Below, in pieces: positions 1 to 64,000 of a stretch of 64,000 nucleotides of DNA. The stretch lies in contig JAGGYM010000060.1 of NCBI GenBank assembly GCA_021162545.1, positions 1,999 through 65,998 of the forward strand. Direction: 5' to 3'. The DNA is from Dehalococcoidia bacterium. GTDB taxonomy: Bacteria > Chloroflexota > Dehalococcoidia > GIF9 > AB-539-J10. A program made the translations under genes and the position numbers. Numbering within the stretch: position 1 is the first letter of the stretch; each line of letters starts with the position of its first letter. Under the pieces are notes generated by a model that made no database searches, was not told the origin of the DNA, and was given only the letters and a program-made list of their open reading frames with translations.

Positions 1-107
1 TCTCCTCAAAGTCTAATTCGTCTCCCATCTTGAATGCCTCCCAGGCACGAGGTTACTTATGCACATAATATGCCAATGCAGGTATGATAACAATAGCAAA
101 TTGAATG

Positions 108-2651
108 CTATGTCTCCCTGTATTCATGCTCACCTGCAAATAATTCGTTTATCCTCTTCTGCCATTCATCTTCGAAGATAACTTTAAATACTACTCTCCG
201 GTCAGGGAATTCCAGTTTAAGTTCATCCCAGCTTTTCTCCTCGGCAAGCTGATTGCAGAGAGCAAATACCTTCTCCTTGTAGCCCGTGTCCTCGTTTTTC
301 AAGTGCAAACCCTTGGTCTCAACGACAAACACCTTATCACAGTTTAACTCATCAACCTCATCGATTTCTGTAAATATGAAGTCCGGGTATATCCTGTGTT
401 TCCTCCACCCCTGTATCGAATAATCCTGCCTCGAAATATTCCGATACCACCACAACAATTTGCCCTGCTCCTCCAGATACCAAGCAACCGACTGTTCCAT
501 TGAGTTGAAATCTTCTTCAGGAACAAAGTCAAACAAGTTCTTTTGCAGAGGCTGTCCATCTGAGCAGTTAAGAGTTCGGCTCAGCTTATTCACAATAATG
601 TGGTTGGGCAGGCGAGCCTCTTTGATGCTTTTGAGAAGCAAGAAACGCAAATCTCCATCATTGACTAATTTTCTAAACACTTCCTCTGCCAGACGGTCTT
701 TTTCTCTCTCCACATGCTTGCGAAGCTCCTCCAGAATGAAAACCAGATTATTTGTTACCGCTTTGAGGTCATACTTTGCCAGCAGATAGCCAAACAACTG
801 TTTGCAAGCGTCATATGCTACCCACGGGTTAGGCACGATATCGTTCAGATGCCGCACCGCAAATACATAATCAAGAGTTAGCCCTCCTTCCTTGAGCTTT
901 TTTAACCCCCCGAGCTTAGCAAGGTTGAACGTACTATCCCCCAACCCAACCTTCATTTCTATATCTTTATCCTCTGTCGCAGACAAGGTTAAGGACTTGA
1001 GCGAGCCCCACTTCATCCGCTTCCAGTCAATATTACCCAATATATCCACTTCATAGTTGGTCTGCCTCCATCCGGGACCATCACGGACCACAAAGACAGG
1101 AAGATAGATAGTGCCAGCTAAATGCTTAAACCTCTCCCTGAGTTCAACTATCCGCTCACTCTGCGTTTCAACACCTTCCTCCGGCGTCTCATCTGTTACT
1201 ATGCGCGTCGTGAGATCTCCAAGTCCTTCTACTCCAAAGCCTGCAGTAATATTCGCCAGAAGATTGGCTGCCTTCTGCTGGGAACAGAACACATAGCTTT
1301 CATCCAGTTCCCTGATACCTGTCTTCTGCGCAAAGGGCTGTCGCAAAATGCGCCCCACGAGTTGAGTTAAGTTGTTCTTCGAGGCTGGATTGGTTAGCAA
1401 AGTTAGAACATAGGCAAACGAACAGTCCCACCCTTCCTGAAGAGCCTGCTTGGTAATAATATAGCGCACGGGACAATCCCGCGAGAGCAGATCTATCCCC
1501 TCAATATCATCTTTCTCGCTGGACTTTACTGCTACCTGGTTCTCTGGAACCCCACGGATCCTGGTTAAATACTCTCTCGCATCCTCAGCATGGATAAATC
1601 GGCTTCCACGCTGGTCTCTGCCAGTGCGTTCTACCTGTATCAAGCAAATTGGACGGATAACCTGGCCTGTGTTTGCTTCATACTCCCGAGCCTTTTGCTC
1701 AAGCAAATCACGCCTTTCAATGCTTGAGAGCAACGTATCTTTCCAATCTATGCTTGCCTTGTTGGTAATGTGCAAATCAAGCTTGATCATTTCTTCCCGA
1801 TTGAGCTCGGCTCCCTTGATATCCACCAGGACATTGCTCTTTTCCAGAGGAGTTGCAGAAAGCTCTACAATCATGACAGGGTTAAACCCACGGAGCGTCC
1901 CCTGGGCAGTCTCGCTATAAGCCTTGTGTCCCTCATCCAGGATAATAATGGGAGAAAGCATGCGCAACGTATTTCCCAGGGAAGTTTTTGCCTGGCGCGG
2001 GAAGAAGCTGCTTTCATCATCAAAACAATCCAAATTTGGAAACTGTTCCAATAATCTGGCGTGACCGTCCGCATCATCATCAGAAGGAAAGAACTCGGCA
2101 AAGCCTCCACTATCTCTGAAAACCTTCAACGTTTCTTTGTTTTGCCTCGAAGCCGAAGGAAGCATCAGCATCATAACAACCAAATTCTCATTTACATCCT
2201 CCGAGGTAAAGCGATCGGTCTTCTCCAGGATTGCCGTTCTGCCTCCGCTGGCAATATCCAGATGCTGGCGGTATGGGTGATCATGGTCACGCAGGTTTTT
2301 AATTGTCTGGCGATAGATTTGCGTTGTCGGCACTACCCATAACACCAACCCCGTGTGTCGTTTCAGGTAGGTGGTCTGAACCAAGTCAATCACCTTTGTG
2401 GCAAGTAGAGTCTTCCCTCCTCCAGTGGGTATTTTCAAACAGAAATTGGGAAGCCATTCGCCAAGGCCATTCTTGCGCGATCTGTACCCACCCAGTCCCA
2501 CGCGCTCCCATGCCTTTGCAGGAAAGTCTATCGCCATATCAGGACCGAGGAACGCAACAGCATGCTCGCTTTTCTCACGAAATTCACTCAAAGCTTCGAG
2601 GTAAAGCCTGACCTGCGTTAGCGTTTTCTGCTGGTACTCTTTTAGCTCCAT
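108..2651 (-). CDS. res: Type III restriction enzyme Res subunit (SF2 helicase plus C-terminal PD-(D/E)xK nuclease)
   Basis: 847 aa. Helicase motifs: Walker A-like GGGKT and DEGH (DEAH-like). C-terminal YPDF...VVETKG nuclease motif typical of type III Res. Sits immediately downstream of the mod gene. Visibly more AT-rich than surrounding genes. Confidence 0.85.
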   Translation of the reverse strand: MELKEYQQKTLTQVRLYLEALSEFREKSEHAVAFLGPDMAIDFPAKAWERVGLGGYRSRKNGLGEWLPNFCLKIPTGGGKTLLATKVIDLVQTTYLKRHTGLVLWVVPTTQIYRQTIKNLRDHDHPYRQHLDIASGGRTAILEKTDRFTSEDVNENLVVMMLMLPSASRQNKETLKVFRDSGGFAEFFPSDDDADGHARLLEQFPNLDCFDDESSFFPRQAKTSLGNTLRMLSPIIILDEGHKAYSETAQGTLRGFNPVMIVELSATPLEKSNVLVDIKGAELNREEMIKLDLHITNKASIDWKDTLLSSIERRDLLEQKAREYEANTGQVIRPICLIQVERTGRDQRGSRFIHAEDAREYLTRIRGVPENQVAVKSSEKDDIEGIDLLSRDCPVRYIITKQALQEGWDCSFAYVLTLLTNPASKNNLTQLVGRILRQPFAQKTGIRELDESYVFCSQQKAANLLANITAGFGVEGLGDLTTRIVTDETPEEGVETQSERIVELRERFKHLAGTIYLPVFVVRDGPGWRQTNYEVDILGNIDWKRMKWGSLKSLTLSATEDKDIEMKVGLGDSTFNLAKLGGLKKLKEGGLTLDYVFAVRHLNDIVPNPWVAYDACKQLFGYLLAKYDLKAVTNNLVFILEELRKHVEREKDRLAEEVFRKLVNDGDLRFLLLKSIKEARLPNHIIVNKLSRTLNCSDGQPLQKNLFDFVPEEDFNSMEQSVAWYLEEQGKLLWWYRNISRQDYSIQGWRKHRIYPDFIFTEIDEVDELNCDKVFVVETKGLHLKNEDTGYKEKVFALCNQLAEEKSWDELKLEFPDRRVVFKVIFEDEWQKRINELFAGEHEYRET

Positions 2652-2655
2652 ACCT

Positions 2656-4278
2656 TTACCTGGCTAATTTATATATCTCAAATGGTAGCTGAGCAAAATC
2701 GATATGAAACTCCTGCAAATGTTGTTGGTCAAGATACTTGGCAGGCGCAAAAACTAACCGCTTCTTGCCATTGTATGGTCCCAACTCCTTAGCCCTGTCG
2801 AGAGTCAAAGCAGTAGCCTTGAGATAATCAAGCTCAGGTTTATAGAAGAGAAAGACTTCATATTCCCGACTTTCTCCCACAAAATTTCGGTCTTCATCCA
2901 CCATGACTTCATCAAATTCCTCACCTGTAGCTGTATAGAACACATAACGGGCAAGCTCATTATAAGTTGGCAAATTATCACCCTGCAAAATGCTCTCCAT
3001 CTCGATAGGTTTGCCCAGCTCAAAGTAACTGAATGTCCCGCCTAAACCTTGCTTGAGAGATTCATCTTTGGCTTTGGGAACACCCTTAATCACACGCCTC
3101 ACACGCTCAGCGGTCGTTTGATTGGCATAATCCTCACACTCCACCAGAATAAATTTGCGGTTGCCTCCATCCTCTTTGTTAAGTGCCAGGACGGCGTGGG
3201 CAGTAGTGCCCGAGCCAGCAAAGGAATCAAGGATGACGGAATCACTAGCAGTAGTATAAGTCACGAAGAATTTTACCAAGTCCTTTGGTTTGGGATTCTC
3301 AAAAATATCTTTGACTCCAAAAATATCCTTCAGTTCATCAGAGGCGTCTCCTGTACTCGCGAGTTCATATAGGATACTACGTTCCTTGATTCTTCTTACT
3401 GCTCCCTCTGAATAGTACATTTTTTCATAAGGAACCCATTCTCCATCTTTCTTCCCCCAATAGATAAGATCATTCTTAATAAGCATTGTCATTCTCGTCC
3501 TACCAACCCGCCACCGTCCTTCTCTCCCATCGGGTGTTTTAGGATAAACTTTCTTACCATCGGGAGATTTGATCCCAAAAAACATCTTTTCCCTATCCTC
3601 TCGCCTCGCTGCTGTACCCCATTTCGCAAGTTTTACCGCATCAAACTTGCCTCTGCTATCCTCTTTATCAAACTTGGCTACGTCTATAGGTATAACTTCA
3701 TCAAACCATTTGAATTGATTAGTTCTCGAATAGACAAGAATGTATTCATGCTCAGTGACGAAGTATGCATCAGTCTGCCCACCTCCCTCTTTCTTCCTCC
3801 ACACAAACACCCCTATAAAATTCCCCTCAAAAACATCATCCATAAGCATTCGCAGGTGATGAACCTCGTTGTCATCAATAGAGACAAAGATAACGCCGTC
3901 ATCCCGCAGGAGTTCTTTGAGAAGCCTCAGCCTGGGCATCATCATACATAGCCATTTGTCATGGCGCGTCAAATCTTCTTTATCTACCACTTTGCCCAGC
4001 CATGCCTGCATCATGGGGCTATTAACATTATCGTTATAAGCCCACCCTTCATTGCCAGTATTGTAAGGTGGATCGATATAAATACACTTAACCTTCCCTG
4101 CATAAGTTGGAAGTAAAGCTTTGAGCGCTTTCAGATTATCCCCGTGTATAACGAGATTATCGTGCAGGCTTACTTTATCCGTGACACTTTTTGCTTTTTG
4201 TGGCACCAACTCATGATATTTGACCGTAAGATGGTAATTCTGAACAAACGGTTTGCCCTTGAAACTCAGCGTTGCCAT
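2656..4278 (-). CDS. mod: Type III DNA methyltransferase Mod subunit (beta-class N6-adenine MTase)
   Basis: 540 aa. DPPY catalytic motif (IYIDPPYNTG) precedes the FAGSGTT SAM-binding motif, i.e. beta-class order as in type III Mod. A 4-bp gap to res fits an operon. Confidence 0.85.
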   Translation of the reverse strand: MATLSFKGKPFVQNYHLTVKYHELVPQKAKSVTDKVSLHDNLVIHGDNLKALKALLPTYAGKVKCIYIDPPYNTGNEGWAYNDNVNSPMMQAWLGKVVDKEDLTRHDKWLCMMMPRLRLLKELLRDDGVIFVSIDDNEVHHLRMLMDDVFEGNFIGVFVWRKKEGGGQTDAYFVTEHEYILVYSRTNQFKWFDEVIPIDVAKFDKEDSRGKFDAVKLAKWGTAARREDREKMFFGIKSPDGKKVYPKTPDGREGRWRVGRTRMTMLIKNDLIYWGKKDGEWVPYEKMYYSEGAVRRIKERSILYELASTGDASDELKDIFGVKDIFENPKPKDLVKFFVTYTTASDSVILDSFAGSGTTAHAVLALNKEDGGNRKFILVECEDYANQTTAERVRRVIKGVPKAKDESLKQGLGGTFSYFELGKPIEMESILQGDNLPTYNELARYVFYTATGEEFDEVMVDEDRNFVGESREYEVFLFYKPELDYLKATALTLDRAKELGPYNGKKRLVFAPAKYLDQQHLQEFHIDFAQLPFEIYKLAR

Positions 4279-4356
4279 AGCATATATACCCCCAATCTAA
4301 TACATCGTCCGAATAACCCCCAAGCAAGCTTCATAATACCACCTCTTGATTCCATA

Positions 4357-4548
4357 ATGAAGCTTTTTTTGCCGGCTAACCCTAATAATTACATCTCTCC
4401 TTCAGGTAAAGTTACTTATTTAGATTATTTAGGTCTTGCCACCCATGATGCTGACAGTTCATCACAATATTGTTATACTGGCGAGGCAGTGTGGAGAATT
4501 GAGATAGCCAGAACCAGGAAAGGCGACTATTTGACCAGAGAGAGGTGA
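4357..4548 (+). pseudogene. Remnant of a RelE/ParE-superfamily (HigB/Gp49-like) toxin gene
   Basis: The C-terminal peptide ...WRIEIARTRKGDYLTRER resembles the conserved C-terminus (EIEIA..RL.DYL.R) of toxins that pair with this antitoxin family. An upstream frame-shifted fragment ...HHNIVIL resembles the RIVLLHGF core, but no intact about 100-aa ORF exists. The region overlaps the stop of the antitoxin-preceding frame. Confidence 0.3.
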
Positions 4549-4553
4549 AGCAG

Positions 4554-4844
4554 ATGAACTGGAAAGAGCACAAGAGAAAACTGATGAACGACCCCGAGTT
4601 CAGGAAAGAGTATCAGGCGCTTGAACCCGAGTACGCGCTGGCAGCGGCGCTGATCCGGCTGCGGCTGGCAAGGGGATTGACGCAGGAAGAACTGGCAAGG
4701 GTGCTGAATACCAGACAATCCAGCATAGCCAGGCTGGAGGGAGGCACCTCCCTGCCATCTCTGTCCATGGTCAAGAAGGTCGCCGATGCCCTCGATGCCC
4801 GGCTGGAAATCAAGCTGGAGCCCAGGCACATGAAGGCTCTCTGA
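4554..4844 (+). CDS. XRE-family HTH antitoxin (HigA-like, partner of Gp49/HigB-like toxins)
   Basis: Translation MNWKEHKRKLMNDPEFRKEYQALEPEYALAAALIRLRLARGLTQEELARVLNTRQSSIARLEGG...LEIKLEP. HTH_XRE motif and a KDPEFR/EYE.LEPEY N-terminus typical of this antitoxin family. The ORF track starts at GTG 4545; the first ATG is at 4554. Confidence 0.7.
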   Translation: MNWKEHKRKLMNDPEFRKEYQALEPEYALAAALIRLRLARGLTQEELARVLNTRQSSIARLEGGTSLPSLSMVKKVADALDARLEIKLEPRHMKAL

Positions 4845-5036
4845 TATTCTCCTGCCCGACGTAAGCAGGAAGTCGATGGCGAGAACCTCGACAGCTGGAC
4901 GATATCGGAGCACTTCGGCGTGCCCGACGAGATGGTGCCCTTCCGATTGGGAACGGGCGAAAACCCTTACCTGAAAAACATCGGATGTCAGCAAAATTGC
5001 TCTGAAAGACAGATTAAGGTAGAATCTCAAAGCTAT

Positions 5037-5123
5037 GGAGGGGTGACCGAGAGGCCTATGGTGGCGGTCTTGAAAACCGCTTTCGTCTTATGGCGAACGT
5101 GGGTTCGAATCCCACCCCCTCCG
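5037..5123 (+). tRNA. tRNA-Ser (anticodon TGA), long variable arm
   Basis: Acceptor stem GGAGGGG/CCCCTCC. Anticodon stem-loop GGCGG-TCTTGAAAA-CCGCT with anticodon TGA. Long variable arm. T-arm GTGGG-TTCGAAT-CCCAC. Discriminator G. CCA not encoded. Confidence 0.8.
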
Positions 5124-5206
5124 CAAGGAAAGATACTCCTCCAGCGCTTTTCTCATCACCCCCAGGGAACTCATGACCGGTTCTTAAAGATGCATACCTT
5201 CAGATT

Positions 5207-6664
5207 TCACCGGCGAGCACCTCCACTCCCCTCTTCAAGCTCATCCCTGAACTTCCAGTAGCGACGCACATTGGCAATAGCCCTGGCCGCTCTATCCAGA
5301 GAAGGATATACCGGGATTTGCGCCCGCGAAAGCCCGCCCACTATTTCGGACCTTTCCTTCTCGGCCAGAGCAGGATACAGTACCACGGCAAACGGCATGC
5401 TCCGTTTCTCCCTGAAGCCAGCAAAAACCCTGTGTATGGCCCGAACGCTTTCCATGGAGTGCACCAGCAAGAGCTGATCCAGCATCTCGATAACCACGAT
5501 AATCCCTGTCTCTGGGTCATCTGCCAGAACCTCCATGGCCTCTGCCAGGGCTTCCGGTCGGGAACCAACAGCGCCCACATCCAGGGGATTCCTCAAGATG
5601 CTTCCCACTTGAGGAATTATTTTCCTCAATTTTTCCTCGGTTTCTCTGCTGAAAACGGGCAAGGGTATCCCCTCTCTGGTAAAGATATCGCTCGAGGTAA
5701 CAACCATGCCTCCACCAGCGCCCAGAAGCCCCGCCATGGGGACTGCCCCTTTTGCCCCAAGGCGTCCCAGCTGCTGAAAAGCCAGCACGGTATCAGTTAG
5801 CTCTTCCACCCCCTGCACCTCAATGGCATGAGCCTGCTTCAAGGCCGCTTCCCAGACCACTTTCGAGCCAGCGATCGCTCCCGTATGAGAAAAGGCACCG
5901 CGATTCCCTGCCTCGCTCTTCCCTCCCTTCAAAACGACCACAGGCTTGACAGGAGTGACTTCCCTGATGAGTTTAAAGAGAGGGCGACAATCCTGTGCGC
6001 CCTCAAGATACATGCCCACAATTTCAGTTTCCCCATCAGCTTTGAGGTACTCCAGGAAATCCGCGCCATCAAGGTCACTGCCGTTCCCAAAGGCGGCCAC
6101 CTTGCTGAAACGGATGTCGGCGGCTATCCCCGATAAAACAAAAGCCACAGCGATGCCTCCACTCTGTGAAACAAAGGCCACCTTGCCCGATTTTGGCATT
6201 ATTCCCTCGGGGCCAAACGGCAAATTACCTGTGGGACAACACAGCCCCAAACAATTCGGCCCGATAATCCGGGCACCTCCCTCCTGTGCCATCGATACCA
6301 TCTCCCTCTCTAATTCCTGATATCCACCTTCACCGCTCTCGGAAAATCCAGCGCTGAAGATGTGGATAGCTTTCACTCCCTTCCTGACACAATCACCGAC
6401 CGTATCGAGGATAGAGCCCCTGGGAGTTGCCACGATAACATAATCTACAGGGTGGGGTATCGCCTCAACGCTGGGATAAGCCTGCAACCCAGCCACCCCG
6501 GTCTGGTTCGGATTCACGGGATAAATCCTGCCCTTGAAGTGAGCCTGCAGGGAATGCAGGAACAACGTCCCGAACTTGTGTTCATCAGCAGAGGCTCCAA
6601 CCACCGCAATGGATTCAGGATAGAAAGCCGATTCTATCTGCTCTAGCTTCTTATTATCGTCCAA
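5207..6664 (-). CDS. CoA-binding domain protein / acyl-CoA synthetase (NDP-forming) alpha-subunit-like
   Basis: 485 aa. N-terminal CoA-binding Rossmann motif (IAVVGASADEHKFG), a succinyl-CoA synthetase-like ligase domain and a conserved phospho-histidine-loop region (FSHTGAIAG). Confidence 0.7.
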   Translation of the reverse strand: MDDNKKLEQIESAFYPESIAVVGASADEHKFGTLFLHSLQAHFKGRIYPVNPNQTGVAGLQAYPSVEAIPHPVDYVIVATPRGSILDTVGDCVRKGVKAIHIFSAGFSESGEGGYQELEREMVSMAQEGGARIIGPNCLGLCCPTGNLPFGPEGIMPKSGKVAFVSQSGGIAVAFVLSGIAADIRFSKVAAFGNGSDLDGADFLEYLKADGETEIVGMYLEGAQDCRPLFKLIREVTPVKPVVVLKGGKSEAGNRGAFSHTGAIAGSKVVWEAALKQAHAIEVQGVEELTDTVLAFQQLGRLGAKGAVPMAGLLGAGGGMVVTSSDIFTREGIPLPVFSRETEEKLRKIIPQVGSILRNPLDVGAVGSRPEALAEAMEVLADDPETGIIVVIEMLDQLLLVHSMESVRAIHRVFAGFREKRSMPFAVVLYPALAEKERSEIVGGLSRAQIPVYPSLDRAARAIANVRRYWKFRDELEEGSGGARR

Positions 6665-6832
6665 GTCTATATCTCCTCCCTTTCATGTAAAACTCACTGC
6701 CATTATACATGAAGGCAAGCACCCGCAACGCCCCTATAAAGGCGAGCTAATCGAAGAAAAGGCAATTTCCAACGCAGACGCAAGTCCTGGGTGGAGTTAA
6801 AGGCAATGAAGCGATTCAGTCCATCTGGTGAA

Positions 6833-7468
6833 CTATAAACCGGAGGTTGCCTTTTCCCGCAATGGCTGTCCCCTGGAGAACAGGAGAGGGTAAATTATAT
6901 CACTGGTACAGCAGGGAATCCACACCGCCAGAAAGAGGAATCCCGTGATGGCGATGGTTTGGAACCAGCTCAGTGCCGTCCCCAGCGCCATTATAACGTG
7001 GAACATCGATGCCCAGGTGCTTATCAACACATGCCCATAGTGGGGAAGTCTGGTCGTCCCCCTCCAGTATCCGAGCGCAATTCCGAGCAACGCCGCAGGG
7101 TTAACCAGCCACCACTTCTCAATGAACCCTATATGTATGCCCCTGTTGGGCAGGGCGAGCAGCGATTCGCCCAGGTAAGGAATAAGCGAGTCGCTTATTG
7201 TGGCAATGCCGATCGCCCCTGAATAGCCGATGAGAATTGCCAGCCAGACTTTCCCCTTGCCATATTTCATGTACATAGCTGTAGTGACCATCGCACTCAG
7301 CACCACGTGTGTCGGGTGCAATATGTAGAAGACTCTCTCGGAAACGGGAATCACCAGGGGGAGAAAATTGCCGTGGACTATCACCAGCATGATGACTATA
7401 CCGCTGAGGGCACCGGCAAAGGTGAAAGGCGCATGCCTCTTCATCTCATGGGCTATCCTGCCGAGCAT
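6833..7468 (-). CDS. Integral membrane protein (His/Cys-containing TM helices; putative metal-related transporter, co-oriented with Fur-family regulator)
   Basis: 211 aa, multiple hydrophobic segments, conserved His residues and a CC pair in TM helices. Lies 4 bp downstream of the Fur-family gene on the same strand. Family not recognised. Confidence 0.4.
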   Translation of the reverse strand: MLGRIAHEMKRHAPFTFAGALSGIVIMLVIVHGNFLPLVIPVSERVFYILHPTHVVLSAMVTTAMYMKYGKGKVWLAILIGYSGAIGIATISDSLIPYLGESLLALPNRGIHIGFIEKWWLVNPAALLGIALGYWRGTTRLPHYGHVLISTWASMFHVIMALGTALSWFQTIAITGFLFLAVWIPCCTSDIIYPLLFSRGQPLREKATSGL

Positions 7469-7472
7469 TTCT

Positions 7473-7931
7473 TCAGACCTGTCCTTCTGCAGATAGCAAT
7501 GCTTTCTGCCTCAATTCATAGCACGAGGAACAGATGCCGGAGGTCTCAGAGAAATGGCGCTCGGCATGAAAATCGAGTCCCGTGGCGAGCTTGCTCTCCT
7601 CGCGGCACAGCGCTTCGTCAGCGAACTCCTGGAAGGCTCCACACTGCCGGCAAACCACGAACCGGTGGCAACCCCCCTTTTCCCCCAAGCTGCACTTCAC
7701 AAAGCCACCGCTTGACGGCAACCGGTGAGCCAGGTTGAGGCGGCAAAAGAGGTCAAGCACGCGATAGATAGTAACCCTGTCAAGGTACCCCCCCTTGCTG
7801 CTCAGGGCACTTTGTATCTCGTGGGGCGACACAGGACGGGCCGCCTCTTCCAGTGACTGGAGCACCATCCGCCGGGGCCTGGTTACCCTGTATCCCCTGG
7901 CCTGCAGCGTCTGCATTAAGTCACCACCCAT
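7473..7931 (-). CDS. Fur-family metal-responsive transcriptional regulator (Fur/Zur/PerR)
   Basis: 152 aa. N-terminal winged-helix region (RVTRPRRMVLQSLEE). Metal-binding H/C residues. C-terminal CxxC pairs (CRQC...CSSC). Confidence 0.8.
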   Translation of the reverse strand: MGGDLMQTLQARGYRVTRPRRMVLQSLEEAARPVSPHEIQSALSSKGGYLDRVTIYRVLDLFCRLNLAHRLPSSGGFVKCSLGEKGGCHRFVVCRQCGAFQEFADEALCREESKLATGLDFHAERHFSETSGICSSCYELRQKALLSAEGQV

Positions 7932-7958
7932 TTGGAAATTATACCTGGACGGAAAGAT

Positions 7959-7979
7959 AAATGCAACATTGTTGCATTT
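7959..7979. promoter_or_regulatory. 21-bp near-perfect palindrome AAATGCAACA-T-TGTTGCATTT upstream of the Fur-family gene (candidate autoregulatory operator)
   Basis: 10-bp perfect inverted arms around a single central base, 28 bp upstream of the regulator start codon, in an AT-rich divergent promoter region. Confidence 0.45.
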
Positions 7980-8078
7980 TGGGCAAGAAATAAACCATGG
8001 ACAAGAGCTTTAAGCAGGCCCTATCTTAACCATTTTCGGTTACATTTTATGTGATTCAATTCATCTTATACCGCGCGC

Positions 8079-8882
8079 TTGTGCCCATGTGTTACAATCT
8101 TGAATGATATGCTGGAAGAAGTCTCTGCACTGGATCAAGAGGAGGTTCTCTCCCTTATCTTCCATCCCAGGAAGAACGTCTCCGTGCCCCCCCCCGATTC
8201 AAGCGATTACTTCGTGCCCGTGGATAAAGAGGTGTCCGTTGCCTGTCGCTTCTACACGCACAACTTGAAGTCTGCCTCGGTTCTTTGCTTCCATGGCGAT
8301 GGCGAGGTCATCTGCGATTACGATTACATCGCCCCCTTGTACGCACAGCTGGGCATCAACCTGTTCGTGGCGGAATATCGTGGCTATGGAGCCAGCCAGG
8401 GCAAGCCGCTTTTCAGCACCATGCTTTCGGATGCCCTTGCTATTTTCGATGCCTTCATGGACGCTTTACGGGCAGGCGCTTATAAAGGGCCCGCCTTTGT
8501 TATCGGGCGTTCCCTGGGTAGCGTTCCCGCCCTGGAGATAGCACGCCATCATCAGAAGCAAATAAAGGGACTGATTATCGAAAGTGGCTTTAGCAGCATC
8601 CTTAAATTGCTCCTCCACATGGACTTTCCCATCGGATACTTGAACTTTAAGGATATCGAGTTTCCCAATGTAACCAGCATACGCTTCGTTGCCATCCCCA
8701 CGCTCATCATACATGGCAAAGAGGACACGCTCATCCCTCCCGGCGAATCGCAAATCCTGTATGAGAACTCGGCAGCCAAGAACAAGCGCCTGGTCATAAT
8801 TCCCGGGGCCGACCACAGCAACATCATAAAAGTGGGCATGGAACCCTACCTCAAAGCGATCAAAAAATTCGTTCGCCGATAG
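8079..8882 (+). CDS. alpha/beta-fold hydrolase
   Basis: 267 aa. GxSxG nucleophile elbow (GRSLGS). Downstream Asp and His positions (HGKEDTL..., GADHSN) consistent with a Ser-Asp-His triad. The start may be the internal Met at about 8109. Confidence 0.7.
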   Translation: MCPCVTILNDMLEEVSALDQEEVLSLIFHPRKNVSVPPPDSSDYFVPVDKEVSVACRFYTHNLKSASVLCFHGDGEVICDYDYIAPLYAQLGINLFVAEYRGYGASQGKPLFSTMLSDALAIFDAFMDALRAGAYKGPAFVIGRSLGSVPALEIARHHQKQIKGLIIESGFSSILKLLLHMDFPIGYLNFKDIEFPNVTSIRFVAIPTLIIHGKEDTLIPPGESQILYENSAAKNKRLVIIPGADHSNIIKVGMEPYLKAIKKFVRR

Positions 8883-9092
8883 CTCCATCTCGCAGGGAGT
8901 AACGCTCTGTGCAGGCTGGTAACCCCCGGAGAATTCCAACAGAGCAGATTTACCCGGGGCAAGGGAGGGCTTGTCTTTGTTTCTTCAGGAGAGAACGCTA
9001 CCCCTTCGGGGCGCCTTTACCCTCGCGGTATGACGAAAGAACTTGTTGCAGAAATGGACGGCAACGGAAGTTCCTGTTATATTAATTATCTT

Positions 9093-10298
9093 ATGTCTGT
9101 CTCATTTGAGAGAATCCCGTCGGGGACCATCACCTCGGCGCGGGGTTTTTTAGCGGGGGCAACCCCGGCTCTAATTAAGAAAAACGGCGAGCTGGACCTG
9201 GCTGTGCTCTATTCCCGGGTACCCTGTGCCGCAGCGGGCCTTTTCAGCACCAACCAGATTAAATCTGCTCCTGTGATTCTGTCACAGAAAAACCTCTTGA
9301 AGGGGAGAGCGCAGGCGATAGTAGCGAATTCCGGCTGTGCTAATGCCTGCCTTGGCGAGCAAGGAATGGCCGATGCCCGCAAGATGGCGCGGTTGGGAGC
9401 ATCGAAGCTGGGCATAGTTTCGGAAAATGTTCTGGTCGCCAGTACCGGCGTGATAGGGGTCCCGCTACCCATGGACAAAATTAGTTCAGCGATCTCTGAA
9501 ATCAGGACCGACAGGGAAGGCGGCCATGATTTCGCCCGGGCGATAATGACCACGGACACTACGCCCAAGGAGATCGCCCTGAAAGTTATCTGTAAGGAAG
9601 GAGAATTCGTGGTGGGAGGAGCGGCCAAGGGTGCCGGCATGATACACCCCGACATGGCTACCATGCTCTGTTTCATAACTACGGATGCCCGTGTAGAGGG
9701 AGAGTTTCTGCACCTGGCTTTGAAGAGAGCGGTAGATGTCTCTTTCAACATGGTCAGCATTGACGGTGACACCAGCCCCAGCGATAGCGTTTTCCTGCTG
9801 GCCAACGGTATGGCTGACAACGAAATGCTGGATTATGTCAATGGGGAGGCCTTTCAGGTGGCTCTGCGGGAGGTGTGCATATACCTGGCCAGGTCCATAG
9901 CACAGGATGGTGAAGGGGCAACCAGGCTGATTCAGGTTTCCGTAACTGGAGCGAAGGATGAAGCCCAGGCTCACCGTGCAGCTCGAACCGTCGTCAGTTC
10001 ACCGCTGGTAAAGACAGCGGTTTATGGGAACGACCCCAACTGGGGGCGTGTCGTCGTTGCAATGGGAAGGAGTGGGGCGGAAGTAGCAGAGGAGAAGCTG
10101 GATGTTTACCTCAATGACGTCCAGCTGATGCAGCGGGGGCGTCCCGTTCCCTTCGATGAAGAGGAGATGAGGCAGTCGCTGCGAGGGGACGAGGTATGTA
10201 TCGGGCTGTGCCTCAACCTGGGAGAAGGAGAGGCCGTTGCCTGGGGATGTGACCTATCTCCCGAGTATGTTAAGATAAACAGCGAATATACTACCTGA
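9093..10298 (+). CDS. argJ: Bifunctional ornithine acetyltransferase / N-acetylglutamate synthase ArgJ
   Basis: ATML autoproteolysis motif with catalytic Thr (GGAAKGAGMIHPDMATMLCFITTDA). ArgJ-like N-terminus (IPSG...RGF.AG). An upstream in-frame ATG exists at 9030, but it covers an unusually AT-rich segment more likely to be promoter. Confidence 0.85.
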   Translation: MSVSFERIPSGTITSARGFLAGATPALIKKNGELDLAVLYSRVPCAAAGLFSTNQIKSAPVILSQKNLLKGRAQAIVANSGCANACLGEQGMADARKMARLGASKLGIVSENVLVASTGVIGVPLPMDKISSAISEIRTDREGGHDFARAIMTTDTTPKEIALKVICKEGEFVVGGAAKGAGMIHPDMATMLCFITTDARVEGEFLHLALKRAVDVSFNMVSIDGDTSPSDSVFLLANGMADNEMLDYVNGEAFQVALREVCIYLARSIAQDGEGATRLIQVSVTGAKDEAQAHRAARTVVSSPLVKTAVYGNDPNWGRVVVAMGRSGAEVAEEKLDVYLNDVQLMQRGRPVPFDEEEMRQSLRGDEVCIGLCLNLGEGEAVAWGCDLSPEYVKINSEYTT

Positions 10299-10326
10299 TC
10301 TGATATGGCGCGCCTTACAGCTGAGC

Positions 10327-11088
10327 ATGAAACTGATAGTAATTAAGATTGGCGGCAGCACCATGGGCAATCAGGACACCACCCTGGAAGACCTGGTGGA
10401 GTTGCAGAAGCAGGGCATATCGCCGGTGGTGGTTCATGGAGGAGGCAGGGTAATTTCCGAATGGCATTCCCGTCTGGGGATCTCCGTCAGCTTTGTGCAG
10501 GGGCTGCGGGTAACCGACGTCGAAAGCATGGAGGTCGTGGCTGCCGTGCTTGGCGGCCTGGTTAATAAGAAACTGGTGATAAAAATCCAGTCCCTGGGAG
10601 GGAAAGCCCTCGGGATCAGTGGTAGCGACGGCAATTTGCTGCAGGCGGAGATAAAAGACCCCGAACTGGGTTATGTCGGAGAAATCATCGCCGTCAACCC
10701 TGTCCCACTAAGAGTAATGCTGGAAGCAGGCTATATCCCGGTAGTGGCACCGATAAGTTCCGGCACGGTTGACGATCAGGTGACGCTGCTCAACGTCAAC
10801 GGAGATACCGCTGCCGGAGCGATAGCTGCCGCGCTGCATGCCGACAAGCTGGTCTTTATGACCAACGTCGAGGGCATCCTTGACAGTTCGGGAAAAGTCA
10901 TCTCCAGGCTCAATACCGCGGAAGCGAAGAACCTGCTCAACTCGGGAGTAATCTCAGGAGGCATGATTCCCAAAGTGGAAGCCTGTCTCAGTGCCCTGGC
11001 CTTGGTGCCCAGCGTGAGTATCGTTGACGGCACGCGGGCCCGGGCCTTACTTGCCGGGAAAGGAGGAACAACCATTGCACCAGAATAA
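10327..11088 (+). CDS. argB: Acetylglutamate kinase ArgB
   Basis: 253 aa. Amino-acid kinase family motifs (VIKIGGS, VVHGGG). Position in the arg operon. Confidence 0.9.
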   Translation: MKLIVIKIGGSTMGNQDTTLEDLVELQKQGISPVVVHGGGRVISEWHSRLGISVSFVQGLRVTDVESMEVVAAVLGGLVNKKLVIKIQSLGGKALGISGSDGNLLQAEIKDPELGYVGEIIAVNPVPLRVMLEAGYIPVVAPISSGTVDDQVTLLNVNGDTAAGAIAAALHADKLVFMTNVEGILDSSGKVISRLNTAEAKNLLNSGVISGGMIPKVEACLSALALVPSVSIVDGTRARALLAGKGGTTIAPE

Positions 11089-12277
11089 ATGGCAGGAACT
11101 GGAAGAGAAGCTGTTTTTACGGACGTTCAGTAGAATTCCCCTAACGCTGGTTCGCGGGCAGGGTGCCCGGGTGTGGGATGACTCGGGTAAAGAGTATCTT
11201 GATTTCGTTGGTGGCTGGGCAGTGAACTGTCTGGGCCACTGCCCTCCGGTAGTGGTTGAAGCTCTGGAGAAGCAAGCCAGGACGTTAATTCAGACATCCA
11301 ACCAGTTTTATACCATCCCCCAAATAGAGCTGGCTCAGCTCCTGGTGCAGCATAGTTGCCTCGACAGAGTCTTTCTCTGCAATAGTGGAACCGAAGCTAA
11401 TGAAGGAGCGGTAAAGCTGGCTCGCCGCTATGGCAAGCTTTACCTGGGTGGTGCCTATGAAGTTATCACTGCCGAGAACTCCTTTCACGGACGAACCATG
11501 TCCATGACTGCGGCCACGGGACAGAGCAAGTTTCAGGAACCCTATACACCCTTGCCTGGAGGATTTGTCAGCGTGAAGTACGATGACGCAGAGGCCATCA
11601 GAACAGCGACTACAGAGCGAACCTGTGCCGTAATGCTGGAACCGATTCAGGGAGAGGGCGGAGTTAACGTGCCCCATGAAACATACCTTGAAGAAGTGGC
11701 GCAGTGGTGTCGCGAAAAGAGCATCCTCTTTATGCTGGATGAAATACAGACAGGCGTGGGGCGCACGGGAAGCCTTTTTGCCTATGAACAATGCCGCGTT
11801 GAGCCAGACATCATGACTCTGGCCAAGGGGCTGGCCAGCGGTGTACCTATAGGAGCTTTTCTGGCCAAGGAAAAATATTCTCTTTTTTCCGCCGGTGAAC
11901 ATGGCTCTACCTTTGGCGGCAATCCCCTGACCTGTGCTGCTGCTTATGCCACAATGAGATATATGATTGATAACGACATACCAGGGCAGGTTAACCGGGT
12001 AGGGAAATATTTCACCGGCGAGCTGGAAAGGTTGCAGCAACAATTTACCGGCATAGACGACGTCAGAGGAAGAGGACTCCTGCTGGCCATGGAATTCAGC
12101 GAAGAGGTCGCTCAAGAGGTAGTTATGGCATGTCTGGATAAGGGGCTGTTGCTCAACAAGCTGAGGCCCAACATTGTCCGGTTCATACCCCCACTCATCA
12201 TCACGGAAAAGGATGTCGATGAGGCAATCGGCATTTTAGAACAAGTTTTAACTGAGAGAAGCGAGGAGGCATCATGA
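11024..12277 (+). CDS. argD: Acetylornithine aminotransferase ArgD (class III PLP aminotransferase)
   Basis: 417 aa. PLP-lysine region (LAKGLASG) and class-III aminotransferase motifs. The 5' end overlaps argB. An in-frame TTG at about 11075 is a plausible true start. Confidence 0.85.
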   Translation: MTARGPGPYLPGKEEQPLHQNKWQELEEKLFLRTFSRIPLTLVRGQGARVWDDSGKEYLDFVGGWAVNCLGHCPPVVVEALEKQARTLIQTSNQFYTIPQIELAQLLVQHSCLDRVFLCNSGTEANEGAVKLARRYGKLYLGGAYEVITAENSFHGRTMSMTAATGQSKFQEPYTPLPGGFVSVKYDDAEAIRTATTERTCAVMLEPIQGEGGVNVPHETYLEEVAQWCREKSILFMLDEIQTGVGRTGSLFAYEQCRVEPDIMTLAKGLASGVPIGAFLAKEKYSLFSAGEHGSTFGGNPLTCAAAYATMRYMIDNDIPGQVNRVGKYFTGELERLQQQFTGIDDVRGRGLLLAMEFSEEVAQEVVMACLDKGLLLNKLRPNIVRFIPPLIITEKDVDEAIGILEQVLTERSEEAS

Positions 12278-13479
12278 CAAAGAAAATAGTACTGGCTTAC
12301 AGTGGTGGCCTGGACACTTCGGCTGCCGTGCCCTGGCTTAAGGAAAAGTACAAAGCCGAAGTCATCACCTTTACCGTGGACGTGGGTAACGTAGTCGATG
12401 CCGAGGCTATCCGTAAAAAGGCCCTTGACGTGGGAGCGCTAAAAGCTTTCGTGGTTGATGCCAGAGAAGAATTTGTCAATTCTTACATCTTTCCCGCTCT
12501 CAAGGCCGATGCCATGTATGAGGGCAAGTACCCCCTGGCTACAGCGCTGGGACGCCCCCCCATCGTCAAACTCATGGTGGAGAGAGCGCAGAAAGAAGGA
12601 GCAACGGCGGTGGCACACGCCTGCACCGGCAAGGGGAACGATCAGGTGAGATTTGATGTGGGCGTGGCAACTCTTGCCCCCGAGCTTGAGATCATAGCTC
12701 CCGCCAGAGAGTGGAACATGACCAGGGAGCAAACCATAGCCTATGCCAAAACTCACAACGTGCCCGTTCCCGTTACCGTGGATAACCCCTATTCCATTGA
12801 CGATAGCCTGTGGGGCAGGGCCATCGAATGTGGCGTCCTGGAAGACCCCTGGAACGAGCCTCCCGAGAATATCTTCATCTGGACAAAGGCCATCAAAGAC
12901 ACTCCCGACAAACCGGCTTATGTGGAAATCGGATTCGATAAGGGCATACCCGTGAGCCTGGATGGCGAGGAGATGGAAGGCCTTGCTCTTATCAAGCACC
13001 TGCACGAAATGGCAGGAGAGCACGGCGTGGGCAGAATTGACATGGTGGAAAACAGGCTGGTGGGCCTCAAGTCGAGGGAGGTTTACGAAGCACCGGCAGC
13101 CATAGTGCTGCTCAAGGCACATCAGGCACTACAGGACCTGACGTTGACCAAAGACCAGTTGCGCTTCAAAGCCAGGGTGGCTGCTGAGTATTCCGACCTG
13201 GTTTACAACGGCCTGTGGTTCAGCGGCCTGCGCCAGGATCTGGCGGCCTATGTGGAAAGCACGCAACGATACGTCAGCGGGACAGTGAGGGTGAAGCTTT
13301 ACAAAGGAAACTGCCTCATAGCAGGCCGGCGGTCGCCTTATTCCCTCTACGATTACAACCTGGCCACCTATGACAAGGGCGATACCTTCAACCAGAGCGA
13401 CTCACCCGGGTTCATCCGCCTCTGGGGACTACCCACGAAGACTCAGGCCAGAGTGCAGCCGGAGCAACTCTCGAAATAG
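12274..13479 (+). CDS. argG: Argininosuccinate synthase ArgG
   Basis: 401 aa. N-terminal PP-loop AYSGGLDTS. Overlaps the argD stop (ATGA). Confidence 0.9.
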   Translation: MTKKIVLAYSGGLDTSAAVPWLKEKYKAEVITFTVDVGNVVDAEAIRKKALDVGALKAFVVDAREEFVNSYIFPALKADAMYEGKYPLATALGRPPIVKLMVERAQKEGATAVAHACTGKGNDQVRFDVGVATLAPELEIIAPAREWNMTREQTIAYAKTHNVPVPVTVDNPYSIDDSLWGRAIECGVLEDPWNEPPENIFIWTKAIKDTPDKPAYVEIGFDKGIPVSLDGEEMEGLALIKHLHEMAGEHGVGRIDMVENRLVGLKSREVYEAPAAIVLLKAHQALQDLTLTKDQLRFKARVAAEYSDLVYNGLWFSGLRQDLAAYVESTQRYVSGTVRVKLYKGNCLIAGRRSPYSLYDYNLATYDKGDTFNQSDSPGFIRLWGLPTKTQARVQPEQLSK

Positions 13480-13626
13480 CAGTTAGCCAGGGAGGTAATT
13501 CCGGGCAGTTCGTGTGGTTTTCCGTCACCTGCGTAGCCGTGAGGTCGTAGTAACCCCGGAAACTCCTTGCAACGGTAGAGATGCAACCGGCCGTCAGGGC
13601 CACGGATTAAGGCAACCAGGTAAGGT

Positions 13627-13653
13627 GTTGACAAAAGGGAAGGGAAAGTATCA
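13627..13653 (+). promoter_or_regulatory. Sigma70-like promoter candidate inside the argG-argH spacer (TTGACA ... TATCAT)
   Basis: TTGACA at 13627-13632 and TATCAT at 13648-13653. The spacer is only about 15 nt (suboptimal). Followed by a nested stem-loop (CTCC..CCAGC-AGC-GCTGG..GGAG) before the argH RBS. Confidence 0.3.
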
Positions 13654-13716
13654 TGATTTCTCCCTGATACCAGCAGCGCTGGTGGAGGGGAACTTTTATC
13701 AGGGTCGCAAGGGGAA

Positions 13717-15084
13717 ATGTTAAAGAACAAAGATAAGCTGGTAAGAAGTTACGTTGCCTCTATTTTGTTCGACCGGAGACTGTGGCGTTATGATATCGAG
13801 GGAAGCATTGCCCACACCAGGATGCTGGCCAAAGAGGGAATCATAGCTGATAGTGATGCCGCGGCGATAGTTGAAGGATTGAATGCCATCCGGGAGGAAA
13901 TCGAGGGAGGGCAGTTTCAGTTCAAGACCGAGCTCGAGGATATTCATATGAATATCGAGGCGCGGCTTTTCGAGAAGGCAGGTAACGTCGCCGGAAAGCT
14001 CCATACAGGTCGCTCCAGAAATGACCAGATAGCCCTGGATATGCGCCTTTTTCTCAAAGATGAAATCAGAAAAACCGCGGGCAGGGTAAATGACCTGCAG
14101 CGCTCGCTGGTGGAACTGGCAGAAAAAACCCGCACCGTTATCATGCCTGGTTATACCCACCTGCAGCAGGCGCAACCCATTTTGCTGGCACATCACCTGC
14201 TGGCTTATTTCGACATGTTTCAGCGTGATGCGGGCAGATTTCACGATTGCTTCAAGCGCACTGATGTCCTGCCTCTGGGCAGTGGCGCCCTGGCCGGCGT
14301 TGCTTACCCCATAGACCGGGAGTTCGTGGCCCAGCAGCTGGGTTTCTCCCGGGTCAGCACCAACAGCCTCGATGCTGTATCCGACAGAGATTTTGTCATA
14401 GAATACGAAGCGGCCTCGGCCATTGCCATGATGCATCTTTCCCGGTTGGCGGAAGAGCTCGTATTGTGGTCCTCGAGCGAGTTCGGCTTCATAGAGATCG
14501 GTCCATCTTTTACCACGGGCAGCAGTATCATGCCGCAGAAGAGAAATCCCGATGTAGCGGAACTGGCCAGAGGGAAAACCGGACGGGTGTACGGTAACCT
14601 GCTGGGGATGATGGTTTCCATGAAATCTTTGCCCCTGGCCTATAATCGAGACATGCAGGAAGACAAAGAAAGCCTTTTCGATACCGTGGACACCTTGAAT
14701 TCCAGCCTGGAAATATTTGCTGCGATGTTGAAGACGGTTAAGGTGAACGCTGAGCGCATGCGCGATGATATCAAAAAGGACTACCTCTTGGCCACCGACA
14801 TGGCGGACTATCTGGCAAAGAAGGGAGTGCCTTTTCGCGAGGCTCACGGAGTGGTAAGCAAAATCAGTGAATATGCCCTCTCCCGGGGCAAAGGGTTTGG
14901 AGAACTCTCACTGGAGGAATATCATAGGTTCTCCGCTTCTTTCCAGGAAGATGTTTTTTCCCTCGGACTGGAAGCTTCGCTGGCGGCGCGCGACACAGCC
15001 GGTGGAACTTCGCCCCGGCAGATAGAAATGGCACTGAGGAGAGCCAGGGAGAAACTCTCTTCTTCCCTCATGGAGGAGGAATAG
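13717..15084 (+). CDS. argH: Argininosuccinate lyase ArgH
   Basis: 455 aa. Fumarase/aspartase family signature region (GSSIMPQKRNPD). Conserved N-terminal SILFDRRLWRYDIEGSIAH. Confidence 0.9.
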   Translation: MLKNKDKLVRSYVASILFDRRLWRYDIEGSIAHTRMLAKEGIIADSDAAAIVEGLNAIREEIEGGQFQFKTELEDIHMNIEARLFEKAGNVAGKLHTGRSRNDQIALDMRLFLKDEIRKTAGRVNDLQRSLVELAEKTRTVIMPGYTHLQQAQPILLAHHLLAYFDMFQRDAGRFHDCFKRTDVLPLGSGALAGVAYPIDREFVAQQLGFSRVSTNSLDAVSDRDFVIEYEAASAIAMMHLSRLAEELVLWSSSEFGFIEIGPSFTTGSSIMPQKRNPDVAELARGKTGRVYGNLLGMMVSMKSLPLAYNRDMQEDKESLFDTVDTLNSSLEIFAAMLKTVKVNAERMRDDIKKDYLLATDMADYLAKKGVPFREAHGVVSKISEYALSRGKGFGELSLEEYHRFSASFQEDVFSLGLEASLAARDTAGGTSPRQIEMALRRAREKLSSSLMEEE

Positions 15085-15137
15085 AATAGAGAGACCCTGC
15101 CTCCCGCTTCATGGTTGCCAGGGCATGGGAATGAAGC

Positions 15138-15803
15138 ATGGAAGATAGAGTTAAGCTGGCACCATCGATACTCTCTGCCGACTTTGCCCGCCTCGGAGAG
15201 CAGGTTGCCGAGGTTACCAGAGCGGGAGCTGATTATATCCACATAGATGTCATGGATGGGCATTTCGTCCCCAACATTTCCATAGGGGCTCCCGTGGTCG
15301 CCTCTATCCGCCCCTGGACTGGCCTGCCCCTGGACGTCCACTTGATGATAGAACGCCCTGATCGTTACATCTCTGACTTCGCCGCCAGTGGGGCTGACAT
15401 CATCACCGTACACATAGAAACCTGCCCTGACATCCACGGGACGATTGAGACCATAAAGGATAAGGGCTTGAGGGCAGGGGTGTCGTTGAATCCGGCTACG
15501 CCACTAAGTTCGATAGAGGAGGGGCTCCCATACGTTGACCTGGTACTCATTATGAGCGTCAACCCCGGGTTTGGGGGGCAAGCTTTTATCCCTGAGACCT
15601 TGCCCAGGGTAACGCAGCTGCGGGAAATACTCGATCGCAGAGGATTTGCTGCCGAGATCGAGGTCGATGGCGGCATTACCAGTAGCAATGCTGGCGATGT
15701 AGTTAAAGCTGGAGCCAGAGTTCTGGTGGCGGGTTCAAGTATATTCAGGGGCAAAACAGGAATAACCCGGGGGCTAAGAGAATTGAGGGAGGCGGTAAGC
15801 TAA
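15138..15803 (+). CDS. rpe: Ribulose-phosphate 3-epimerase
   Basis: 221 aa. Conserved APSILSADF and HIDVMDGHFVPN motifs. Confidence 0.85.
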   Translation: MEDRVKLAPSILSADFARLGEQVAEVTRAGADYIHIDVMDGHFVPNISIGAPVVASIRPWTGLPLDVHLMIERPDRYISDFAASGADIITVHIETCPDIHGTIETIKDKGLRAGVSLNPATPLSSIEEGLPYVDLVLIMSVNPGFGGQAFIPETLPRVTQLREILDRRGFAAEIEVDGGITSSNAGDVVKAGARVLVAGSSIFRGKTGITRGLRELREAVS

Positions 15804-15982
15804 CTTGCTGTCTTGTGCAGCGTACGCAGGCATCTGGTGCAAATATTGACTTTTACCTTCTTACCTTCTACCATAACCGTAGTGCGATGAATGTTGGGCA
15901 ACCAGCGCCGTTTGGTGTGTCTCTTAGAATGGCTTACATTATTGCCGAACATGGATCGCTTACCACATATATCACATTTCAT
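15800..15982 (-). CDS. rpmB: 50S ribosomal protein L28
   Basis: 60 aa: MKCDICGKRSMFGNNVSHSKRHTKRRW... is the classic L28 sequence. Bacteria-specific. Confidence 0.85.
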   Translation of the reverse strand: MKCDICGKRSMFGNNVSHSKRHTKRRWLPNIHRTTVMVEGKKVKVNICTRCLRTLHKTAS

Positions 15983-16075
15983 ACAGGTTCTCCTTGCCCA
16001 GTCTCCCTGGGAAGAGGACGCACTTAACTGAGGGACAATAGTAACACAATAGAGAAATTAAATCCAAGAGGTAAT

Positions 16076-17701
16076 ATGGTAAATGCATGTAATGGTAAAA
16101 CTCTGAAGGAGATGTTCAGTACCGCAACTATCTGGCTGGAGAAGTGCGCCCCTGATATCAATGCCATAAACGTCTTCCCCGTCCCGGATGGAGATACGGG
16201 GACCAATATGCTGCTCACCATGCGTTCTGCTATAGAGGAAGCAAGCCAGAACGCGAATGGCGATGCTTCTCTGGTGGCCAAGGCAATGGCTCATGGAGCA
16301 CTGATGGGAGCACGCGGGAACTCGGGAGTTATTTTATCGCAGTTCTGGCGTGGACTGGCAAGGGGACTGGAGAATGCCAGTTTTGATGGCAGGGACTTTG
16401 CCAATGCGTTGACAGAATCGGCGCAAGCGGCTTATGAAGGCGTTGTTGACCCAGCAGAGGGAACGATCCTGACGGTGCTCAAGGACACGGCTCGGGCTGC
16501 TTGTGAGGCCGCCAGCGCAGGTTCATGTGACCTGACAGGGGTGATGGAAGTTGCCGTGGAGGCCGCCAGGGATTCGGTGGCGCGAACGCCTGATCTGCTG
16601 CCCGTTTTAAAAGAGGCGGGAGTGGTTGATGCAGGAGGAGAGGGCCTGTACATTTTGCTTGAGGGAGCGCTGTCTTCTCTGAAGGGAGAGGCGGACCGGC
16701 TACAGCATCGAACTCCTTCGGTGATTGATCCTGAGCTGTCCATGCAGCCGAAGGTAATGCAAATGCCCTCGCAGGTAGAAACGCCTTACGGATATTGCAC
16801 CAATTTTGTGCTGGAAGGATCAGATTTGGACCTGAGCAGAGTGAGAAAAGACCTGGCAAAAAAAGGTGAATCCCTGGCAATTACAGGCAATGACTCCCTG
16901 CTCAAGATTCACATTCATTGTCTTAACCCCGGGGAGGTTCTCAATTATGCCACTCGCCAGGGAAAGCTACATGAAATCAAAATCGACAACATGGACGATC
17001 AGTACGTCGAATTCCTGAAGACACAGAGAGAGAAGCTGCCCACAGTTGACGTGGCCATAGTGACAGTAGCTGCGGGAGATGGTTTCTTCAAGCTGTTCAA
17101 CGGACTGGGCAACGTAATCGTCGTACCCGGCGGGCAAACGATGAATCCCAGCGTTCGCCAGTTACTCCAGGCGGTGGAATCGGCCCCGGCGGGTGACGTC
17201 ATCCTGTTGCCCAACAACAAGAACATCGTGGCCACGGCTCGCCAGGTTATTCCCTTTACTTCGAAGAAAGTCAAAGTTGTGCCCACCAGAACTGTGCCTC
17301 AGGGCGTAGCGGCACTTCTTGCCTTTAACTATGACATGGATGTAGAAGAGAATGCACGCGTTATGGAAGAGGCAACGGGTGCAATTGTGACCATAGAGAT
17401 TGCCAAAGCGGTGAGAAAGACACAGGTCAATGACCTGAAAATAAAGAAGGGCAAACCCATTGCCATTTTGAACGATAGAGATTTGATAGCCTGTGGTGAA
17501 AATAATACAGCTGTCATCCTGGAAGCCCTGGCGAAGTCGGGGGTGGAGAAGGCAGAGATAATAACCATTTATTGCGGCGATAAAGCAAAAGCTGCAGAGA
17601 CCGATAATATAGTTAAGGAGATTCGCAACAGATATCAAAGTGAAGTTGAAGTTGTTCAGGGCGGTCAGCCCCATTATGACTATATAATATCGTTGGAATG
17701 A
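16076..17701 (+). CDS. DAK2-domain fusion protein (YloV-like)
   Basis: 541 aa. N-terminal Dak2 domain with VFPVPDGDTGTNM. C-terminal DegV/fatty-acid-kinase-like domain. The rpmB / yloV / recG arrangement is conserved in many bacteria. Confidence 0.75.
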   Translation: MVNACNGKTLKEMFSTATIWLEKCAPDINAINVFPVPDGDTGTNMLLTMRSAIEEASQNANGDASLVAKAMAHGALMGARGNSGVILSQFWRGLARGLENASFDGRDFANALTESAQAAYEGVVDPAEGTILTVLKDTARAACEAASAGSCDLTGVMEVAVEAARDSVARTPDLLPVLKEAGVVDAGGEGLYILLEGALSSLKGEADRLQHRTPSVIDPELSMQPKVMQMPSQVETPYGYCTNFVLEGSDLDLSRVRKDLAKKGESLAITGNDSLLKIHIHCLNPGEVLNYATRQGKLHEIKIDNMDDQYVEFLKTQREKLPTVDVAIVTVAAGDGFFKLFNGLGNVIVVPGGQTMNPSVRQLLQAVESAPAGDVILLPNNKNIVATARQVIPFTSKKVKVVPTRTVPQGVAALLAFNYDMDVEENARVMEEATGAIVTIEIAKAVRKTQVNDLKIKKGKPIAILNDRDLIACGENNTAVILEALAKSGVEKAEIITIYCGDKAKAAETDNIVKEIRNRYQSEVEVVQGGQPHYDYIISLE

Positions 17702-17762
17702 CGGTTCGAACCGTTGCTATTGCTGTTCCCGTGCTCGAAGCGGAACGATAGCCCGGTGTAAT

Positions 17763-20306
17763 ATGACGGAGATAGATAAATTACGGGCTATTCTTGAACT
17801 TGAGTGCAGGGGTGGTTATACCGACAGGGCAGTGATGGGTGGCCTGAGCAGATATCTCCAGCTTCGCTCGGAGCAAATAAGACAGAGCTTTCTCCTGGCA
17901 CTGCAAGGGGTGAAGGCAAAAGATACGAGGCAGCGCCTTCTGACGGACTTCGTCAGGTTCGACCAGAGCAGTTACGATTACGCATCCTTGGAAGTAGCCG
18001 CGCGCAGGAGGTGGGTGGCACGTATTCAAGACTGGATACGCAGGCTGGAGCAAGAGAGGAAGGGCAAAGAAGTGCCGGGCAGCGGGGAGCGGGAGGTCGC
18101 GCCAGGGAAAGCGGCAGCGGCGACAGGCCCTGTTGCAGAGAATAAGCCCCTTCCACCTGTGAAAAGTGGCGGACTGAATGCACCAATAACGGTTATCAAG
18201 GGCATTGCTCCCAGGATGGCTGCCAGATTTGCCCGGCTAGGCGTGAAGACGGTATACGATCTGGTTTATTTCTTCCCGCGACGCTATGTCGATTACAGCC
18301 AGAGAAAAACCATCTCTCAGCTTGAAGAGGGAAAGGAGCAGACCGTTATAGCCACGATATGGCAGGCACGGGTAGCTGTCTTTGGCAGGATGCACAGTAC
18401 AGAGACAATCATAGGCGATGGAACGGGCACTGCCAGAGCAATCTGGTTCAACCAGCCCTACCTGGCCAGAAAATTCACCACCAATGCCCGCATAGCTATC
18501 AGTGGCGAGGTAAGGGCGGGGAAGGGAAAGTTCCGGGGGCAGAAGGAATTTATATCACCCGAGTGGGAGCTGCTGGGAGGAGGAAAGGGAGAGGGAAATA
18601 ATGTGGAAACGATACACACGGCCAGATTGGTGCCAGTTTATCCCCTTACCCGGGGATTGTACCCCCGGCAGATGAGAAAGTGGACCAGGGAAGTCCTTGA
18701 CAGCTACCTCGATGAAGTAGGTGATTTTCTTCCTGCAAAAGTGAAGGAACGGTGCCATCTCCTGGACCTGCCGCAGGCCCTCGCCCAGATCCATTATCCC
18801 GATGACCACATCGTCATGGGAAAAGCCAGAGAACGATTGGCCTTTGATGAATTCTTGCTGCTGCAATTAAGCGTTCTCTCCTGCAAGCGATCCTGGCAGG
18901 AAGAACAACCTGGTAACGCCTTTGTCATAGACCGTGAAATCCAGAACGGGCTTATCTCCTCTTTGCCCTTCGGCCTAACCCGCGCTCAGCAAAAGGTCCT
19001 TGAGGAAATTCTGCACGACCTGGAGAAACCAAGGGCCATGGCACGGCTGTTGCAGGGCGAGGTGGGCAGCGGTAAAACCGTAATTGCCATGCTGGCTCTC
19101 TTACTGACCGCGGCCAATGGTTTTCAAGGCGCCTTGATGGTACCCACGGAAATACTGGCAGAGCAACATTTCCACAATATTTGCGGTTATCTCTCAAGGG
19201 TCGCTCGAGAGGAAGAGCAAGGCGTCAATATCAAGAGTTATTCAGGATTTCTCTCAAAGCCGCTCACCGTTGCCTTACTGGTAGGCAACCTCGGCAGCAA
19301 CGAGAAGATAAATTTGCAGCGTAAAATAAGGGAAGGGGAGATCGATATTGCCATCGGCACGCATGCACTGATACAGAAGAGCGTGGAATTCAACCGCCTG
19401 GGGCTGGCAGTTACCGATGAGCAGCACCGTTTCGGCGTGCTGCAGCGTTCGACGTTGCGCCAGAAAGGATTCAACCCCCATGTACTGGTGATGACGGCTA
19501 CCCCCATACCCCGAACCATGGCATTAACCGTTTATGGAGATCTTGACCTTTCGGTCATAGACGAATTGCCGCCAGGGAGGCAAGCTGTCAGGACAAGATG
19601 GCTCAAGCCCGCTTATCGCAAGAACGCTTATGAGCTCGTACGGCGTGAAGCTGGCAGGGAGAAACAGGCTTTTATCGTCTGTCCCCTGGTGGAAGAATCA
19701 GAATTTCTGGAGACGAAAGCTGCCACCATGGAATACCGGCGGTTATCTCATGAAGTTTTCCCCGATCTGAGGCTGGGTTTGCTTCACGGACAAATGCCTC
19801 CTGCGGAAAAGGATGGGATAATGCGGCGCTTTCGTGCCGGGGAGTTCGATATCCTGGTAGCGACCTCGGTAGTGGAGGTGGGCATTGACGTGCCCGGAGC
19901 CACGGTGATGCTGGTGGAAGGAGCTGAGCGCTTTGGCCTGTCCCAGCTCCATCAGCTCAGGGGAAGAGTCGGCAGGAGTAAAGATGAAGGATATTGTATC
20001 CTCATTCCTGAGAAGGATTCGCCGGAAATAAGGAGCCGGCTCCGATTGATGGAAGAGGTTCAAAATGGCTTCGCTCTGGCGGAAAAGGATATGGAGTTGC
20101 GGGGACCGGGTGAATTCTTCGGCTCCCGCCAAAGCGGATTGCCCGACTTGAAGGTGGCCAGGCTATCGAACGTGGCCCTCCTGGAACTGGCTCGCCGGGA
20201 AGCGATTGCCCTGTTCCATGACGATCCCTATCTGGAGCAGGAGCAGCATGCCCTTTTGAGAGAAAAGTTAAGCAGTCTCCATTCCCCGGACGCCGAATGG
20301 AGCTAG
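17763..20306 (+). CDS. recG: ATP-dependent DNA helicase RecG (with extended, low-complexity N-terminal region)
   Basis: 847 aa. Walker A GEVGSGKT, DEQH box and helicase C motifs (QLHQLRGRVGR). N-terminal wedge region. About 100 extra Gly/Ala/Glu-rich residues near the N-terminus. Confidence 0.9.
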   Translation: MTEIDKLRAILELECRGGYTDRAVMGGLSRYLQLRSEQIRQSFLLALQGVKAKDTRQRLLTDFVRFDQSSYDYASLEVAARRRWVARIQDWIRRLEQERKGKEVPGSGEREVAPGKAAAATGPVAENKPLPPVKSGGLNAPITVIKGIAPRMAARFARLGVKTVYDLVYFFPRRYVDYSQRKTISQLEEGKEQTVIATIWQARVAVFGRMHSTETIIGDGTGTARAIWFNQPYLARKFTTNARIAISGEVRAGKGKFRGQKEFISPEWELLGGGKGEGNNVETIHTARLVPVYPLTRGLYPRQMRKWTREVLDSYLDEVGDFLPAKVKERCHLLDLPQALAQIHYPDDHIVMGKARERLAFDEFLLLQLSVLSCKRSWQEEQPGNAFVIDREIQNGLISSLPFGLTRAQQKVLEEILHDLEKPRAMARLLQGEVGSGKTVIAMLALLLTAANGFQGALMVPTEILAEQHFHNICGYLSRVAREEEQGVNIKSYSGFLSKPLTVALLVGNLGSNEKINLQRKIREGEIDIAIGTHALIQKSVEFNRLGLAVTDEQHRFGVLQRSTLRQKGFNPHVLVMTATPIPRTMALTVYGDLDLSVIDELPPGRQAVRTRWLKPAYRKNAYELVRREAGREKQAFIVCPLVEESEFLETKAATMEYRRLSHEVFPDLRLGLLHGQMPPAEKDGIMRRFRAGEFDILVATSVVEVGIDVPGATVMLVEGAERFGLSQLHQLRGRVGRSKDEGYCILIPEKDSPEIRSRLRLMEEVQNGFALAEKDMELRGPGEFFGSRQSGLPDLKVARLSNVALLELARREAIALFHDDPYLEQEQHALLREKLSSLHSPDAEWS

Positions 20307-20410
20307 CGCCTTCCAGTCTCCTCCCTGCTGTATGAGTCAGTTCTTGCTATAATACGAGCTCCCCCTTGCTGGAGGGAAGTACCAGAGTAACCTGTATAGT
20401 TATTTATTTG

Positions 20411-22096
20411 ATGGAGAACGAGACAATGGACAAACTGCTGGTGAAGCGAAAACTGGACCTTTGTTTGCAGGATGCGGTTGCGGCAGCGCAGGAAAAAGGC
20501 GAACTTATTTCGGTGGCGCTGCCCGAGATAGTTATAGAGCATCCCCAGGATGCAGCACATGGAGATTTTGCCTGCGGACTTCCTCTGAAACTGGCGCGCC
20601 CCATGAAGCTTTCTCCTCTGGATATAGCTCAGAGGATATCCAAATGTATTTCCTTGCCGGCGGAAATTGACCGGCTTTCCGTTGCCGCGCCGGGATTTAT
20701 TAACTTTACCGTGAGGGATGGGTGGCTATGGGAGCAGGTAGAGACCATTTTAAGCGGGGGGGAGGCTTACGGGAACCTTAGCCTCGGCAAAGGCGTGCGC
20801 GTTCAGGTAGAGTTCGTCAGCGCCAATCCCACGGGCCCTCTTCACGTGGGACATGGTCGTGGGGCTGTGCTGGGCAGCGCGCTGGCTAATGTACTGGCTG
20901 CAGCGGGCTATGAAGTGGAGAAGGAATACTACTTGAATGATACGGGATCCCAGATAGATAATTTCGGACAGTCCCTTTACGCCCGCTATCAGCAATGCCG
21001 GGGCAGGGAGGCCAGGATGCCTGAAGGGGGATATCTGGGCGATTACATGGTTGCCCTGGCAAAGGACATCTCCCGGGAGTATGGCGATAAATTCCTGACT
21101 ATGCCAGAAGAGGAGGCCCTTGCTGATATAGGGAGAATAGGGCTGGAGAAGATGCTGGGGAACATCAAGGAAGACCTTGAATTGCTGGGGATTGAATTCG
21201 ATGTCTGGTTCAGTGAAAAGACGCTATATCAGAAAGGACAGTACGACGAGGTCATGGCAATGCTGCGAAACAAAGGCTGTGTGGTGGAAAAGGAGAATGC
21301 CACCTGGCTTGAAACGAGTGCTCTGGGCGAGGATAAGGATAACGTTCTGGTGCGTAGTGATGGTTCCCCTACTTATTTCGCCTCCGACATTGCCTATCAT
21401 TATGACAAGTTCTACGGGAGGAAATTCCATCACGTGATCGACATCTGGGGTGCAGACCACCAGGGCCACATCTCACGGATGAAAACGGTGGCGGGAGCTC
21501 TGGGAATAGACCCAGATCAGCTTAAAGTGATTACCTATCAGCTGGTGACCTTGCGGCGAGGCAGGGAAATTGTCAGGCTATCCAAGCGCAGTGGTGACAT
21601 TGTCACCTTGCGAGAGTTACTGGAAGAGGTAGGGAGAGATGCCTGCCGCTTCACCTTTCTTTCTCGCTCTGCAGACAGCCAGATGGACTTTGACGTAGAG
21701 CTAGCCAAGAAGAAATCGGCGGACAACCCTGTGTATTATGTCCAGTACGCTCACGCTAGAATTGCCAGCATTCTCCGACTGGCGGAACAGAGGAACATTG
21801 ACTACAGCCAGGGAGAGGTTTCCCTTCTCTCCAGTGAACCGGAGCTGACTCTAATTCGGCGACTGGTGCTTCTGCCTGAAACTGTGGAGAGCGCGGCCAT
21901 TGCTTTGCAACCTCACTATCTGACCTATTATGCTCAGGACCTGGCCACAGTTTTTCACAGTTTCTACAAGCAATGCAGGGTTGTCTCCGGAGACAGGGCA
22001 TTGACCCGGGCCAGACTCAAACTTGTCAGGGCTACTCAGGTGGTTCTAGCCAAGACACTTCATCTCATGGGCATGAATACTCCAGAGGAGATGTAA
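20411..22096 (+). CDS. argS: Arginyl-tRNA synthetase
   Basis: Class I HIGH motif (PTGPLHVGHGRG), AAPGFINF N-terminal motif and a C-terminal DALR anticodon-binding region. The ORF track starts at 20366; ATG at 20411 or 20426 fits the ArgS N-terminus better. Confidence 0.9.
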   Translation: MENETMDKLLVKRKLDLCLQDAVAAAQEKGELISVALPEIVIEHPQDAAHGDFACGLPLKLARPMKLSPLDIAQRISKCISLPAEIDRLSVAAPGFINFTVRDGWLWEQVETILSGGEAYGNLSLGKGVRVQVEFVSANPTGPLHVGHGRGAVLGSALANVLAAAGYEVEKEYYLNDTGSQIDNFGQSLYARYQQCRGREARMPEGGYLGDYMVALAKDISREYGDKFLTMPEEEALADIGRIGLEKMLGNIKEDLELLGIEFDVWFSEKTLYQKGQYDEVMAMLRNKGCVVEKENATWLETSALGEDKDNVLVRSDGSPTYFASDIAYHYDKFYGRKFHHVIDIWGADHQGHISRMKTVAGALGIDPDQLKVITYQLVTLRRGREIVRLSKRSGDIVTLRELLEEVGRDACRFTFLSRSADSQMDFDVELAKKKSADNPVYYVQYAHARIASILRLAEQRNIDYSQGEVSLLSSEPELTLIRRLVLLPETVESAAIALQPHYLTYYAQDLATVFHSFYKQCRVVSGDRALTRARLKLVRATQVVLAKTLHLMGMNTPEEM

Positions 22097-22107
22097 ATTC
22101 CCGATGA

Positions 22108-22638
22108 TTAGAGATTCTGCTCTTTGTAGCGCCTGGCCAACCTGCCATACCCCGCAGGCCCCTCCCGTACCCACCACAACTGCTTCTCGGAAACTGCGCC
22201 TTTGACCTTCCCGGGAACGCCAGCAACGAAGGATCCATCGGGCACCTTCATCCCTTCCACCACCACACAACCAGCAGCAACGATGCAGAATTTGCCGATC
22301 TCGGCATCGTGAAGAACGGTGCAGTTCATGCCCAGCAACGTGTTGTTGCCAACTATATGGCAATTGACGATGGCTCCATGACCTATCTGAACGTTGTCTC
22401 CAATTACGATCTCCTGCACGTTGTCCCGCGTATTGGGTGAGCCCGAGTGTATAACGCAATTGTCTTCCACAACGGTGTTCCGGCCAATAATTACCTTGCC
22501 AAAATCCCCCCTGATAACGGCTCCCGGCCACACGCTGGAATCCTCTCCGATTTCCACGTCACCGACGATGTAGGCAGCCTCGCTGCTGAAAGCGGAATCT
22601 GCCAGCCTGGGTATTTTGCCATCGAAACCTCTGATCAT
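22108..22638 (-). CDS. Gamma-class carbonic anhydrase family / hexapeptide-repeat protein
   Basis: 176 aa with left-handed beta-helix hexapeptide repeats (IGDNVQIGHGAIV..., VIHSG...). Conserved His residues typical of the gamma-CA (PaaY/YrdA) family. Confidence 0.7.
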   Translation of the reverse strand: MIRGFDGKIPRLADSAFSSEAAYIVGDVEIGEDSSVWPGAVIRGDFGKVIIGRNTVVEDNCVIHSGSPNTRDNVQEIVIGDNVQIGHGAIVNCHIVGNNTLLGMNCTVLHDAEIGKFCIVAAGCVVVEGMKVPDGSFVAGVPGKVKGAVSEKQLWWVREGPAGYGRLARRYKEQNL

Positions 22639-22887
22639 TTTTGCCTCCTAAAGCTCAGCGCTACTTTTTTCCCCTGCTCTCCCGCAGGCCAAGCAACCAG
22701 GGGAACATCGCTTAAATTTCCCGATTGACTGAAATGTGAATTAGTTTCCAATATCTATTATAATTACAATGGGTTGGATTTGGTAGCCGTCTAACGGAAC
22801 AGCACTAATTCAAGAGTTGTTTGGAAATGGTGGCTGTGCCGGGCTGTAAAGTGTAGCTATCCTGGACTTCCAGAGGCTGGAGGAGAT

Positions 22888-24180
22888 ATGACCCAGATAG
22901 AATTAGCGCAAAAGGGTATCGTTTCGCCACAGGTGAAGCATGTTGCCCTGCAGGAAGGGTTGGAGGCTGACTTTGTGCTTCAGGGCTTGCTCGAAGGCAG
23001 GATCGTGGTCCCCTTCAATGGCAATCACAGAAGCCTGACTGCCTGTTGTGGCATAGGTCATGGCTTGAGAACCAAGGTAAATGCCAATATAGGCACGTCG
23101 CCCGATTTTTTTGGTCTGGATACGGAACTGGAAAAGCTACGGGTTGCCGTTGACTACGGAGCTGATACCGTCATGGATTTGAGTATCGGTGGCGATATCT
23201 CCGCCACAAGGAAAGCCATCCTTAAGGCCAGCTGCGTGCCCGTGGGCACCGTGCCCATTTACCAGGCCGGCATTGAGGCAATCGATAGGTATGGAGCCAT
23301 CGTGGATATGACCGCTGATGACATATTTAACGTAATTGAAAAGCAAGCTGTGGAGGGCGTCGATTTCATGACGCTTCACTGCGGGGTAACTCAAGCGTCC
23401 ATAGCCAGGTTAAAGGAGGAAGGCAGGTTAACCGATATAGTTTCCCGCGGTGGCGCTTTCCTTACCGGCTGGATGCTACACAACGAGAGAGAAAGTCCGC
23501 TGTACCAGTACTATGACCGCTTGCTCGACCTGGCTCACAAGTATGACTTTGCCCTGAGCCTGGGAGATGGCTTGCGCCCGGGGTGCCTGGCTGATGCTAC
23601 CGACAGGGCCCAGGTCGAAGAACTTATCATCATCGGCGAACTGGTAAAGCGCGCCAGAGAAGCTGGCGTGCAGGTTTTCGTCGAGGGACCGGGACACCTG
23701 CCCCTTGACCAGGTAGAGTCCAACGTCAAGCTGGAAAAAAGCATCTGCCAGGGAGCTCCTTTCTATGTTCTGGGGCCAATGGTAACAGACATAGGAGCTG
23801 GCTATGACCACATCGTTGCTGCCATCGGTGGCGCCATTGCCGCCGCTGCCGGGGTCGATTTCCTGTGCTACGTTACCCCCACGGAACATCTCTCTCTCCC
23901 CGATGTGGAAGATGTGAAACAGGGAGTGATTGCTTCGTGCATCGCTGCTCATGCCGGCGACATCGTTAAGGGAGTGAAGGGAGCCAGAGAAAAGGATGAT
24001 CGCATGTCACGAGCACGCAAGGCCCTCGATTGGAAGCTTCAAGCAGAGCTGTCTTTTGATCCGGGGCTCTCGAGACAAATTCACAACAAAATCCCCAGCG
24101 ATGGTGAAACATGCAGCATGTGTGGAGAGTACTGTGCCATGGCCATGGTGGAGAAGTATCTATCCCGTTCCGGAAATTGA
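22888..24180 (+). CDS. thiC: Phosphomethylpyrimidine synthase ThiC
   Basis: 430 aa. Conserved ThiC core. C-terminal CxxCxxxxC radical-SAM-like cluster motif ([10 protein letters not shown]). Confidence 0.9.
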
Positions 24181-24202
24181 TAGAAGTGAAGGGGCACGCA
24201 GA

Positions 24203-25369
24203 GTGAGACGGAATAGAGAGCAACAGACAATCCTGTACAGGCCAGCAGCCAGGGAGGCATTACAAAAGAATATCGCAGATGGCGGAGGACCGATACTCTT
24301 CCTTGATAGCGAAGCGATAAAGCGAAAGAGCCGCGAGTTTCGCCATGAGTTCAGAGGAGCAAAAACATACTACGCCTTGAAAGCCAATCCCCACCCCAGG
24401 ATCGTGGAACTGCTGAGGGAGAATAGCTGTGCTTTCGAGATTTCATCACAGGGAGAACTGGAGTTCCTGCTCGATTTGAAAGTCCCCCCCCGTGAGATCA
24501 TGGTGGGCAATCCCCTCAAAGACCGTTCTTTCATCAAGCTCGCCCACAACTCCGGGATAGGTGTCTTTGCCTTCGATTCCCTTGCGGAGGTGGATAAACT
24601 GGCACAGTTCGCGCCGGGCAGCAAACTCTGCGTGCGCCTTTCCGTCTCCAATGAAGGAAGTGAATGGCCGCTGAGCAAGAAATTCGGTGTGGAGAGGGAA
24701 GAGGCAATCAAATTGTTGCTTTATGCCAGAGAGAGAAATCTTGTGCCCTATGGCATAACCTTTCACGTTGGCTCTCAATGCACGAATCCTGCGACCTGGG
24801 TCAGTGCCATCGAGGAGAGCAAATGGGTCTGGGATGCTGCGGAGGAAAAGGGCATCAAGATGCGCATGTTGAACATAGGCGGTGGGTTTCCCGTTAGATA
24901 CATCAAGCCTGTCCCCTCTCTTGCAGAAATCTCGCGCGTGGTTATGAGCTCCGTGGAGAGAAATTTCCCCGAGGGAGTAGAACTTGCCGTGACTCCGGGA
25001 AGAGCTCTGGTGGGAGAAGCGGGGATTCTGGTCGCCAGAGTTATCGCCATGGCTGACCGACAGGGAGAAAGGTGGCTCTACCTGAACGTGGGCGTGTTCA
25101 ATGGTCTATTTGAAACCGTGGGGGGCATTAAATATCCCCTTGTCGTCACAGATCCGGAGCTTAACGACAGGAAAAATGGAGATGGAACCCGTAAGTGGAC
25201 ACTGGCTGGCCCCTCCTGCGATAGCTTTGACGTCATCGCCAGAGAAATGGAGCTTGCCTCGGTAGAAGTAGGTGACCTCGTTCACGTTATGTCGGCTGGG
25301 GCCTATACCACCTCGTATGCTTCACAGTTCGATGGATTTCCCATCCCCAGGACGCACTTTACGGCTTAG
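24203..25369 (+). CDS. Ornithine/lysine/arginine decarboxylase family enzyme (fold-type III PLP; ODC-like)
   Basis: PLP-lysine motif YALKANPHP. Fold-III decarboxylase family-2 motifs (GGGFPV, C-terminal GAYT). Start uncertain: in-frame GTG at 24203 with GAAGGGG 8 nt upstream. An ATG at 24101 would overlap thiC by 80 nt. Confidence 0.65.
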   Translation: MRRNREQQTILYRPAAREALQKNIADGGGPILFLDSEAIKRKSREFRHEFRGAKTYYALKANPHPRIVELLRENSCAFEISSQGELEFLLDLKVPPREIMVGNPLKDRSFIKLAHNSGIGVFAFDSLAEVDKLAQFAPGSKLCVRLSVSNEGSEWPLSKKFGVEREEAIKLLLYARERNLVPYGITFHVGSQCTNPATWVSAIEESKWVWDAAEEKGIKMRMLNIGGGFPVRYIKPVPSLAEISRVVMSSVERNFPEGVELAVTPGRALVGEAGILVARVIAMADRQGERWLYLNVGVFNGLFETVGGIKYPLVVTDPELNDRKNGDGTRKWTLAGPSCDSFDVIAREMELASVEVGDLVHVMSAGAYTTSYASQFDGFPIPRTHFTA

Positions 25370-25443
25370 AACGTCGCCTCTCCTGGAGCACGGGTACGAT
25401 TTGACAGGCGAGCATTTTCAGAGTTATCATCATCATCTGACCT

Positions 25444-26232
25444 ATGGAAAAGAACTCTCTGCAGGATGTAACGCTGGTTGAAGTAGCCGCAGAGTTTCTT
25501 ACAAAGATATCTCCCGAAAGCAGAGAGCAATTCCAGGCTGAGATTTACAAATGCGTTCGCTGGTTCGGTTTTCAGAGAAAACCGGGAGAGCTCAAGCCAG
25601 CTGACGTGGCCAACTACGCCGGGCGAATTATTCCCTCAGAGGGAAAGTCTCTTAAGTCCTTCCTTACCTATCTTCGAAAGAATGGACTTACTTCGGTTAA
25701 CCTGGCTGTTCATGCTCGACCAAAGAAGACCACCTTGAAGGCATCTGCCTCCAGTCGCGGCACACAGGAACAGGCCATGCTTACCGAGGAAGGGTATGCC
25801 AGGATGAAAGAGGAGCTGGGAAGGTTGGAGGCACAGATACCTGAAGTCATCAGAGAAATCCAGAAAGCAGCTGCCGACAAGGATTTTCGAGAAAATGCCC
25901 CCCTAGCTGCTGCCAGAGAAGAGAAATCACGGCTGTCAGGCAGGATACTGGAACTAAAAGCTACCTTGAAGATGGCTAAAACGGTAAATAGCAATCTTGA
26001 TGCATCAAAGGCGGAGGTGGGAAATACGGTGTTGCTTTCCGATGCCTCCTCGGGCAGGGAATTCAGCTACCTTCTGGTTGATCCCAGGGAAGCAAATCCC
26101 CGCAAAGGAAAACTCTCCGTTGCTTCGCCCCTGGGCAAGGTGCTGCTGGGTAAGGAGAAAGGCCAAACTGTCAGTATTAACGCCCCCGCCGGTACCTTCA
26201 GTTACTGCATTGAAAATGTCCAGCACGCCTGA
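25444..26232 (+). CDS. GreA/GreB-family transcript cleavage factor with about 100-aa N-terminal extension
   Basis: The C-terminal about 160 aa align to GreA: coiled-coil LTEEGYARMKEELGRLEA...DFRENAPLAAAREEKSRLSGRILEL, then the FKBP-like domain GNTVLL...EFSYLLVDPREANPRKGKLSVASPLGKVLLGKEKGQTVSINAPAGTFSYCIENV. The N-terminal about 100 residues have no recognised family. Confidence 0.7.
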   Translation: MEKNSLQDVTLVEVAAEFLTKISPESREQFQAEIYKCVRWFGFQRKPGELKPADVANYAGRIIPSEGKSLKSFLTYLRKNGLTSVNLAVHARPKKTTLKASASSRGTQEQAMLTEEGYARMKEELGRLEAQIPEVIREIQKAAADKDFRENAPLAAAREEKSRLSGRILELKATLKMAKTVNSNLDASKAEVGNTVLLSDASSGREFSYLLVDPREANPRKGKLSVASPLGKVLLGKEKGQTVSINAPAGTFSYCIENVQHA

Positions 26233-26337
26233 AATTTCCCTCGCTAAAACCGGGGGCTACCGTCCGCTGGTAATTTTACCAGCAGGAATGTCTGTGCTGC
26301 ATTTAGCAACTCTGCCAGGAATCGCGCCGGTGCATCT

Positions 26338-28047
26338 ATGAAAGTACGCCAGTGGCAATTGTTACCGACAGTTCCTGCGGATTATGTCTCTGCTTCCTCT
26401 CTTTCTCCTCTGCTGGCCCAGCTTCTTTATAACCGTGAAATTAAGGCAAGCGAAGTGGACCTGTTCCTATCAGGCGATGACAGCTTTGCCGGCAATCCTT
26501 TTTCTCTTCCCGATATCGAGCCCGCGGTAAGCCGAATATACCAGGCGTTGCGTTCGGGGGAGAAAATTGCCATTTACGGCGATTTTGATGCTGACGGAAT
26601 TACTGCCACTGCTATCCTTGTGGAAGCGCTGTCATGGCTCGGTGCCACTGCTATCCCCTACCTGCCTGACCGCTGTAGAGATGGTCACGGACTGAGCCTG
26701 CCAGCCCTGGAAGAGCTTCATGGACAGGAAGTTAACCTCGTGATTACAGTTGACTGCGGCTCTTCTGATTATGAAGAAGTAGAGCAAGCAAGAAAGATGG
26801 GGATGGATATGATTATTACTGACCACCACCTCCTCGAAGGGACTTTGCCCCGGGCCATAGCTGTGGTCAACCCCAAGAGAAAGGATTCGCACTACCCATT
26901 CCCTGAACTGGCCGGGGTGGGAGTTGCTTTTAAGCTCGCGCAGGCGCTTCTCCATGGCCACAACAGGGAAGCTGACTTGCACGAGTTCCTGGACCTGGTG
27001 GCCCTGGGGACAGTTACCGACATGGTGCCTCTGGTGGGCGAAAATCGCTACCTGGTTAAAGAAGGAATTAAGGTACTCAACCACACACAGCGCACAGGAA
27101 TCCAGGAGCTGGTTGAGGTATCACGGTTGAGGATGGAGCACATCGGTGAGGAGCAGATTTCCTGGACCCTTGGCCCTCGCATCAACGCTGCCAGCAGAAC
27201 CGGCAGCGCGTATGCCAGCTATGAATTACTTGTGTCGCAATCGCCCGTGGAAGCCCGTTCTCTGGCGAAAGGTCTGGAGGACAAGAACTCCGAACGACAA
27301 AAGGCGACCGCGGAGGCTCTGAGAAAAGCAAAGGAAGGACTGGCAGGACGAACTCATCTTCCCCTGCTCATAGAAGGGAGTGAGGAATATTCGCTGGGAG
27401 TCATCGGGCTGGTCGCCGGCAGGCTGGCAGAGGAATTCAACCGCCCGTCCATCGTTCTCAGCCTCGGTCCCGAATTGTGCCGGGGCAGTTGCCGCAGTAT
27501 AGAAGGATTCAGCATTCTGTCTGCTCTGGAAGAATGTCGCGACCTGCTTATTACATTTGGCGGCCACCACATGGCAGCCGGTTTTACCCTGGCACGGCAG
27601 AATTTGGCTAAATTTGAAGAAAGAATTATGGGGGTAGCTGAGGAAAAGATGAAGCTTCTCAAACTGACGGCAGGGCTTACTGTCGATGCCGAGGTGACAC
27701 TGTCAACCTTCGATAGTGATACCTTAAATTCAATCTGGAGGCTTTCCCCCTTCGGCAAGAAAAATCCCGTGCCCGTTTTCCTGTCGCGAGGGCTTGAAGT
27801 GCTCGGGACTCGCGAGTTGGGCAATCAGGGAAAACACCTGGAGCTTAGTGTACAGCAGAGAGGTGCCATCTGGAAGGCAATAGCTTTCAATTCAAGATTG
27901 TCCCGGGCAGAGATACCTCCCTGCATAGATGCCGTATATAATCTGGACAGGGACCGATGGAACGGACAGGAAGTACTGCGCCTCAATGTTCTTGATATTG
28001 CTCCGTCTCGCTCTCTCCCACAGGTTCAAGAGAAGCCTCGTGTTTGA
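26338..28047 (+). CDS. recJ: Single-stranded-DNA-specific exonuclease RecJ
   Basis: 569 aa. DHH family motifs (IYGDFDADGITATAIL, ITDHH). DHHA1 domain (GGHHMAAG). Confidence 0.85.
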   Translation: MKVRQWQLLPTVPADYVSASSLSPLLAQLLYNREIKASEVDLFLSGDDSFAGNPFSLPDIEPAVSRIYQALRSGEKIAIYGDFDADGITATAILVEALSWLGATAIPYLPDRCRDGHGLSLPALEELHGQEVNLVITVDCGSSDYEEVEQARKMGMDMIITDHHLLEGTLPRAIAVVNPKRKDSHYPFPELAGVGVAFKLAQALLHGHNREADLHEFLDLVALGTVTDMVPLVGENRYLVKEGIKVLNHTQRTGIQELVEVSRLRMEHIGEEQISWTLGPRINAASRTGSAYASYELLVSQSPVEARSLAKGLEDKNSERQKATAEALRKAKEGLAGRTHLPLLIEGSEEYSLGVIGLVAGRLAEEFNRPSIVLSLGPELCRGSCRSIEGFSILSALEECRDLLITFGGHHMAAGFTLARQNLAKFEERIMGVAEEKMKLLKLTAGLTVDAEVTLSTFDSDTLNSIWRLSPFGKKNPVPVFLSRGLEVLGTRELGNQGKHLELSVQQRGAIWKAIAFNSRLSRAEIPPCIDAVYNLDRDRWNGQEVLRLNVLDIAPSRSLPQVQEKPRV

Positions 28048-28828
28048 ATCTGTACATTCTGATGATGAGCAGAGACAAAGCGACCACCAGCACGATCAGG
28101 CTGATAACCTGTCCCTGCTGCAATCCCCAGAGGTAAGAGGTATCGGCATAGCGGAAAAATCTCAAGCCGAAGTCCCCGATGGCGTAGAGGCAGAGGTAAA
28201 GGAAGAAAAGGACCCCCCGTGGCTTGAGCCTGCCGCGCAGCTTCCACACAATGGCGAAGACGATGAAATTCCATGCCACGAAGTACAGCTGTGTGGGGTA
28301 AAGGGGTACCCCCCAGTATTGGGGAGGAATAGTATCACGGGGAGAATATATCACCGCTCCAGGAAATGAACTGAAGGGGCTGAGTTTGCCGAAGCAGCAG
28401 CCATTCAGGGTACACCCTATTCTGCCTATGGCCTGGCCCAGTGGCGCACCCACAGCTATGGCTTCGGCCACGCTATCCAGGCTTCGGAAAGGCTTCTTTT
28501 GTACCAGCATGTATATCCAGGCTGCCAGGACGGCACCAAGAATAGCTCCGTACAGAGCCAGGCCGGCAGACCCGAAGACCTCTGCGGGATGGACTACATA
28601 ATAAGACCAGTAGTCGATAAGGTGTACTAACCTTCCTCCCAGGAAGCCTCCAATAATGCCCCAGAGAAAAAGGCTGAGAAGGAAATCCTGGGAGACGCCG
28701 AGCCTTTTCGTTTCACGAAGGGTGATGACCAGTATTGCCACAACTGCCAGGGTCACCATGATTCCATACCACCTGACGGTGAGGGAACCGAGAGAGAATG
28801 CCACAGGGTCTATGCTGATGATTAACAT
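27983..28828 (-). CDS. lgt: Prolipoprotein diacylglyceryl transferase Lgt
   Basis: 281 aa polytopic membrane protein with the Lgt signature region (GRIGCTLNGCCFG). Its 3' end overlaps the recJ 3' end by 65 nt (convergent). Confidence 0.85.
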   Translation of the reverse strand: MLIISIDPVAFSLGSLTVRWYGIMVTLAVVAILVITLRETKRLGVSQDFLLSLFLWGIIGGFLGGRLVHLIDYWSYYVVHPAEVFGSAGLALYGAILGAVLAAWIYMLVQKKPFRSLDSVAEAIAVGAPLGQAIGRIGCTLNGCCFGKLSPFSSFPGAVIYSPRDTIPPQYWGVPLYPTQLYFVAWNFIVFAIVWKLRGRLKPRGVLFFLYLCLYAIGDFGLRFFRYADTSYLWGLQQGQVISLIVLVVALSLLIIRMYRFKHEASLEPVGESETEQYQEH

Positions 28829-30235
28829 CTAGGCTCTTCTCTTGCGCAGTTTGAACCAGGGGTGATAGCTGATGATGGATTCTTCATCCATCTCGTCATT
28901 TACCATCTGATTGAAAACCCTCAGGTAGTCTGCAATTCTATCGGGCATGAGGAAGTGTTCCCTGACGTATTGATGAGCTTTATTTCCTGCCAGCTCTGCT
29001 TCCTTGGGATTGTTCAGCAGGCGAACTATTCTTCTGGCCGCTTTCCTGGATGAGTTGATAAAGAATCCCGTTTCCCCTCCCCTTACCTGGAGAGGTATGG
29101 ACCCCACTTCTCTGGTTATCACGGGCTTTTTCTTCCACATGGCTTCGGTGATGACCAGGCCGAAGCCTTCCTTGGTGGAGGGCTGCAAAATTATCCTGGC
29201 TGCTCTCTGGAGTGCATTCACTTCCAGCGCGTTGACCTCTATATCATCGGGCAGGCTGATGATGCGAATGCCGGGCTCCCCCTTTGTATCCTCGCAAATC
29301 TGATTGAATATCCTCATTCCCTCGGGGTCGTCGCTGGCCATGTTCCCGGCTATTATTAACTGGCAATTCACTTCACCGCGAGCGAGCTTGTAGGCGCTGA
29401 TGGTAGTATCGATGCCCTTCCAGGGATCAAATCTGCCTACCTGAACCAGGAGGGGTATGGAGGAATCAATCTGGTACTTCTCAAGCACCCGGGCAATTTC
29501 ATCGAAGCCCAGGTCCTTATTCTTGGTAGAAAGAGGATCTATGAAGGGTGGGCTGATGAACTTGGGCAGTGGCCAGTGCTGAATGACATAATGGGCTCCG
29601 GAAAACATGACGGCGTCGTAAAAATCCGCCCAGGAAGAGACGAACTGCCATAAGACGGGATTCGCCTCCAGCGTTTCCTCCTCTACGTCGATGTGGCACC
29701 GCCAGAGCCACTTCTCGTTGTTTTTCTTCAGGTGCCGCGCCAGTCCGAACGGCTGCGGGTCGTGTATTATTTCTATATCGGGGCCGTATTTGTCGTGTTC
29801 CTCGCGGTGCAATTCGGCCGCTTCTGTCAGGGCGCGATGATAAATTCTTAACATGTGCCGGGTGAGTGTTCCCTTTTTGCCCTGCAACAGGTTATGAATT
29901 TCCTTGGTCACCTGGAAAAAAGACTCCTTGCCGCGTATTACCTTCCATTCGTCTTCTATGCCCAGCTGGTTCATGAAGGGAACCTGAGAATGGAGCATCT
30001 CGGCCACTCCTCCTCCCCGGGCACAAGAGTTGACCTCGAGCACCTTTATCCCCTTGAGCTTTCGTGCCAACCGGTGAATTTTCTCTATCTTCTCTTCGCC
30101 CACCAGAGGAACATACTCCTCCAGCGGGGAGACAGAGAAGGGGCGAATTCCTCTTCTCGGGCTGTAAACGGTTCCATCCTCCAAGGGATAGCTTTCTTCT
30201 ACAGGCTCGATTGGTTTGAACGTTTCTTTCCCCAT
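28829..30235 (-). CDS. treT: Trehalose glycosyltransferring synthase TreT-like GT4 glycosyltransferase
   Basis: Motifs shared with TreT as I recall them: KLKG..VNS..GGGVAEMLHS, WLWRCHID, GRFDPWKGI, MASDDPEG, STKEGFGLVITEAMWKKKPVI. Start taken at ATG 30235, which has a GAGGAGG RBS 8 nt upstream (overlapping the ftsY stop) and fits the TreT N-terminus; the longer ORF-track start at 30325 would run into ftsY. Confidence 0.75.
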   Translation of the reverse strand: MGKETFKPIEPVEESYPLEDGTVYSPRRGIRPFSVSPLEEYVPLVGEEKIEKIHRLARKLKGIKVLEVNSCARGGGVAEMLHSQVPFMNQLGIEDEWKVIRGKESFFQVTKEIHNLLQGKKGTLTRHMLRIYHRALTEAAELHREEHDKYGPDIEIIHDPQPFGLARHLKKNNEKWLWRCHIDVEEETLEANPVLWQFVSSWADFYDAVMFSGAHYVIQHWPLPKFISPPFIDPLSTKNKDLGFDEIARVLEKYQIDSSIPLLVQVGRFDPWKGIDTTISAYKLARGEVNCQLIIAGNMASDDPEGMRIFNQICEDTKGEPGIRIISLPDDIEVNALEVNALQRAARIILQPSTKEGFGLVITEAMWKKKPVITREVGSIPLQVRGGETGFFINSSRKAARRIVRLLNNPKEAELAGNKAHQYVREHFLMPDRIADYLRVFNQMVNDEMDEESIISYHPWFKLRKRRA

Positions 30236-30248
30236 AACGCTGGCCTCC

Positions 30249-31133
30249 TCAAGAAAAAATGGCATTAACGAAATTCTCCGCGTTGAACGGCAGCAAATCC
30301 TGCAGCTTTTCGCCCGTTCCCACATAGGTGATGGGTATCTTCAGCTCATCGCAGATGGCAAAGGTAATCCCTCCCCTGGCCATGCTGTCCAGCTTGGCCA
30401 GAAAGATATCGGTTACGCCTATGGCCTGGGTGAAATACCTCGCCTGAGTCAGGCCATTTTGCCCCGTGGTGGAATCTATTACCAGCAGAACCTGCTGGGG
30501 AGCCGAGCCATTGCGCCTGGAGGCCACTCTTCTTATTTTCTTGAGCTCCTCCATCAGGTTAGATTTGGTGTGGAGCCGCCCCGCCGTGTCGATAATCACT
30601 ACGTCGGCACCCCGGCTATAGGCTGCTTCGATGGTATCAAAGGTAACCGCACCAGGGTCAGAGTGGAGTTTGTGTGCGATGACCTCAGCTCCTGCCCTCT
30701 TGCCCCAGTATTGCAGTTGCTCAATAGCTGCCGCCCGGAAAGTATCCGCCGCCCCCAGAAGAACTCTTTTCCCCTGAGTGGTATAGCTATAGGCCAGCTT
30801 GGCTATGCTGGTAGTCTTGCCCGAGCCGTTGACTCCCACCACAAGGATAACCATCGGGGATGAGGCAGATACACTGGTATAGGGTACGGTCAACAGGTCT
30901 ATCATCTCTCCCTTCAAAGCTGTCTTGACCTGTGCGGGGTCAATCAGTTTATCGTCCTTTACTCTTTGCTTGACCTTGCCCAGCAGCTTATCCGTGGTCT
31001 CTATGCCAACATCAGCGAGGATGAGCAATTCTTCCAGTTCTTCCCACGTTTCCTCTCCGATGGCCCCCCGGTTGAAAAGGCGCGTTATCTTGCCAAACCA
31101 GCTTTCTCCTTTTCTATCTGCCTTGCCGAACAA
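30249..31133 (-). CDS. ftsY: Signal recognition particle receptor FtsY (short NG-domain form)
   Basis: 294 aa. SRP GTPase motifs: GVNGSGKTTS (G1), DTAGR (G3). N-domain helical bundle. No long acidic A-domain. Confidence 0.9.
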   Translation of the reverse strand: MFGKADRKGESWFGKITRLFNRGAIGEETWEELEELLILADVGIETTDKLLGKVKQRVKDDKLIDPAQVKTALKGEMIDLLTVPYTSVSASSPMVILVVGVNGSGKTTSIAKLAYSYTTQGKRVLLGAADTFRAAAIEQLQYWGKRAGAEVIAHKLHSDPGAVTFDTIEAAYSRGADVVIIDTAGRLHTKSNLMEELKKIRRVASRRNGSAPQQVLLVIDSTTGQNGLTQARYFTQAIGVTDIFLAKLDSMARGGITFAICDELKIPITYVGTGEKLQDLLPFNAENFVNAIFS

Positions 31134-31344
31134 AAAATCTCCCCGTTAGCTCATCGCAATCAATTTAGATGTAATAATATCACAAATCCAGACCCCGAAT
31201 TGAATCCCTGCAGATAGCTTAACCTGCTTGGTTGATTGACAGAAACTGCTCCATGGTTCATGTTGCACCACCTGGAACTCCTCGCAACGACAGGGGAATG
31301 TCCGCTCGCCAAATCCACAAATTAAAGTTTAGCCATAAATAATG

Positions 31345-31374
31345 TTGACATCATTACATAAGATTGCTTAGAAT
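31345..31374 (+). promoter_or_regulatory. Sigma70-like promoter immediately upstream of the tubulin-like gene; transcript probably leaderless or nearly so
   Basis: TTGACA at 31345-31350, 18-nt spacer, TAGAAT at 31369-31374. The ATG at 31381 is only 6 nt after the -10 box and has no Shine-Dalgarno sequence. Confidence 0.45.
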
Positions 31375-31380
31375 AAATCC

Positions 31381-32553
31381 ATGAAGTTATTAGTTATAGG
31401 ATTAGGTCAATGTGGTGGTAGAATTGCCGACAGATTCGCCCGCCTGAACAAGAGGGCTCATGCACAACGAGGAATCCAGATCATCGCTGATGCGTTCGCT
31501 ATAAACACAGACGTTACGGACCTGAGCGGATTGCGCACCATCGGCCCCGACTACAAACACAGAATCCTCATCGGGGGGTCACAGACCAACGGCCATGGCG
31601 TAGGCAAGGTAAGTGAATTTGGCGCCGAGATAGCAAAAGAGGACAGCGACAAGGTCATAGACGCCCTGAGAACCTCAGAGCGTTTCCACGACACAGACGC
31701 TTTCATGCTTATAGCCAGCACTTCCGGAGGCACCGGATCAGGAGCAATAGGCGTCCTGACTCAGCTCCTGAAGGAGCGCTATATCGGAAAGCCGGTTTAC
31801 AACGTTGTCGTTCTTCCCTTCCGACAGGAAGAAACGACGGAAGCAAGAACTGTGTACAACACGGCCATATGTCTCAAATCCGTATATCTAGCAGCCGACG
31901 CCATCTTTCTTATCGACAACCAGAGGTACGTCAAGAAAAATGCCTCGCTTATGAGAAACATGGATGTCATCAATGCCCGGGTGGTTGAGCCATTTTACAA
32001 CTTGCTCTGTGCTGGAGAGGAAACGAACCAGCGGTTCGTCGGGTCAAAGGTACTCGATGCCGGCGATATAATGCAAACCCTGGCGGGATGGACAGTGTTG
32101 GGAGAGGGTTCTTCCCCTCTTCAAAAGAAGAGGTTTTCCTTCGGGGTGAAGCACGATTTCAGAGATAAGATGTCTGAAACCAGCAGGGGGGCCCAGTGCA
32201 TGGACGCAGCGCTGGGAGAGTTATCCCTTCCCTGCGAACCTAAAGACGCCAGGAGAGCACTATACCTCATCACTGCACCACCCAAGGAAATAAACATGGA
32301 CATAGTTAAGGAAGTTGGTGATAACCTGAGAGGCATAGCTCCCAACGCGCTGATAAGGAGCGGCGACTACCCACGGGGGAAAGATACCCTGAGCGTTTCT
32401 GTAGTCCTCTCTGAACTTACAGCGGTGAGGAAAATCACGAACTACTTTACCCAGGCGCTCGACCTGATCGCTACCATGAAGGCAAGGCAGGGATTGCAAC
32501 TACCCAGCAGGAAGTTCGAAGAAACCTTCAATGACATCCCTGTCCTGCTATAG
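31381..32553 (+). CDS. Tubulin/FtsZ-superfamily GTPase, tubulin/CetZ-like (not canonical FtsZ)
   Basis: 390 aa. N-terminal MKLLVIGLGQCGGRIADRF (GQCG glycine loop T1, as in tubulin GQCGNQ and CetZ GQAGG, not the FtsZ GGGGNA). T4 signature ASTSGGTGSG fits the tubulin pattern [SAG]GGTG[SA]G. Preceding NGHGVGK loop. T7-like region LIDNQ. Central helix and C-terminal domain present. No acidic tail. Confidence 0.75.
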   Translation: MKLLVIGLGQCGGRIADRFARLNKRAHAQRGIQIIADAFAINTDVTDLSGLRTIGPDYKHRILIGGSQTNGHGVGKVSEFGAEIAKEDSDKVIDALRTSERFHDTDAFMLIASTSGGTGSGAIGVLTQLLKERYIGKPVYNVVVLPFRQEETTEARTVYNTAICLKSVYLAADAIFLIDNQRYVKKNASLMRNMDVINARVVEPFYNLLCAGEETNQRFVGSKVLDAGDIMQTLAGWTVLGEGSSPLQKKRFSFGVKHDFRDKMSETSRGAQCMDAALGELSLPCEPKDARRALYLITAPPKEINMDIVKEVGDNLRGIAPNALIRSGDYPRGKDTLSVSVVLSELTAVRKITNYFTQALDLIATMKARQGLQLPSRKFEETFNDIPVLL

Positions 32554-32667
32554 AAAACAGCTAGCATCTCTGGGTTTGCCTGCCAGCGGCAACCATCTCC
32601 TGTAGCGCTGCCCCTCGAGATGAAGATAAAGCGGGTTTGCCTTCAGCGAAAGGGCTCGCCTGTTCTG

Positions 32668-33105
32668 CTATTTCTTGCTCTTGGTAAAGATATCCCAGCT
32701 CTGCTCCATGCCCTCATTGCGAGCTTCCAGGCTCTTCAACTCAGTTTCCTCGCGAGCCTTCATCGCCAGGGAAATGCTTTCCTCACAGGCCTTGCGAGCC
32801 TTCCCCTCTACTTCTTCACGGACCCTTAATGCCTGCGCTACACTTTCTTCACAGGTCTTCCTTGCTTTCTCCCTGGCCTCCAAATAAGCCTTCTCTATCT
32901 TCTGCTGCTGGTCCCTGTAAGCCCTTTCAACCTCACGCTCAGCTTCGATATAAGCAGCGTAAGCCATGACCGCCCGCTGCTGAATTTCACCGAGGCCCGT
33001 TCCCTCTGCAGGTTGCTCAACAACCTTCCTGGCAACCTTTTTAGCTTCCTGTTCTATTTCCTCGGGTTTCTGTTCAACTGCCCCATGACTTTCCATCCCT
33101 GGCAT
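32668..33105 (-). CDS. Small charged alpha-helical coiled-coil protein with tandem about 22-aa Cys-containing repeats
   Basis: 145 aa. AAGGAGG RBS 6 nt upstream of the ATG. Repeats KARKTCEESVAQALRVREEV / KARKACEESISLAMKAREET and AY-rich heptad-like segments. No TM segment or signal peptide. Confidence 0.6.
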   Translation of the reverse strand: MPGMESHGAVEQKPEEIEQEAKKVARKVVEQPAEGTGLGEIQQRAVMAYAAYIEAEREVERAYRDQQQKIEKAYLEAREKARKTCEESVAQALRVREEVEGKARKACEESISLAMKAREETELKSLEARNEGMEQSWDIFTKSKK

Positions 33106-33232
33106 AATGCACCTCCTTCAGTTACTACAGGTCCTAATTTTATTACACTTAACTGGATCCATTCAAGAAACAAAGCGGAAGCAAGGAAACCACTTCAAGG
33201 TACTCCCACGTCATGGTTATCCCCGGGCTACC

Positions 33233-34843
33233 TCAAGAGTCATCTTCTTCTTCAACTTCCTCTCCAATTTGCTCCTTATCAGATTGATACATCTTGGACA
33301 GGAAATCCAGGCGCGCCTTGATATCCCGTCCCGCCTTTTGAGGAGCTTCGCTCTTCCCCTTTTTGCTTTCAGCCTGGCTCAGCGCTGCCTCGAAGGCTCT
33401 TGGCGACGCTTCAGAAAATTTCTCCGCCGCACCTTCATCCACAGGGCCAGCGATCCCACTGAACTCCTGCGCTTTTTTCAAGGCTTCCCGGAATGCCTTT
33501 ATCGACGCTCTGGCCGCCCTCTGTGCTGACTTGCCCGCTTCTTCATTCCTTTCGACCGCATCTTCCAGCAGCCGGATCGACGTCTCCACCGATTCTCTGG
33601 CTACCTTTATCGAGTCCGCAGTCGCCTCCCTGGCCAACCGCACAGACTCCTCAGCAGCCTCTCTGGCCGACTGACTCACCTTTATTGCTTCCCGCGATAC
33701 CTTTTGAGCTTCAGCAGTAGCCTCTTCCGACAGCTTGCCCACCTCTTCAGCTTTACTCATGGATTCCTCCGCCACCCTCCTCGCTTCCTCAGCAATCCTG
33801 GTAACCTCCAGATTGGTAGTTTCAGCCCTGCTTATCGCTTCCAGCGATATCTTCTGCGCCTCATCGGCAGATTCATGGGACATCTGGCTTATTTCTTCAG
33901 ATCTGCTCACCGCTTCCCGTGAAGCCATCATCGACCTCTCCATATCTCTCCTGGAGGATTTGATTGACGCCTCAGCTCTATCTATAATTTCCTGGGATGA
34001 TGCCACCAGGGCCATGGCTTCTTCCCGAGACTCTTTCTCTATCTCCCTGGCCCTGTTCAGCACCTCCTCCGTTGCCCTTTTAGCCCTGACATTGGCCTCT
34101 TGAGCTATCCGTCTCCCCTCCTCAGATTTGCGCATAGCTTCATCAAATGTCCTCGCTGTTGCCTCCGCAGTTGATTTCGCCACTTTGCTTACCTTTTCAG
34201 CCATGTTGACAGCTTCCTGCGCTGCCTTTTTTGCTTCCCTGGAGACCTTCGTGATTTCTCTGTTCATCTCCTCTCCTCTGCCCACCGCATCCCGCGACGT
34301 TTCTCTAGCATCTTTGGCCACTTCCCGCGTTACCTTGCCCATCTCTTCAACTTTGCTCAGCGCCTCCTGAGAAGCCTTTCTCGCCCCCTCAGCTTCCTCC
34401 CATGATACCTGTCCTACACCTTCAACTCTCTCTATCCTCTCTTGCGATTCCCTTACCGATGCCTCAACAGTTTTCTGAATTGACTCGATCTTCCCCTCAA
34501 GTTTATTCACCGTATCCTCAAACACTTTCGCCGAGGCTTCGGCTGTCTTCGTCATTGCCTCGATTGAGGCCTCTGCCCTTTCCACTGCATTCTGAGACGC
34601 CTTTGTCACCGCGTCAGAGGTCTTCCGTGCTGCCTGGCTTGCCTTTTCCACCCGCCGCACCAGTTCCTGCAGCGTTCTTTTGGCTTCCCTAGCAGCTTCT
34701 TGAGTTTCATCACTTATTCTCTCAACCCTATTGATGGCATCCTGCGACGCATGCGATGATTCCTTGGCCGCCTCCTGAGCCGCCAGGCTCAGCATCTTCG
34801 CCTTGGCTACCGTCTCTTCAAAGGAATTGTTGCCATCTGCCAT
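33233..34843 (-). CDS. Large 11-mer-repeat amphipathic-helix / coiled-coil protein (LEA-, apolipoprotein- or phasin-like architecture) with acidic C-terminal tail
   Basis: 536 aa, almost entirely A/E/R/K/S. Clear 11-residue periodicity, e.g. REAIKVSQSAR|EAAEESVRLAR|EATADSIKVAR|ESVETSIRLLE. C-terminus ...EQIGEEVEEEDDS. RBS GAGGG before the ATG at 34843. Sits upstream of the 145-aa gene on the same strand. Confidence 0.65.
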   Translation of the reverse strand: MADGNNSFEETVAKAKMLSLAAQEAAKESSHASQDAINRVERISDETQEAAREAKRTLQELVRRVEKASQAARKTSDAVTKASQNAVERAEASIEAMTKTAEASAKVFEDTVNKLEGKIESIQKTVEASVRESQERIERVEGVGQVSWEEAEGARKASQEALSKVEEMGKVTREVAKDARETSRDAVGRGEEMNREITKVSREAKKAAQEAVNMAEKVSKVAKSTAEATARTFDEAMRKSEEGRRIAQEANVRAKRATEEVLNRAREIEKESREEAMALVASSQEIIDRAEASIKSSRRDMERSMMASREAVSRSEEISQMSHESADEAQKISLEAISRAETTNLEVTRIAEEARRVAEESMSKAEEVGKLSEEATAEAQKVSREAIKVSQSAREAAEESVRLAREATADSIKVARESVETSIRLLEDAVERNEEAGKSAQRAARASIKAFREALKKAQEFSGIAGPVDEGAAEKFSEASPRAFEAALSQAESKKGKSEAPQKAGRDIKARLDFLSKMYQSDKEQIGEEVEEEDDS

Positions 34844-34907
34844 GTTCCCTCTAAAAATCCCGAAGATATTTCCTCACTTTTCCATCATTCCCCTCCACGC
34901 ACGCATC

Positions 34908-34936
34908 ATTTTATTAAGAACAGCATATTTTTTCAA
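34908..34936 (-). promoter_or_regulatory. Candidate sigma70 promoter for the coiled-coil operon (minus strand), divergent from groES promoter
   Basis: On the minus strand: TTGAAA, 17-nt spacer, TAAAAT. About 65 bp upstream of the 536-aa ORF start. Confidence 0.35.
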
Positions 34937-34939
34937 CTG

Positions 34940-34967
34940 TTGACGGACAAATTTTTTGTGCTATAAT
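34940..34967 (+). promoter_or_regulatory. groES promoter (TTGACG -16- TATAAT)
   Basis: TTGACG at 34940-34945, 16-nt spacer, TATAAT at 34962-34967. CIRCE begins 2 nt downstream. Confidence 0.5.
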
Positions 34968-34968
34968 A

Positions 34969-34995
34969 TTTAGCAGTTGAGGCATGAGAGTGCTA
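34969..34995 (+). promoter_or_regulatory. CIRCE element (HrcA operator) TTAGCAGTT-N9-GAGTGCTAA
   Basis: Matches the CIRCE consensus TTAGCACTC-N9-GAGTGCTAA with 2 mismatches in the left arm. Positioned between the -10 box and the groES RBS. Confidence 0.75.
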
Positions 34996-35026
34996 AAATG
35001 AATAGAATAAAGAAAGGAGGACAGCA

Positions 35027-36948
<1,922 letters not shown>

Positions 36949-36960
36949 GCTCACAGATAA

Positions 36961-36993
36961 CAAAAAAGGGGCGATTTTATCGCCCCTTTTTTG
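36961..36993. terminator. Bidirectional rho-independent terminator between groEL and the convergent M16 peptidase gene
   Basis: AAAAAA-GGGGCGAT-TTT-ATCGCCCC-TTTTTTG: 8-bp GC-rich stem, A-tract upstream and T-tract downstream. Confidence 0.8.
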
Positions 36994-37005
36994 TTTCATA
37001 ACCAT

Positions 37006-38277
37006 TCACATCTGCAGAATTTTAATCAATTCCCCCTGCTCCTTCCCCGGCCCCACTACAGCCAGGTTAAGCCCCCCTTCCCTTATAACTGTCTCCGCAA
37101 CCTCTCTCATTTCATCTCGAGTAACGCTATCCACGAGGGAAATAACCTCATCCACGCTCAGAATTTGCCGCTTCATTATCTCCTGGCCACCCAGCCACAA
37201 AGCCACACTCTGGCTGTCTTCCATCCGCAACTGCAACTTTCCCTTGGACAACTCCCTGGCCCTGGTAAATTCCTCCTCCGTAACCCTTTCTCGAAGCCTG
37301 CGCAGTTCCTCAACGATAGCGCCGACTGCAGTTTCCACCTTTCCTGAATCCACGCCAGCATAGACCACAAACGATCCCACTTCACGAAAGTGGTCCACAT
37401 AGCTGTGTATATCATAAGCCAGTCCCCTTTTCTCCCGTATCTCCGTGAACAGGCGGCTGCTCATGCCTCCTCCCAGGACGGTATTGAGCAAGTCAAGGGC
37501 AAAACGCTGCGGATGGAACTGCGAAAAACCATGCGTGGCAAGGCAAATGTGTGTCTGCTCGCATTTCATGTATTCAGCGCGCATTCTGGAAGCACTCTGC
37601 CTGTCATCGGAGATATAATCACCCAGCAGTCCCTCCGGCGTCCAATTGGAGAGCAACGGCTCGATCCGGTGAATCACCTCTTCATGCTCTATATTCCCGG
37701 CAACGCTGACCACGACATTATTGGGAACATACCAGCGGGCAACGTAATTCATCACCTGCTCCCTGGTCATGGCAGCCACGATATCCTTGCTGCCGGCAAT
37801 ATCACGGCCCAGAGGTTGCCCAGGCCAGAGGAGCTCATCTATCAGCATGCTCACCCTCTGCTGGGGAAGATCCAGATTCATATTGATTTCCTCAATGATG
37901 ACAGACCTTTCCTGCTCCATGCCCTCTCCCTCGAAGCGAGAATGCAGCAACAGATCGAACAACACATCGAGGGCCACAGGGAAATGCTCCTTAGCCACCT
38001 TGCACCAGTAAACGGTCATCTCCTGCCCCGTACTGCCATTGATCATGCCTCCAACGCCTTCGATATCCCGGCTGATTTCCTTGGCCGTGGGACGTCGCTG
38101 CGTACCCTTGAAAAGCATGTGCTCCGCAAAATGCGAAATTCCTGCCTCCTCTGCCCGTTCATAGCAGGACCCTGCCCCCACAAGAACAGCAAGACTCACC
38201 GAACGAACGTGTGGCATGGTGCTGGTAACGACCCGCAGTCCGTTATCAAAGGCAGCTTTTTGATACATAAAGGGCAA
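37006..38277 (-). CDS. M16-family zinc peptidase (pitrilysin/insulinase-like)
   Basis: 423 aa. Inverted zinc motif HxxEH (HFAEH) followed by the distal Glu region typical of M16. Confidence 0.8.
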   Translation of the reverse strand: MPFMYQKAAFDNGLRVVTSTMPHVRSVSLAVLVGAGSCYERAEEAGISHFAEHMLFKGTQRRPTAKEISRDIEGVGGMINGSTGQEMTVYWCKVAKEHFPVALDVLFDLLLHSRFEGEGMEQERSVIIEEINMNLDLPQQRVSMLIDELLWPGQPLGRDIAGSKDIVAAMTREQVMNYVARWYVPNNVVVSVAGNIEHEEVIHRIEPLLSNWTPEGLLGDYISDDRQSASRMRAEYMKCEQTHICLATHGFSQFHPQRFALDLLNTVLGGGMSSRLFTEIREKRGLAYDIHSYVDHFREVGSFVVYAGVDSGKVETAVGAIVEELRRLRERVTEEEFTRARELSKGKLQLRMEDSQSVALWLGGQEIMKRQILSVDEVISLVDSVTRDEMREVAETVIREGGLNLAVVGPGKEQGELIKILQM

Positions 38278-38378
38278 TTCTAAGGTGAATCTCCCTTCAC
38301 TGTCAACACAGCCTCCCTGCCTGGATAGCAGGGGGAAAGCACAGATGGCCAGGGATTTCCCCGGACTTTGCCGCCAGA

Positions 38379-40016
38379 TTACGCGCTCTGCGAAAGGGGT
38401 AGCGGAGCCTGGGACTCATCAAGCAATACATCTTTAGCTGCGCCAATAAAACCGCGGAAGAGGGGATGGGGCCAGTTAAGACGAGACCTGAATTCAGGAT
38501 GGAACTGGCAACCCACCATCCAGGGATGATCGGAAATCTCACACATCTCGACTATCAATCCATCCGGAGATGTTCCACTATATACCAGTCCTCCCTCCTG
38601 GAGCCGGGTACGAAATTGATTGTTAAATTCATAGCGGTGACGGTGGCGCTCGTAGATCAGGCTCTCTTCATAAGCGCGGCCCGCGTGGCTACCCGGAAGC
38701 AACTGGCAGGGGTAATTACCCCGTCGCATGGTACCTCCCTTGTCCACAATTACCCTCTGGTCGGGGAGAAGGTCAATTACCGGATAAAGCGTGGAGGGAT
38801 CGAACTCGGTGGAATTGGGGTCAGGAGAATTAAAGACATGGCGAGCAAACTCAATTACCATGACCTGCATGCCCAGGCAGATGCCCAGATAAGGAATCTT
38901 GTGCACCCTGGCATAGGTCGCAGCCTCTACCATTCCCTCGATTCCCCGGTAGCCAAAACCTCCAGGGACTATTACCCCCTGCACCTTTTTCAGCCTGTCG
39001 TAGCGGCCCCTCGCCAATTCTCCCGAGTCAATCCAGTCTATCTGAACCTCACGGTTATAAAATAGAGCTGCGTGGCCCAGCGCTTCACGGACGGAATAAT
39101 AAGCATCCCTGAGCTCCACATATTTTCCTACCAGCCCGATTCTAATGGGCTCCCTGGGAAACTTCAGTCTGGTTACCATTTCCCGCCAATCATCCAGGTC
39201 ACTCGCCCCGGCTTCCAGCCCGAGACGGCTCACTATGAGGTCAGCCAGCCCGGCATCCTCCAGTAACAGGGGCACCTCGTAGATAGTTTCACTGGTAACG
39301 AGTGGAATAATCGCCTCCTTATCAACATCGCAAAAAAGCGATATCTTGTCCTTTATCTCCCTAGATATTTCCCAGTCACTACGGCACAAAATGACATCGG
39401 GCTGAATGCCAATGCGCCTCAGTTCTTTAACGCTATGCTGGGTGGGTTTGGTCTTCAGCTCATCAGTAGCAGCGATGTGGGGCAGGAAAGTAACATGGAC
39501 ATATAACAAATTGTCCTTGCCCTCGTCCTTCCTCATTTGCCGTATGGCTTCAAGAAAGGGTTGCCCCTCGATATCACCTACCGTGCCCCCGATTTCAACT
39601 ATGACAACGTCGGCGCCAGATACCTCGGCCACCAGCCTTATGCGTCTCTTTATCTCGTTGGTGACATGAGGAACTACCTGGATAGTACCTCCCAGAAAAT
39701 CCCCCCTCCTCTCCTGATCTATGATGGAAGAATACACCTGCCCCGAGGTAACGCTGGAGGCCGCGGTTAAATCGATACCGATGAATCTCTCATAATGCCC
39801 TAAATCCAGGTCGGTCTCTGCGCCATCCTGGGTGACAAAGACTTCGCCGTGCTGATAGGGCGATAGCGTTCCCGGGTCCACGTTAAGATAGGGGTCGTTT
39901 TTCTGAGCTGAGACTTTGATCCTGCGACTCCTGAGAAGGGTGCCCATTGAAGCGACAGCTATGCCCTTTCCAACGGAACTAACAACGCCGCCTGTAACAA
40001 ATATATATTTCGCCAT
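38379..40016 (-). CDS. pyrG: CTP synthase
   Basis: MAKYIFVTGGVVSSVGKG N-terminus. C-terminal glutamine amidotransferase domain (GICLGMQ with catalytic Cys). The ORF track starts 8 codons upstream at 40040. Confidence 0.9.
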   Translation of the reverse strand: MAKYIFVTGGVVSSVGKGIAVASMGTLLRSRRIKVSAQKNDPYLNVDPGTLSPYQHGEVFVTQDGAETDLDLGHYERFIGIDLTAASSVTSGQVYSSIIDQERRGDFLGGTIQVVPHVTNEIKRRIRLVAEVSGADVVIVEIGGTVGDIEGQPFLEAIRQMRKDEGKDNLLYVHVTFLPHIAATDELKTKPTQHSVKELRRIGIQPDVILCRSDWEISREIKDKISLFCDVDKEAIIPLVTSETIYEVPLLLEDAGLADLIVSRLGLEAGASDLDDWREMVTRLKFPREPIRIGLVGKYVELRDAYYSVREALGHAALFYNREVQIDWIDSGELARGRYDRLKKVQGVIVPGGFGYRGIEGMVEAATYARVHKIPYLGICLGMQVMVIEFARHVFNSPDPNSTEFDPSTLYPVIDLLPDQRVIVDKGGTMRRGNYPCQLLPGSHAGRAYEESLIYERHRHRYEFNNQFRTRLQEGGLVYSGTSPDGLIVEMCEISDHPWMVGCQFHPEFRSRLNWPHPLFRGFIGAAKDVLLDESQAPLPLSQSA

Positions 40017-40133
40017 CCGAGGAGATAAAAAGAAGGGCAAAGAAAAGGTTTCCTTTTATTATATGCAAGCGAAGCATAGCAGTCAAGGACAGATAGACAA
40101 AATCAGTGGAAATAAGCTATCCTTATCCCGCAA

Positions 40134-40772
40134 GTGGAAATTTTCTGGTTAGGTCATTCCTGTTTTTACATCAAAGGGAAGGAGAAGACTGTCATTGCCG
40201 ACCCATGCCCACCTGATTGTGGCTATCTGCTGAACTTTCCCTTTGCAGACATAGCAACCATCAGCCATTCTCACCCAGGACACAGCTACATTGAAGGCGT
40301 GTCAGGCACTCCCAGGCAGATCACAACGCCAGGGGAATACGAGATAGGGAAAACGTTCATCACGGGGATTGCTTCTTTCCATGATAACGAGAGGGGGAAA
40401 ATAAAGGGCAAGAACACCATCTATATCATGAACACTGAAGGCATCAGCCTGTGCCACCTGGGAGACCTGGGGCACCCCCTGACTTCACAGCTAATAGAGG
40501 AAATAGGAAGCGTGGATATCCTGTTTTTGCCTGTGGGGGAAATTTCCACGATACCTCTCGATACCGCCACCGAAATAGTCAAACAGCTAAATCCCCACAT
40601 CATCCTGCCCATGCACTACAAGACAGAGAAACGAGATAAACTCCAGCCCGTGGATGAATTTCTGAAGAGAATGGGCATTCACGAAGCGGAAAGAAAAACA
40701 AAACTCTCGCTCACCCAGTCCTCTCTTCCCACAACCAGGCAAACCATCATCATGGATCACTCCGAGCTATAG
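40134..40772 (+). CDS. MBL-fold metal-dependent hydrolase (UPF0173-like)
   Basis: 212 aa, GTG start. MEIFWLGHSCFYI N-terminus. HSHPGH-type metal-binding motif. Confidence 0.75.
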   Translation: MEIFWLGHSCFYIKGKEKTVIADPCPPDCGYLLNFPFADIATISHSHPGHSYIEGVSGTPRQITTPGEYEIGKTFITGIASFHDNERGKIKGKNTIYIMNTEGISLCHLGDLGHPLTSQLIEEIGSVDILFLPVGEISTIPLDTATEIVKQLNPHIILPMHYKTEKRDKLQPVDEFLKRMGIHEAERKTKLSLTQSSLPTTRQTIIMDHSEL

Positions 40773-41767
40773 GTAGAAAGTTGTTCCAAAACAAAGGCCA
40801 CCGCCCCCAGGACACACGAGTCATCTCCCAGCAGTGCTGGTTTGATAGCAACGGCAGCAGCTCCCATTCGCGAAGTCCTTTCCTTAACTACCTGCACCGC
40901 CGGCTGGAACAACAAGTCTCCTATCCTGGATACACCTCCTCCAATCAAGATTAGCTCCGGATCGAAAATGTTTACCAGGCTAACCAGCCCCACTCCAAGA
41001 TAAAACCCCACCTGAGAGATCAGCTCCCTGGCCAGTTCATCCCCCTCACCTGCCGCCCGGGAAATGACCCTGGCATCGATCCGGCTCGCATCCCCCCCCA
41101 CAAGACCAAGCATAGACGTCCGCCTGCCCTGTGCAACCTGTCTAACCGCCTCCCTGGCCAGAGCAGTACCCGAGGCCAGAGTTTCCCAGCAACCAGTATT
41201 GCCACAATTACACCTCCGCCCGCCGATATCCACCGTCATGTGCCCCACCTCCCCTGCGGCACCTCGCGCCCCGGTGTACAGCCTTCCGTTAGCAATAATC
41301 CCCCCCCCTATCCCGGTGCTCACGGTGATATAGAGAAGATTGGACACCTTCTTATCCAGACCAAAGGACCACTCTCCCAGAGCGGCCAGATTGGCATCGT
41401 TACCCATACAGACAGGAATGCCAAAGTGGTCTTGAACGATATTCCCCAGAGGAACTTCATACCATCCAGGCAGATTGGGAGAGAAGACAACCATGCCTTT
41501 AGCAGCATCAATAACACCAGCAGCAGCAATTCCTATGCCCAGAAGCTGTCGCGCGCCGGTTTTCCCCTGACGCAGGGTTTCTTCCACAGTTACCAGAATC
41601 TTTTCTATAACGCCTTCAGGTCCGGCAGACACTGGCGTAGGCACTTGTCTTCGGGAAAGGATTCCCCCTCTGTCCGTGGCCAATGCAGTGGCAATCTTCG
41701 TGCCCCCCAGGTCTATCCCCAGAACCAACCTGTCTCCCTGGCGCTTCTGCACTTCGCTGCTATTCAT
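40757..41767 (-). CDS. ROK-family sugar kinase (glucokinase-like)
   Basis: 336 aa. N-terminal LGIDLGGTK ATPase motif. ROK zinc motif CNCGNTGCWE. Confidence 0.7.
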   Translation of the reverse strand: MNSSEVQKRQGDRLVLGIDLGGTKIATALATDRGGILSRRQVPTPVSAGPEGVIEKILVTVEETLRQGKTGARQLLGIGIAAAGVIDAAKGMVVFSPNLPGWYEVPLGNIVQDHFGIPVCMGNDANLAALGEWSFGLDKKVSNLLYITVSTGIGGGIIANGRLYTGARGAAGEVGHMTVDIGGRRCNCGNTGCWETLASGTALAREAVRQVAQGRRTSMLGLVGGDASRIDARVISRAAGEGDELARELISQVGFYLGVGLVSLVNIFDPELILIGGGVSRIGDLLFQPAVQVVKERTSRMGAAAVAIKPALLGDDSCVLGAVAFVLEQLSTYSSE

Positions 41768-41887
41768 AACTCCGTTCAGCCTATGCTACTGTGCCTAGAG
41801 AAACTTGTCAAACAAGAATGCCAGAGATAGAATGTGGGGCAGAGTTGAGAATAGCTCCTCAAAGTTGGATAAGTTGGGAGACCTGAG

Positions 41888-42751
41888 ATGAAAGTGCGAA
41901 AAGCCGTTATCATTGCCGCGGGGAGAGGGACGCGGTTCCTGCCCTTTACCAAATCTGTGCCTAAAGAGATGCTGCCCCTGGTGGACAAGCCGGTTATTCA
42001 ATACGCCGTAGAGGAAGCCGCTGCCTGTGGCATGGAGCTGGTGGTCATGGTAACAACTCCAGAGAAAGCGGCTCTGGAGAAATACTTCGCCAGAGACACG
42101 GAACTGGAGCGCGCCCTGCAACAAGCAGGTAAAAATGACCTGCTGGAGAAAATACGGTGCCTTCCCGACCTGGCCAACATTTGCTTCGTGCATCAGAAAG
42201 AACAACTGGGGCTGGGAGACGCCGTGCTTGCTGCCAGGGCGGTGGTGGGAAAAGAGCCCTTCGCTGTCATCCTGCCCGATGACCTCTTTGAAGAAAGAGA
42301 AGGCGTGCTCCGGAAAATGCTCAATGCCTTCCAGAAATACCAGGGCAGCGTCATCGCCCTGAGGAAGGTAAACAAAGAAGAGGTAGAAAGATACGGTCTG
42401 GTTAAAGTCGAGGAAATGACAGGGCGCATATGCCGGGTGACGGACCTCGTAGAGAAACCGAAACCGGCAGATGCGCCTTCCGACCTGGCGATAATGGGAA
42501 GGTACATACTCACGCCCGGGATATTCGAAGAGCTGGCCGCCACTCCCAGAGGCACCGGGGGCGAGGTCCAGCTAACCGACGCCCTAAAACGCCTGCTTTC
42601 GAGACAGGACTTGTACGGTTACGAAATCCAGGGAGAATACTACGATTCCGGCACCATCCCGGGCTGGATAGAAGCCACGCTCGCACTTGCCCTGAACCAT
42701 CCCGAACTGGGCCAGAAGCTAAGGGACCACCTGCTCCACCTCCTCCCGTAA
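41888..42751 (+). CDS. galU: UTP--glucose-1-phosphate uridylyltransferase
   Basis: 287 aa. AVIIAAGRGTRFLP...VPKEMLP nucleotidyltransferase motif. GalU-like remainder. Confidence 0.8.
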   Translation: MKVRKAVIIAAGRGTRFLPFTKSVPKEMLPLVDKPVIQYAVEEAAACGMELVVMVTTPEKAALEKYFARDTELERALQQAGKNDLLEKIRCLPDLANICFVHQKEQLGLGDAVLAARAVVGKEPFAVILPDDLFEEREGVLRKMLNAFQKYQGSVIALRKVNKEEVERYGLVKVEEMTGRICRVTDLVEKPKPADAPSDLAIMGRYILTPGIFEELAATPRGTGGEVQLTDALKRLLSRQDLYGYEIQGEYYDSGTIPGWIEATLALALNHPELGQKLRDHLLHLLP

Positions 42752-42791
42752 AGCCTGCGCACACAGTTACTCCCCGGAAGCAAGCACGCCG

Positions 42792-45005
42792 CTATCGCCC
42801 TTCGTGAGGAGGTGCTGTCCCCGTCAGGCCCTCTTCTGCCAGCGTCTCCATGAGACGAGCCGCCCGTGGGTAACCGATACGCAGGCGACGCTGCAAAAAC
42901 GAAGCGGAAATGTGCTCATGCTCGGAGGCGAGACGCCTGGCCTCCTCCAGAAGAGAGTCGGGGGAGGGCGTTACCTTCTGCCCCGGGGAAACGAGTTCCG
43001 TCACATCGTCAAAGTTCACCGTCCTCATTTCCTGCCGCTTTTGACTACCCCAGAAATACACCAGCTTGTCAATGTCCGCATCAGAAACGAAGGTCCCCTG
43101 GAGGCGCTTGGGCTTGGACTCTTCGGTGGGCATGTAGAGCATATCCCCCCTCCCCAGAAGTTTCTCCGCCCCTACCATATCGAGAATGGTGCGCGAATCC
43201 ACCTGAGAGGTAACGGCGAAGCTCATGCGGGTGGGGAAATTGGCCTTTATCAATCCCGTAACTACATCTACCGAAGGACGCTGCGTGGCCACGACGATGT
43301 GAATTCCCGTGGCTCGAGCCAGCTGAGCCAGACGGCAAAGGGTATGCTCCACCTCATCAAAAGCAGTTATCATCAAATCAGCCAGCTCATCGATGATAAG
43401 CACCAGATAAGGCATGTTTTCTGCAGGAGCACAATTCTTATTATAGCTCTCAATGTTGCGCACACCAGCTCGAGCCATCTGGTGATAGCGATTATCCATC
43501 TCCTGAGTAAGCCAGCGCAGCGCCTTTATAGCTTTACCTGTGTCCACCACAACGGGAGCAACCAGATGAGGGATGCTGTCAAAAATGACCAGCTCCACCC
43601 TCTTGGGGTCAACCATGATAAATTGAACTTCATCGGGACTGTTATATAAAAGCAGGCTGCAAATGATGGAATCGAGGCAAACCGTTTTGCCACTGCCTGT
43701 AGCCCCCGCAATAAGCAAGTGGGGCATCCTGGCCAGGTCTGCCGCCACCGCCTCCCCCCCAGCACCTTTGCCCAGCGCTATAGTCAGCTTTGATCTCGCT
43801 TTAATTTTCTGAAAAGCTGTGCTCTCTATAACGCTGCGCAGACCCACCGAACCAAAGATGGTATTGGGAACTTCAATGCCCACCACCGGTTTCCCTGGCA
43901 CGGGAGCCTCAATTCTGATACTGGGAGAAGCCAGTGCCAGGGCTAAATCGTTGGCCAGTGAGGTAATGCGATCCACTCTTATCCTCGTTCTCGACACTTC
44001 CTCCTGGTGCATCTGCACGCTGCCATCTTTGGCTCTCTCTTTTACCTCCCGGTATTTCCGATCCCAGCCTGGCTCAACCCCGAACTGCGTTACAGTAGGC
44101 CCGGAGTTCGTCTGCACAACCCTGGCCTCCACCCCATAGCTGGACAGCGCATCCTCGATCATCTGTGCCCGTTTCGCGATATCATCCTTGCTCATTTCCA
44201 CCTCAGCTACCCTGTCCAGAATATCAATGGGAGGAAGCTGCCAGCCCCCGGGGGTAACGATAGGCCCGCGTTTTGCCAGCAAGTTTTCCACCCTGGAAGT
44301 CACTCCGAGGCTGGCCCCCCCACCTGCTACACCAGCATCAAAGGCGCGTTTAGAAGAAATCGCGGGAGCAGGAGAGAAAGAAGAAACTTCGTACTGTGGC
44401 GAGGCTTCAGGGCGAGGCTGCTGAGAACCTCTTGCCAGAGGTTTCCTCGTGCCCTTAAAGGGCCTCCTGAAGAACATACCCACCATGGATAACGCATGCC
44501 AGACTTTGTGAGGCATCAAGAGAACGACTCCCAGAAGGACAAACCCCGTTACTCGAAGCACCCCTGTGATATCCGCTGTGCCTATCAGGCTCTGCCCAAA
44601 GCTGCCTCCCAGGGTGGCACGGTATAGAATGCCTCTGGTTGTGACAAAAAAGGAAAGCGTTCCCCACAAAGCTAAAGCAAGGCTGATGCCTCCAAGAATC
44701 CAGTTCCAGCGGTGCAGGACGCGGGAGAAATTTCCCCGCCATATTACCCAAATCAACAGGCCCAGGGCAACACCCATTATCGCCAGACCAAGCCCGAACA
44801 ACGCTAACACGTTATTGCCCCAGGCAATTACGCCCGCCTGGTATTTATAGGAAAAGTAATACGCCAGCGCCACGAGAACGACAATCAGTATGAGCCGTCG
44901 CACCGCCGGTAGAGCCAGGAAGCTAAAAGGATTCCTCCCCGGGGAAGACGGCCTGGCTTTGTCCTTCTTCGGTCTGGAAGACTTGCGGCTTTTCGCTCTG
45001 GCCAT
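42792..45005 (-). CDS. ftsK: DNA translocase FtsK/SpoIIIE
   Basis: 737 aa. N-terminal TM segments and a low-complexity linker. Motor domain with Walker A GATGSGKT and Walker B. C-terminal gamma winged-helix domain. Confidence 0.85.
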   Translation of the reverse strand: MARAKSRKSSRPKKDKARPSSPGRNPFSFLALPAVRRLILIVVLVALAYYFSYKYQAGVIAWGNNVLALFGLGLAIMGVALGLLIWVIWRGNFSRVLHRWNWILGGISLALALWGTLSFFVTTRGILYRATLGGSFGQSLIGTADITGVLRVTGFVLLGVVLLMPHKVWHALSMVGMFFRRPFKGTRKPLARGSQQPRPEASPQYEVSSFSPAPAISSKRAFDAGVAGGGASLGVTSRVENLLAKRGPIVTPGGWQLPPIDILDRVAEVEMSKDDIAKRAQMIEDALSSYGVEARVVQTNSGPTVTQFGVEPGWDRKYREVKERAKDGSVQMHQEEVSRTRIRVDRITSLANDLALALASPSIRIEAPVPGKPVVGIEVPNTIFGSVGLRSVIESTAFQKIKARSKLTIALGKGAGGEAVAADLARMPHLLIAGATGSGKTVCLDSIICSLLLYNSPDEVQFIMVDPKRVELVIFDSIPHLVAPVVVDTGKAIKALRWLTQEMDNRYHQMARAGVRNIESYNKNCAPAENMPYLVLIIDELADLMITAFDEVEHTLCRLAQLARATGIHIVVATQRPSVDVVTGLIKANFPTRMSFAVTSQVDSRTILDMVGAEKLLGRGDMLYMPTEESKPKRLQGTFVSDADIDKLVYFWGSQKRQEMRTVNFDDVTELVSPGQKVTPSPDSLLEEARRLASEHEHISASFLQRRLRIGYPRAARLMETLAEEGLTGTAPPHEGR

Positions 45006-45010
45006 AGCAA

Positions 45011-46684
45011 CTATACCCTGGCAACAATGGGAACGATAACGGGATGTCGATGGACTTCCTGATAAAAGAAGCGGGATAATACCTCCTTCACCTGTGCCTC
45101 AAGCAAATCCGCCTCGGGGGAAATCCCTCCCTTGTCGTTCAGGGCAGAAAAAAGGACCTCCTGACTCCGCTCAATCAATGCCTGGCTCTCGCGGGAGGCA
45201 ATAAGACCCTTCATCTTAACGCACGGCTTCCCCTGCAGCCGGCCACTTTTAGAATCAACGACAACAGACACCATCACAACCCCATCCTGCGAAAGCAATT
45301 TGCGCTCCTGAAGAGCAACGGCATCCATCTTGCCCGTCACCGAGCCATTGACGTATATATCTCCTCCCACTGGAGCTTTGCCCTCAACTTTCCCGGCTTC
45401 CCTCTGCAACTCGAGTATATCCCCATCCTCAAGGACAAAGATATTTTCCCGGGGAATGCCTACGCTCTGTGCCAGCATGGCATGCAGGCTCAGGTGGCGA
45501 TACTCGCCATGAACGGGAATAAAGAATTTAGGCTTAACCAGCCGGAGCAAGAGCTTCAAGTCTTCCTGGCTCCCGTGACCGTGAACGTGAACCTGCGCCA
45601 GTTTGTTATAGATAACCCGCGCCCCCTGGCGGAAGAGCGCATCGATGGTCCTGTTAACCAGCATTTCATTGCCGGGAATGGGAGTCGCCGACACCACCAC
45701 CGTATCTCCCGGAACGATATGAACCTGGCTGCGACGGTCTCGATTAGCTATACGCACCAGAGCCGAAGTCGGCTCGCCCTGGCTCCCCGTGGTCAAAAGA
45801 ATAACCCGGTTGTGAGGCAAACCCTTAATGTCCTCAAAGCGGCCCATGACATCAGGAGGCACGTGAAGATAGCCCGTTGCCATCGCTGCCTTAACCAGTT
45901 CCTTCATGCTCCTTCCTATAATAGCCACACGTCGCTCGTGCTTGGCAGCAACGTCTATCACCTGCTGAATGCGCGAGACCAGGGAAGCGAAGGTGGTAAT
46001 AATTACCCTGCCCGAAGCTCCTGCCACGATATTATCCAGGGTCTCACCAACCACTACTTCCGAAACCCCGTGCCCGGGAAGCTCAGCATAAGTGGAATCG
46101 GAAAAGAGCAGCAATACTCCCTTGTTCCCCACCGAGGCCAGCCTGCCCACGTCGGTAACCTCTCCCATAACGGGGGTATGGTCGATCTTGAAATCACCGC
46201 TGTGCACTATAACGCCCAGGGGCGTTTCAATTACCAGCCCTACTGCGTCGGGGATGCTGTGGCAAACAGAGAAAAACCTTATGACAAAATTGCCCAGGGT
46301 GATCTTGCCATCCGAAGGGATTACGTGCAATTCCGGCTCAGCTTTTACTCCCCGGTTCTTGAGCTTCAAAGCGATCAAATCTCGCGTGAAAAGGGTGGCA
46401 TAAACAGGCACGGGAAGCAGGGACAAGACATAGGGCAAAGCCCCAATGTGGTCTTCATGCCCGTGAGTGACAATTATTCCCCTGATTTTTTGCTGCTTCT
46501 GCAGGAGATAGCTAATATCGGGGATAACGAAGTCAACCCCGAGCATTTCCTCGTTGGGGAACATGAGGCCGGCATCAATGACGACGATGTCGTCGCCATA
46601 CTCCAGGATCATCATGTTTTTGCCGATCTCACCCAGCCCTCCCAGAGGAACAATTCTTAATTTATTCATCTTCATGTAACTCAA
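45011..46684 (-). CDS. rnj: Ribonuclease J
   Basis: 557 aa. MBL motif HGHEDHIG. Beta-CASP and C-terminal domains. Confidence 0.85.
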   Translation of the reverse strand: MSYMKMNKLRIVPLGGLGEIGKNMMILEYGDDIVVIDAGLMFPNEEMLGVDFVIPDISYLLQKQQKIRGIIVTHGHEDHIGALPYVLSLLPVPVYATLFTRDLIALKLKNRGVKAEPELHVIPSDGKITLGNFVIRFFSVCHSIPDAVGLVIETPLGVIVHSGDFKIDHTPVMGEVTDVGRLASVGNKGVLLLFSDSTYAELPGHGVSEVVVGETLDNIVAGASGRVIITTFASLVSRIQQVIDVAAKHERRVAIIGRSMKELVKAAMATGYLHVPPDVMGRFEDIKGLPHNRVILLTTGSQGEPTSALVRIANRDRRSQVHIVPGDTVVVSATPIPGNEMLVNRTIDALFRQGARVIYNKLAQVHVHGHGSQEDLKLLLRLVKPKFFIPVHGEYRHLSLHAMLAQSVGIPRENIFVLEDGDILELQREAGKVEGKAPVGGDIYVNGSVTGKMDAVALQERKLLSQDGVVMVSVVVDSKSGRLQGKPCVKMKGLIASRESQALIERSQEVLFSALNDKGGISPEADLLEAQVKEVLSRFFYQEVHRHPVIVPIVARV

Positions 46685-47300
46685 CCTGAAACAAATTTAG
46701 CTGTCTGGGCTCAGGGACAATTTCGGCCACCTCTTCGCTTTGAGCTAACGTCAGGGGAATTTTGCGCATATCTTCTTCAATGATACTGCGCAGGCTGCCC
46801 TGATGCAGAGCTGCTGCAGGGTGATACATGGGGAAAAAGATAACATCGCCCACCTTGCGAGCTTTCCCGTGAACTTTCCCTATGCTCTCGTTGGGGAAAT
46901 ACCTGGCCAGAGAATAACGTCCCAGGGTAATAATCATTCTGGGGCGGATTATCTCCAGCTGCCGGTCAAGCCATCCGCAACAGGCCTCTATCTCCGCCGG
47001 CAGGGGATCACGATTTTGCGGAGGGCGGCACTTAATCACGTTGCTAATGTAAACCTGCTCTCGGCGCAGGCCAATCAGGGCCAGCAACTGCGACAGGAAC
47101 TGCCCTGCAGGACCTACGAAAGGACGTCCCTGCTGATCCTCATACCAGCCGGGAGCCTCTCCAATGAAGAAAAGGTCAGCATCCTCTGCTCCCTCACCAG
47201 GCACCACTCTAGTACGAGAGCTGGCTAACCCGCAACCCTGGCAATTCTCAATTTCGCGGCAAAGCTCAGCTAAAGCTGACATGTGATTTGATAGTAACAT
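46662..47300 (-). CDS. Uracil-DNA glycosylase, family 4
   Basis: CxxC...GEAPG motif (FFIGEAPGWYEDQQGRPFVGPAG) and HPAA C-terminal motif. The start may be an internal Met (about 47282). Confidence 0.75.
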   Translation of the reverse strand: MLLSNHMSALAELCREIENCQGCGLASSRTRVVPGEGAEDADLFFIGEAPGWYEDQQGRPFVGPAGQFLSQLLALIGLRREQVYISNVIKCRPPQNRDPLPAEIEACCGWLDRQLEIIRPRMIITLGRYSLARYFPNESIGKVHGKARKVGDVIFFPMYHPAAALHQGSLRSIIEEDMRKIPLTLAQSEEVAEIVPEPRQLNLFQVELHEDE

Positions 47301-47308
47301 ACCCCCCC

Positions 47309-48235
47309 TCAGATATCAAAAAATCCGGTGGATTTTTCCAACTCACTCAAGGCTTCCTTCGCTGTCTGGGATACATCCTGATAAGAGCTTCCCCTTAGCT
47401 GTCTCAGCGCTCCTTCCGCCCTTGCTCCCCCTATCAGCACCAACGCCCGCATACTTGCCTCCCGTACCTGGGCATCTCCATCCCAGGCAAGGTCAATCAG
47501 GAAAGGTACAGCTTCCTCCCTGCCCAATTCACCACAGGCTTCAGCCACCTTACAACGCACTACCGGAGCTTTGTTATCTTTCTCTGCGGAGATAAGAGGT
47601 AGCCACACCGGATCACAATTGCGCCCCATGGCACATACAGCGCTGGCCTTAATTTCTACGTTGCTGTGGTGGTAAGCTCGCTCGATCAGTCGCTTTATCC
47701 GGGGTGAATCCAGTGGAGCTATGGCCTCCAAACACCGTCGCTTCACTTCTTCCGTAGCGGATTCATCTTCAATGACCGCCAGCAAATTAGAATATATCTC
47801 TTTCTCTTGAAGGTGCGATAACTTCTTCACCGCAGCCAGGAGGGCAAACTGCCCCAGGGCAACCGCTGCCTCAATTTGAACCTTTTCTTCTTCATCCTCC
47901 CTGAGCAAACGAATCAGAGTTGTAACAACAGCGCCGTCTTCTTCCTCTCCCTCTATGGTCTTGATTGCCGCTCTCCTGACCTCTGCATCGCCATCATCAA
48001 GACAAGCATGAAACACTCTGCTGAAATCAAAAAACAGGCTATCGCCCCTGAGTTTGACAAGACGACTCAGAATATAGAGCTTCCTCTCCCTGACCGTCCG
48101 AGCCCACTCACACTCAAAAAGGGCTGCCTCTTCTTCCGCCAGACCTGACAGCAAGGCAAGCTGAGAAGGAGTTACTTTTCGCTCCGAATCCAGGATATCA
48201 GCTAGCTTTTGTTCAAACTCACTCCTCTTCTTCAT
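47309..48235 (-). CDS. HEAT/PBS-lyase-type repeat protein
   Basis: Repeated DxxVRxxAxxALGxIG-like alpha-solenoid units (DAEVRRAAIKTIEG, DAQVREASMRALVLIGG). Confidence 0.55.
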   Translation of the reverse strand: MKKRSEFEQKLADILDSERKVTPSQLALLSGLAEEEAALFECEWARTVRERKLYILSRLVKLRGDSLFFDFSRVFHACLDDGDAEVRRAAIKTIEGEEEDGAVVTTLIRLLREDEEEKVQIEAAVALGQFALLAAVKKLSHLQEKEIYSNLLAVIEDESATEEVKRRCLEAIAPLDSPRIKRLIERAYHHSNVEIKASAVCAMGRNCDPVWLPLISAEKDNKAPVVRCKVAEACGELGREEAVPFLIDLAWDGDAQVREASMRALVLIGGARAEGALRQLRGSSYQDVSQTAKEALSELEKSTGFFDI

Positions 48236-49001
48236 CCCGCTCCCAGATAGGCTCAGTAAACTGGTCAATATACTCCGCAGTTGCCTGCTTGGTTATCCTG
48301 TCCTCTTCCTCGCTCGTTTTCTCGACTAAACTCGCAAGCTCAGTCAAGTCAACCTCTATACCAATCATCCTGACGAGAACTTCAAGCACAGCCAGAGAGG
48401 CCTTGGGGTTTTCTATCTGAACGGCATAAGAAGGCACCTCTCCCAATAGGCAAACTCCCTCCATCCCCCGCTCCCTGGCCATCCCCAGCACCAGTCCGTT
48501 AAGTCCTGCAATGCGCAGATTGCCCTTCAGGATAACGCCTTCTTCTTCCAACTCACCGAGGAGTTCGCTCCCCGTAGCAGCTCCCCATACTCTGGATTTT
48601 TCCCGATGATGGATATGGGTCACTGCCGCAGCACAGCTATATATTCGGGTAACTTTAAGCTTCTGTGCCACATCCAGAACACAACTGACCAGCTCATGCC
48701 CCCTGGAATTCGGTTGTTCCTCCCCGAGAAAAAACACCAGCCCGTTCTCTCCTTGAGCATCCTGCCAGTAGTAGAAATTATTCTCAGGGAAGCGAGGTTC
48801 TTCAACGATATTATCCCGCACGACAACGCCCGTAGGTTCAAAGAAATAGGGGCTATCAATTTCTCCCATCTCCACGGCGTTCAGCTTTTCCCGCAAATAC
48901 CTCACCGCTATCAGAGAGACGTTGCCGATCCCCGGCCACGAAGCAAACATAACGCAACTTTTGGCTTCCGGTTGCTTGCGAAGTTTCACGATCCTTCTCA
49001 T
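48219..49001 (-). CDS. PAC2 (proteasome assembly chaperone 2)-family protein
   Basis: 260 aa. The pattern VMFASWPGIGNVSLIA ... LVFFLGEEQP ... GNLRIAGLNGLVLGMARERGMEGVCLLGEVPSYA matches the PAC2 family as I recall it (e.g. actinobacterial and archaeal members). Confidence 0.6.
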   Translation of the reverse strand: MRRIVKLRKQPEAKSCVMFASWPGIGNVSLIAVRYLREKLNAVEMGEIDSPYFFEPTGVVVRDNIVEEPRFPENNFYYWQDAQGENGLVFFLGEEQPNSRGHELVSCVLDVAQKLKVTRIYSCAAAVTHIHHREKSRVWGAATGSELLGELEEEGVILKGNLRIAGLNGLVLGMARERGMEGVCLLGEVPSYAVQIENPKASLAVLEVLVRMIGIEVDLTELASLVEKTSEEEDRITKQATAEYIDQFTEPIWERDEEEE

Positions 49002-49040
49002 ATTACCCCCGTCACCTGTGATTTTACCCGGGATCAGGCA

Positions 49041-50357
49041 TCACTTCCCCTTTCCTCTCCCTGATGCTACCGATATGCTGGGGCAATACAAATGCGGAGT
49101 ATATACTGCTCCCCCAACCCAGCGCGCTTTATCCCCTATGCCCAAAAGCTCCCCCAGAACCCGATAGACATTGCCCGAGATCATGGTATCTTTCACCCGT
49201 CCTGCTATTTTACCATTTTCCACCTTGTACCCCAATAAGACATTACCGCTGAAGTCGCCGCTCAAAAGGTTGCCCTGCTCGGCCCCCATAAGCTGCTCCA
49301 CAACCAAACCTTCCTTCACATCCGCTACCATATCCTCAAAAGCGACCTCTCCTTCCTCTACTACCAGCGAACTGCTAGCCGGGCGCGGGAAGCCTGCGCC
49401 TGCCCGATCTCCATGGCCCGTGCTTCGGGTACCTGCCAGCGCCGCCGTTTGCAGGTCATAGAAGAAATTCAATATCTCCCCCTCATTAATGAGAGGCAGC
49501 CGCCGGCTGCGCACGCCCTCGTCATCACAGGGCCTGCTCCCGGGGCCGCAGGCTATGGTAGCATCGTCCCGGAGGGAGAGCTTCGCGTCAAAAAGGCGCT
49601 CCCCCAATTTGCCTTTCAACGGAGATGTTCCTTCAAGGACCATTTTGCCACTGAAAGCCAGCATCAGCGGAGAGAGCAGGGCGCTGGCCACGCCATTAGG
49701 GGTAAAGATCACCGGCAAAGATTTAGCAGGCAGAGCAGCCGACTCCCTGGCCCACTCAAGCTGTCTCTTTATGCTATCTGCCAGACCATCGATCCCGACA
49801 GGCAGGCAACAGGAGCTCGCACTGTCTCCAACAAAAAGCATGTCTTCGCCCCTCACAAGCGTGCCTTCCAGCCCCAGGCCGAAGAAGCTCTTATCGTAAC
49901 TTGCCTTGCCCCCCTGAGAATTGAGTATCTGTACCGAGGCCATTCCCCTGGTCACGCTGACGTCACAGAGAACGCCAGCGGTGTGTCCCGTGATGCTGGC
50001 AATGAGTGCGCTGCCCATATCCACCATTTCAGACATCGTTACCCCTCCAACCGCCGGGTCAAAAGTGTTCACCGGAGGATAGCTATCCAGAGAAGGGAAC
50101 TGGTATTCTGCCGGAAGCCCGAATTGAGACGTTTCCACCGCCATCTCGAGCAAGCGCTCCTCATCCGCAACGCTGCTGGCACGGGCAAAACCGACTCTGC
50201 CATCCTTGAAAATCCGCAGGGCAACACTTGTGCTCTCCCTGGTTTGAATCTCCCTCAGGCGGTTGGCTTCAAAGCGAACGGGCACCTGACGGGAAGAAAC
50301 GCGAAAAACTTCCGCCTGCTGAGCTACTTCCATTGCCCGCACCAGAAGCCGTTCCAT
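49041..50357 (-). CDS. pmbA: TldE/PmbA-family metalloprotease subunit
   Basis: TldD/PmbA fold without the HExxxH motif. Start taken at ATG 50357, adjacent to the tldD stop; the ORF track extends to 50453 and overlaps tldD. Confidence 0.8.
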   Translation of the reverse strand: MERLLVRAMEVAQQAEVFRVSSRQVPVRFEANRLREIQTRESTSVALRIFKDGRVGFARASSVADEERLLEMAVETSQFGLPAEYQFPSLDSYPPVNTFDPAVGGVTMSEMVDMGSALIASITGHTAGVLCDVSVTRGMASVQILNSQGGKASYDKSFFGLGLEGTLVRGEDMLFVGDSASSCCLPVGIDGLADSIKRQLEWARESAALPAKSLPVIFTPNGVASALLSPLMLAFSGKMVLEGTSPLKGKLGERLFDAKLSLRDDATIACGPGSRPCDDEGVRSRRLPLINEGEILNFFYDLQTAALAGTRSTGHGDRAGAGFPRPASSSLVVEEGEVAFEDMVADVKEGLVVEQLMGAEQGNLLSGDFSGNVLLGYKVENGKIAGRVKDTMISGNVYRVLGELLGIGDKARWVGGAVYTPHLYCPSISVASGRGKGK

Positions 50358-50358
50358 C

Positions 50359-51774
50359 TCACTTGCCCCCCACCACACAGTGGCGAATCCTGATATGCGG
50401 GCTGCCATTGGAAACGGGCAGCGGAGACTGCCCTCCCTTCCCACAGCCTCCACCCTGGTTCATGTCCAGGTCATTACCAACGGCATCTATATTCCCCAGG
50501 GTAACGAAAACGTTTCCCGTTAACACTGGAGCTCGCAGCAACCCCATCACTTTCCCATCATGAATCGTATAAGCTTCCGCAGCGGAAAAGGTAAACATCT
50601 CCAGGCTGGTTGTTCCTCCATACCAGTCCCTGACATAAAGACCATCCTTGACCTCGCCTAACATATCTTCAAAAGACAGCTTGCCGGGCTCGATAAAAGT
50701 GTTGCTCATGCGCACAATGGGGGGAAAGAGGTAATTCAGGGCCCTGGCATTCCCCGTGGGTTTTTCTCCCATCCTGGATGCCGTCTCCCGGGAATGGAGC
50801 CTCCCCGTCAGAATTCCCTCCCTGACAAGATAGTTCCTGGTGGCAGGCACCCCCTCATCATCATATTTATAGCTTCCTCTCAGGTTGGGAATGGTGGCAT
50901 CATCCACGATATTGAGAAAGCCCCCTCCAAATCTTCGCCCCAGAACCATGATTTTGCGCAGTTGCTCATTTTGATAGACGAAATCCGACTCCGATAAATG
51001 CCCGAAGGCCTCATGAACGAAAACCCCGGCCAGAACAGGGTCAAGAATCACGGTGTATTCTCCTCCTGCCACCTCGGGAGCATCGAGGAGTGCCGCCGCG
51101 CGCTTCGCCACCTTTTTTACCTCTCCCTGTAATCCCTCTATAGCAGAAAATTCACCCCTGCTTCCCATACTCAATCCTGCCTGCTGAATCTCGCCATTCC
51201 CGCGCGCTATCGCCGTGAGCCGCAAGGCAAGGTCGGGCTTATCCTGTTCAATATAACTGCCCTCAGAGCTGGCAAAAATTACCTTGCGCCCGACATCACG
51301 ATAAATGATGTTCGAGCTTTGAATCCTGGGGCTGCCGAGCACAATCTCGTTGTATTCATCAAGAAGCTGCTTTTTTGCCGCCAGGGGCACACAGGTCGAA
51401 TCACTCCTTTTCTCTGCTGCCACCACGTCAACCACGGGCTCGGCAGGAGATATCTTGAAGGCCTCCCCTCCAGCCATCCGGGCCTCTTCCACCGCCAGAG
51501 ACACATTGTTTCTCAGGCCCTCAATATCATTGAAACTGACAAATCCCCAGCTGCCCCTGACCAGAACACGGACGTTCCCGCCAAGGCTGCGGGATTTGTC
51601 CACCTCCTCCAACCTCTTTCCCCGGTAAACGAGTTGCGTGCTCTGGCTTTCCTCAAAGTGAACTTCAATATATTCAGCATCGTGCCCCTTGAGAGCGTCA
51701 GCAATACGGTTGCGCATGGAGCCTATTGTAATCCCCCGGGCAAAGAAAGACAAAAGGTTAAACTCGCGCAGCAA
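50359..51774 (-). CDS. tldD: TldD metalloprotease
   Basis: 471 aa. HExxxH zinc motif (HEAFGHLSE). C-terminal GxC motif region. Confidence 0.85.
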   Translation of the reverse strand: MLREFNLLSFFARGITIGSMRNRIADALKGHDAEYIEVHFEESQSTQLVYRGKRLEEVDKSRSLGGNVRVLVRGSWGFVSFNDIEGLRNNVSLAVEEARMAGGEAFKISPAEPVVDVVAAEKRSDSTCVPLAAKKQLLDEYNEIVLGSPRIQSSNIIYRDVGRKVIFASSEGSYIEQDKPDLALRLTAIARGNGEIQQAGLSMGSRGEFSAIEGLQGEVKKVAKRAAALLDAPEVAGGEYTVILDPVLAGVFVHEAFGHLSESDFVYQNEQLRKIMVLGRRFGGGFLNIVDDATIPNLRGSYKYDDEGVPATRNYLVREGILTGRLHSRETASRMGEKPTGNARALNYLFPPIVRMSNTFIEPGKLSFEDMLGEVKDGLYVRDWYGGTTSLEMFTFSAAEAYTIHDGKVMGLLRAPVLTGNVFVTLGNIDAVGNDLDMNQGGGCGKGGQSPLPVSNGSPHIRIRHCVVGGK

Positions 51775-51962
51775 GCTGGCCCCTTTAGAGATAACCCCCT
51801 TTCAAGGGGAAGCAGCAAACGCCGTATAAAAATATACCCCCATCAACAATGTGACCACGTCTTCCTTCCCAAAACAAGGACTATTTTACCACACACCTCT
51901 TCTCCATCGAGGACATCCCCTTTCACCTCGCCTTCGTTACCCTGAGAAAATCCTTCTCCCTC

Positions 51963-52013
51963 CAGGACTTTTGGGGCAGAGCAACACTGCAGTGCTTTCC
52001 TGCAGGACTTTTG
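51963..52013. promoter_or_regulatory. Direct repeats CAGGACTTTTG (x2, 40 bp apart) flanking a perfect 10-bp palindrome CACTGCAGTG, upstream of the small HTH gene
   Basis: Repeats at 51963-51973 and 52003-52013. Palindrome at 51985-51994. Candidate operator for the adjacent HTH_17 protein. Confidence 0.3.
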
Positions 52014-52085
52014 CGTGATAGACACAGAATGGAGTTTACGTTAACCTGGAAGAAGTTTAATGAAGATAAATGAGGTAAAGGAAGT

Positions 52086-52283
52086 ATGAAAATGAATTGG
52101 GCGAATCCAGGAATGATGACCACCTCGGAAGTTGCCACCTTGCTCAACGTCCATCCCAACACGGTGCGGCAGTGGAGCAACAAAGGGCTGCTACACGCAT
52201 ACCACCTGGGGACCAGGCAAGACCGCAGGTTCAGGCAAGAAGACGTGGACAACTTCCTCAATGGCAATGGCCACAAATCATAG
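52086..52283 (+). CDS. Small MerR/excisionase-type (HTH_17) DNA-binding protein
   Basis: 65 aa. MTTSEVATLLNVHPNTVRQWSNKGLLHAY is a classic HTH_17 (Xis/AlpA/MerR-like) helix-turn-helix. Confidence 0.6.
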   Translation: MKMNWANPGMMTTSEVATLLNVHPNTVRQWSNKGLLHAYHLGTRQDRRFRQEDVDNFLNGNGHKS

Positions 52284-52387
52284 CGCCCCGTGACAGCGCA
52301 AAAGATCCACGCGCGCCAGCAAATGGACTTTGCCCTCCCCCTGTTGTATACTTCAGGCAGGAACTAAAAACAAAGGGGGCAGTGCAG

Positions 52388-52660
52388 ATGAGATCTAGCC
52401 TTATCGGAAAGATCGAAAAAGCAAAAAGGTATGCCCAAGAACCAGGCCGAATCAGCTTTTCAGGTTTCACCACCGTCTTTCATGGAGAAAACAGCGATCA
52501 CAAAGTAAGCTATGCCAGCGGAAAGTGGCACTGTACCTGCGACTTCTTCTCACAGTGGGGAACGTGCAGCCACATCATGGCGTTACAGCAGGTACTGGGC
52601 AAGATGTTACCCGCGGAAGCCACCCCCTCTCTTGAAGAGGCTCAATCACAGGAGAGATAA
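52388..52660 (+). CDS. Small SWIM zinc-finger protein
   Basis: 90 aa from ATG 52388 (AAGGGGG RBS upstream). WHCTCDFFSQWGTCSHIMAL is a CxCx9CxH SWIM motif. The upstream part of ORF-track entry 52097..52660 is a low-complexity out-of-frame overlap with the HTH gene. Confidence 0.5.
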   Translation: MRSSLIGKIEKAKRYAQEPGRISFSGFTTVFHGENSDHKVSYASGKWHCTCDFFSQWGTCSHIMALQQVLGKMLPAEATPSLEEAQSQER

Positions 52661-53949
52661 TCCAGCGCCTCGGCTGCTACAAAGAGAGACCCGGTGATGC
52701 AGACGAGGTCTTCTTCCTTCGCCAGAGATAATACTAACCGTAGAGCGCGAGGCACATCGCTTGAGCTCTCTGGGGGAATCCCCTGTCTGGAAAACTCCGC
52801 AGCTATCATCGAAACAGCGGCCGCTCGCGGATGCGAAGAGCGGGTAACGGTGACTCGCGGAGAGAGGACAATCGCCTCCTTTACGATGCCTGAAATATCC
52901 TTGTCGCCTGACATTCCCACAACAAGAAAGACCTGCTCATAGAGAAAACAGGATTTAATGCTCTCAACCAGTCTTCCCATGGATGCCACATTGTGCGCCC
53001 CATCAACCAGAACCAGCGGGTGACGCCGGACGACCTGAAACCTCGCCGGCCATCTGACCTGAGCCATCCCCCGAACGATATTCGCAGCTGAGATATCACA
53101 CCCTCCTGCTGCAAGAATCTCCAGGGCAGCTACCGCGGTTGCCACGTTCTCCCCTTGATAATCACCCAAAAGAGGAGTGTGGATACGATATTCTCCCCCC
53201 ATGCCTTCAATTGCAAACGTTTGCCCCGCGAGGTCGGAATTTACCTTCCGACAGGTAACTTCTTCACCCACCTGAAACAGCTTCGCTTCCCGCAGCCGGC
53301 AAACATCCCGCAGCACCCCTGCCACCTCTTGCGGCTGGGGCGAAACTACAACTCTGGCTCCCGCCTTAATAATGCCAGCCTTCTCATAAGCTATCTCTTC
53401 CAGACTGTTGCCCAGAACCCCGGTATGGTCCCGGCTGACCGCAGTGATAACGCAGACTTCCGGCCAGGCTACATTGGTAGCATCGAGCCTGCCTCCCAAT
53501 CCCGTCTCCAGCACCTGGAAATCCACCTTTTTTTGGGCAAAATAAGCAAACGCCAGCACGGTCAATGCCTCAAAGAAGCTCAGCCGCTCCTGCCCTGCTT
53601 CTGCAAAGCGAGGCTTCAAATCAGTCATCAGTTCAGCGAACTCCTCCTCTGAAATCGCAGTGCCTCCCACATTGATTCGCTCTCTTATGGAGTGCAGGTG
53701 CGGGGAAGTGTATAATCCCGTCCTGTAGCCTGAGGCAGAAAGAACCTGCGCTACCATAGCCGCCACGCTTCCCTTGCCGTTGGTCCCCGCTATATGAACC
53801 GTTCTGGCCACGAGGTGCGGACTGCCCATTCGCTCCAGCAGTTCTTCCACATGCCCCAGGCTATAGCCGCCTGAGACATAAGGCGTTCCTGGAATGTTTT
53901 CGTAATTGAGGAAACTATTGAGATACTCTATCGCCTGAACGTAATTCAT
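52642..53949 (-). CDS. folC: Folylpolyglutamate synthase / dihydrofolate synthase
   Basis: 435 aa. Mur-ligase P-loop VHIAGTNGKGS. FolC N-terminus (AIEYL). Confidence 0.85.
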   Translation of the reverse strand: MNYVQAIEYLNSFLNYENIPGTPYVSGGYSLGHVEELLERMGSPHLVARTVHIAGTNGKGSVAAMVAQVLSASGYRTGLYTSPHLHSIRERINVGGTAISEEEFAELMTDLKPRFAEAGQERLSFFEALTVLAFAYFAQKKVDFQVLETGLGGRLDATNVAWPEVCVITAVSRDHTGVLGNSLEEIAYEKAGIIKAGARVVVSPQPQEVAGVLRDVCRLREAKLFQVGEEVTCRKVNSDLAGQTFAIEGMGGEYRIHTPLLGDYQGENVATAVAALEILAAGGCDISAANIVRGMAQVRWPARFQVVRRHPLVLVDGAHNVASMGRLVESIKSCFLYEQVFLVVGMSGDKDISGIVKEAIVLSPRVTVTRSSHPRAAAVSMIAAEFSRQGIPPESSSDVPRALRLVLSLAKEEDLVCITGSLFVAAEALDYLSCD

Positions 53950-53987
53950 CGCTGCCTGACTTTAACTTCATCCCTCCCTCTGCTATT

Positions 53988-54821
53988 ATGCAGGTAATGA
54001 ACTTCATAGACAAATTGCTGGCCGCCAGCAGAAAAAATAAAAGCCTGCTCTGCATCGGCCTGGACCCCAATCCCGAACTCATGCCCTCCATAAATGTCGC
54101 GGATTTCAACCGGGACATCATAAACGCCACCTGCGACCTGGCTTGTGCCTACAAGCCCAATCTGGCCTTCTACGAAGCTCAGGGCCTCCAGGGGCTCATA
54201 GCCCTGGAGAAAACCATTAAATTCATCCCCCCCCACATCCCCATCATTGGAGATGCCAAGCGCGGCGACATCGGCAATACTTCCAAAGCCTACGCTAGGG
54301 CCCTTTTTTCCACCTTCGGCTTCGATGCTGCTACAGTCAGTCCCTACCTCGGAAAGGACTCTCTGGAACCCTTTATCAAACACAGGGATAAAGGAATTTT
54401 CATCTTATGTCGTACATCAAACAGAGGCGCCCGGGATTTTCAAGACCTTGCCCTCGCTGACGGTACTCCTCTTTACGAGATAGTGGCACGGAAAGCCAGC
54501 GAATGGAATTGCCATGGCAACATCGGGCTGGTCGTGGGAGCTACTTGCCCCGAAGAATTAAAGAGGGTTCGCTCTATCTGCCCTGAAATGCCATTGCTCA
54601 TACCAGGCATCGGAGCGCAGGGAGGAGACCTGGATTCGGTGATCGCATACGGAGTAGATGCCGCAGGAGAAAAGGCAATTATAACTGTCTCCCGCCAGGT
54701 TATCTACGCTTCCAGGGAAAAGAATTTTGCCCGGGCAGCCAGAACCGTGGCTGAGCAGCTGCGCAACCAGATCAACTCCGCCTTACCCAACCACCATCTG
54801 CCAGGGGAGCAAAAGGAGTAA
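53988..54821 (+). CDS. pyrF: Orotidine 5'-phosphate decarboxylase (long type-2 form)
   Basis: 277 aa. LCIGLDP and IIGDAKRGDIGNT motifs. Confidence 0.85.
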   Translation: MQVMNFIDKLLAASRKNKSLLCIGLDPNPELMPSINVADFNRDIINATCDLACAYKPNLAFYEAQGLQGLIALEKTIKFIPPHIPIIGDAKRGDIGNTSKAYARALFSTFGFDAATVSPYLGKDSLEPFIKHRDKGIFILCRTSNRGARDFQDLALADGTPLYEIVARKASEWNCHGNIGLVVGATCPEELKRVRSICPEMPLLIPGIGAQGGDLDSVIAYGVDAAGEKAIITVSRQVIYASREKNFARAARTVAEQLRNQINSALPNHHLPGEQKE

Positions 54822-54878
54822 CCATTGCAGCCCCTCCAACCGATCAACAATCAAGTTTAACTGCAAGTTAACTGAATT

Positions 54879-56036
54879 GTGGCTCGTTGTATTTTTCATA
54901 TCGACCTGGATGCTTTCTTCGTTTCCGCGGAGCAGGCGGCTGTCCCCGAACTCAAAGAGAAGATAGTAATCGTAGGGGGATCCCCCGGGCACCGTGGAGT
55001 GGTAGCCTCCGCCTCCTATGAAGCGCGTTCCTTCGGAATACACGCGGGAATGCCTTCATCGCAGGCTCGTCACCTTTGCCCCCGGGCCGTGTTCCTTCAG
55101 CCCAATTTCCCCCGCTACAAAGAAGCTTCAGCCAAATTCATGAAAATCCTGGCTTCTTTCTCCCCCGAAATCGAGCCCCTGGGGCTCGATGAGGCATACC
55201 TCAACGCTACCGGTTGCGAAGGGCTCCACGGAACTCCTCGAGACCTGGCCCTGCTGATAAAAGGCCGCATACGTCAGGAACTCGATATCTCCGCCTCAGT
55301 GGGCATTGCCAAGTGCAAGGTGATAGCCAAAGTTGCCTCCGATTTATGCAAGCCCGACGGATTGCTGGAAATAGCGCCAGGGGAGGAGCGAGATTTTCTA
55401 AGGCCGCTCCCCATTAAAAAACTGCCGGGGATAGGCAGCAAAACAGAAGAAACACTGCATACACTGGGCATTAGTACCATTGGAGAGTTAGCACTCCTCC
55501 CTCTGGAAATAGTAAAAAGCCGCTTCGGCCTTCTCGGAGTAACGCTCCTGCAGCACGCCAACGGCATTGATGAGCGGAGGGTGACAGCACAGGGAGAGCC
55601 CAAATCCTTCAGCCTGGAAGTTACTTTCCCCAGAGACACCTCAGACCGTCACTTGATCGAGACCACTCTCCATCACCTGTGCCAGAGAGTGGGAGAAAAT
55701 CTGCGCCGCCAGAACAAAAGCGCAAGGTGCATCGCTATAAAGTTGAGATATTCCAATTTCGAAACGATCACGCGGCAAATCACCCTGAAAGAATCCGGCA
55801 ACGCCACCCAATTTATCTTCCGCACTGCTGCAGAATTACTGAACAAAGCCCTGCCACAAAGAGGGAACCCCTTCCGCCTCATCGGCGTCAGTGCTTCACT
55901 TCTGACTGGGCAGGGAAAACAACTTCCTCTCCTCGACCCCGAAATGGAAAGGCTGACGCGCCTGGATCAGGCCATAGACCAAATCCGCCAGAAATATGGC
56001 GCGCCGGCCATACAGCAGGGAATCGATGATGACTGA
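54879..56036 (+). CDS. dinB: DNA polymerase IV (Y-family)
   Basis: GTG start. IFHIDLDAFFVSAEQ catalytic motif. SIDEAYLD-like motif (GLDEAYLN). Little-finger domain. Confidence 0.85.
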   Translation: MARCIFHIDLDAFFVSAEQAAVPELKEKIVIVGGSPGHRGVVASASYEARSFGIHAGMPSSQARHLCPRAVFLQPNFPRYKEASAKFMKILASFSPEIEPLGLDEAYLNATGCEGLHGTPRDLALLIKGRIRQELDISASVGIAKCKVIAKVASDLCKPDGLLEIAPGEERDFLRPLPIKKLPGIGSKTEETLHTLGISTIGELALLPLEIVKSRFGLLGVTLLQHANGIDERRVTAQGEPKSFSLEVTFPRDTSDRHLIETTLHHLCQRVGENLRRQNKSARCIAIKLRYSNFETITRQITLKESGNATQFIFRTAAELLNKALPQRGNPFRLIGVSASLLTGQGKQLPLLDPEMERLTRLDQAIDQIRQKYGAPAIQQGIDDD

Positions 56037-56065
56037 GAGCAAGATGTCCAGGCAACAGAGGAACA

Positions 56066-56094
56066 TTGACTTGCACAGGAGGATAAGATATATT
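56066..56094 (+). promoter_or_regulatory. Sigma70-like promoter upstream of hisH (TTGACT -17- TATATT), followed by imperfect palindrome GCAGTAATTGATTGCTGC
   Basis: Hexamers at 56066-56071 and 56089-56094. The palindrome at 56108-56125 lies between the predicted TSS and the hisH start. Confidence 0.4.
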
Positions 56095-56162
56095 ATCGCA
56101 CAGCTAGCAGTAATTGATTGCTGCCAGTTAGCATAGATAAACAGAGTCCTTCCAGACATCGC

Positions 56163-56804
56163 ATGCTGAAATCTCGTGAAGGTGAAGCGATCGCCATAAT
56201 TAATTATGGTGCAGGTAACCTGCGCAGCGTGGTCAACGCCATCACCAGCCTGGGGTACCAGCCAGAGGTAACCAGCAGACCAGATGAGATAGTTAACGCC
56301 AGGGCTGTTATTCTGCCGGGCGTCGGGGCCGCCGCCGATACCATAGAAAACCTCAGGGCGATGGGGTTGGATATCCTGATCCGCCAGCTGATAGACGATG
56401 GCTATCCCTTCCTGGGAGTCTGTATCGGGTTGCAAGTTCTTTTCACCGGCACCGAAGAAGGCGGCTGGCACGAATGTCTCGGCGTTCTTCCCGGGCGGGT
56501 GCGCAAGCTCCCTCCGGGGCTAAAAATTCCACACATGGGGTGGAATCAGGTAAAGCAGCTGCGCCCTCACCCCGTGTTCACCGACATACCGGATAGGGCC
56601 AACTTCTACTTCGTCCACAGCTACTACGTGGAGCCAGACGATAAATCTCTATCCATCGGTGAAACTGAATACGGTATTCCTCTATGCAGCGTCATAGCCA
56701 GAGAAAACCTGATAGCAACTCAATTTCATCCAGAGAAGAGCGGGGAATCTGGTCTCAAGCTGTACGACAATTTCATCAAGCTCGCCATGGCCGGTGACCG
56801 GTAG
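56163..56804 (+). CDS. hisH: Imidazole glycerol phosphate synthase, glutamine amidotransferase subunit
   Basis: [15 protein letters not shown]-terminus. Catalytic Cys (GVCIGLQ). His/Glu triad (FHPEKS). Confidence 0.85.
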
Positions 56805-56805
56805 A

Positions 56806-57573
56806 ATGTTAACCAAAAGAATCATCCCCTGCCTCGACGTCAAAGGTGGTCGGGTGGTAAAAGGAACGAGTTTCACCCATCTGGGCGATGCCGGTGACCC
56901 GGTAGAGCTTGCCAGTTCCTACTACAAAGATGGCGCCGACGAGCTGGTTTTTCTGGATATAACCGCTACTCCCGAAGGGCGCGACACCATGGTGGAGGTC
57001 GTCGAGCGCATTTCCAGGGAAGTCTTTATGCCCCTTACCGTCGGCGGTGGACTGTACAGCACCGATAATATGCGGCGCATGCTCATGGCTGGAGCGGACA
57101 AGGTTTCCATAAACACCGCCGCGGTGCTCAATCCCAAGCTGGTCGAGGAAGGAGCCCGCAAATTTGGCAGTCAGTGTATCGTGGTCGCCATCGACGCCAA
57201 AAGGGTAGATGCTGGCAAAGAGCCACAGTGGGAAGTTCACATCTACAGCGGACAGAAGTCAACGGGGATTGACGCCATCACCTGGGCAAAACAGGTGGTG
57301 GAGCTGGGAGCAGGAGAAATACTGCTTACCAGCATGGATGCCGATGGCCATCGCTCGGGATACGATAACGCTCTAACCCGCGCTATCTCCGAGGCAGTTA
57401 CCGTACCGGTTATCGCCAGCGGTGGAGCGGGTACGCCAGAAGACATGTATCAAGCCCTCGTGCTCGGCAAGGCCGATGCCGTCCTTGCTGCCAGCATCTT
57501 CCACTACGGAATTCACCCCATCCAGGAAACCAAGCTATATCTGGCAGAAAAGGGAATCCCAATACGGCTGTGA
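56806..57573 (+). CDS. hisF: Imidazole glycerol phosphate synthase, cyclase subunit
   Basis: [21 protein letters not shown]-terminus, a (beta/alpha)8 HisF. ATG lies 2 nt after the hisH stop. Confidence 0.9.
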
Positions 57574-57708
57574 GGGAGGCATGAAGAGAAGCGCATTAAT
57601 TTCCAGGTCTTTATACTTGCCGTCCCGAGGAGTAAAATACGACATGTCAGGGGCTTCGCGAAATGGATGAGGAAAACGAGAACGCCCTGCAAGAAGGAGG
57701 CCTAAAAG

Positions 57709-59085
57709 ATGGCAGGCACAAGCAAAGGGAAAGACATGGTTAAAAGCGGAGAGGACAGCAAAAGGCAAAGCAAAGAACTCGTCCTCAGAATGACCAAGGA
57801 CAACGACATCAAGTTCATCAAGTTGTGGTTCACCGATATCCTGGGCATGCTCAAGAGCTTTACAATCACGGTGAAAGAACTGGAAGGCGCACTGGAGGAA
57901 GGAATGGGCTTCGACGGTTCCTCGATTGAAGGTTTCGCCCGCATCGATGAAAGCGACATGACTGCTTTGCCCGACCCCAACACTTTCCAGATACTCCCAT
58001 GGGTACCCCGACAAAACGCCGTAGCCCGAATGTTTTGCAACATTATGATGCCCGAAGGAGAGCCCTTCCAGGGCGACCCAAGGTATATCTTGCAGAGAAA
58101 TCTGAAACGAGCCGCCGACATGGGCTATACCTTCTATGTGGGGCCTGAGCTGGAGTATTTTTACTTTCAGGACGCAAAAGGAACCGTTCCGTTGGATCAG
58201 GGGGGTTACTTCGACATGACCACCCAGGACGCTGCCATCGACCTGAGAAGAGAAACCGTCATTACTCTGGAGAAGATGGGCATTGGCGTTGAGTATTCCC
58301 ACCACGAGGCTGCCCCCAGCCAGCACGAAATAGACATGTGCTACACCGACGCTCTCGCCATGGCCGACCACGTGATGACCTATCGGCTGGTGGTCAAGCA
58401 AATCGCCCTGAGCCACGGCGTATACGCTACCTTCATGCCCAAGCCTGTTTTCGGCATCAATGGCAGCGGCATGCACGTGCATCAGTCGCTCTTTCAGGAC
58501 GGAAAGAACGCCTTCTTTGAGAGGGAAGCCCCTTACAGCCTCTCCAAAACAGCCAGGCGCTATATAGCAGGTTTGATGAAACATGCGCCCGAAATCACCG
58601 CCGTCACCAACCAGTGGATTAATTCCTACAAAAGGCTGGTTCCCGGATACGAAGCCCCGGTATATATCTCCTGGGCGCGGCGCAACAGGGCCGACATGAT
58701 ACGTGTCCCGGGATATAAGCCGGGCCAGGAAAATGCCACCAGGGTGGAAATTCGCTCTCCCGACCCCGCCTGCAATCCCTATCTCGTCTTCAGCATACTG
58801 CTGGCGGCCGGCCTCGAAGGCATTGAGAAAGAGTACGAACTCCCCGACCCCATCGAAGAAAACGTGTACACCATGAGCGAGGAAGAGCGGAAGGACAGGG
58901 GAATAGAAACTCTGCCTTCCAGTCTCCTGGAAGCCATTCAGTTAACTGAGAAAAGCGACCTCGTGCGTAAAACTCTGGGAGACCACCTCTTCGAGGCCTT
59001 CATCAGGAACAAGAAGATCGAGTGGGATCAGTACCATACTCAGGTAACCGAATACGAGCTTAACAAAAGCCTGCCGACATTGTAA
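57709..59085 (+). CDS. glnA: Glutamine synthetase type I
   Basis: 458 aa. FDGSSI, GPE(L/P)EYF and NPY motifs. The adenylylation-site region is not assessed. AAGGAGG RBS 8 nt upstream. Confidence 0.9.
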   Translation: MAGTSKGKDMVKSGEDSKRQSKELVLRMTKDNDIKFIKLWFTDILGMLKSFTITVKELEGALEEGMGFDGSSIEGFARIDESDMTALPDPNTFQILPWVPRQNAVARMFCNIMMPEGEPFQGDPRYILQRNLKRAADMGYTFYVGPELEYFYFQDAKGTVPLDQGGYFDMTTQDAAIDLRRETVITLEKMGIGVEYSHHEAAPSQHEIDMCYTDALAMADHVMTYRLVVKQIALSHGVYATFMPKPVFGINGSGMHVHQSLFQDGKNAFFEREAPYSLSKTARRYIAGLMKHAPEITAVTNQWINSYKRLVPGYEAPVYISWARRNRADMIRVPGYKPGQENATRVEIRSPDPACNPYLVFSILLAAGLEGIEKEYELPDPIEENVYTMSEEERKDRGIETLPSSLLEAIQLTEKSDLVRKTLGDHLFEAFIRNKKIEWDQYHTQVTEYELNKSLPTL

Positions 59086-59120
59086 GAAAGATGTACTTTG
59101 CCATGCAGGAAGGAGCTAGC

Positions 59121-60851
59121 ATGCACAGATTGCGAATCGGCATGGCTCAGATCAACACCACCGTAGGTGATTTTGAAGGTAACACCTGGAGGATACTGGA
59201 GGCTATCGACAGGGCCAGATCTCTCAATGTCGATCTCCTCACCTTCCCCGAACTCGCCATTTGCGGATATCCTCCGGAGGACCTTCTCTTCAAACCACAG
59301 TTTATCGAGGAGAATCTCCATTCCCTGGAGAAAGTAATCAATAGCTCCTCCAAACTCACCATCGTAGTTGGTTTCGTCGATGCCAAAGACGACATCTACA
59401 ACGCCGCAGCGGTAATCCACGACGGCAAGCTCGTCGGCGTGTATCACAAAATATACCTGCCCAACTACGGCGTCTTCGATGAGAACCGCTATTTTCGAGC
59501 TGGCAACGAATGCCCAGTTTACATCATTGCCGGCGTTGGCGTCGGCATCAACATCTGCGAGGATATCTGGTACGAGGCAGGGCCTGCTACGGTACAGGCC
59601 CATTCCGGAGCTGAGGTCATAGTAAACATAAGCTCCTCTCCCTACCATTTCGGCAAGGGGGACTTCCGGGAAAGAATGCTGGCGACCCGCGCCTCGGACA
59701 ACGCCGCCATCGTGGTGCACAACAACCTGGTGGGAGGACAAGATGAACTGGTCTTCGACGGCAACAGCATGGTGCTCGACGAGAAAGGACAGCTGTTAGC
59801 AAGAGGCAAACAATTCGAAGAAGACATGGTAGTCGCCGACCTCGACGTCGAGTCCGTCTTTCGCACGCGCCTTCACGACCCCAGATGGAGAAAGAGGATG
59901 CCCCTTCTGGACGAGCGGGAGTGGAGCAAGACCAAACTGATAGTATCCCAAGCGCTTCATGGTAGCCCGAAGCACCCCTTACCGCAAAGACAGCTTCAGG
60001 TACGCGGCCTTCCCAGGGAAATATATGACGCTCTGGTACTGGGTACGCACGACTACGTTAGCAAAAACGGCTTTAGCAAGGTTATCATCGGACTCTCCGG
60101 TGGAGCCGATTCCGCACTGGTGGCTGCCATTGCAGTCGATGCCCTGAGCAACTCAAACGTGCTCGGCGTGGCGATGCCTTCAAGGTACACTTCCCGGACC
60201 AGCACATCAGATGCCGAGTTGCTGGCCCGGAACCTGGGCATCAAGCTATTGACTATTCCTATAGAGAAAGCCTTCCAGGCTTATCTTGAGATGCTGGCCA
60301 GAGAATTTGCCGGGACGGAACCCGGTGTAACCGAGGAAAACCTTCAAGCCCGCATCAGGGGCAACATCCTCATGTCACTATCCAACAAGTTCGGTTGGCT
60401 CGTTCTCACCACGGGCAACAAGAGCGAAACCGCTACCGGTTATACCACGCTCTACGGAGATATGGCCGGCGGCTTCGCTGTGATAAAGGACGTACCCAAA
60501 ACCATGGTCTATGAGCTGTCAAGCTATCGAAACTCGATAGCAGATTCAGAATTGATACCATCCTCCATCATAGACAAGCCTCCTTCAGCTGAACTGCGAC
60601 CGGAGCAAAAAGATATCGATTCACTGCCACCATATGAACTGCTTGACCCGATTTTAACCGCCTATGTTGAAGAGGATAAGAGCGTCGAGCAAATTATCGC
60701 CATGGGATTCGAACCCGAGGTAGTGCGGCAAGCTGCACACCTGGTGGATGGCAGCGAGTACAAACGCCGCCAGGCCCCCCCCGGTATTAAGATAACCCCC
60801 AGGGCCTTCGGAAGAGACAGAAGATTGCCTCTGACAAACTGGTTCAAATGA
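59121..60851 (+). CDS. nadE: Glutamine-dependent NAD+ synthetase (nitrilase domain plus NadE domain)
   Basis: N-terminal CN-hydrolase domain (RIGMAQIN, catalytic EL.ICGY). C-terminal PP-loop SGGADS. Start at ATG 59121 with an AGGAAGGAG RBS. Confidence 0.85.
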   Translation: MHRLRIGMAQINTTVGDFEGNTWRILEAIDRARSLNVDLLTFPELAICGYPPEDLLFKPQFIEENLHSLEKVINSSSKLTIVVGFVDAKDDIYNAAAVIHDGKLVGVYHKIYLPNYGVFDENRYFRAGNECPVYIIAGVGVGINICEDIWYEAGPATVQAHSGAEVIVNISSSPYHFGKGDFRERMLATRASDNAAIVVHNNLVGGQDELVFDGNSMVLDEKGQLLARGKQFEEDMVVADLDVESVFRTRLHDPRWRKRMPLLDEREWSKTKLIVSQALHGSPKHPLPQRQLQVRGLPREIYDALVLGTHDYVSKNGFSKVIIGLSGGADSALVAAIAVDALSNSNVLGVAMPSRYTSRTSTSDAELLARNLGIKLLTIPIEKAFQAYLEMLAREFAGTEPGVTEENLQARIRGNILMSLSNKFGWLVLTTGNKSETATGYTTLYGDMAGGFAVIKDVPKTMVYELSSYRNSIADSELIPSSIIDKPPSAELRPEQKDIDSLPPYELLDPILTAYVEEDKSVEQIIAMGFEPEVVRQAAHLVDGSEYKRRQAPPGIKITPRAFGRDRRLPLTNWFK

Positions 60852-61022
60852 CAATAATATTGGGAGAGAAAACGAAGAATAAACAAAGGGGCCTTCCCCC
60901 TCTTAAAGAAATAGCTCAATTTACCAGGCGGCTTCTCCAGAGCCAGCAAAAACCACCTGGAGCAGGGAAACATATAAGTTGATAACTGAACGCCAAAATT
61001 ACGATTCAAGGAGCATTTCCTG

Positions 61023-62402
61023 ATGCACGAAGGTTGTGCCGTCGTCGGGATATTTTCCCGCGAAATGGATATCAGCCGGACTTCTTTCTTCTCCCTTTTT
61101 AGCCTCCAGCACCGGGGACAGGAAAGCAGTGGCATTGCCGTAAGCGATGGTCACAACATAAGAAAACACACGGGTAACGGACTGGTTTCTCAGGTATTCA
61201 CAGAATACGAGCTCGACCGGCTCAGGGGACATATCGGCATCGGGCACAATCACTATTCAACTACGGGGACAAACAGGCTATTCAACGCCCAGCCAATCAC
61301 CGTCGGGTCGGGAACTTCAACGCTGGCACTGGCACACAACGGCAACATTGTCAACGCCGAACCCCTGCGCGATGAGTTAACTGAACTCGGTTATAATTTC
61401 CACACATCCACCAATTCCGAAGTCATTGGCAACCTCATCCTGTCCTCTCCCGGCAATAGCCTCGAGGAAAAAATAAGACACGCCATGCGGCGGCTCGAGG
61501 GAGCTTACTCCATGACCATCATGAGCAAAGACAAACTCATCGGAGTACGAGATCCAATGGGCATACGCCCCCTCTGCCTTGGCACCATCGATAACGGCTG
61601 GATAATTGCCTCGGAAAGCTGCGCTCTGGACCAGGCAGGTGCTCAATTTATCGAAGAGATCGAGCCCGCGGAGATTGTGGTGATTGACGATGACGGCAAG
61701 AGCTCCTTTAAACAAAAAGGCAAGCGCAAGGCTTTGTGTATCTTCGAATACATTTACTTTGCCCGCCCCGATAGCGTCATCTCAGGCAAGCTGGTTTACC
61801 AAGCCAGAGAATCCATGGGGGCAATGCTGGCTCAGGAATACCCCGTTGATGCCGATCTGGTCATGGGGATCCCAGATTCAGCCACTGCAGCCGCCATCGG
61901 CTATTCACGGACCTCCGGCATCCCTTATTGCGAAGGGCTGTTAAAAAACCGTTATGTCGGACGAACCTTTATCCAGCCCGACCAGAGAATGAGAGACCTG
62001 GGAGTCCAGATGGAATTTAATCCTCTCTCCCGGATAATCTCAGGAAAGCGGTTAGTGGTCGTCGATGACAGCATCGTCCGAGGAACTACCACACCCCACG
62101 TAATCAATTTGCTGAGGAAAGGCGGCGCCAGAGAGATTCACCTCCGCATCTGTGCCCCCCCCCTTTGCCATCCCTGCTTCCTGGAAGTAGATATGGCCAG
62201 CGAATGGGAACTTATTGCTGCTCAGATGCCCGTCCCACGGATCAGAGAATACCTGGGCGCTGATTCTCTTGGTTACCTCAGCCTCGACGGCCTGATTCAC
62301 GCTACGGGACTGCCTGAAGATATTTTTTGTCTTGCGTGCCTCAATGGAGAATACCCCCTCCCTACCCAAATAGCTTTGGGCAAGCTGACCATGGGAAAAT
62401 AG
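61023..62402 (+). CDS. purF: Amidophosphoribosyltransferase
   Basis: Ntn-type catalytic Cys after a short propeptide (MHEGCAVVGIF). PRPP-binding motif (VVVDDSIVRGTT). C-terminal Cys cluster. Confidence 0.9.
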   Translation: MHEGCAVVGIFSREMDISRTSFFSLFSLQHRGQESSGIAVSDGHNIRKHTGNGLVSQVFTEYELDRLRGHIGIGHNHYSTTGTNRLFNAQPITVGSGTSTLALAHNGNIVNAEPLRDELTELGYNFHTSTNSEVIGNLILSSPGNSLEEKIRHAMRRLEGAYSMTIMSKDKLIGVRDPMGIRPLCLGTIDNGWIIASESCALDQAGAQFIEEIEPAEIVVIDDDGKSSFKQKGKRKALCIFEYIYFARPDSVISGKLVYQARESMGAMLAQEYPVDADLVMGIPDSATAAAIGYSRTSGIPYCEGLLKNRYVGRTFIQPDQRMRDLGVQMEFNPLSRIISGKRLVVVDDSIVRGTTTPHVINLLRKGGAREIHLRICAPPLCHPCFLEVDMASEWELIAAQMPVPRIREYLGADSLGYLSLDGLIHATGLPEDIFCLACLNGEYPLPTQIALGKLTMGK

Positions 62403-62503
62403 CAAAATTGCTCAGCGGGCAAAGGAAGAGTTAAGAGCAACCTCACAAATTCAAGGCACGGACTGCAAATGGCGCTGGCTTTCAGATAGAGGAGGAAAGA
62501 GAC

Positions 62504-63088
62504 ATCAAAATCGGAGTTTTAGCCCTGCAGGGCTCATTCATAGAGCATATACGCATCATACAAGGGCTGGGAGCAACAGCTGTTCCTGTTCGCTTGCCCA
62601 AGCAGCTCAGCGGATTGGATGGTCTTATCATGCCCGGAGGCGAGAGCACCACCATCCTCAAATTAATGCAAAAATTCAACCTGGCCATCCCCCTGAAGGA
62701 ACTGGCCCGATCGGGATTGCCCATTTGGGGAACATGTGCCGGCATGATTTGCCTGGCCAAAGGAGTTTACAACGGCATGGAGGGACTGGCCGTCATGGAC
62801 ATGTCGGTCAAGCGCAATGCCTTCGGGAACCAGATAAACAGCTTCGAATCCAATCTGCCAATCCCCCCTCTGGGGGACGAGCCATTCCCCGCCGTTTTCA
62901 TTCGCGCTCCCTTTATCGAAAGGGCCGGCCCCCGGGTGGAAATCCTGGCCAGATTGCCGGAAGGAACTGCCGTAGCTGCCAGGCAAGGAAAATTACTGGC
63001 CACTGCCTTCCACCCCGAATTCACCAGTGACCTAAGAGTGCACAGCTATTTCTTGAAAATGGCCACCTCTCCGGAGCGAAGACAATGA
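62504..63088 (+). CDS. pdxT: Pyridoxal 5'-phosphate synthase glutaminase subunit PdxT; apparent non-ATG (ATC) start
   Basis: The conserved PdxT N-terminus (M)KIGVLALQGSFIEH begins at in-frame ATC 62504, 8 nt after a GGAGG RBS. No ATG, GTG or TTG is available in frame. The first ATG (62594) would delete the conserved N-terminal strand. Catalytic Cys (GTCAGMI) and His/Glu (FHPE) are present. Confidence 0.8.
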   Translation: MKIGVLALQGSFIEHIRIIQGLGATAVPVRLPKQLSGLDGLIMPGGESTTILKLMQKFNLAIPLKELARSGLPIWGTCAGMICLAKGVYNGMEGLAVMDMSVKRNAFGNQINSFESNLPIPPLGDEPFPAVFIRAPFIERAGPRVEILARLPEGTAVAARQGKLLATAFHPEFTSDLRVHSYFLKMATSPERRQ

Positions 63089-63175
63089 GAAGATGCAACT
63101 TACCGTTCAGCTTTTGAGGCAGGGATAGTATAATACTCCAGAGATTCCAGGGGAACTTAAAGGAGCAGAGCACAA

Positions 63176-64000
63176 TTTGGAGACAGAAACTAAAATAATA
63201 GCCATTCTCAAGGTTCTGAGCGAATCCTCTGAACCGGTAGGGTCAGTAACCATCGCCAGAGAACTCGAGCGCTATGGCATTTCCCTGAGCGAGAGAGCCA
63301 TACGCTACCACTTGAGATTAACGGACGAGCGCCATTACACCCAACCGCAGGGACGAGACGGCAGGGCAATAACCCCCGAAGGGCTCGAGGAGCTCAAGAT
63401 AGCGCTGGCTGCCGAGCAGGTGGGATTCATACTCGATAAACTCGACCTGCTGACCTTCCAAACCACCTTTGATCCCGAAAAGCGAGAGGGGCTACTTCCC
63501 ATAAATACCTCTTTGTTCGACAAGAATCAGTTCAGAAAAGCGCTGACTGCCATGGAGAAAGCCTTCAAGGCGGGATTCTGCGTCAGCGAGCTGGTGGCTA
63601 TAGCCTCCGAAGGAGAAAAACTTGGTTCTGTTATCGTGCCAAAGGGAAAAATCGGACTGGCCACCATTTGCAGCCTGGCAATAAACGGAGTGATGCTCAA
63701 GGCCGGCGTGCCCATAAGGCCCATACTGGGAGGGGTGCTTGAACTCAGAGATACCAGGCCAAGGCGCTTCGTCTCCATAATCAACTATGCCGGCACATCT
63801 GTCGATCCCTCGGAGCAATATATCCGCGCCAAGATGACCAGCGTCAGCGAAGTTGCCAGGACCGGCAACGGGAATATACTGGCCAGCTTCCGTGAGATAC
63901 CAGCCCCATCAAGAGCAATTGTCAACAAAAAAATCGCCCTGCTCAAAGAATCCGGGGTCAACGGAGTTTACCTTCTGGGTAACACCAGTGAACCCATTTG
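63176..64000 (+). CDS. nrpR: NrpR-like nitrogen regulatory protein (DUF128 family), 5' partial; continues past window end
   Basis: Hand translation from TTG 63176: LETETKIIAILKVLSESSEPVGSVTIARELERYGISLSERAIRYHLRLTDERHYTQPQGRDGRAITPEGLEELKIALAAEQVGF... A winged helix followed by an NrpR domain, as in methanogen NrpR. Absent from the ORF track because no stop codon falls inside the window. TATAAT at 63128-63133 and AAAGGAG upstream. Confidence 0.6.

Follow-up and report, generated by a model that had tools for sequence, protein, structure and literature searches.

The BtubA/BtubB-BtubC system of Prosthecobacter is a bacterial example of a non-FtsZ tubulin cytoskeleton that exists beside FtsZ and has an accessory protein encoded in its cluster. 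BtubA and BtubB are close to eukaryotic alpha/beta-tubulin, BtubC is a TPR protein, and the system is not known outside one genus. For FtsZ itself, the regulators ZapA, ZapB and EzrA are coiled-coil or helical-bundle proteins, and D209 and D212 of the E. coli protein are catalytic residues. In archaea, CetZ1 has been linked to cell shape and motility, not division (PMC10869688). The distribution of Btub is covered by Santana-Molina et al. 2023 (PMC9871819), who also noted CetZ-like genes in Chloroflexota-Dehalococcoidia. These genes have thus been known since 2023; what is new here is a coiled-coil partner module, of which we found no description in the literature searched (Santana-Molina et al. 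2023 mentions the CetZ-like genes, not the partners). Also new are a C-terminal DIPxLL peptide, the pairing of a basic GTPase with acidic partners, and a conserved, probably leaderless promoter.

The locus lies in a window of 64,000 nucleotides, by which we mean the whole stretch of DNA analysed; its host is a Dehalococcoidia MAG, identified through the record of a 100%-identical protein. A sequence-only reading had called the genome bacterial, and the FtsY, GroES and GroEL readings in the window, conserved in the closest relatives, agree with this. The three ORFs that it described, a GTPase gene and two coiled-coil genes convergent on it, are all real (Table 1); the coiled-coil proteins are termed cc145 and cc536.

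Table 1. Features of the GTPase/coiled-coil locus (positions within the window)
Feature	Position	Strand	Basis
Promoter-like site of CetZ-like gene	31345..31374	+	TTGACA-18-TAGAAT, 11/12 consensus matches
CetZ-like tubulin/FtsZ-superfamily GTPase, 390 aa, pI 8.8	31381..32553	+	Pfam, PDB, FtsZ-model comparisons
T1 nucleotide-binding loop GLGQCGG, residues 7-13	31399..31419	+	Alignments
T4 loop GGTGSG, residues 116-121	31726..31743	+	Invariant in alignments
T7-loop equivalent LDAGDI, residues 225-230	32053..32070	+	Alignment with E. coli FtsZ
Extreme C-terminal peptide DIPVLL, residues 385-390, FtsZ-CTP-like	32533..32550	+	MAFFT alignment
Small partner cc145, 145 aa, pI 5.4	32668..33105	-	ORF and family alignment
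Weak promoter-like site ahead of cc145	33137..33166	-	TTGAAT-18-TAAAAT, 9/12; consensus match only
Large partner cc536, 536 aa, pI 5.2, net charge -18	33233..34843	-	ORF and family alignment
cc536 acidic tail EEVEEEDDS, residues 528-536	33236..33262	-	ORF and family alignment
cc536 C-terminal motif I-x-x-R-L-x-F-L-x-x-M-Y, residues 508-519	33287..33322	-	Family alignment
cc536 promoter-like site	34908..34936	-	TTGAAA-17-TAAAAT, 10/12; divergent from groES promoter

Judged by profile and structure comparisons, the 390-aa protein belongs to the CetZ type within the tubulin/FtsZ superfamily. Pfam Tubulin (1.7e-34) and CetZ_C (1.4e-19; 70.6 bits against a cut-off of 21.6) both match, which is the two-domain architecture shared by archaeal CetZ proteins (H. 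volcanii CetZ1/CetZ2; 4B46, 4B45, 3ZID), and among solved structures the best match is H. volcanii CetZ1 (4B46), with a full-length alignment (E 4.1e-47, residues 1-357) and a common GDYP motif and T7 acidic residues. CetZ structures were also the top four Foldseek matches of a GTPase model of low confidence (pLDDT 52). The GLGQCGG and SGGTGSG signatures picked out in the earlier reading are present and invariant across the family, with G7, G9, Q10, C11, G12 and G13 fixed in the T1 loop. In the T7-loop equivalent D226, G228, D229 and I230 are invariant, and the first and third of these occupy the alignment columns of D209 and D212 in E. coli FtsZ (NVDFADV). On these alignments the T1 and T4 nucleotide-binding loops and the T7 catalytic loop are intact. 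The description of the protein as tubulin-type rather than FtsZ-type was right in placing it outside FtsZ but imprecise: the protein is CetZ-type, and eukaryote-like tubulins score below FtsZ against it. BtubAB reaches only about 30-34 bits.

NCBI and JGI often label these CetZ-like proteins 'cell division protein FtsZ'; that the GTPase is simply this organism's own divergent division FtsZ is nevertheless so improbable that it can be set aside. It scores 61 bits against the FtsZ equivalog model TIGR00065 (cut-off 295.2), a tblastn search with E. coli FtsZ misses it at E 1e-3, and related genomes hold a true FtsZ with FtsA, for which genomes the idea is refuted. In L062 and L064 a canonical FtsZ, 44-46% identical to that of E. 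coli, adjoins FtsA and lies next to a CetZ paralogue that is convergent to ftsA-ftsZ, and the Dehalococcoidales have kept mraZ-mraW-ftsA-ftsZ while losing peptidoglycan genes (PMC10608941). Because related genomes keep the canonical ftsA-ftsZ, the CetZ-like gene is, by this comparison, a paralogue additional to FtsZ. There are multiple CetZ-type paralogues per genome, as in H. volcanii, which has six (PMC10606840).

One such paralogue bears on a possible role in DNA segregation or nucleoid organisation, TubZ/PhuZ-like and with the coiled coils as DNA adaptors: a second Dehalococcoidales paralogue lies directly upstream of genes read as dnaX, ybaB and recR in 22 loci. The GTPase also has a weak PHROG match to the tubulin PhuZ (E 0.008), and in TubZ-TubR-tubC and PhuZ, as in our locus, a GTPase of the tubulin family has dedicated partners encoded beside it. 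This role is nonetheless very improbable, since the PHROG search gave no meaningful assignment, Tubulin_2 reaches 16.4 bits where the cut-off is 27, the intergenic regions hold no iteron- or centromere-like repeats, a DNA-binding gene of the TubR kind is likewise missing, and the locus is chromosomal, lying among housekeeping genes, with a composition that is not unusual.

In a neighbour-joining tree, FtsZ is separated from the rest with 100% bootstrap, and the Dehalococcoidia clade (75%) is sister to an archaeal CetZ-type clade (84%). Outside the clade, the closest relatives come from archaea and share about 30-36% identity (the mean against archaeal CetZ being about 30%). The T1 variant GQCG marks the Dehalococcoidia clade, whereas the archaeal relatives have GQAG, and the loci of two archaeal relatives that were examined lack such partner genes. 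The sequence-only reading had proposed that the system was acquired from archaea; an archaeal origin is plausible from these relationships for the GTPase alone, not for the partners. It was not a recent transfer, because the composition is not unusual and the family is ancient within Dehalococcoidia, and the nearby TreT and NrpR genes, which had been cited in its favour, are no evidence of transfer.

The gene of the CetZ-like GTPase is firmly linked to those of two acidic, alpha-helical repeat proteins. Among 79 genome loci and the window, the order CetZ → ← 145-aa ← 536-aa recurs at 41 pair-adjacent GTPase genes while the flanks change: only L001-L002 retain ftsY and treT, and only L001-L003 retain groESL. 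These 41 GTPases are phylogenetically coherent (only 5 state changes on the tree), and the triad persists where identity has dropped to about 57-59% for the GTPase and 27-35% for the partners. Synteny is conserved in the reverse direction as well: when 80 metagenome loci were fetched via cc145 alone, a convergent CetZ was found in 62 of the 66 with enough flank for scoring, three of the four exceptions carrying CetZ on the pair's other side, and cc536 lay upstream in 51 of 54, the remaining three having it about 960 nt away. Both outcomes that would have counted against the sequence-only reading, a GTPase falling within FtsZ and a lack of shared synteny in relatives, were thus checked and came out in favour of that reading. 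The module is probably Dehalococcoidia-specific and composed of three genes, in a family that is class-wide; it differs from the one-genus Btub system in this respect and in having coiled-coil rather than TPR partners.

It might be argued that the three proteins are co-inherited but mechanistically independent, sharing a neighbourhood or regulation while the coiled coils act in membrane protection, stress or granule coating (PspA-, LEA- or phasin-like). Weak matches to Phasin_2 (8 of 31 members, best E 1.7e-7), BORCS6 (10 of 31) and ApoLp-III (1 of 31) point in this direction, as do the adjacency of groESL in the window, a cc145 homologue named 'phage shock protein A' by JGI, and a cc145-like protein (P0140) on a 4.6-kb contig without the GTPase. 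However, these profile matches look compositional, the best PDB matches being de novo designed helical bundles; PspA_IM30 and Snf7 are absent among the recurrent families listed; and only in the three closest loci is groESL adjacent. The adjacency to CetZ persists where the flanks have turned over completely and through at least one rearrangement, which would not be expected without functional coupling, and independence is improbable.

The large partner, cc536, is nearly all alpha-helical and is built of Ala/Glu/Ser-rich repeats of 25 residues, not the 11 residues first reported (self-similarity z 14.5, 12.7 and 10.9 at lags 25, 50 and 75; hydrophobic harmonics 5.0, 8.35 and 3.55, i.e., 25/5, 25/3 and 25/7). 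Family members are 371-761 aa long. The acidic tail noticed earlier is present and typical of the family (last 20 residues, median net charge -4, range -12 to +3), and in the C-terminal motif R511 is invariant, with L512, L515, M518 and Y519 at 90% or more. No real homologues were found in Pfam or PDB. Like crescentin and FilP/Scy, coiled-coil proteins whose long, non-heptad-only repeats are implicated in shape (such CCRPs are discussed in PMC10869688), cc536 has a compound repeat (7+7+11), but no sequence homology to them was found, its core is Ala/Ser-rich, and the coiled-coil genes here are obligately linked to a tubulin-family GTPase. Moreover, a single-sequence AF2 model, whose tertiary packing is unreliable (pLDDT 68), folds back into three long helices (2-143, 148-313 and 322-460), a fold more in line with a bundle than with a simple parallel dimer.

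In the small partner, cc145, the N-terminus is charged and variable, 22-residue repeats differ in copy number, and both a helix in which Tyr recurs every 11 residues and the C-terminal W-x-I-F-T-K are conserved; A45, A48, Y49, Y52, A55, Y63 and W137 are invariant. Its 11/22-residue periodicity (DNA repeat spacing 66 nt) bears out the 22-mer repeats described earlier, but the Cys then thought to characterize them is not conserved and alternates with Tyr in relatives. There is no convincing homology of cc145 in Pfam or PDB, and neither partner has a transmembrane segment.

Conserved short terminal motifs are found on all three proteins. MAFFT aligns the GTPase's DIPVLL, which follows a short linker, on DIPAFL of E. 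coli FtsZ; I386, P387 and L389 are invariant, and the tails in both classes of paralogue resemble [DE]IP[VS]LL, a uniform conservation that distinguishes the Dehalococcoidia proteins from archaeal CetZ. Because DIPxLL is common to paralogues without an adjacent coiled-coil pair, and is similar to the host FtsZ peptide (SIP(S/A)FMRQ in canonical Dehalococcoidales FtsZ), it may be received by FtsA or SepF and not by the coiled-coil proteins. The pI exceeds 7.5 in 95% of pair-adjacent GTPases (median 8.8), compared with a median of 7.65 for other paralogues and about 5 for FtsZ, and archaeal CetZ is acidic; for the cc536 family the median net charge is -18. Some archaeal relatives without partners (P0182, P0187) have a basic pI as well.

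We are inclined, by a modest margin of belief, to regard the CetZ-type GTPase, cc536 and cc145 as a cytoskeletal module of Dehalococcoidia. The GTPase would polymerise with GTP into protofilaments, like archaeal CetZ, and its terminal peptide would dock it to a partner or membrane anchor in the fashion of the FtsZ C-terminal peptide. As a coiled coil or as a helical bundle folded back on itself, cc536 would form a rod with a length of tens of nanometres; its RLxFLxxMY helix and acidic tail could engage the unusually basic filament, with cc145 (a hendecad coiled coil) as an adaptor; together the three might bundle, scaffold or position filaments under the membrane. The most likely role would be to control the shape or the envelope organisation of cells without peptidoglycan, which would parallel haloarchaeal CetZ1. 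As hosts, the Dehalococcoidia, which are wall-less Chloroflexota, resemble the haloarchaea in having an S-layer and no peptidoglycan (PMC10608941).

The filaments might instead act at the division site with FtsZ, sharing its anchor via the C-terminal peptide, with the coiled coils as Zap/EzrA-like ring regulators. The two systems do share a tubulin-superfamily filament former, predicted as such for our GTPase, a short conserved C-terminal peptide of docking type ([DS]-I-P-x-[FL]-[LM]) closely resembling that of the host FtsZ, and helical accessory proteins that are encoded nearby and of the kind that often regulate FtsZ, and one paralogue group is, as noted, convergent to ftsA-ftsZ. An experimental hint for the module itself comes from a cultured relative, D. 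mccartyi, in which btf_0548/btf_0551, which we infer to correspond to the triad, were reduced or undetected in barrel-shaped co-culture cells; but in that study a tubulin-like protein and canonical FtsZ fell together in cells of altered morphology (PMC8163811), which also suits a division role, so that the correlation with shape cannot separate the two. Yet the pair-adjacent gene is never beside ftsA-ftsZ in the loci examined and lies outside the dcw context, the coiled-coil pair has no Pfam match to the EzrA, ZapA or ZapB families and no detectable homology to SepF, and the CetZ1 precedent is one of shape and motility. We therefore consider a division role unlikely, though it deserves more weight than the other alternatives.

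The promoter of the GTPase gene is near-consensus, and 6 nt separate the end of its -10 element from the ATG, so the mRNA is probably leaderless. Within the window's clade (L001-L034) the same -35/-10/ATG geometry recurs at about 30 loci, so that the leaderless start suggested at the outset is well supported. Members of the Dehalococcoidales clade differ in having a GGAG-type SD and a leader of about 25-30 nt. The two partner genes share a strand in every case, and the median gap between them is 103 nt.

The CetZ-like gene and its two coiled-coil neighbours are a real feature of the window. The three open reading frames are present exactly as the sequence-only reading had described them, the motifs GLGQCGG and SGGTGSG and the acidic tail EEVEEEDDS were all found, and the core of that reading withstands its own refutation tests, namely firm placement of the GTPase inside FtsZ and a lack of shared synteny in related genomes. 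The genes for the 145-aa and 536-aa coiled-coil proteins (cc145 and cc536, together the pair) converge on the GTPase gene, with which they form what we call the triad. The names FtsY, groES and groEL in the table were taken from translations and from conservation in the closest relatives rather than from a family search.

Coordinates of the triad and its flanking genes in the window
Feature	Position	Strand	Length	Location
CetZ-like GTPase	31381..32553	+	390 aa	
cc145	32668..33105	-	145 aa	
cc536	33233..34843	-	536 aa	
SRP-receptor-type GTPase read as FtsY	30249..31133	-		upstream of the GTPase gene
groES, groEL	35027..	+		downstream of the pair

The GTPase matches Pfam Tubulin (PF00091; E 1.7e-34, 120.2 bits against a cut-off of 33) and, over residues 189-360, CetZ_C (PF21011; E 1.4e-19, 70.6 bits against a cut-off of 21.6), and both domains are found in all of its 120 top homologues. 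At its N-terminus it has the Tubulin/FtsZ GTPase domain, including the T1 and T4 loops; the motifs GxGQCGG (T1) and GGTGSG (T4) do not vary within the family, and neither does LDAGDI, the equivalent of T7. Because of this invariance, and because D226 and D229 align with D209 and D212 of E. coli FtsZ, polymerisation-activated GTP hydrolysis is plausible. Among solved structures, those of CetZ are nearer to the protein than those of FtsZ or tubulin: ranked by bit score, its best solved relative is H. volcanii CetZ1 (164 bits, E 4e-47, residues 1-357), followed by CetZ2 (102 bits), Methanosaeta (M. thermophila) CetZ (69) and the best FtsZ (48), while tubulin and Btub chains reach 27-36 bits over the GTPase core only. 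An AF2 model built from a shallow alignment (all sequences at least 62% identical) was poor, with a pLDDT of 52, and served for ranking matches only; in Foldseek this low-confidence model gave CetZ structures as its top four matches (1e-20 to 5e-15) and FtsZ at about 1e-14, with TM scores of only 0.36-0.44.

A divergent FtsZ acting as the sole division protein is among the less likely explanations. The GTPase does belong to the tubulin/FtsZ superfamily and reaches 61 bits with the NCBIfam FtsZ equivalog TIGR00065, but the cut-off there is 295.2, and the Pfam search found no FtsZ_C domain in it. A tblastn search with E. coli FtsZ at E 1e-3 did not detect the window gene, and it did detect true FtsZ genes (44-46% identity) at two related loci, L062 and L064, where the next gene is read as ftsA and a CetZ-like paralogue lies a few kilobases off. 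The window gene itself sits between ftsY and the coiled-coil pair, outside any ftsA or dcw-remnant context. Dehalococcoidales and SAR202 are reported to have kept mraZ-mraW-ftsA-ftsZ while losing the peptidoglycan genes, and to have an S-layer (PMC10608941). The sequence-only reading had proposed to look for a canonical FtsZ in the genome; one coexists in related genomes, and on these grounds we reject the sole-FtsZ reading.

The main rival is a different one: that the GTPase has a division-associated role and shares the anchor of FtsZ. Every Dehalococcoidia member of the family ends in a [DE]-I-P-x-L-L peptide that follows a short linker, an arrangement of a C-terminal docking-type peptide as in canonical FtsZ, and MAFFT places the DIPVLL of the window protein on the C-terminal peptide DIPAFL of E. 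coli FtsZ. In this bacterial group canonical FtsZ terminates in SIP(S/A)FMRQ, and archaeal relatives often have a looser D-I-[DE]-x-L-[LF]. A division role is favoured by this similarity of the peptides and by one paralogue that is convergent to ftsA-ftsZ; the likeness of DIPVLL to the FtsZ peptide is a resemblance in mechanism and no evidence of FtsZ membership. The paralogue in question belongs to another CetZ-like group (L064:359-4309 and L062:549-4854) and faces a canonical operon whose FtsZ is 370 aa long and 44-46% identical to that of E. coli, so that a functional tie of this paralogue to the divisome is possible.

Other members of the superfamily fit less well. A eukaryote-like tubulin or BtubAB does not fit, since the Pfam search found no Tubulin_C domain and the matches to tubulin and Btub chains are confined to the GTPase core. 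A TubZ-like DNA segregation system, also one of the less likely alternatives, would consist of a GTPase of the Tubulin_2 type next to a DNA-binding adaptor and centromere repeats. The gene neighbourhood does supply partners, but the Tubulin_2 score is 16.4 bits, below the cut-off of 27, the intergenic regions of the locus contain no iterons, and Pfam searches of the neighbouring coiled-coil proteins gave no match to a DNA-binding domain; a TubZ/PhuZ-like partition system was therefore rejected. Searches against PHROGs and PADLOC gave no meaningful match, and a phage or defence element was likewise discarded.

A protein 100% identical to the GTPase is on record from a Dehalococcoidia MAG, and a scan of one genome per species gave 79 loci, all in Dehalococcoidia or Dehalococcoidales MAGs and often several per genome. 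At E <=1e-10 the CetZ-type family comprises 5,944 clusters, more distant relatives included. Named clusters in a library collapsed at 50% identity remain Dehalococcoidia down to about 37% identity; at about 35% the relatives turn archaeal, with MAGs labelled Nitrososphaerales and haloarchaeal CetZ. In a neighbour-joining distance tree with bootstrap (54 sequences, 377 columns), FtsZ, including two genuine Dehalococcoidales FtsZ, is separated from everything else with 100% support, and the Dehalococcoidia sequences form a clade (75%) that is sister to an archaeal CetZ-type clade (84%) and does not fall within the canonical (euryarchaeal) CetZ clade. Mean identity of the GTPase is about 30% to the archaeal group and about 22% to FtsZ. 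Because the Dehalococcoidia sequences form a clade of their own, sister to the archaeal type, the protein is best named CetZ-like; judged from its sequence it is so, and lies outside the canonical archaeal clade. The base composition of the locus is ordinary, which implies that any transfer of the gene between domains would have been ancient, and a recent horizontal-transfer island was rejected.

One of the archaeal relatives, P0184 (loci L087 and L088), is encoded on a contig that bears the label 'Nitrososphaerales archaeon' and on which CdhC/CdhD (acetyl-CoA decarbonylase/synthase), Fae and an archaeal FBPase are found as well. This gene content is unusual for the label, and the taxonomic assignment of the MAG may therefore be unreliable.

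The GTPase gene was also claimed to have its own strong promoter and a leaderless start, and the sequence supports both. A near-consensus promoter, TTGACA-18-TAGAAT, lies in the region 31345-31380 and ends 6 nt ahead of the ATG; the same geometry is kept in about 30 related loci, with the -10 element 6-7 nt from the ATG in the window's clade (L001-L034), so that a leaderless transcript is well supported for that clade on the basis of promoter position. In the sister clade (L035-L067) the gene has instead a leader some 25-30 nt long that carries an SD of the GGAG type; the 5′ architecture of one orthologous gene family thus switches between clades. The stretch between the convergent genes showed no intrinsic terminator, and Rfam and tRNA scans of the locus gave no match. 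Elsewhere in the window, positions 1-4000 have a G+C content of 0.45-0.47, against about 0.53 in the remainder, and a strongly negative GC skew, and the window's sole tRNA gene, tRNA-Ser(TGA), lies just past them at 5037-5124; this low-G+C stretch could be an integrated element beside the tRNA gene.

The two partners represent distinct protein families, which hhalign does not detectably relate to each other (probability 3.6%). Members of the cc145 family (91-198 aa) have a variable, charged N-terminus, a conserved helix LDExQQRAxxAYxAYxEAERQ...AYK with a Tyr every 11 residues, 22-residue repeats in varying number, and a conserved terminal W-x-I-F-T-K. Of the Cys-containing 22-residue repeats that had been proposed, the 11/22-residue periodicity is real, but the Cys is not conserved and alternates with Tyr in relatives; a functional Cys motif was rejected. 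Members of the cc536 family (371-761 aa; median net charge -18) have a conserved N-terminal helix FEEAVARAE..AA..AAE, then Ala/Glu/Ser-rich repeats of 25 residues in variable number, a low-complexity linker, a conserved helix I..RL.FL..MY (R511 invariant) and an acidic tail. The 11-residue repeat claimed for cc536 must accordingly be corrected to 25 residues: self-similarity z-scores are 14.5, 12.7 and 10.9 at lags of 25, 50 and 75, and the hydrophobic harmonics of 5.0, 8.35 and 3.55 equal 25/5, 25/3 and 25/7, a pattern that corresponds to a coiled-coil unit of 7+7+11. Folded with AF2 from its own sequence alone, cc536 is modelled as almost entirely helical (three long helices, 2-143, 148-313 and 322-460), and Foldseek found no significant structural neighbour for the model (none below E 0.03). 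Neither partner contains a hydrophobic run of transmembrane length.

It has to be asked whether the partners are independent stress or phasin-like proteins. Phasin_2 does match 8 of 31 members, although weakly (best 1.7e-7) and not the window protein, and there are weak BORCS6 matches too. Profile searches against Pfam and PDB gave compositional matches only, those in PDB being de novo designed bundles and MCP/chemoreceptor coiled coils; PspA, Snf7 and EzrA are absent among the recurrent families listed in the Pfam searches. With no significant family-profile match across members, assignment to the Phasin, PspA-Vipp1-ESCRT-III or EzrA families is not supported, and we regard independent partners as a less likely explanation. 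The exact cc145 and cc536 sequences of the window are absent from the protein collection searched, probably through start-codon differences. A cc536 profile search was dominated by low-complexity candidates and returned three irrelevant proteins, and the distribution of cc536 is therefore taken from the locus analysis only.

Conservation of the gene order, by contrast with the sequence divergence of its parts, is pronounced. By tblastn and ORF clustering of the 79 loci, every locus that has the pair shows the order CetZ(+), cc145(-), cc536(-), with GTPase identity falling from 93% to about 57% and partner identity to as low as 27-35%. The flanks do not persist in this way: ftsY and treT are retained in L001-L002 only and groESL in L001-L003 only. 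Since all 79 loci had been retrieved through the GTPase, the reverse direction was tested too, with a metagenome scan seeded with the cc145 motif alone (80 loci). Where 700 nt or more of downstream sequence was available (66 loci), a convergent CetZ directly follows cc145 in 62; in three of the remaining four the GTPase lies beyond cc536, on its other side, and one has none. Upstream of cc145, cc536 is found in 51 of 54 loci, and in the remaining three it is about 960 nt away. Divergent cc145 homologues from a profile search again lie in a triad, or in a pair at a contig end. The predicted synteny with related genomes is thus seen from either starting point. The pair is absent near the deep-branching paralogues P0164, P0165 and P0171 and the archaeal relatives P0182 and P0184, from which it follows that the module belongs to one subfamily within the Dehalococcoidia clade; on the tree, the 41 pair-adjacent GTPases and 47 other paralogues are separated by only 5 state changes.

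The typical order in Dehalococcoidales is gap, CetZ-a, cc145, cc536, CetZ-b and genes read as dnaX, ybaB and recR, so that two paralogues flank the pair. The pair lies between two CetZ paralogues in L043, L046, L051, L052, L060 and L067 (e.g., L052:8001-11733 and the next gene). CetZ adjoins dnaX in 22 loci, some without the pair, such as L065 and L075 with their tandem CetZ-CetZ-dnaX. At L141, L143 and L173 CetZ is found on the strand opposite to cc536 and upstream of it, in a divergent arrangement rather than a convergent one after cc145; the cluster is rearranged yet the three genes stay together.

Pair-adjacent GTPases also differ from their paralogues in composition. They are basic (95% with pI >7.5, median 8.8, net charge +5), compared with a median pI of 7.65 for other paralogues and about 5 for FtsZ, and two positions distinguish them, S327 vs N and F356 vs Y. 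The window's lineage has, in addition to FtsZ, a CetZ-type GTPase with intact catalytic motifs and a conserved strong promoter, genomically locked to two acidic helical-repeat proteins. The basic GTPase, the acidic cc536 and the conserved terminal motifs on all three proteins have the look of a filament-plus-adaptor system, on circumstantial evidence from composition, and we lean slightly towards the three proteins forming one interacting cytoskeletal module. In such a module the GTPase, with its conserved D226 and D229, would form GTP-dependent protofilaments, with its DIPxLL peptide as the docking site; cc536 would be a rod, helped by cc145 as an adaptor, and would bind the basic filament via the conserved C-terminal helix and acidic tail, bundling or positioning filaments under the membrane. 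The module would act in cell shape or in the organisation of the envelope, in cells lacking peptidoglycan.

CetZ proteins are regarded as an archaeal cytoskeleton, and one well-studied member sets the rod or disc shape of Haloferax. The one experimental hint is correlative and comes from D. mccartyi BTF08, in which an 'FtsZ/Tubulin GTPase' (btf_0551) and a nearby hypothetical protein (btf_0548), both candidate triad members, are abundant in disc-shaped pure-culture cells and reduced or undetected in barrel-shaped co-culture cells, where canonical FtsZ fell too (PMC8163811). It is a possible but rather doubtful extension that Dehalococcoidia have a lineage-specific three-component cytoskeleton in which basic CetZ-type filaments, decorated or cross-linked by acidic coiled-coil rods, set the disc shape of wall-less S-layered cells. 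If this were true, the charge arrangement would be an inverted version of the tubulin E-hook and MAP, and the system would be the first bacterial tubulin-family shape-determining cytoskeleton with dedicated MAP-like partners, its GTPase anciently shared with Archaea.

A bacterial CetZ-like gene is not in itself new. CetZ-like genes of Dehalococcoidia were noted by Santana-Molina et al. (2023; PMC9871819), who also remark that coiled-coil genes, unrelated to one another, often flank the tubulin-like genes of archaea. Homologues are publicly annotated as 'tubulin/FtsZ family protein' or 'tubulin-like protein CetZ', and the gene is therefore taken as already known. In the full-text literature searched, where subscription journals are thinly covered, we found no description of the conserved three-gene module and its two partner families, nor of the paralogue expansion, the FtsZ-like terminal peptide or the charge inversion. 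What is new is that a bacterial CetZ-like system comes with dedicated partner proteins. BtubAB was the first bacterial non-FtsZ tubulin-family system with accessory proteins of its own, and the CetZ-like triad would be the second. The CetZ-type family of Dehalococcoidia is abundant and multi-paralogous, exists alongside FtsZ in bacteria that lost peptidoglycan, and has one subfamily tied to two previously undescribed coiled-coil proteins. It offers a testable candidate for shape control in wall-less S-layered bacteria of environmental and bioremediation importance, including relatives of Dehalococcoides, and two new protein families with defined terminal motifs for the study of partner recruitment by tubulin-family filaments.

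Finally, we note several partner-like proteins in other settings. P0140, a cc145-like protein of 238 aa (L084-L086), clearly has the N-terminal helix typical of cc145 (LSDILSRAERAYSAYVEAQKDVAKAYRESE). Neither CetZ nor cc536 is present on the short contigs that carry it, one of 4.6 kb, and the distance to an SNase-domain gene is about 3 kb; the protein may be a member of the cc145 family recruited to another context. P0129 (254 aa, on a 1,026-nt Logan contig) joins CetZ-like residues 1-115 directly to a cc145-like protein; because the GTPase and cc145 genes are normally convergent it is most likely an assembly chimera, and a real fusion would support a functional linkage of the two. At L078:9195-10613, behind a different CetZ paralogue, comes a coiled-coil protein of 472 aa that is rich in Ala, Glu and Lys and, with a transmembrane segment at its N-terminus, has an EzrA-like topology; a related 388-aa protein lies near a paralogue at L071:9882-11048; different CetZ paralogues may have different coiled-coil partners.

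Follow-up and report, generated by a model that had tools for sequence, protein, structure and literature searches.

An nrpR-like gene near glnA in a Dehalococcoidia bacterium, and the distribution and gene neighbourhood of bacterial NrpR

Gene string and extent of the nrpR reading frame

The window (the whole 64-kb stretch of Dehalococcoidia DNA that was analysed) ends in a plus-strand gene string with the order hisH-hisF-glnA-nadE-purF-pdxT-nrpR. Its first genes, hisH-hisF (56118..57573), encode imidazole glycerol phosphate synthase, and are followed by glnA for glutamine synthetase (57709..59085), the most plausible local target of the regulator proposed below, upstream of which a promoter scan placed a promoter-like TTTATA-17-TAAAAT on the plus strand (57610-57638). 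The gene for glutamine-dependent NAD synthetase, nadE (59091..60851), begins 5 nt after glnA, and is succeeded by purF (amidophosphoribosyltransferase; 61023..62402) and by pdxT (glutaminase subunit of PLP synthase; 62504..63088), which was assigned to the Pfam SNO family, had its N-terminus read, and lies directly 5' of nrpR. All six of these genes were confirmed by Pfam, in agreement with the nitrogen and amide-transfer neighbourhood described in a first-pass annotation of this DNA, which had also placed glnA 4 kb from nrpR; the measured distance is 4.1 kb, with glnA upstream on the same strand. A gene for CTP synthase, another glutamine amidotransferase, is encoded further upstream in the window.

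The last 824 bases of the window are filled by a plus-strand frame that opens with a TTG start (63177-63179) and runs for 274 codons without a stop to base 64000, thereby comprising codons 1-274 of the 327 codons of an nrpR-like coding sequence (63177..64000). The translation from 63177, LETETKIIAILKVLSESSEPVGSVTIARELERYGISLSERAIRYHLRL...GRDGRAITPEGLEELKIALAAEQVG..., is exactly that of the peptides given in the first-pass annotation, which set the start one base early, at 63176; the frame from 63176 is full of stops. Because an in-frame TAG occurs 16 codons 5' of TTG 63177, with no ATG, GTG, or TTG between, this TTG is the first canonical start. The gene is indeed missing from the list of open reading frames, as had been remarked, only because frames still open at the window end are left out of that list. 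A Shine-Dalgarno-like AAGGAG (63160..63165, plus strand) precedes the TTG by 11 nt, and a TATAAT hexamer (63129..63134, plus strand) 43 nt upstream of the start may serve as a -10 element. TATAAT or TACAAT is present at a similar distance upstream of the orthologues at loci L003-L007, and no good -35 element accompanies the TATAAT in the nrpR upstream region.

The full extent of the gene is given by an identical protein in a public collection (P0001, 327 aa, 100% identity) and by two JGI contigs from one metagenome (L001 and L002), which overlap 3.2 and 1.4 kb of the window at 99.9% identity and in which the stop is reached 53 codons past the window end, for a full product of 327 aa. Since both contigs carry the gene to its stop, the reading frame neither ends early nor shifts beyond the window, either of which the first-pass annotation would have counted against its reading. 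Downstream (3') of nrpR, these contigs encode a diaminopimelate (DAP)/ornithine decarboxylase (lysA), holB, a PSP1-domain protein, and an HNH protein.

Domain architecture, predicted fold, and bacterial host

The nrpR product has an N-terminal winged-helix DNA-binding domain at aa 8-73 (63198..63395, plus strand; PF08461, 69 bits, E 3.4e-19), followed by an NrpR regulatory domain (NRD) at aa 82-273 (63420..63995, plus strand; PF01995, 207.5 bits, cut-off 25 bits, E 2.4e-61), scores that chance cannot account for; the latter match was obtained on the product as cut by the window end, and covers model positions 1-190 of 238. PF01995, described as 'NrpR regulatory domains NRD1 and 2', also has a precomputed match on full-length P0001; the lack of a profile hit (PF01995/DUF128), which the first-pass annotation had named as a further outcome against its reading, is thus not what was observed. 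No NCBIfam model matches the product. The PF08461 domain contains the conserved ERxVRYHL-type helix; in an alignment with one- and two-domain archaeal NrpRs, this helix (SERAIRYHL), presumed to be the one that recognises DNA, hardly differs from its archaeal counterparts, and the wing that follows it (GRDGRAITPEGLEEL) is almost the same. Identity to archaeal proteins is 44-50% for the winged helix and about 27-34% for the NRD, and the product retains the three residues that are invariant in a 60-sequence alignment of the family, as well as the 18 that are nearly so.

An AlphaFold2 model built on the same 60-sequence alignment has a mean pLDDT of 95.5, and its predicted C-terminal domain superposes on 3NEK with a TM score (target) of 0.90-0.91 and an rmsd of 2.1-2.2 Å over ~240 columns (Foldseek E 3.6e-21). 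3NEK, which is NRD2 of Methanocaldococcus jannaschii MJ0159, is the sole solved relative; it matches the product in sequence over aa 86-322 (E 6.2e-22) at 26-27% identity, although its solved chain is without the DNA-binding domain. The description of the gene as coding for a winged helix joined to an NrpR domain is therefore borne out by architecture, profile scores, the sequence match to 3NEK, and predicted fold.

With one PF01995 stretch after the winged helix, the 327-aa product has the one-domain NrpRI architecture. This arrangement is shared with NrpRI (NrpR1) of Methanosarcina mazei and M. acetivorans and with the Methanosarcinales/Methanoperedens cluster P0146, all comprising a winged helix and one NRD in about 330 aa. 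By contrast, NrpRs of the Methanococcus maripaludis type have two tandem NRDs in about 540-580 aa (P0133, P0136, and P0180). The best labelled archaeal match of the NRD is the one-domain P0146 (164 bits, 34% identity), whereas either domain of the two-domain NrpRs scores at most 121 bits; full-length identity to the P0146 type is 36%. The nif/glnA repressor prototype, NrpR of M. maripaludis (MMP0607), is homologous to the product in its winged helix, where the recognition helices are almost the same, and in its NRD, and is likewise linked to glnA. As judged from its sequence and modelled structure, the gene encodes an NrpR-family protein of the one-domain 'NrpRI' type.

The window encodes GroEL (group I chaperonin), FtsK, RNase J, and a TldD/PmbA pair, as well as Lgt, a GreA-like factor, RecJ, FtsY, and DinB. 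These bacterial hallmark proteins accord with the bacterial host named in the first-pass annotation, as do the nearest NrpR relatives, which come from Chloroflexota, Dehalococcoidales, and Dehalococcoidia MAGs (58-77% identity for the closest named ones), on contigs that also carry glnA and nadE genes 73-79% identical to those of the window. The GC content of nrpR (0.528) and its GC3 (0.609) equal those of the neighbouring genes, and thus there is no compositional sign of recent transfer. The gene is under purifying selection, with dN/dS of about 0.06-0.09 against five orthologues, for which dS is saturated.

The NrpR family is mainly archaeal, a transfer hypothesis has been published, and the gene lies at the end of the window; one might therefore suspect that a piece of archaeal DNA was joined to a bacterial contig by mis-assembly, or that a horizontally transferred gene is in decay. 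We regard either as extremely improbable. The pdxT-nrpR-lysA-holB junction recurs in two further contigs, dozens of independent bacterial MAG contigs hold nrpR orthologues in bacterial gene contexts, the reading frame is intact, and the structure model is confident. Together with the base composition and selection values, the junction and the orthologues refute mis-assembly and decay alike, and nrpR is an old, maintained resident gene of a Dehalococcoidia-like bacterium, neither inserted recently nor created by faulty assembly.

Distribution and genomic linkage of bacterial NrpR

A word-indexed search returned 2770 relatives of the nrpR product, and among 1.84 billion representatives (50% identity), all of which were searched, 712 NrpR clusters pass E <= 1e-3 and 428 pass E <= 1e-10; with 712 clusters among so many representatives, the family is small overall. 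Labelled bacterial clusters belong to Syntrophobacterales and Planctomycetota, and labelled archaeal ones to Methanosarcinales/Methanoperedens, Halobacteriota, Bathyarchaeota, and Methanosphaera. In a neighbour-joining tree in which most other tips are without an organism label, the Dehalococcoidia cluster (the window protein and its named relatives) groups with the one labelled Syntrophobacterales cluster, and the one labelled Planctomycetota cluster falls in the sister group of this pair; these three bacterial clusters lie apart from the labelled archaeal clusters. Scans of genomes and metagenomes identified 95 nrpR loci, of a Dehalococcoidia type (58-77% identical) and a Syntrophales type (46-51%). 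The earlier view that bacterial homologues are uncommon thus holds across bacteria as a whole, but not within Dehalococcoidia and Syntrophales, to judge from the numbers of matches and loci. The only bacteria with copies belong to a small number of anaerobic lineages found alongside methanogens: Dehalococcoidia, Syntrophales, and some Planctomycetota.

The presence of NrpR in Dehalococcoidia is already known. Gao and Gupta (2007) reported that MMP0607 (COG1693) has two homologues in each of three Dehalococcoides genomes (D. mccartyi 195, CBDB1, and BAV1), 'but nowhere else', and attributed them to lateral transfer (PMC1852104). The same phenomenon is encountered here; whereas that report is a BLAST observation only, on D. 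mccartyi, the present copy comes from an uncultured relative and is at most 74% identical to its best match among the species representatives of the genome collection. Close relatives also already bear the name in databases, including one, 85% identical, annotated by JGI as 'global nitrogen regulator NrpRI'. The gene adds no new principle, being one more family member, and one that public protein collections already contain. In the literature searched, there is no paper testing or characterising any bacterial NrpR.

Of the Dehalococcoidia-type nrpR loci, 35 have flanks of 5 kb or more, and in 19 of these 35, glnA, amtB, or glnK, or else nadE, carAB, purF, pdxT, or hisHF, lie near nrpR; glutamine-consuming biosynthetic genes are near it in 18 loci, and glnA, amtB, or glnK in 11. 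The commonest order in relatives is (amtB-glnK)-glnA-nadE-(carA-carB)-nrpR, in which the glnA-nadE pair is conserved beside nrpR, and a second order is hisH-carA-nrpR-...-hisF-ompR. The window thus differs, in its hisHF-glnA-nadE-purF-pdxT neighbourhood, from the more common amtB-glnK-glnA-nadE-carAB. Glutamate synthase genes adjoin nrpR at several of the remaining Dehalococcoidia-type loci (L003, L040, and L054). The Syntrophales homologues follow carB-purF, with amtB-glnK 5 kb away. Linkage of nrpR to glutamine synthetase (GS), glutamate synthase (GOGAT), ammonium uptake, and glutamine-consuming pathways is therefore conserved across two bacterial phyla, and this conservation is the main support for a nitrogen-related role of bacterial NrpR.

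In one relative (L092), two nrpR paralogues flank a single nitrogen cluster, in the order nrpR(B)-ompR-amtB-glnK-glnA-nadE-nrpR(A), and the same layout is found spread over two contigs (L019 and L089). Paralogues A and B are about 47-50% identical, and B also consists of a winged helix and an NRD. The relatives' amtB promoter, beside the OmpR-type gene (Trans_reg_C), contains four direct repeats of GTAAC type with 11-bp spacing, which resemble the actinobacterial GlnR box. This suggests that the amtB promoter of these relatives, at least, is run by a different, GlnR-like activator. No arrays of GlnR boxes occur in the window. The pair of paralogues matches the 'two homologues' of Gao and Gupta (2007).

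Operator searches and the proposed regulatory role

The methanogen operator GGAA-N6-TTCC, which the first-pass annotation suggested seeking at the promoters of glnA, amt, and nif genes, is absent upstream of glnA, purF, pdxT, hisH, and nrpR in the window, and the neighbouring nitrogen genes differ in this respect from the targets of Methanosarcina NrpRI. The window contains 3 exact matches against 1.66 expected and, with one mismatch allowed, 39 against 37.7; 8 matches (6.6 expected) occur in 0.50 Mb of Dehalococcoidia-type loci and 9 (6.0 expected) in 0.39 Mb of Syntrophales-type loci. In this search, which covered only the DNA near nrpR, the suggested operator is thus neither at the glnA promoter nor enriched in the window or the 0.89 Mb of related loci. 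All three exact matches in the window lie within 2.7 kb of one another (53236, 55616, and 55914), in coding sequences just upstream of hisH; by a post hoc estimate, the p value of this clustering is roughly 0.005.

Searches for other arrangements were likewise negative. No GGAA/TTCC pairing, whichever arm came first and whatever the spacing (0-20 nt), is enriched across a set of 213 non-redundant intergenic regions. A search of 254 intergenic regions for perfect 5+5 palindromes gave only REP-like hairpins (GCGACCCTAAAGGGTCGC), and 4+4 dyads upstream of 37 non-redundant nrpR genes yielded only the -10 box context GTAT-A-ATAC, with no dyad enriched. The five intergenic regions of the hisH-to-nrpR string contain no inverted repeat of 10 nt or longer, and an alignment of nadE promoters from six loci is conserved at -35 and -10 only. 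That the nrpR upstream regions share no conserved element is in line with a published report on methanogens, according to which nitrogen does not regulate nrpR itself (PMC9765008).

Individual candidates were also considered. An inverted repeat, TTCC-N3-GGAA, that separates the -10 box from the nrpR start codon (63145-63155) was rejected as an autoregulatory operator and ascribed to coincidence, because it overlaps the ATG start in three orthologues (L040, L063, and L024) and is absent from most others. The 7-mer TTCCAGG, common to the upstream regions of glnA and nrpR, is expected by chance between two 100-nt regions. A structured glnA leader RNA was discarded: the z-score is -0.98, the leader has no stable fold, and Rfam gave no match at a cut-off as loose as E <= 1. 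The sequences of a Syntrophales nrpR leader hairpin that were considered for covariation are very similar, and the one divergent sequence is misaligned.

Among archaeal transcription factors that sense 2-oxoglutarate directly, none is better understood than NrpR. In methanogens, its 2-oxoglutarate-dependent release from the operator is established (PMC11957540, PMC9765008, PMC4902934). We consider it probable that the gene described here encodes a functional, long-resident one-domain NrpR transcription factor that responds to 2-oxoglutarate and represses nitrogen assimilation genes. Because GGAA-N6-TTCC is absent at glnA and not enriched in any of the DNA searched, it is from homology and genomic context that we infer this repressor function, and on the same basis 2-oxoglutarate is most likely the ligand and nitrogen genes most likely the targets. 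The winged helix would bind promoters of nitrogen-assimilation genes, and under nitrogen limitation 2-oxoglutarate would bind the NRD and cause release from the DNA, as in methanogens. The genes most likely to be controlled are those of GS-GOGAT and of ammonium uptake, with those for glutamine-dependent biosynthesis as possible further targets. In contrast to Methanosarcina NrpRI, the protein has a bacterial host with a sigma-70 RNA polymerase and without TBP/TFB for an NrpRII-type partner; repression would act by occluding the sigma-70 promoter or blocking the sigma-70 RNA polymerase, rather than through TBP/TFB.

Two other readings retain the family assignment. The protein might be a true NrpR-family regulator that has diverged in effector, operator, or regulon, which we think rather unlikely; it could sense glutamine or another nitrogen or carbon metabolite, for instance, and could control carAB, purF, nadE, pdxT, and hisHF rather than nif and glnA, or act as an activator. 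Such divergence would fit the predominance of glutamine-consuming genes among the neighbours (18/35 loci, vs. 11/35 with glnA, amtB, or glnK), the failure to detect the methanogen operator near nrpR, the apparently GlnR-box-driven amtB promoter of relatives, and the modest identity of the NRD to archaeal NRDs, but it fits less well with the recurrent linkage to GS, GOGAT, and amtB-glnK and the retention of the conserved NRD core motifs. The recognition helix, moreover, is nearly unchanged from that of archaeal proteins, which argues for a similar half-site. It is also conceivable, although improbable in our estimation, that the nrpR product is not by itself the regulator and has to form a hetero-oligomer with another NrpR paralogue in order to work, comparable to the NrpRI/NrpRII pair of Methanosarcina or the fused two-domain NrpR found in Methanococcus. 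The two paralogues of L092 and of L019/L089, and the two homologues per Dehalococcoides genome (PMC1852104), would accord with such pairing; however, the second paralogue of relatives has its own winged helix, as does the first, unlike the NRD-only NrpRII, the 64-kb window contains neither a second nrpR copy nor an NRD-only partner, and the Syntrophales loci have one nrpR copy only within 10 kb. Pairing of this kind is in any case compatible with, and not exclusive of, a 2-oxoglutarate-responsive repressor.

If the gene does encode such a repressor, NrpR would explain the control of GS-GOGAT and of ammonium uptake in organohalide-respiring Chloroflexota, a group without a described nitrogen regulator in the literature searched, and an archaeal repressor would be shown able to work with bacterial RNA polymerase. 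The data sharpen the question of NrpR in bacteria, through the two paralogues, the GlnR-like partner, and the lack of the methanogen operator nearby. Given the GTAAC repeats and the OmpR-type gene at amtB, NrpR probably does not control nitrogen metabolism alone in these bacteria, and a GlnR-like activator may act beside it. A tentative possibility is that Dehalococcoidia possess a hybrid circuit, in which two archaeal-derived NrpRs, each with a DNA-binding domain, bracket amtB-glnK-glnA-nadE-carAB and act together with a GlnR-like OmpR activator of actinobacterial type that reads the GTAAC boxes spaced by 11 bp; despite their archaeal recognition helix, the NrpRs would use an operator or targets other than those of methanogens. 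This would represent a 2-oxoglutarate-sensing archaeal repressor naturally re-wired to bacterial RNA polymerase. The amtB-glnK genes of the Syntrophales loci have a sigma-54-type promoter in front (TGGCAG-N5-TTGCA).

Operator-like motifs in the window and upstream of nrpR

The methanogen NrpR operator, GGAA-N6-TTCC, has only three exact matches in the 64-kb window (53236–53249, 55616–55629, and 55914–55927), which all fall in one 2.7-kb span, in the folC-like and dinB coding sequences and 0.2–2.9 kb upstream of hisH. Two of the three (GGAATTTACCTTCC and GGAAGTTACTTTCC) are identical at 12 of 14 positions. Their total is not unusual (three were reached in 26 of 100 shuffles); their clustering is unusual, at roughly p = 0.005 by a post hoc estimate.

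For the Syntrophales-type nrpR, 5′ regions were examined at 32 loci (L012–L018, L020, L066–L083, L086–L088, L091, and L093; L094 is divergent) and are almost invariant in nearly all of these genes. The conserved segment lies about 49 nt upstream of nrpR (e.g., L013 6340–6420), and comprises TTGACA, 17 nt that include ATTCC(A/G)TG, a TAGAGA-like -10 element, and then CCATCGGCAAATGAT(T/G)GCCGATTGCCGATGG. It contains overlapping inverted repeats, ATCGGCAA-N4-TTGCCGAT and CCATCGGCA...TGCCGATGG, and could be an autoregulatory operator or a leader hairpin. No further copies of the segment were found elsewhere in the flanks. Dehalococcoidia MAG contigs carry GC-rich REP-like hairpins (GCGACCCTAAAGGGTCGC and GAGGCTTTAGCCTC) repeated across intergenic regions (L004 2019–2106; L025 10148–10236 and 10999–11286; L026 2210–2297; L033 7862–7979; L041 847–1124).

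Nitrogen-related genes and promoters in relatives

Several Dehalococcoidia loci have nrpR, or glnA-nrpR, directly 3′ of split glutamate synthase genes (L003 7520–9900; L040 754–2559; L054 5591–7156; L024 1–560), whose large-subunit domains appear as separate ORFs. This adjacency ties NrpR to an enzyme that consumes 2-oxoglutarate.

In Dehalococcoidia relatives, a gene for an OmpR-type regulator (Trans_reg_C only) lies between a second nrpR paralogue and amtB (regulator/amtB promoter region at L019 1038–1852, L092 1663–2474, L041 9236–10047, and L033 about 280–405). The amtB promoter here contains four direct repeats with 11-bp spacing (e.g., GTAACATGTTC GTAACCTGTTT GTAACACAATC GAAACA), which resemble actinobacterial GlnR boxes; no such 11-bp-spaced array was found in the window. 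Ahead of the Syntrophales amtB-glnK there is a sigma-54-type promoter, TGGCAGGGTAATTGCA (minus strand; L014 about 16640–16700 and L015 about 12985–13045).

Gene models of pdxT and purF

The conserved N-terminus of PdxT (IKIGVLALQG in the window vs. MRIGVLAVQG in the L021 orthologue) opens at ATC 62504 (gene at 62504–63088), which GAGGAGG precedes by 9 nt. There is no in-frame ATG, GTG, or TTG ahead of TTG 62594, and a start at that codon would lose 27 conserved residues. The ATC is also present in L001, the contig that overlaps the window, where the gene caller placed the start further in (152 aa). ATC 62504 is probably a non-canonical start codon. A single indel within purF separates the JGI contig L001 (238–1616) from the window (61023–62402); because of it, purF is called as two genes (388 and 69 aa) on L001, vs. 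a single 459-aa ORF in the window.

Other genes in the window

A second archaeal-type gene within this bacterial window (31381–32553, plus strand) encodes a CetZ-like tubulin/FtsZ-family protein of 390 aa; its C-terminal domain is that of archaeal CetZ (PF21011, E = 1.4e-19), and it has the GGTGSG signature. Between this gene and groEL lies a 536-aa ORF (33233–34843, minus strand) for which Pfam gave nothing at E ≤ 1e-5. The gene at 48219–49001 (minus strand), beside one for a HEAT-repeat protein, encodes a member of the PAC2 family, which resembles proteasome assembly chaperones (E = 3e-43).
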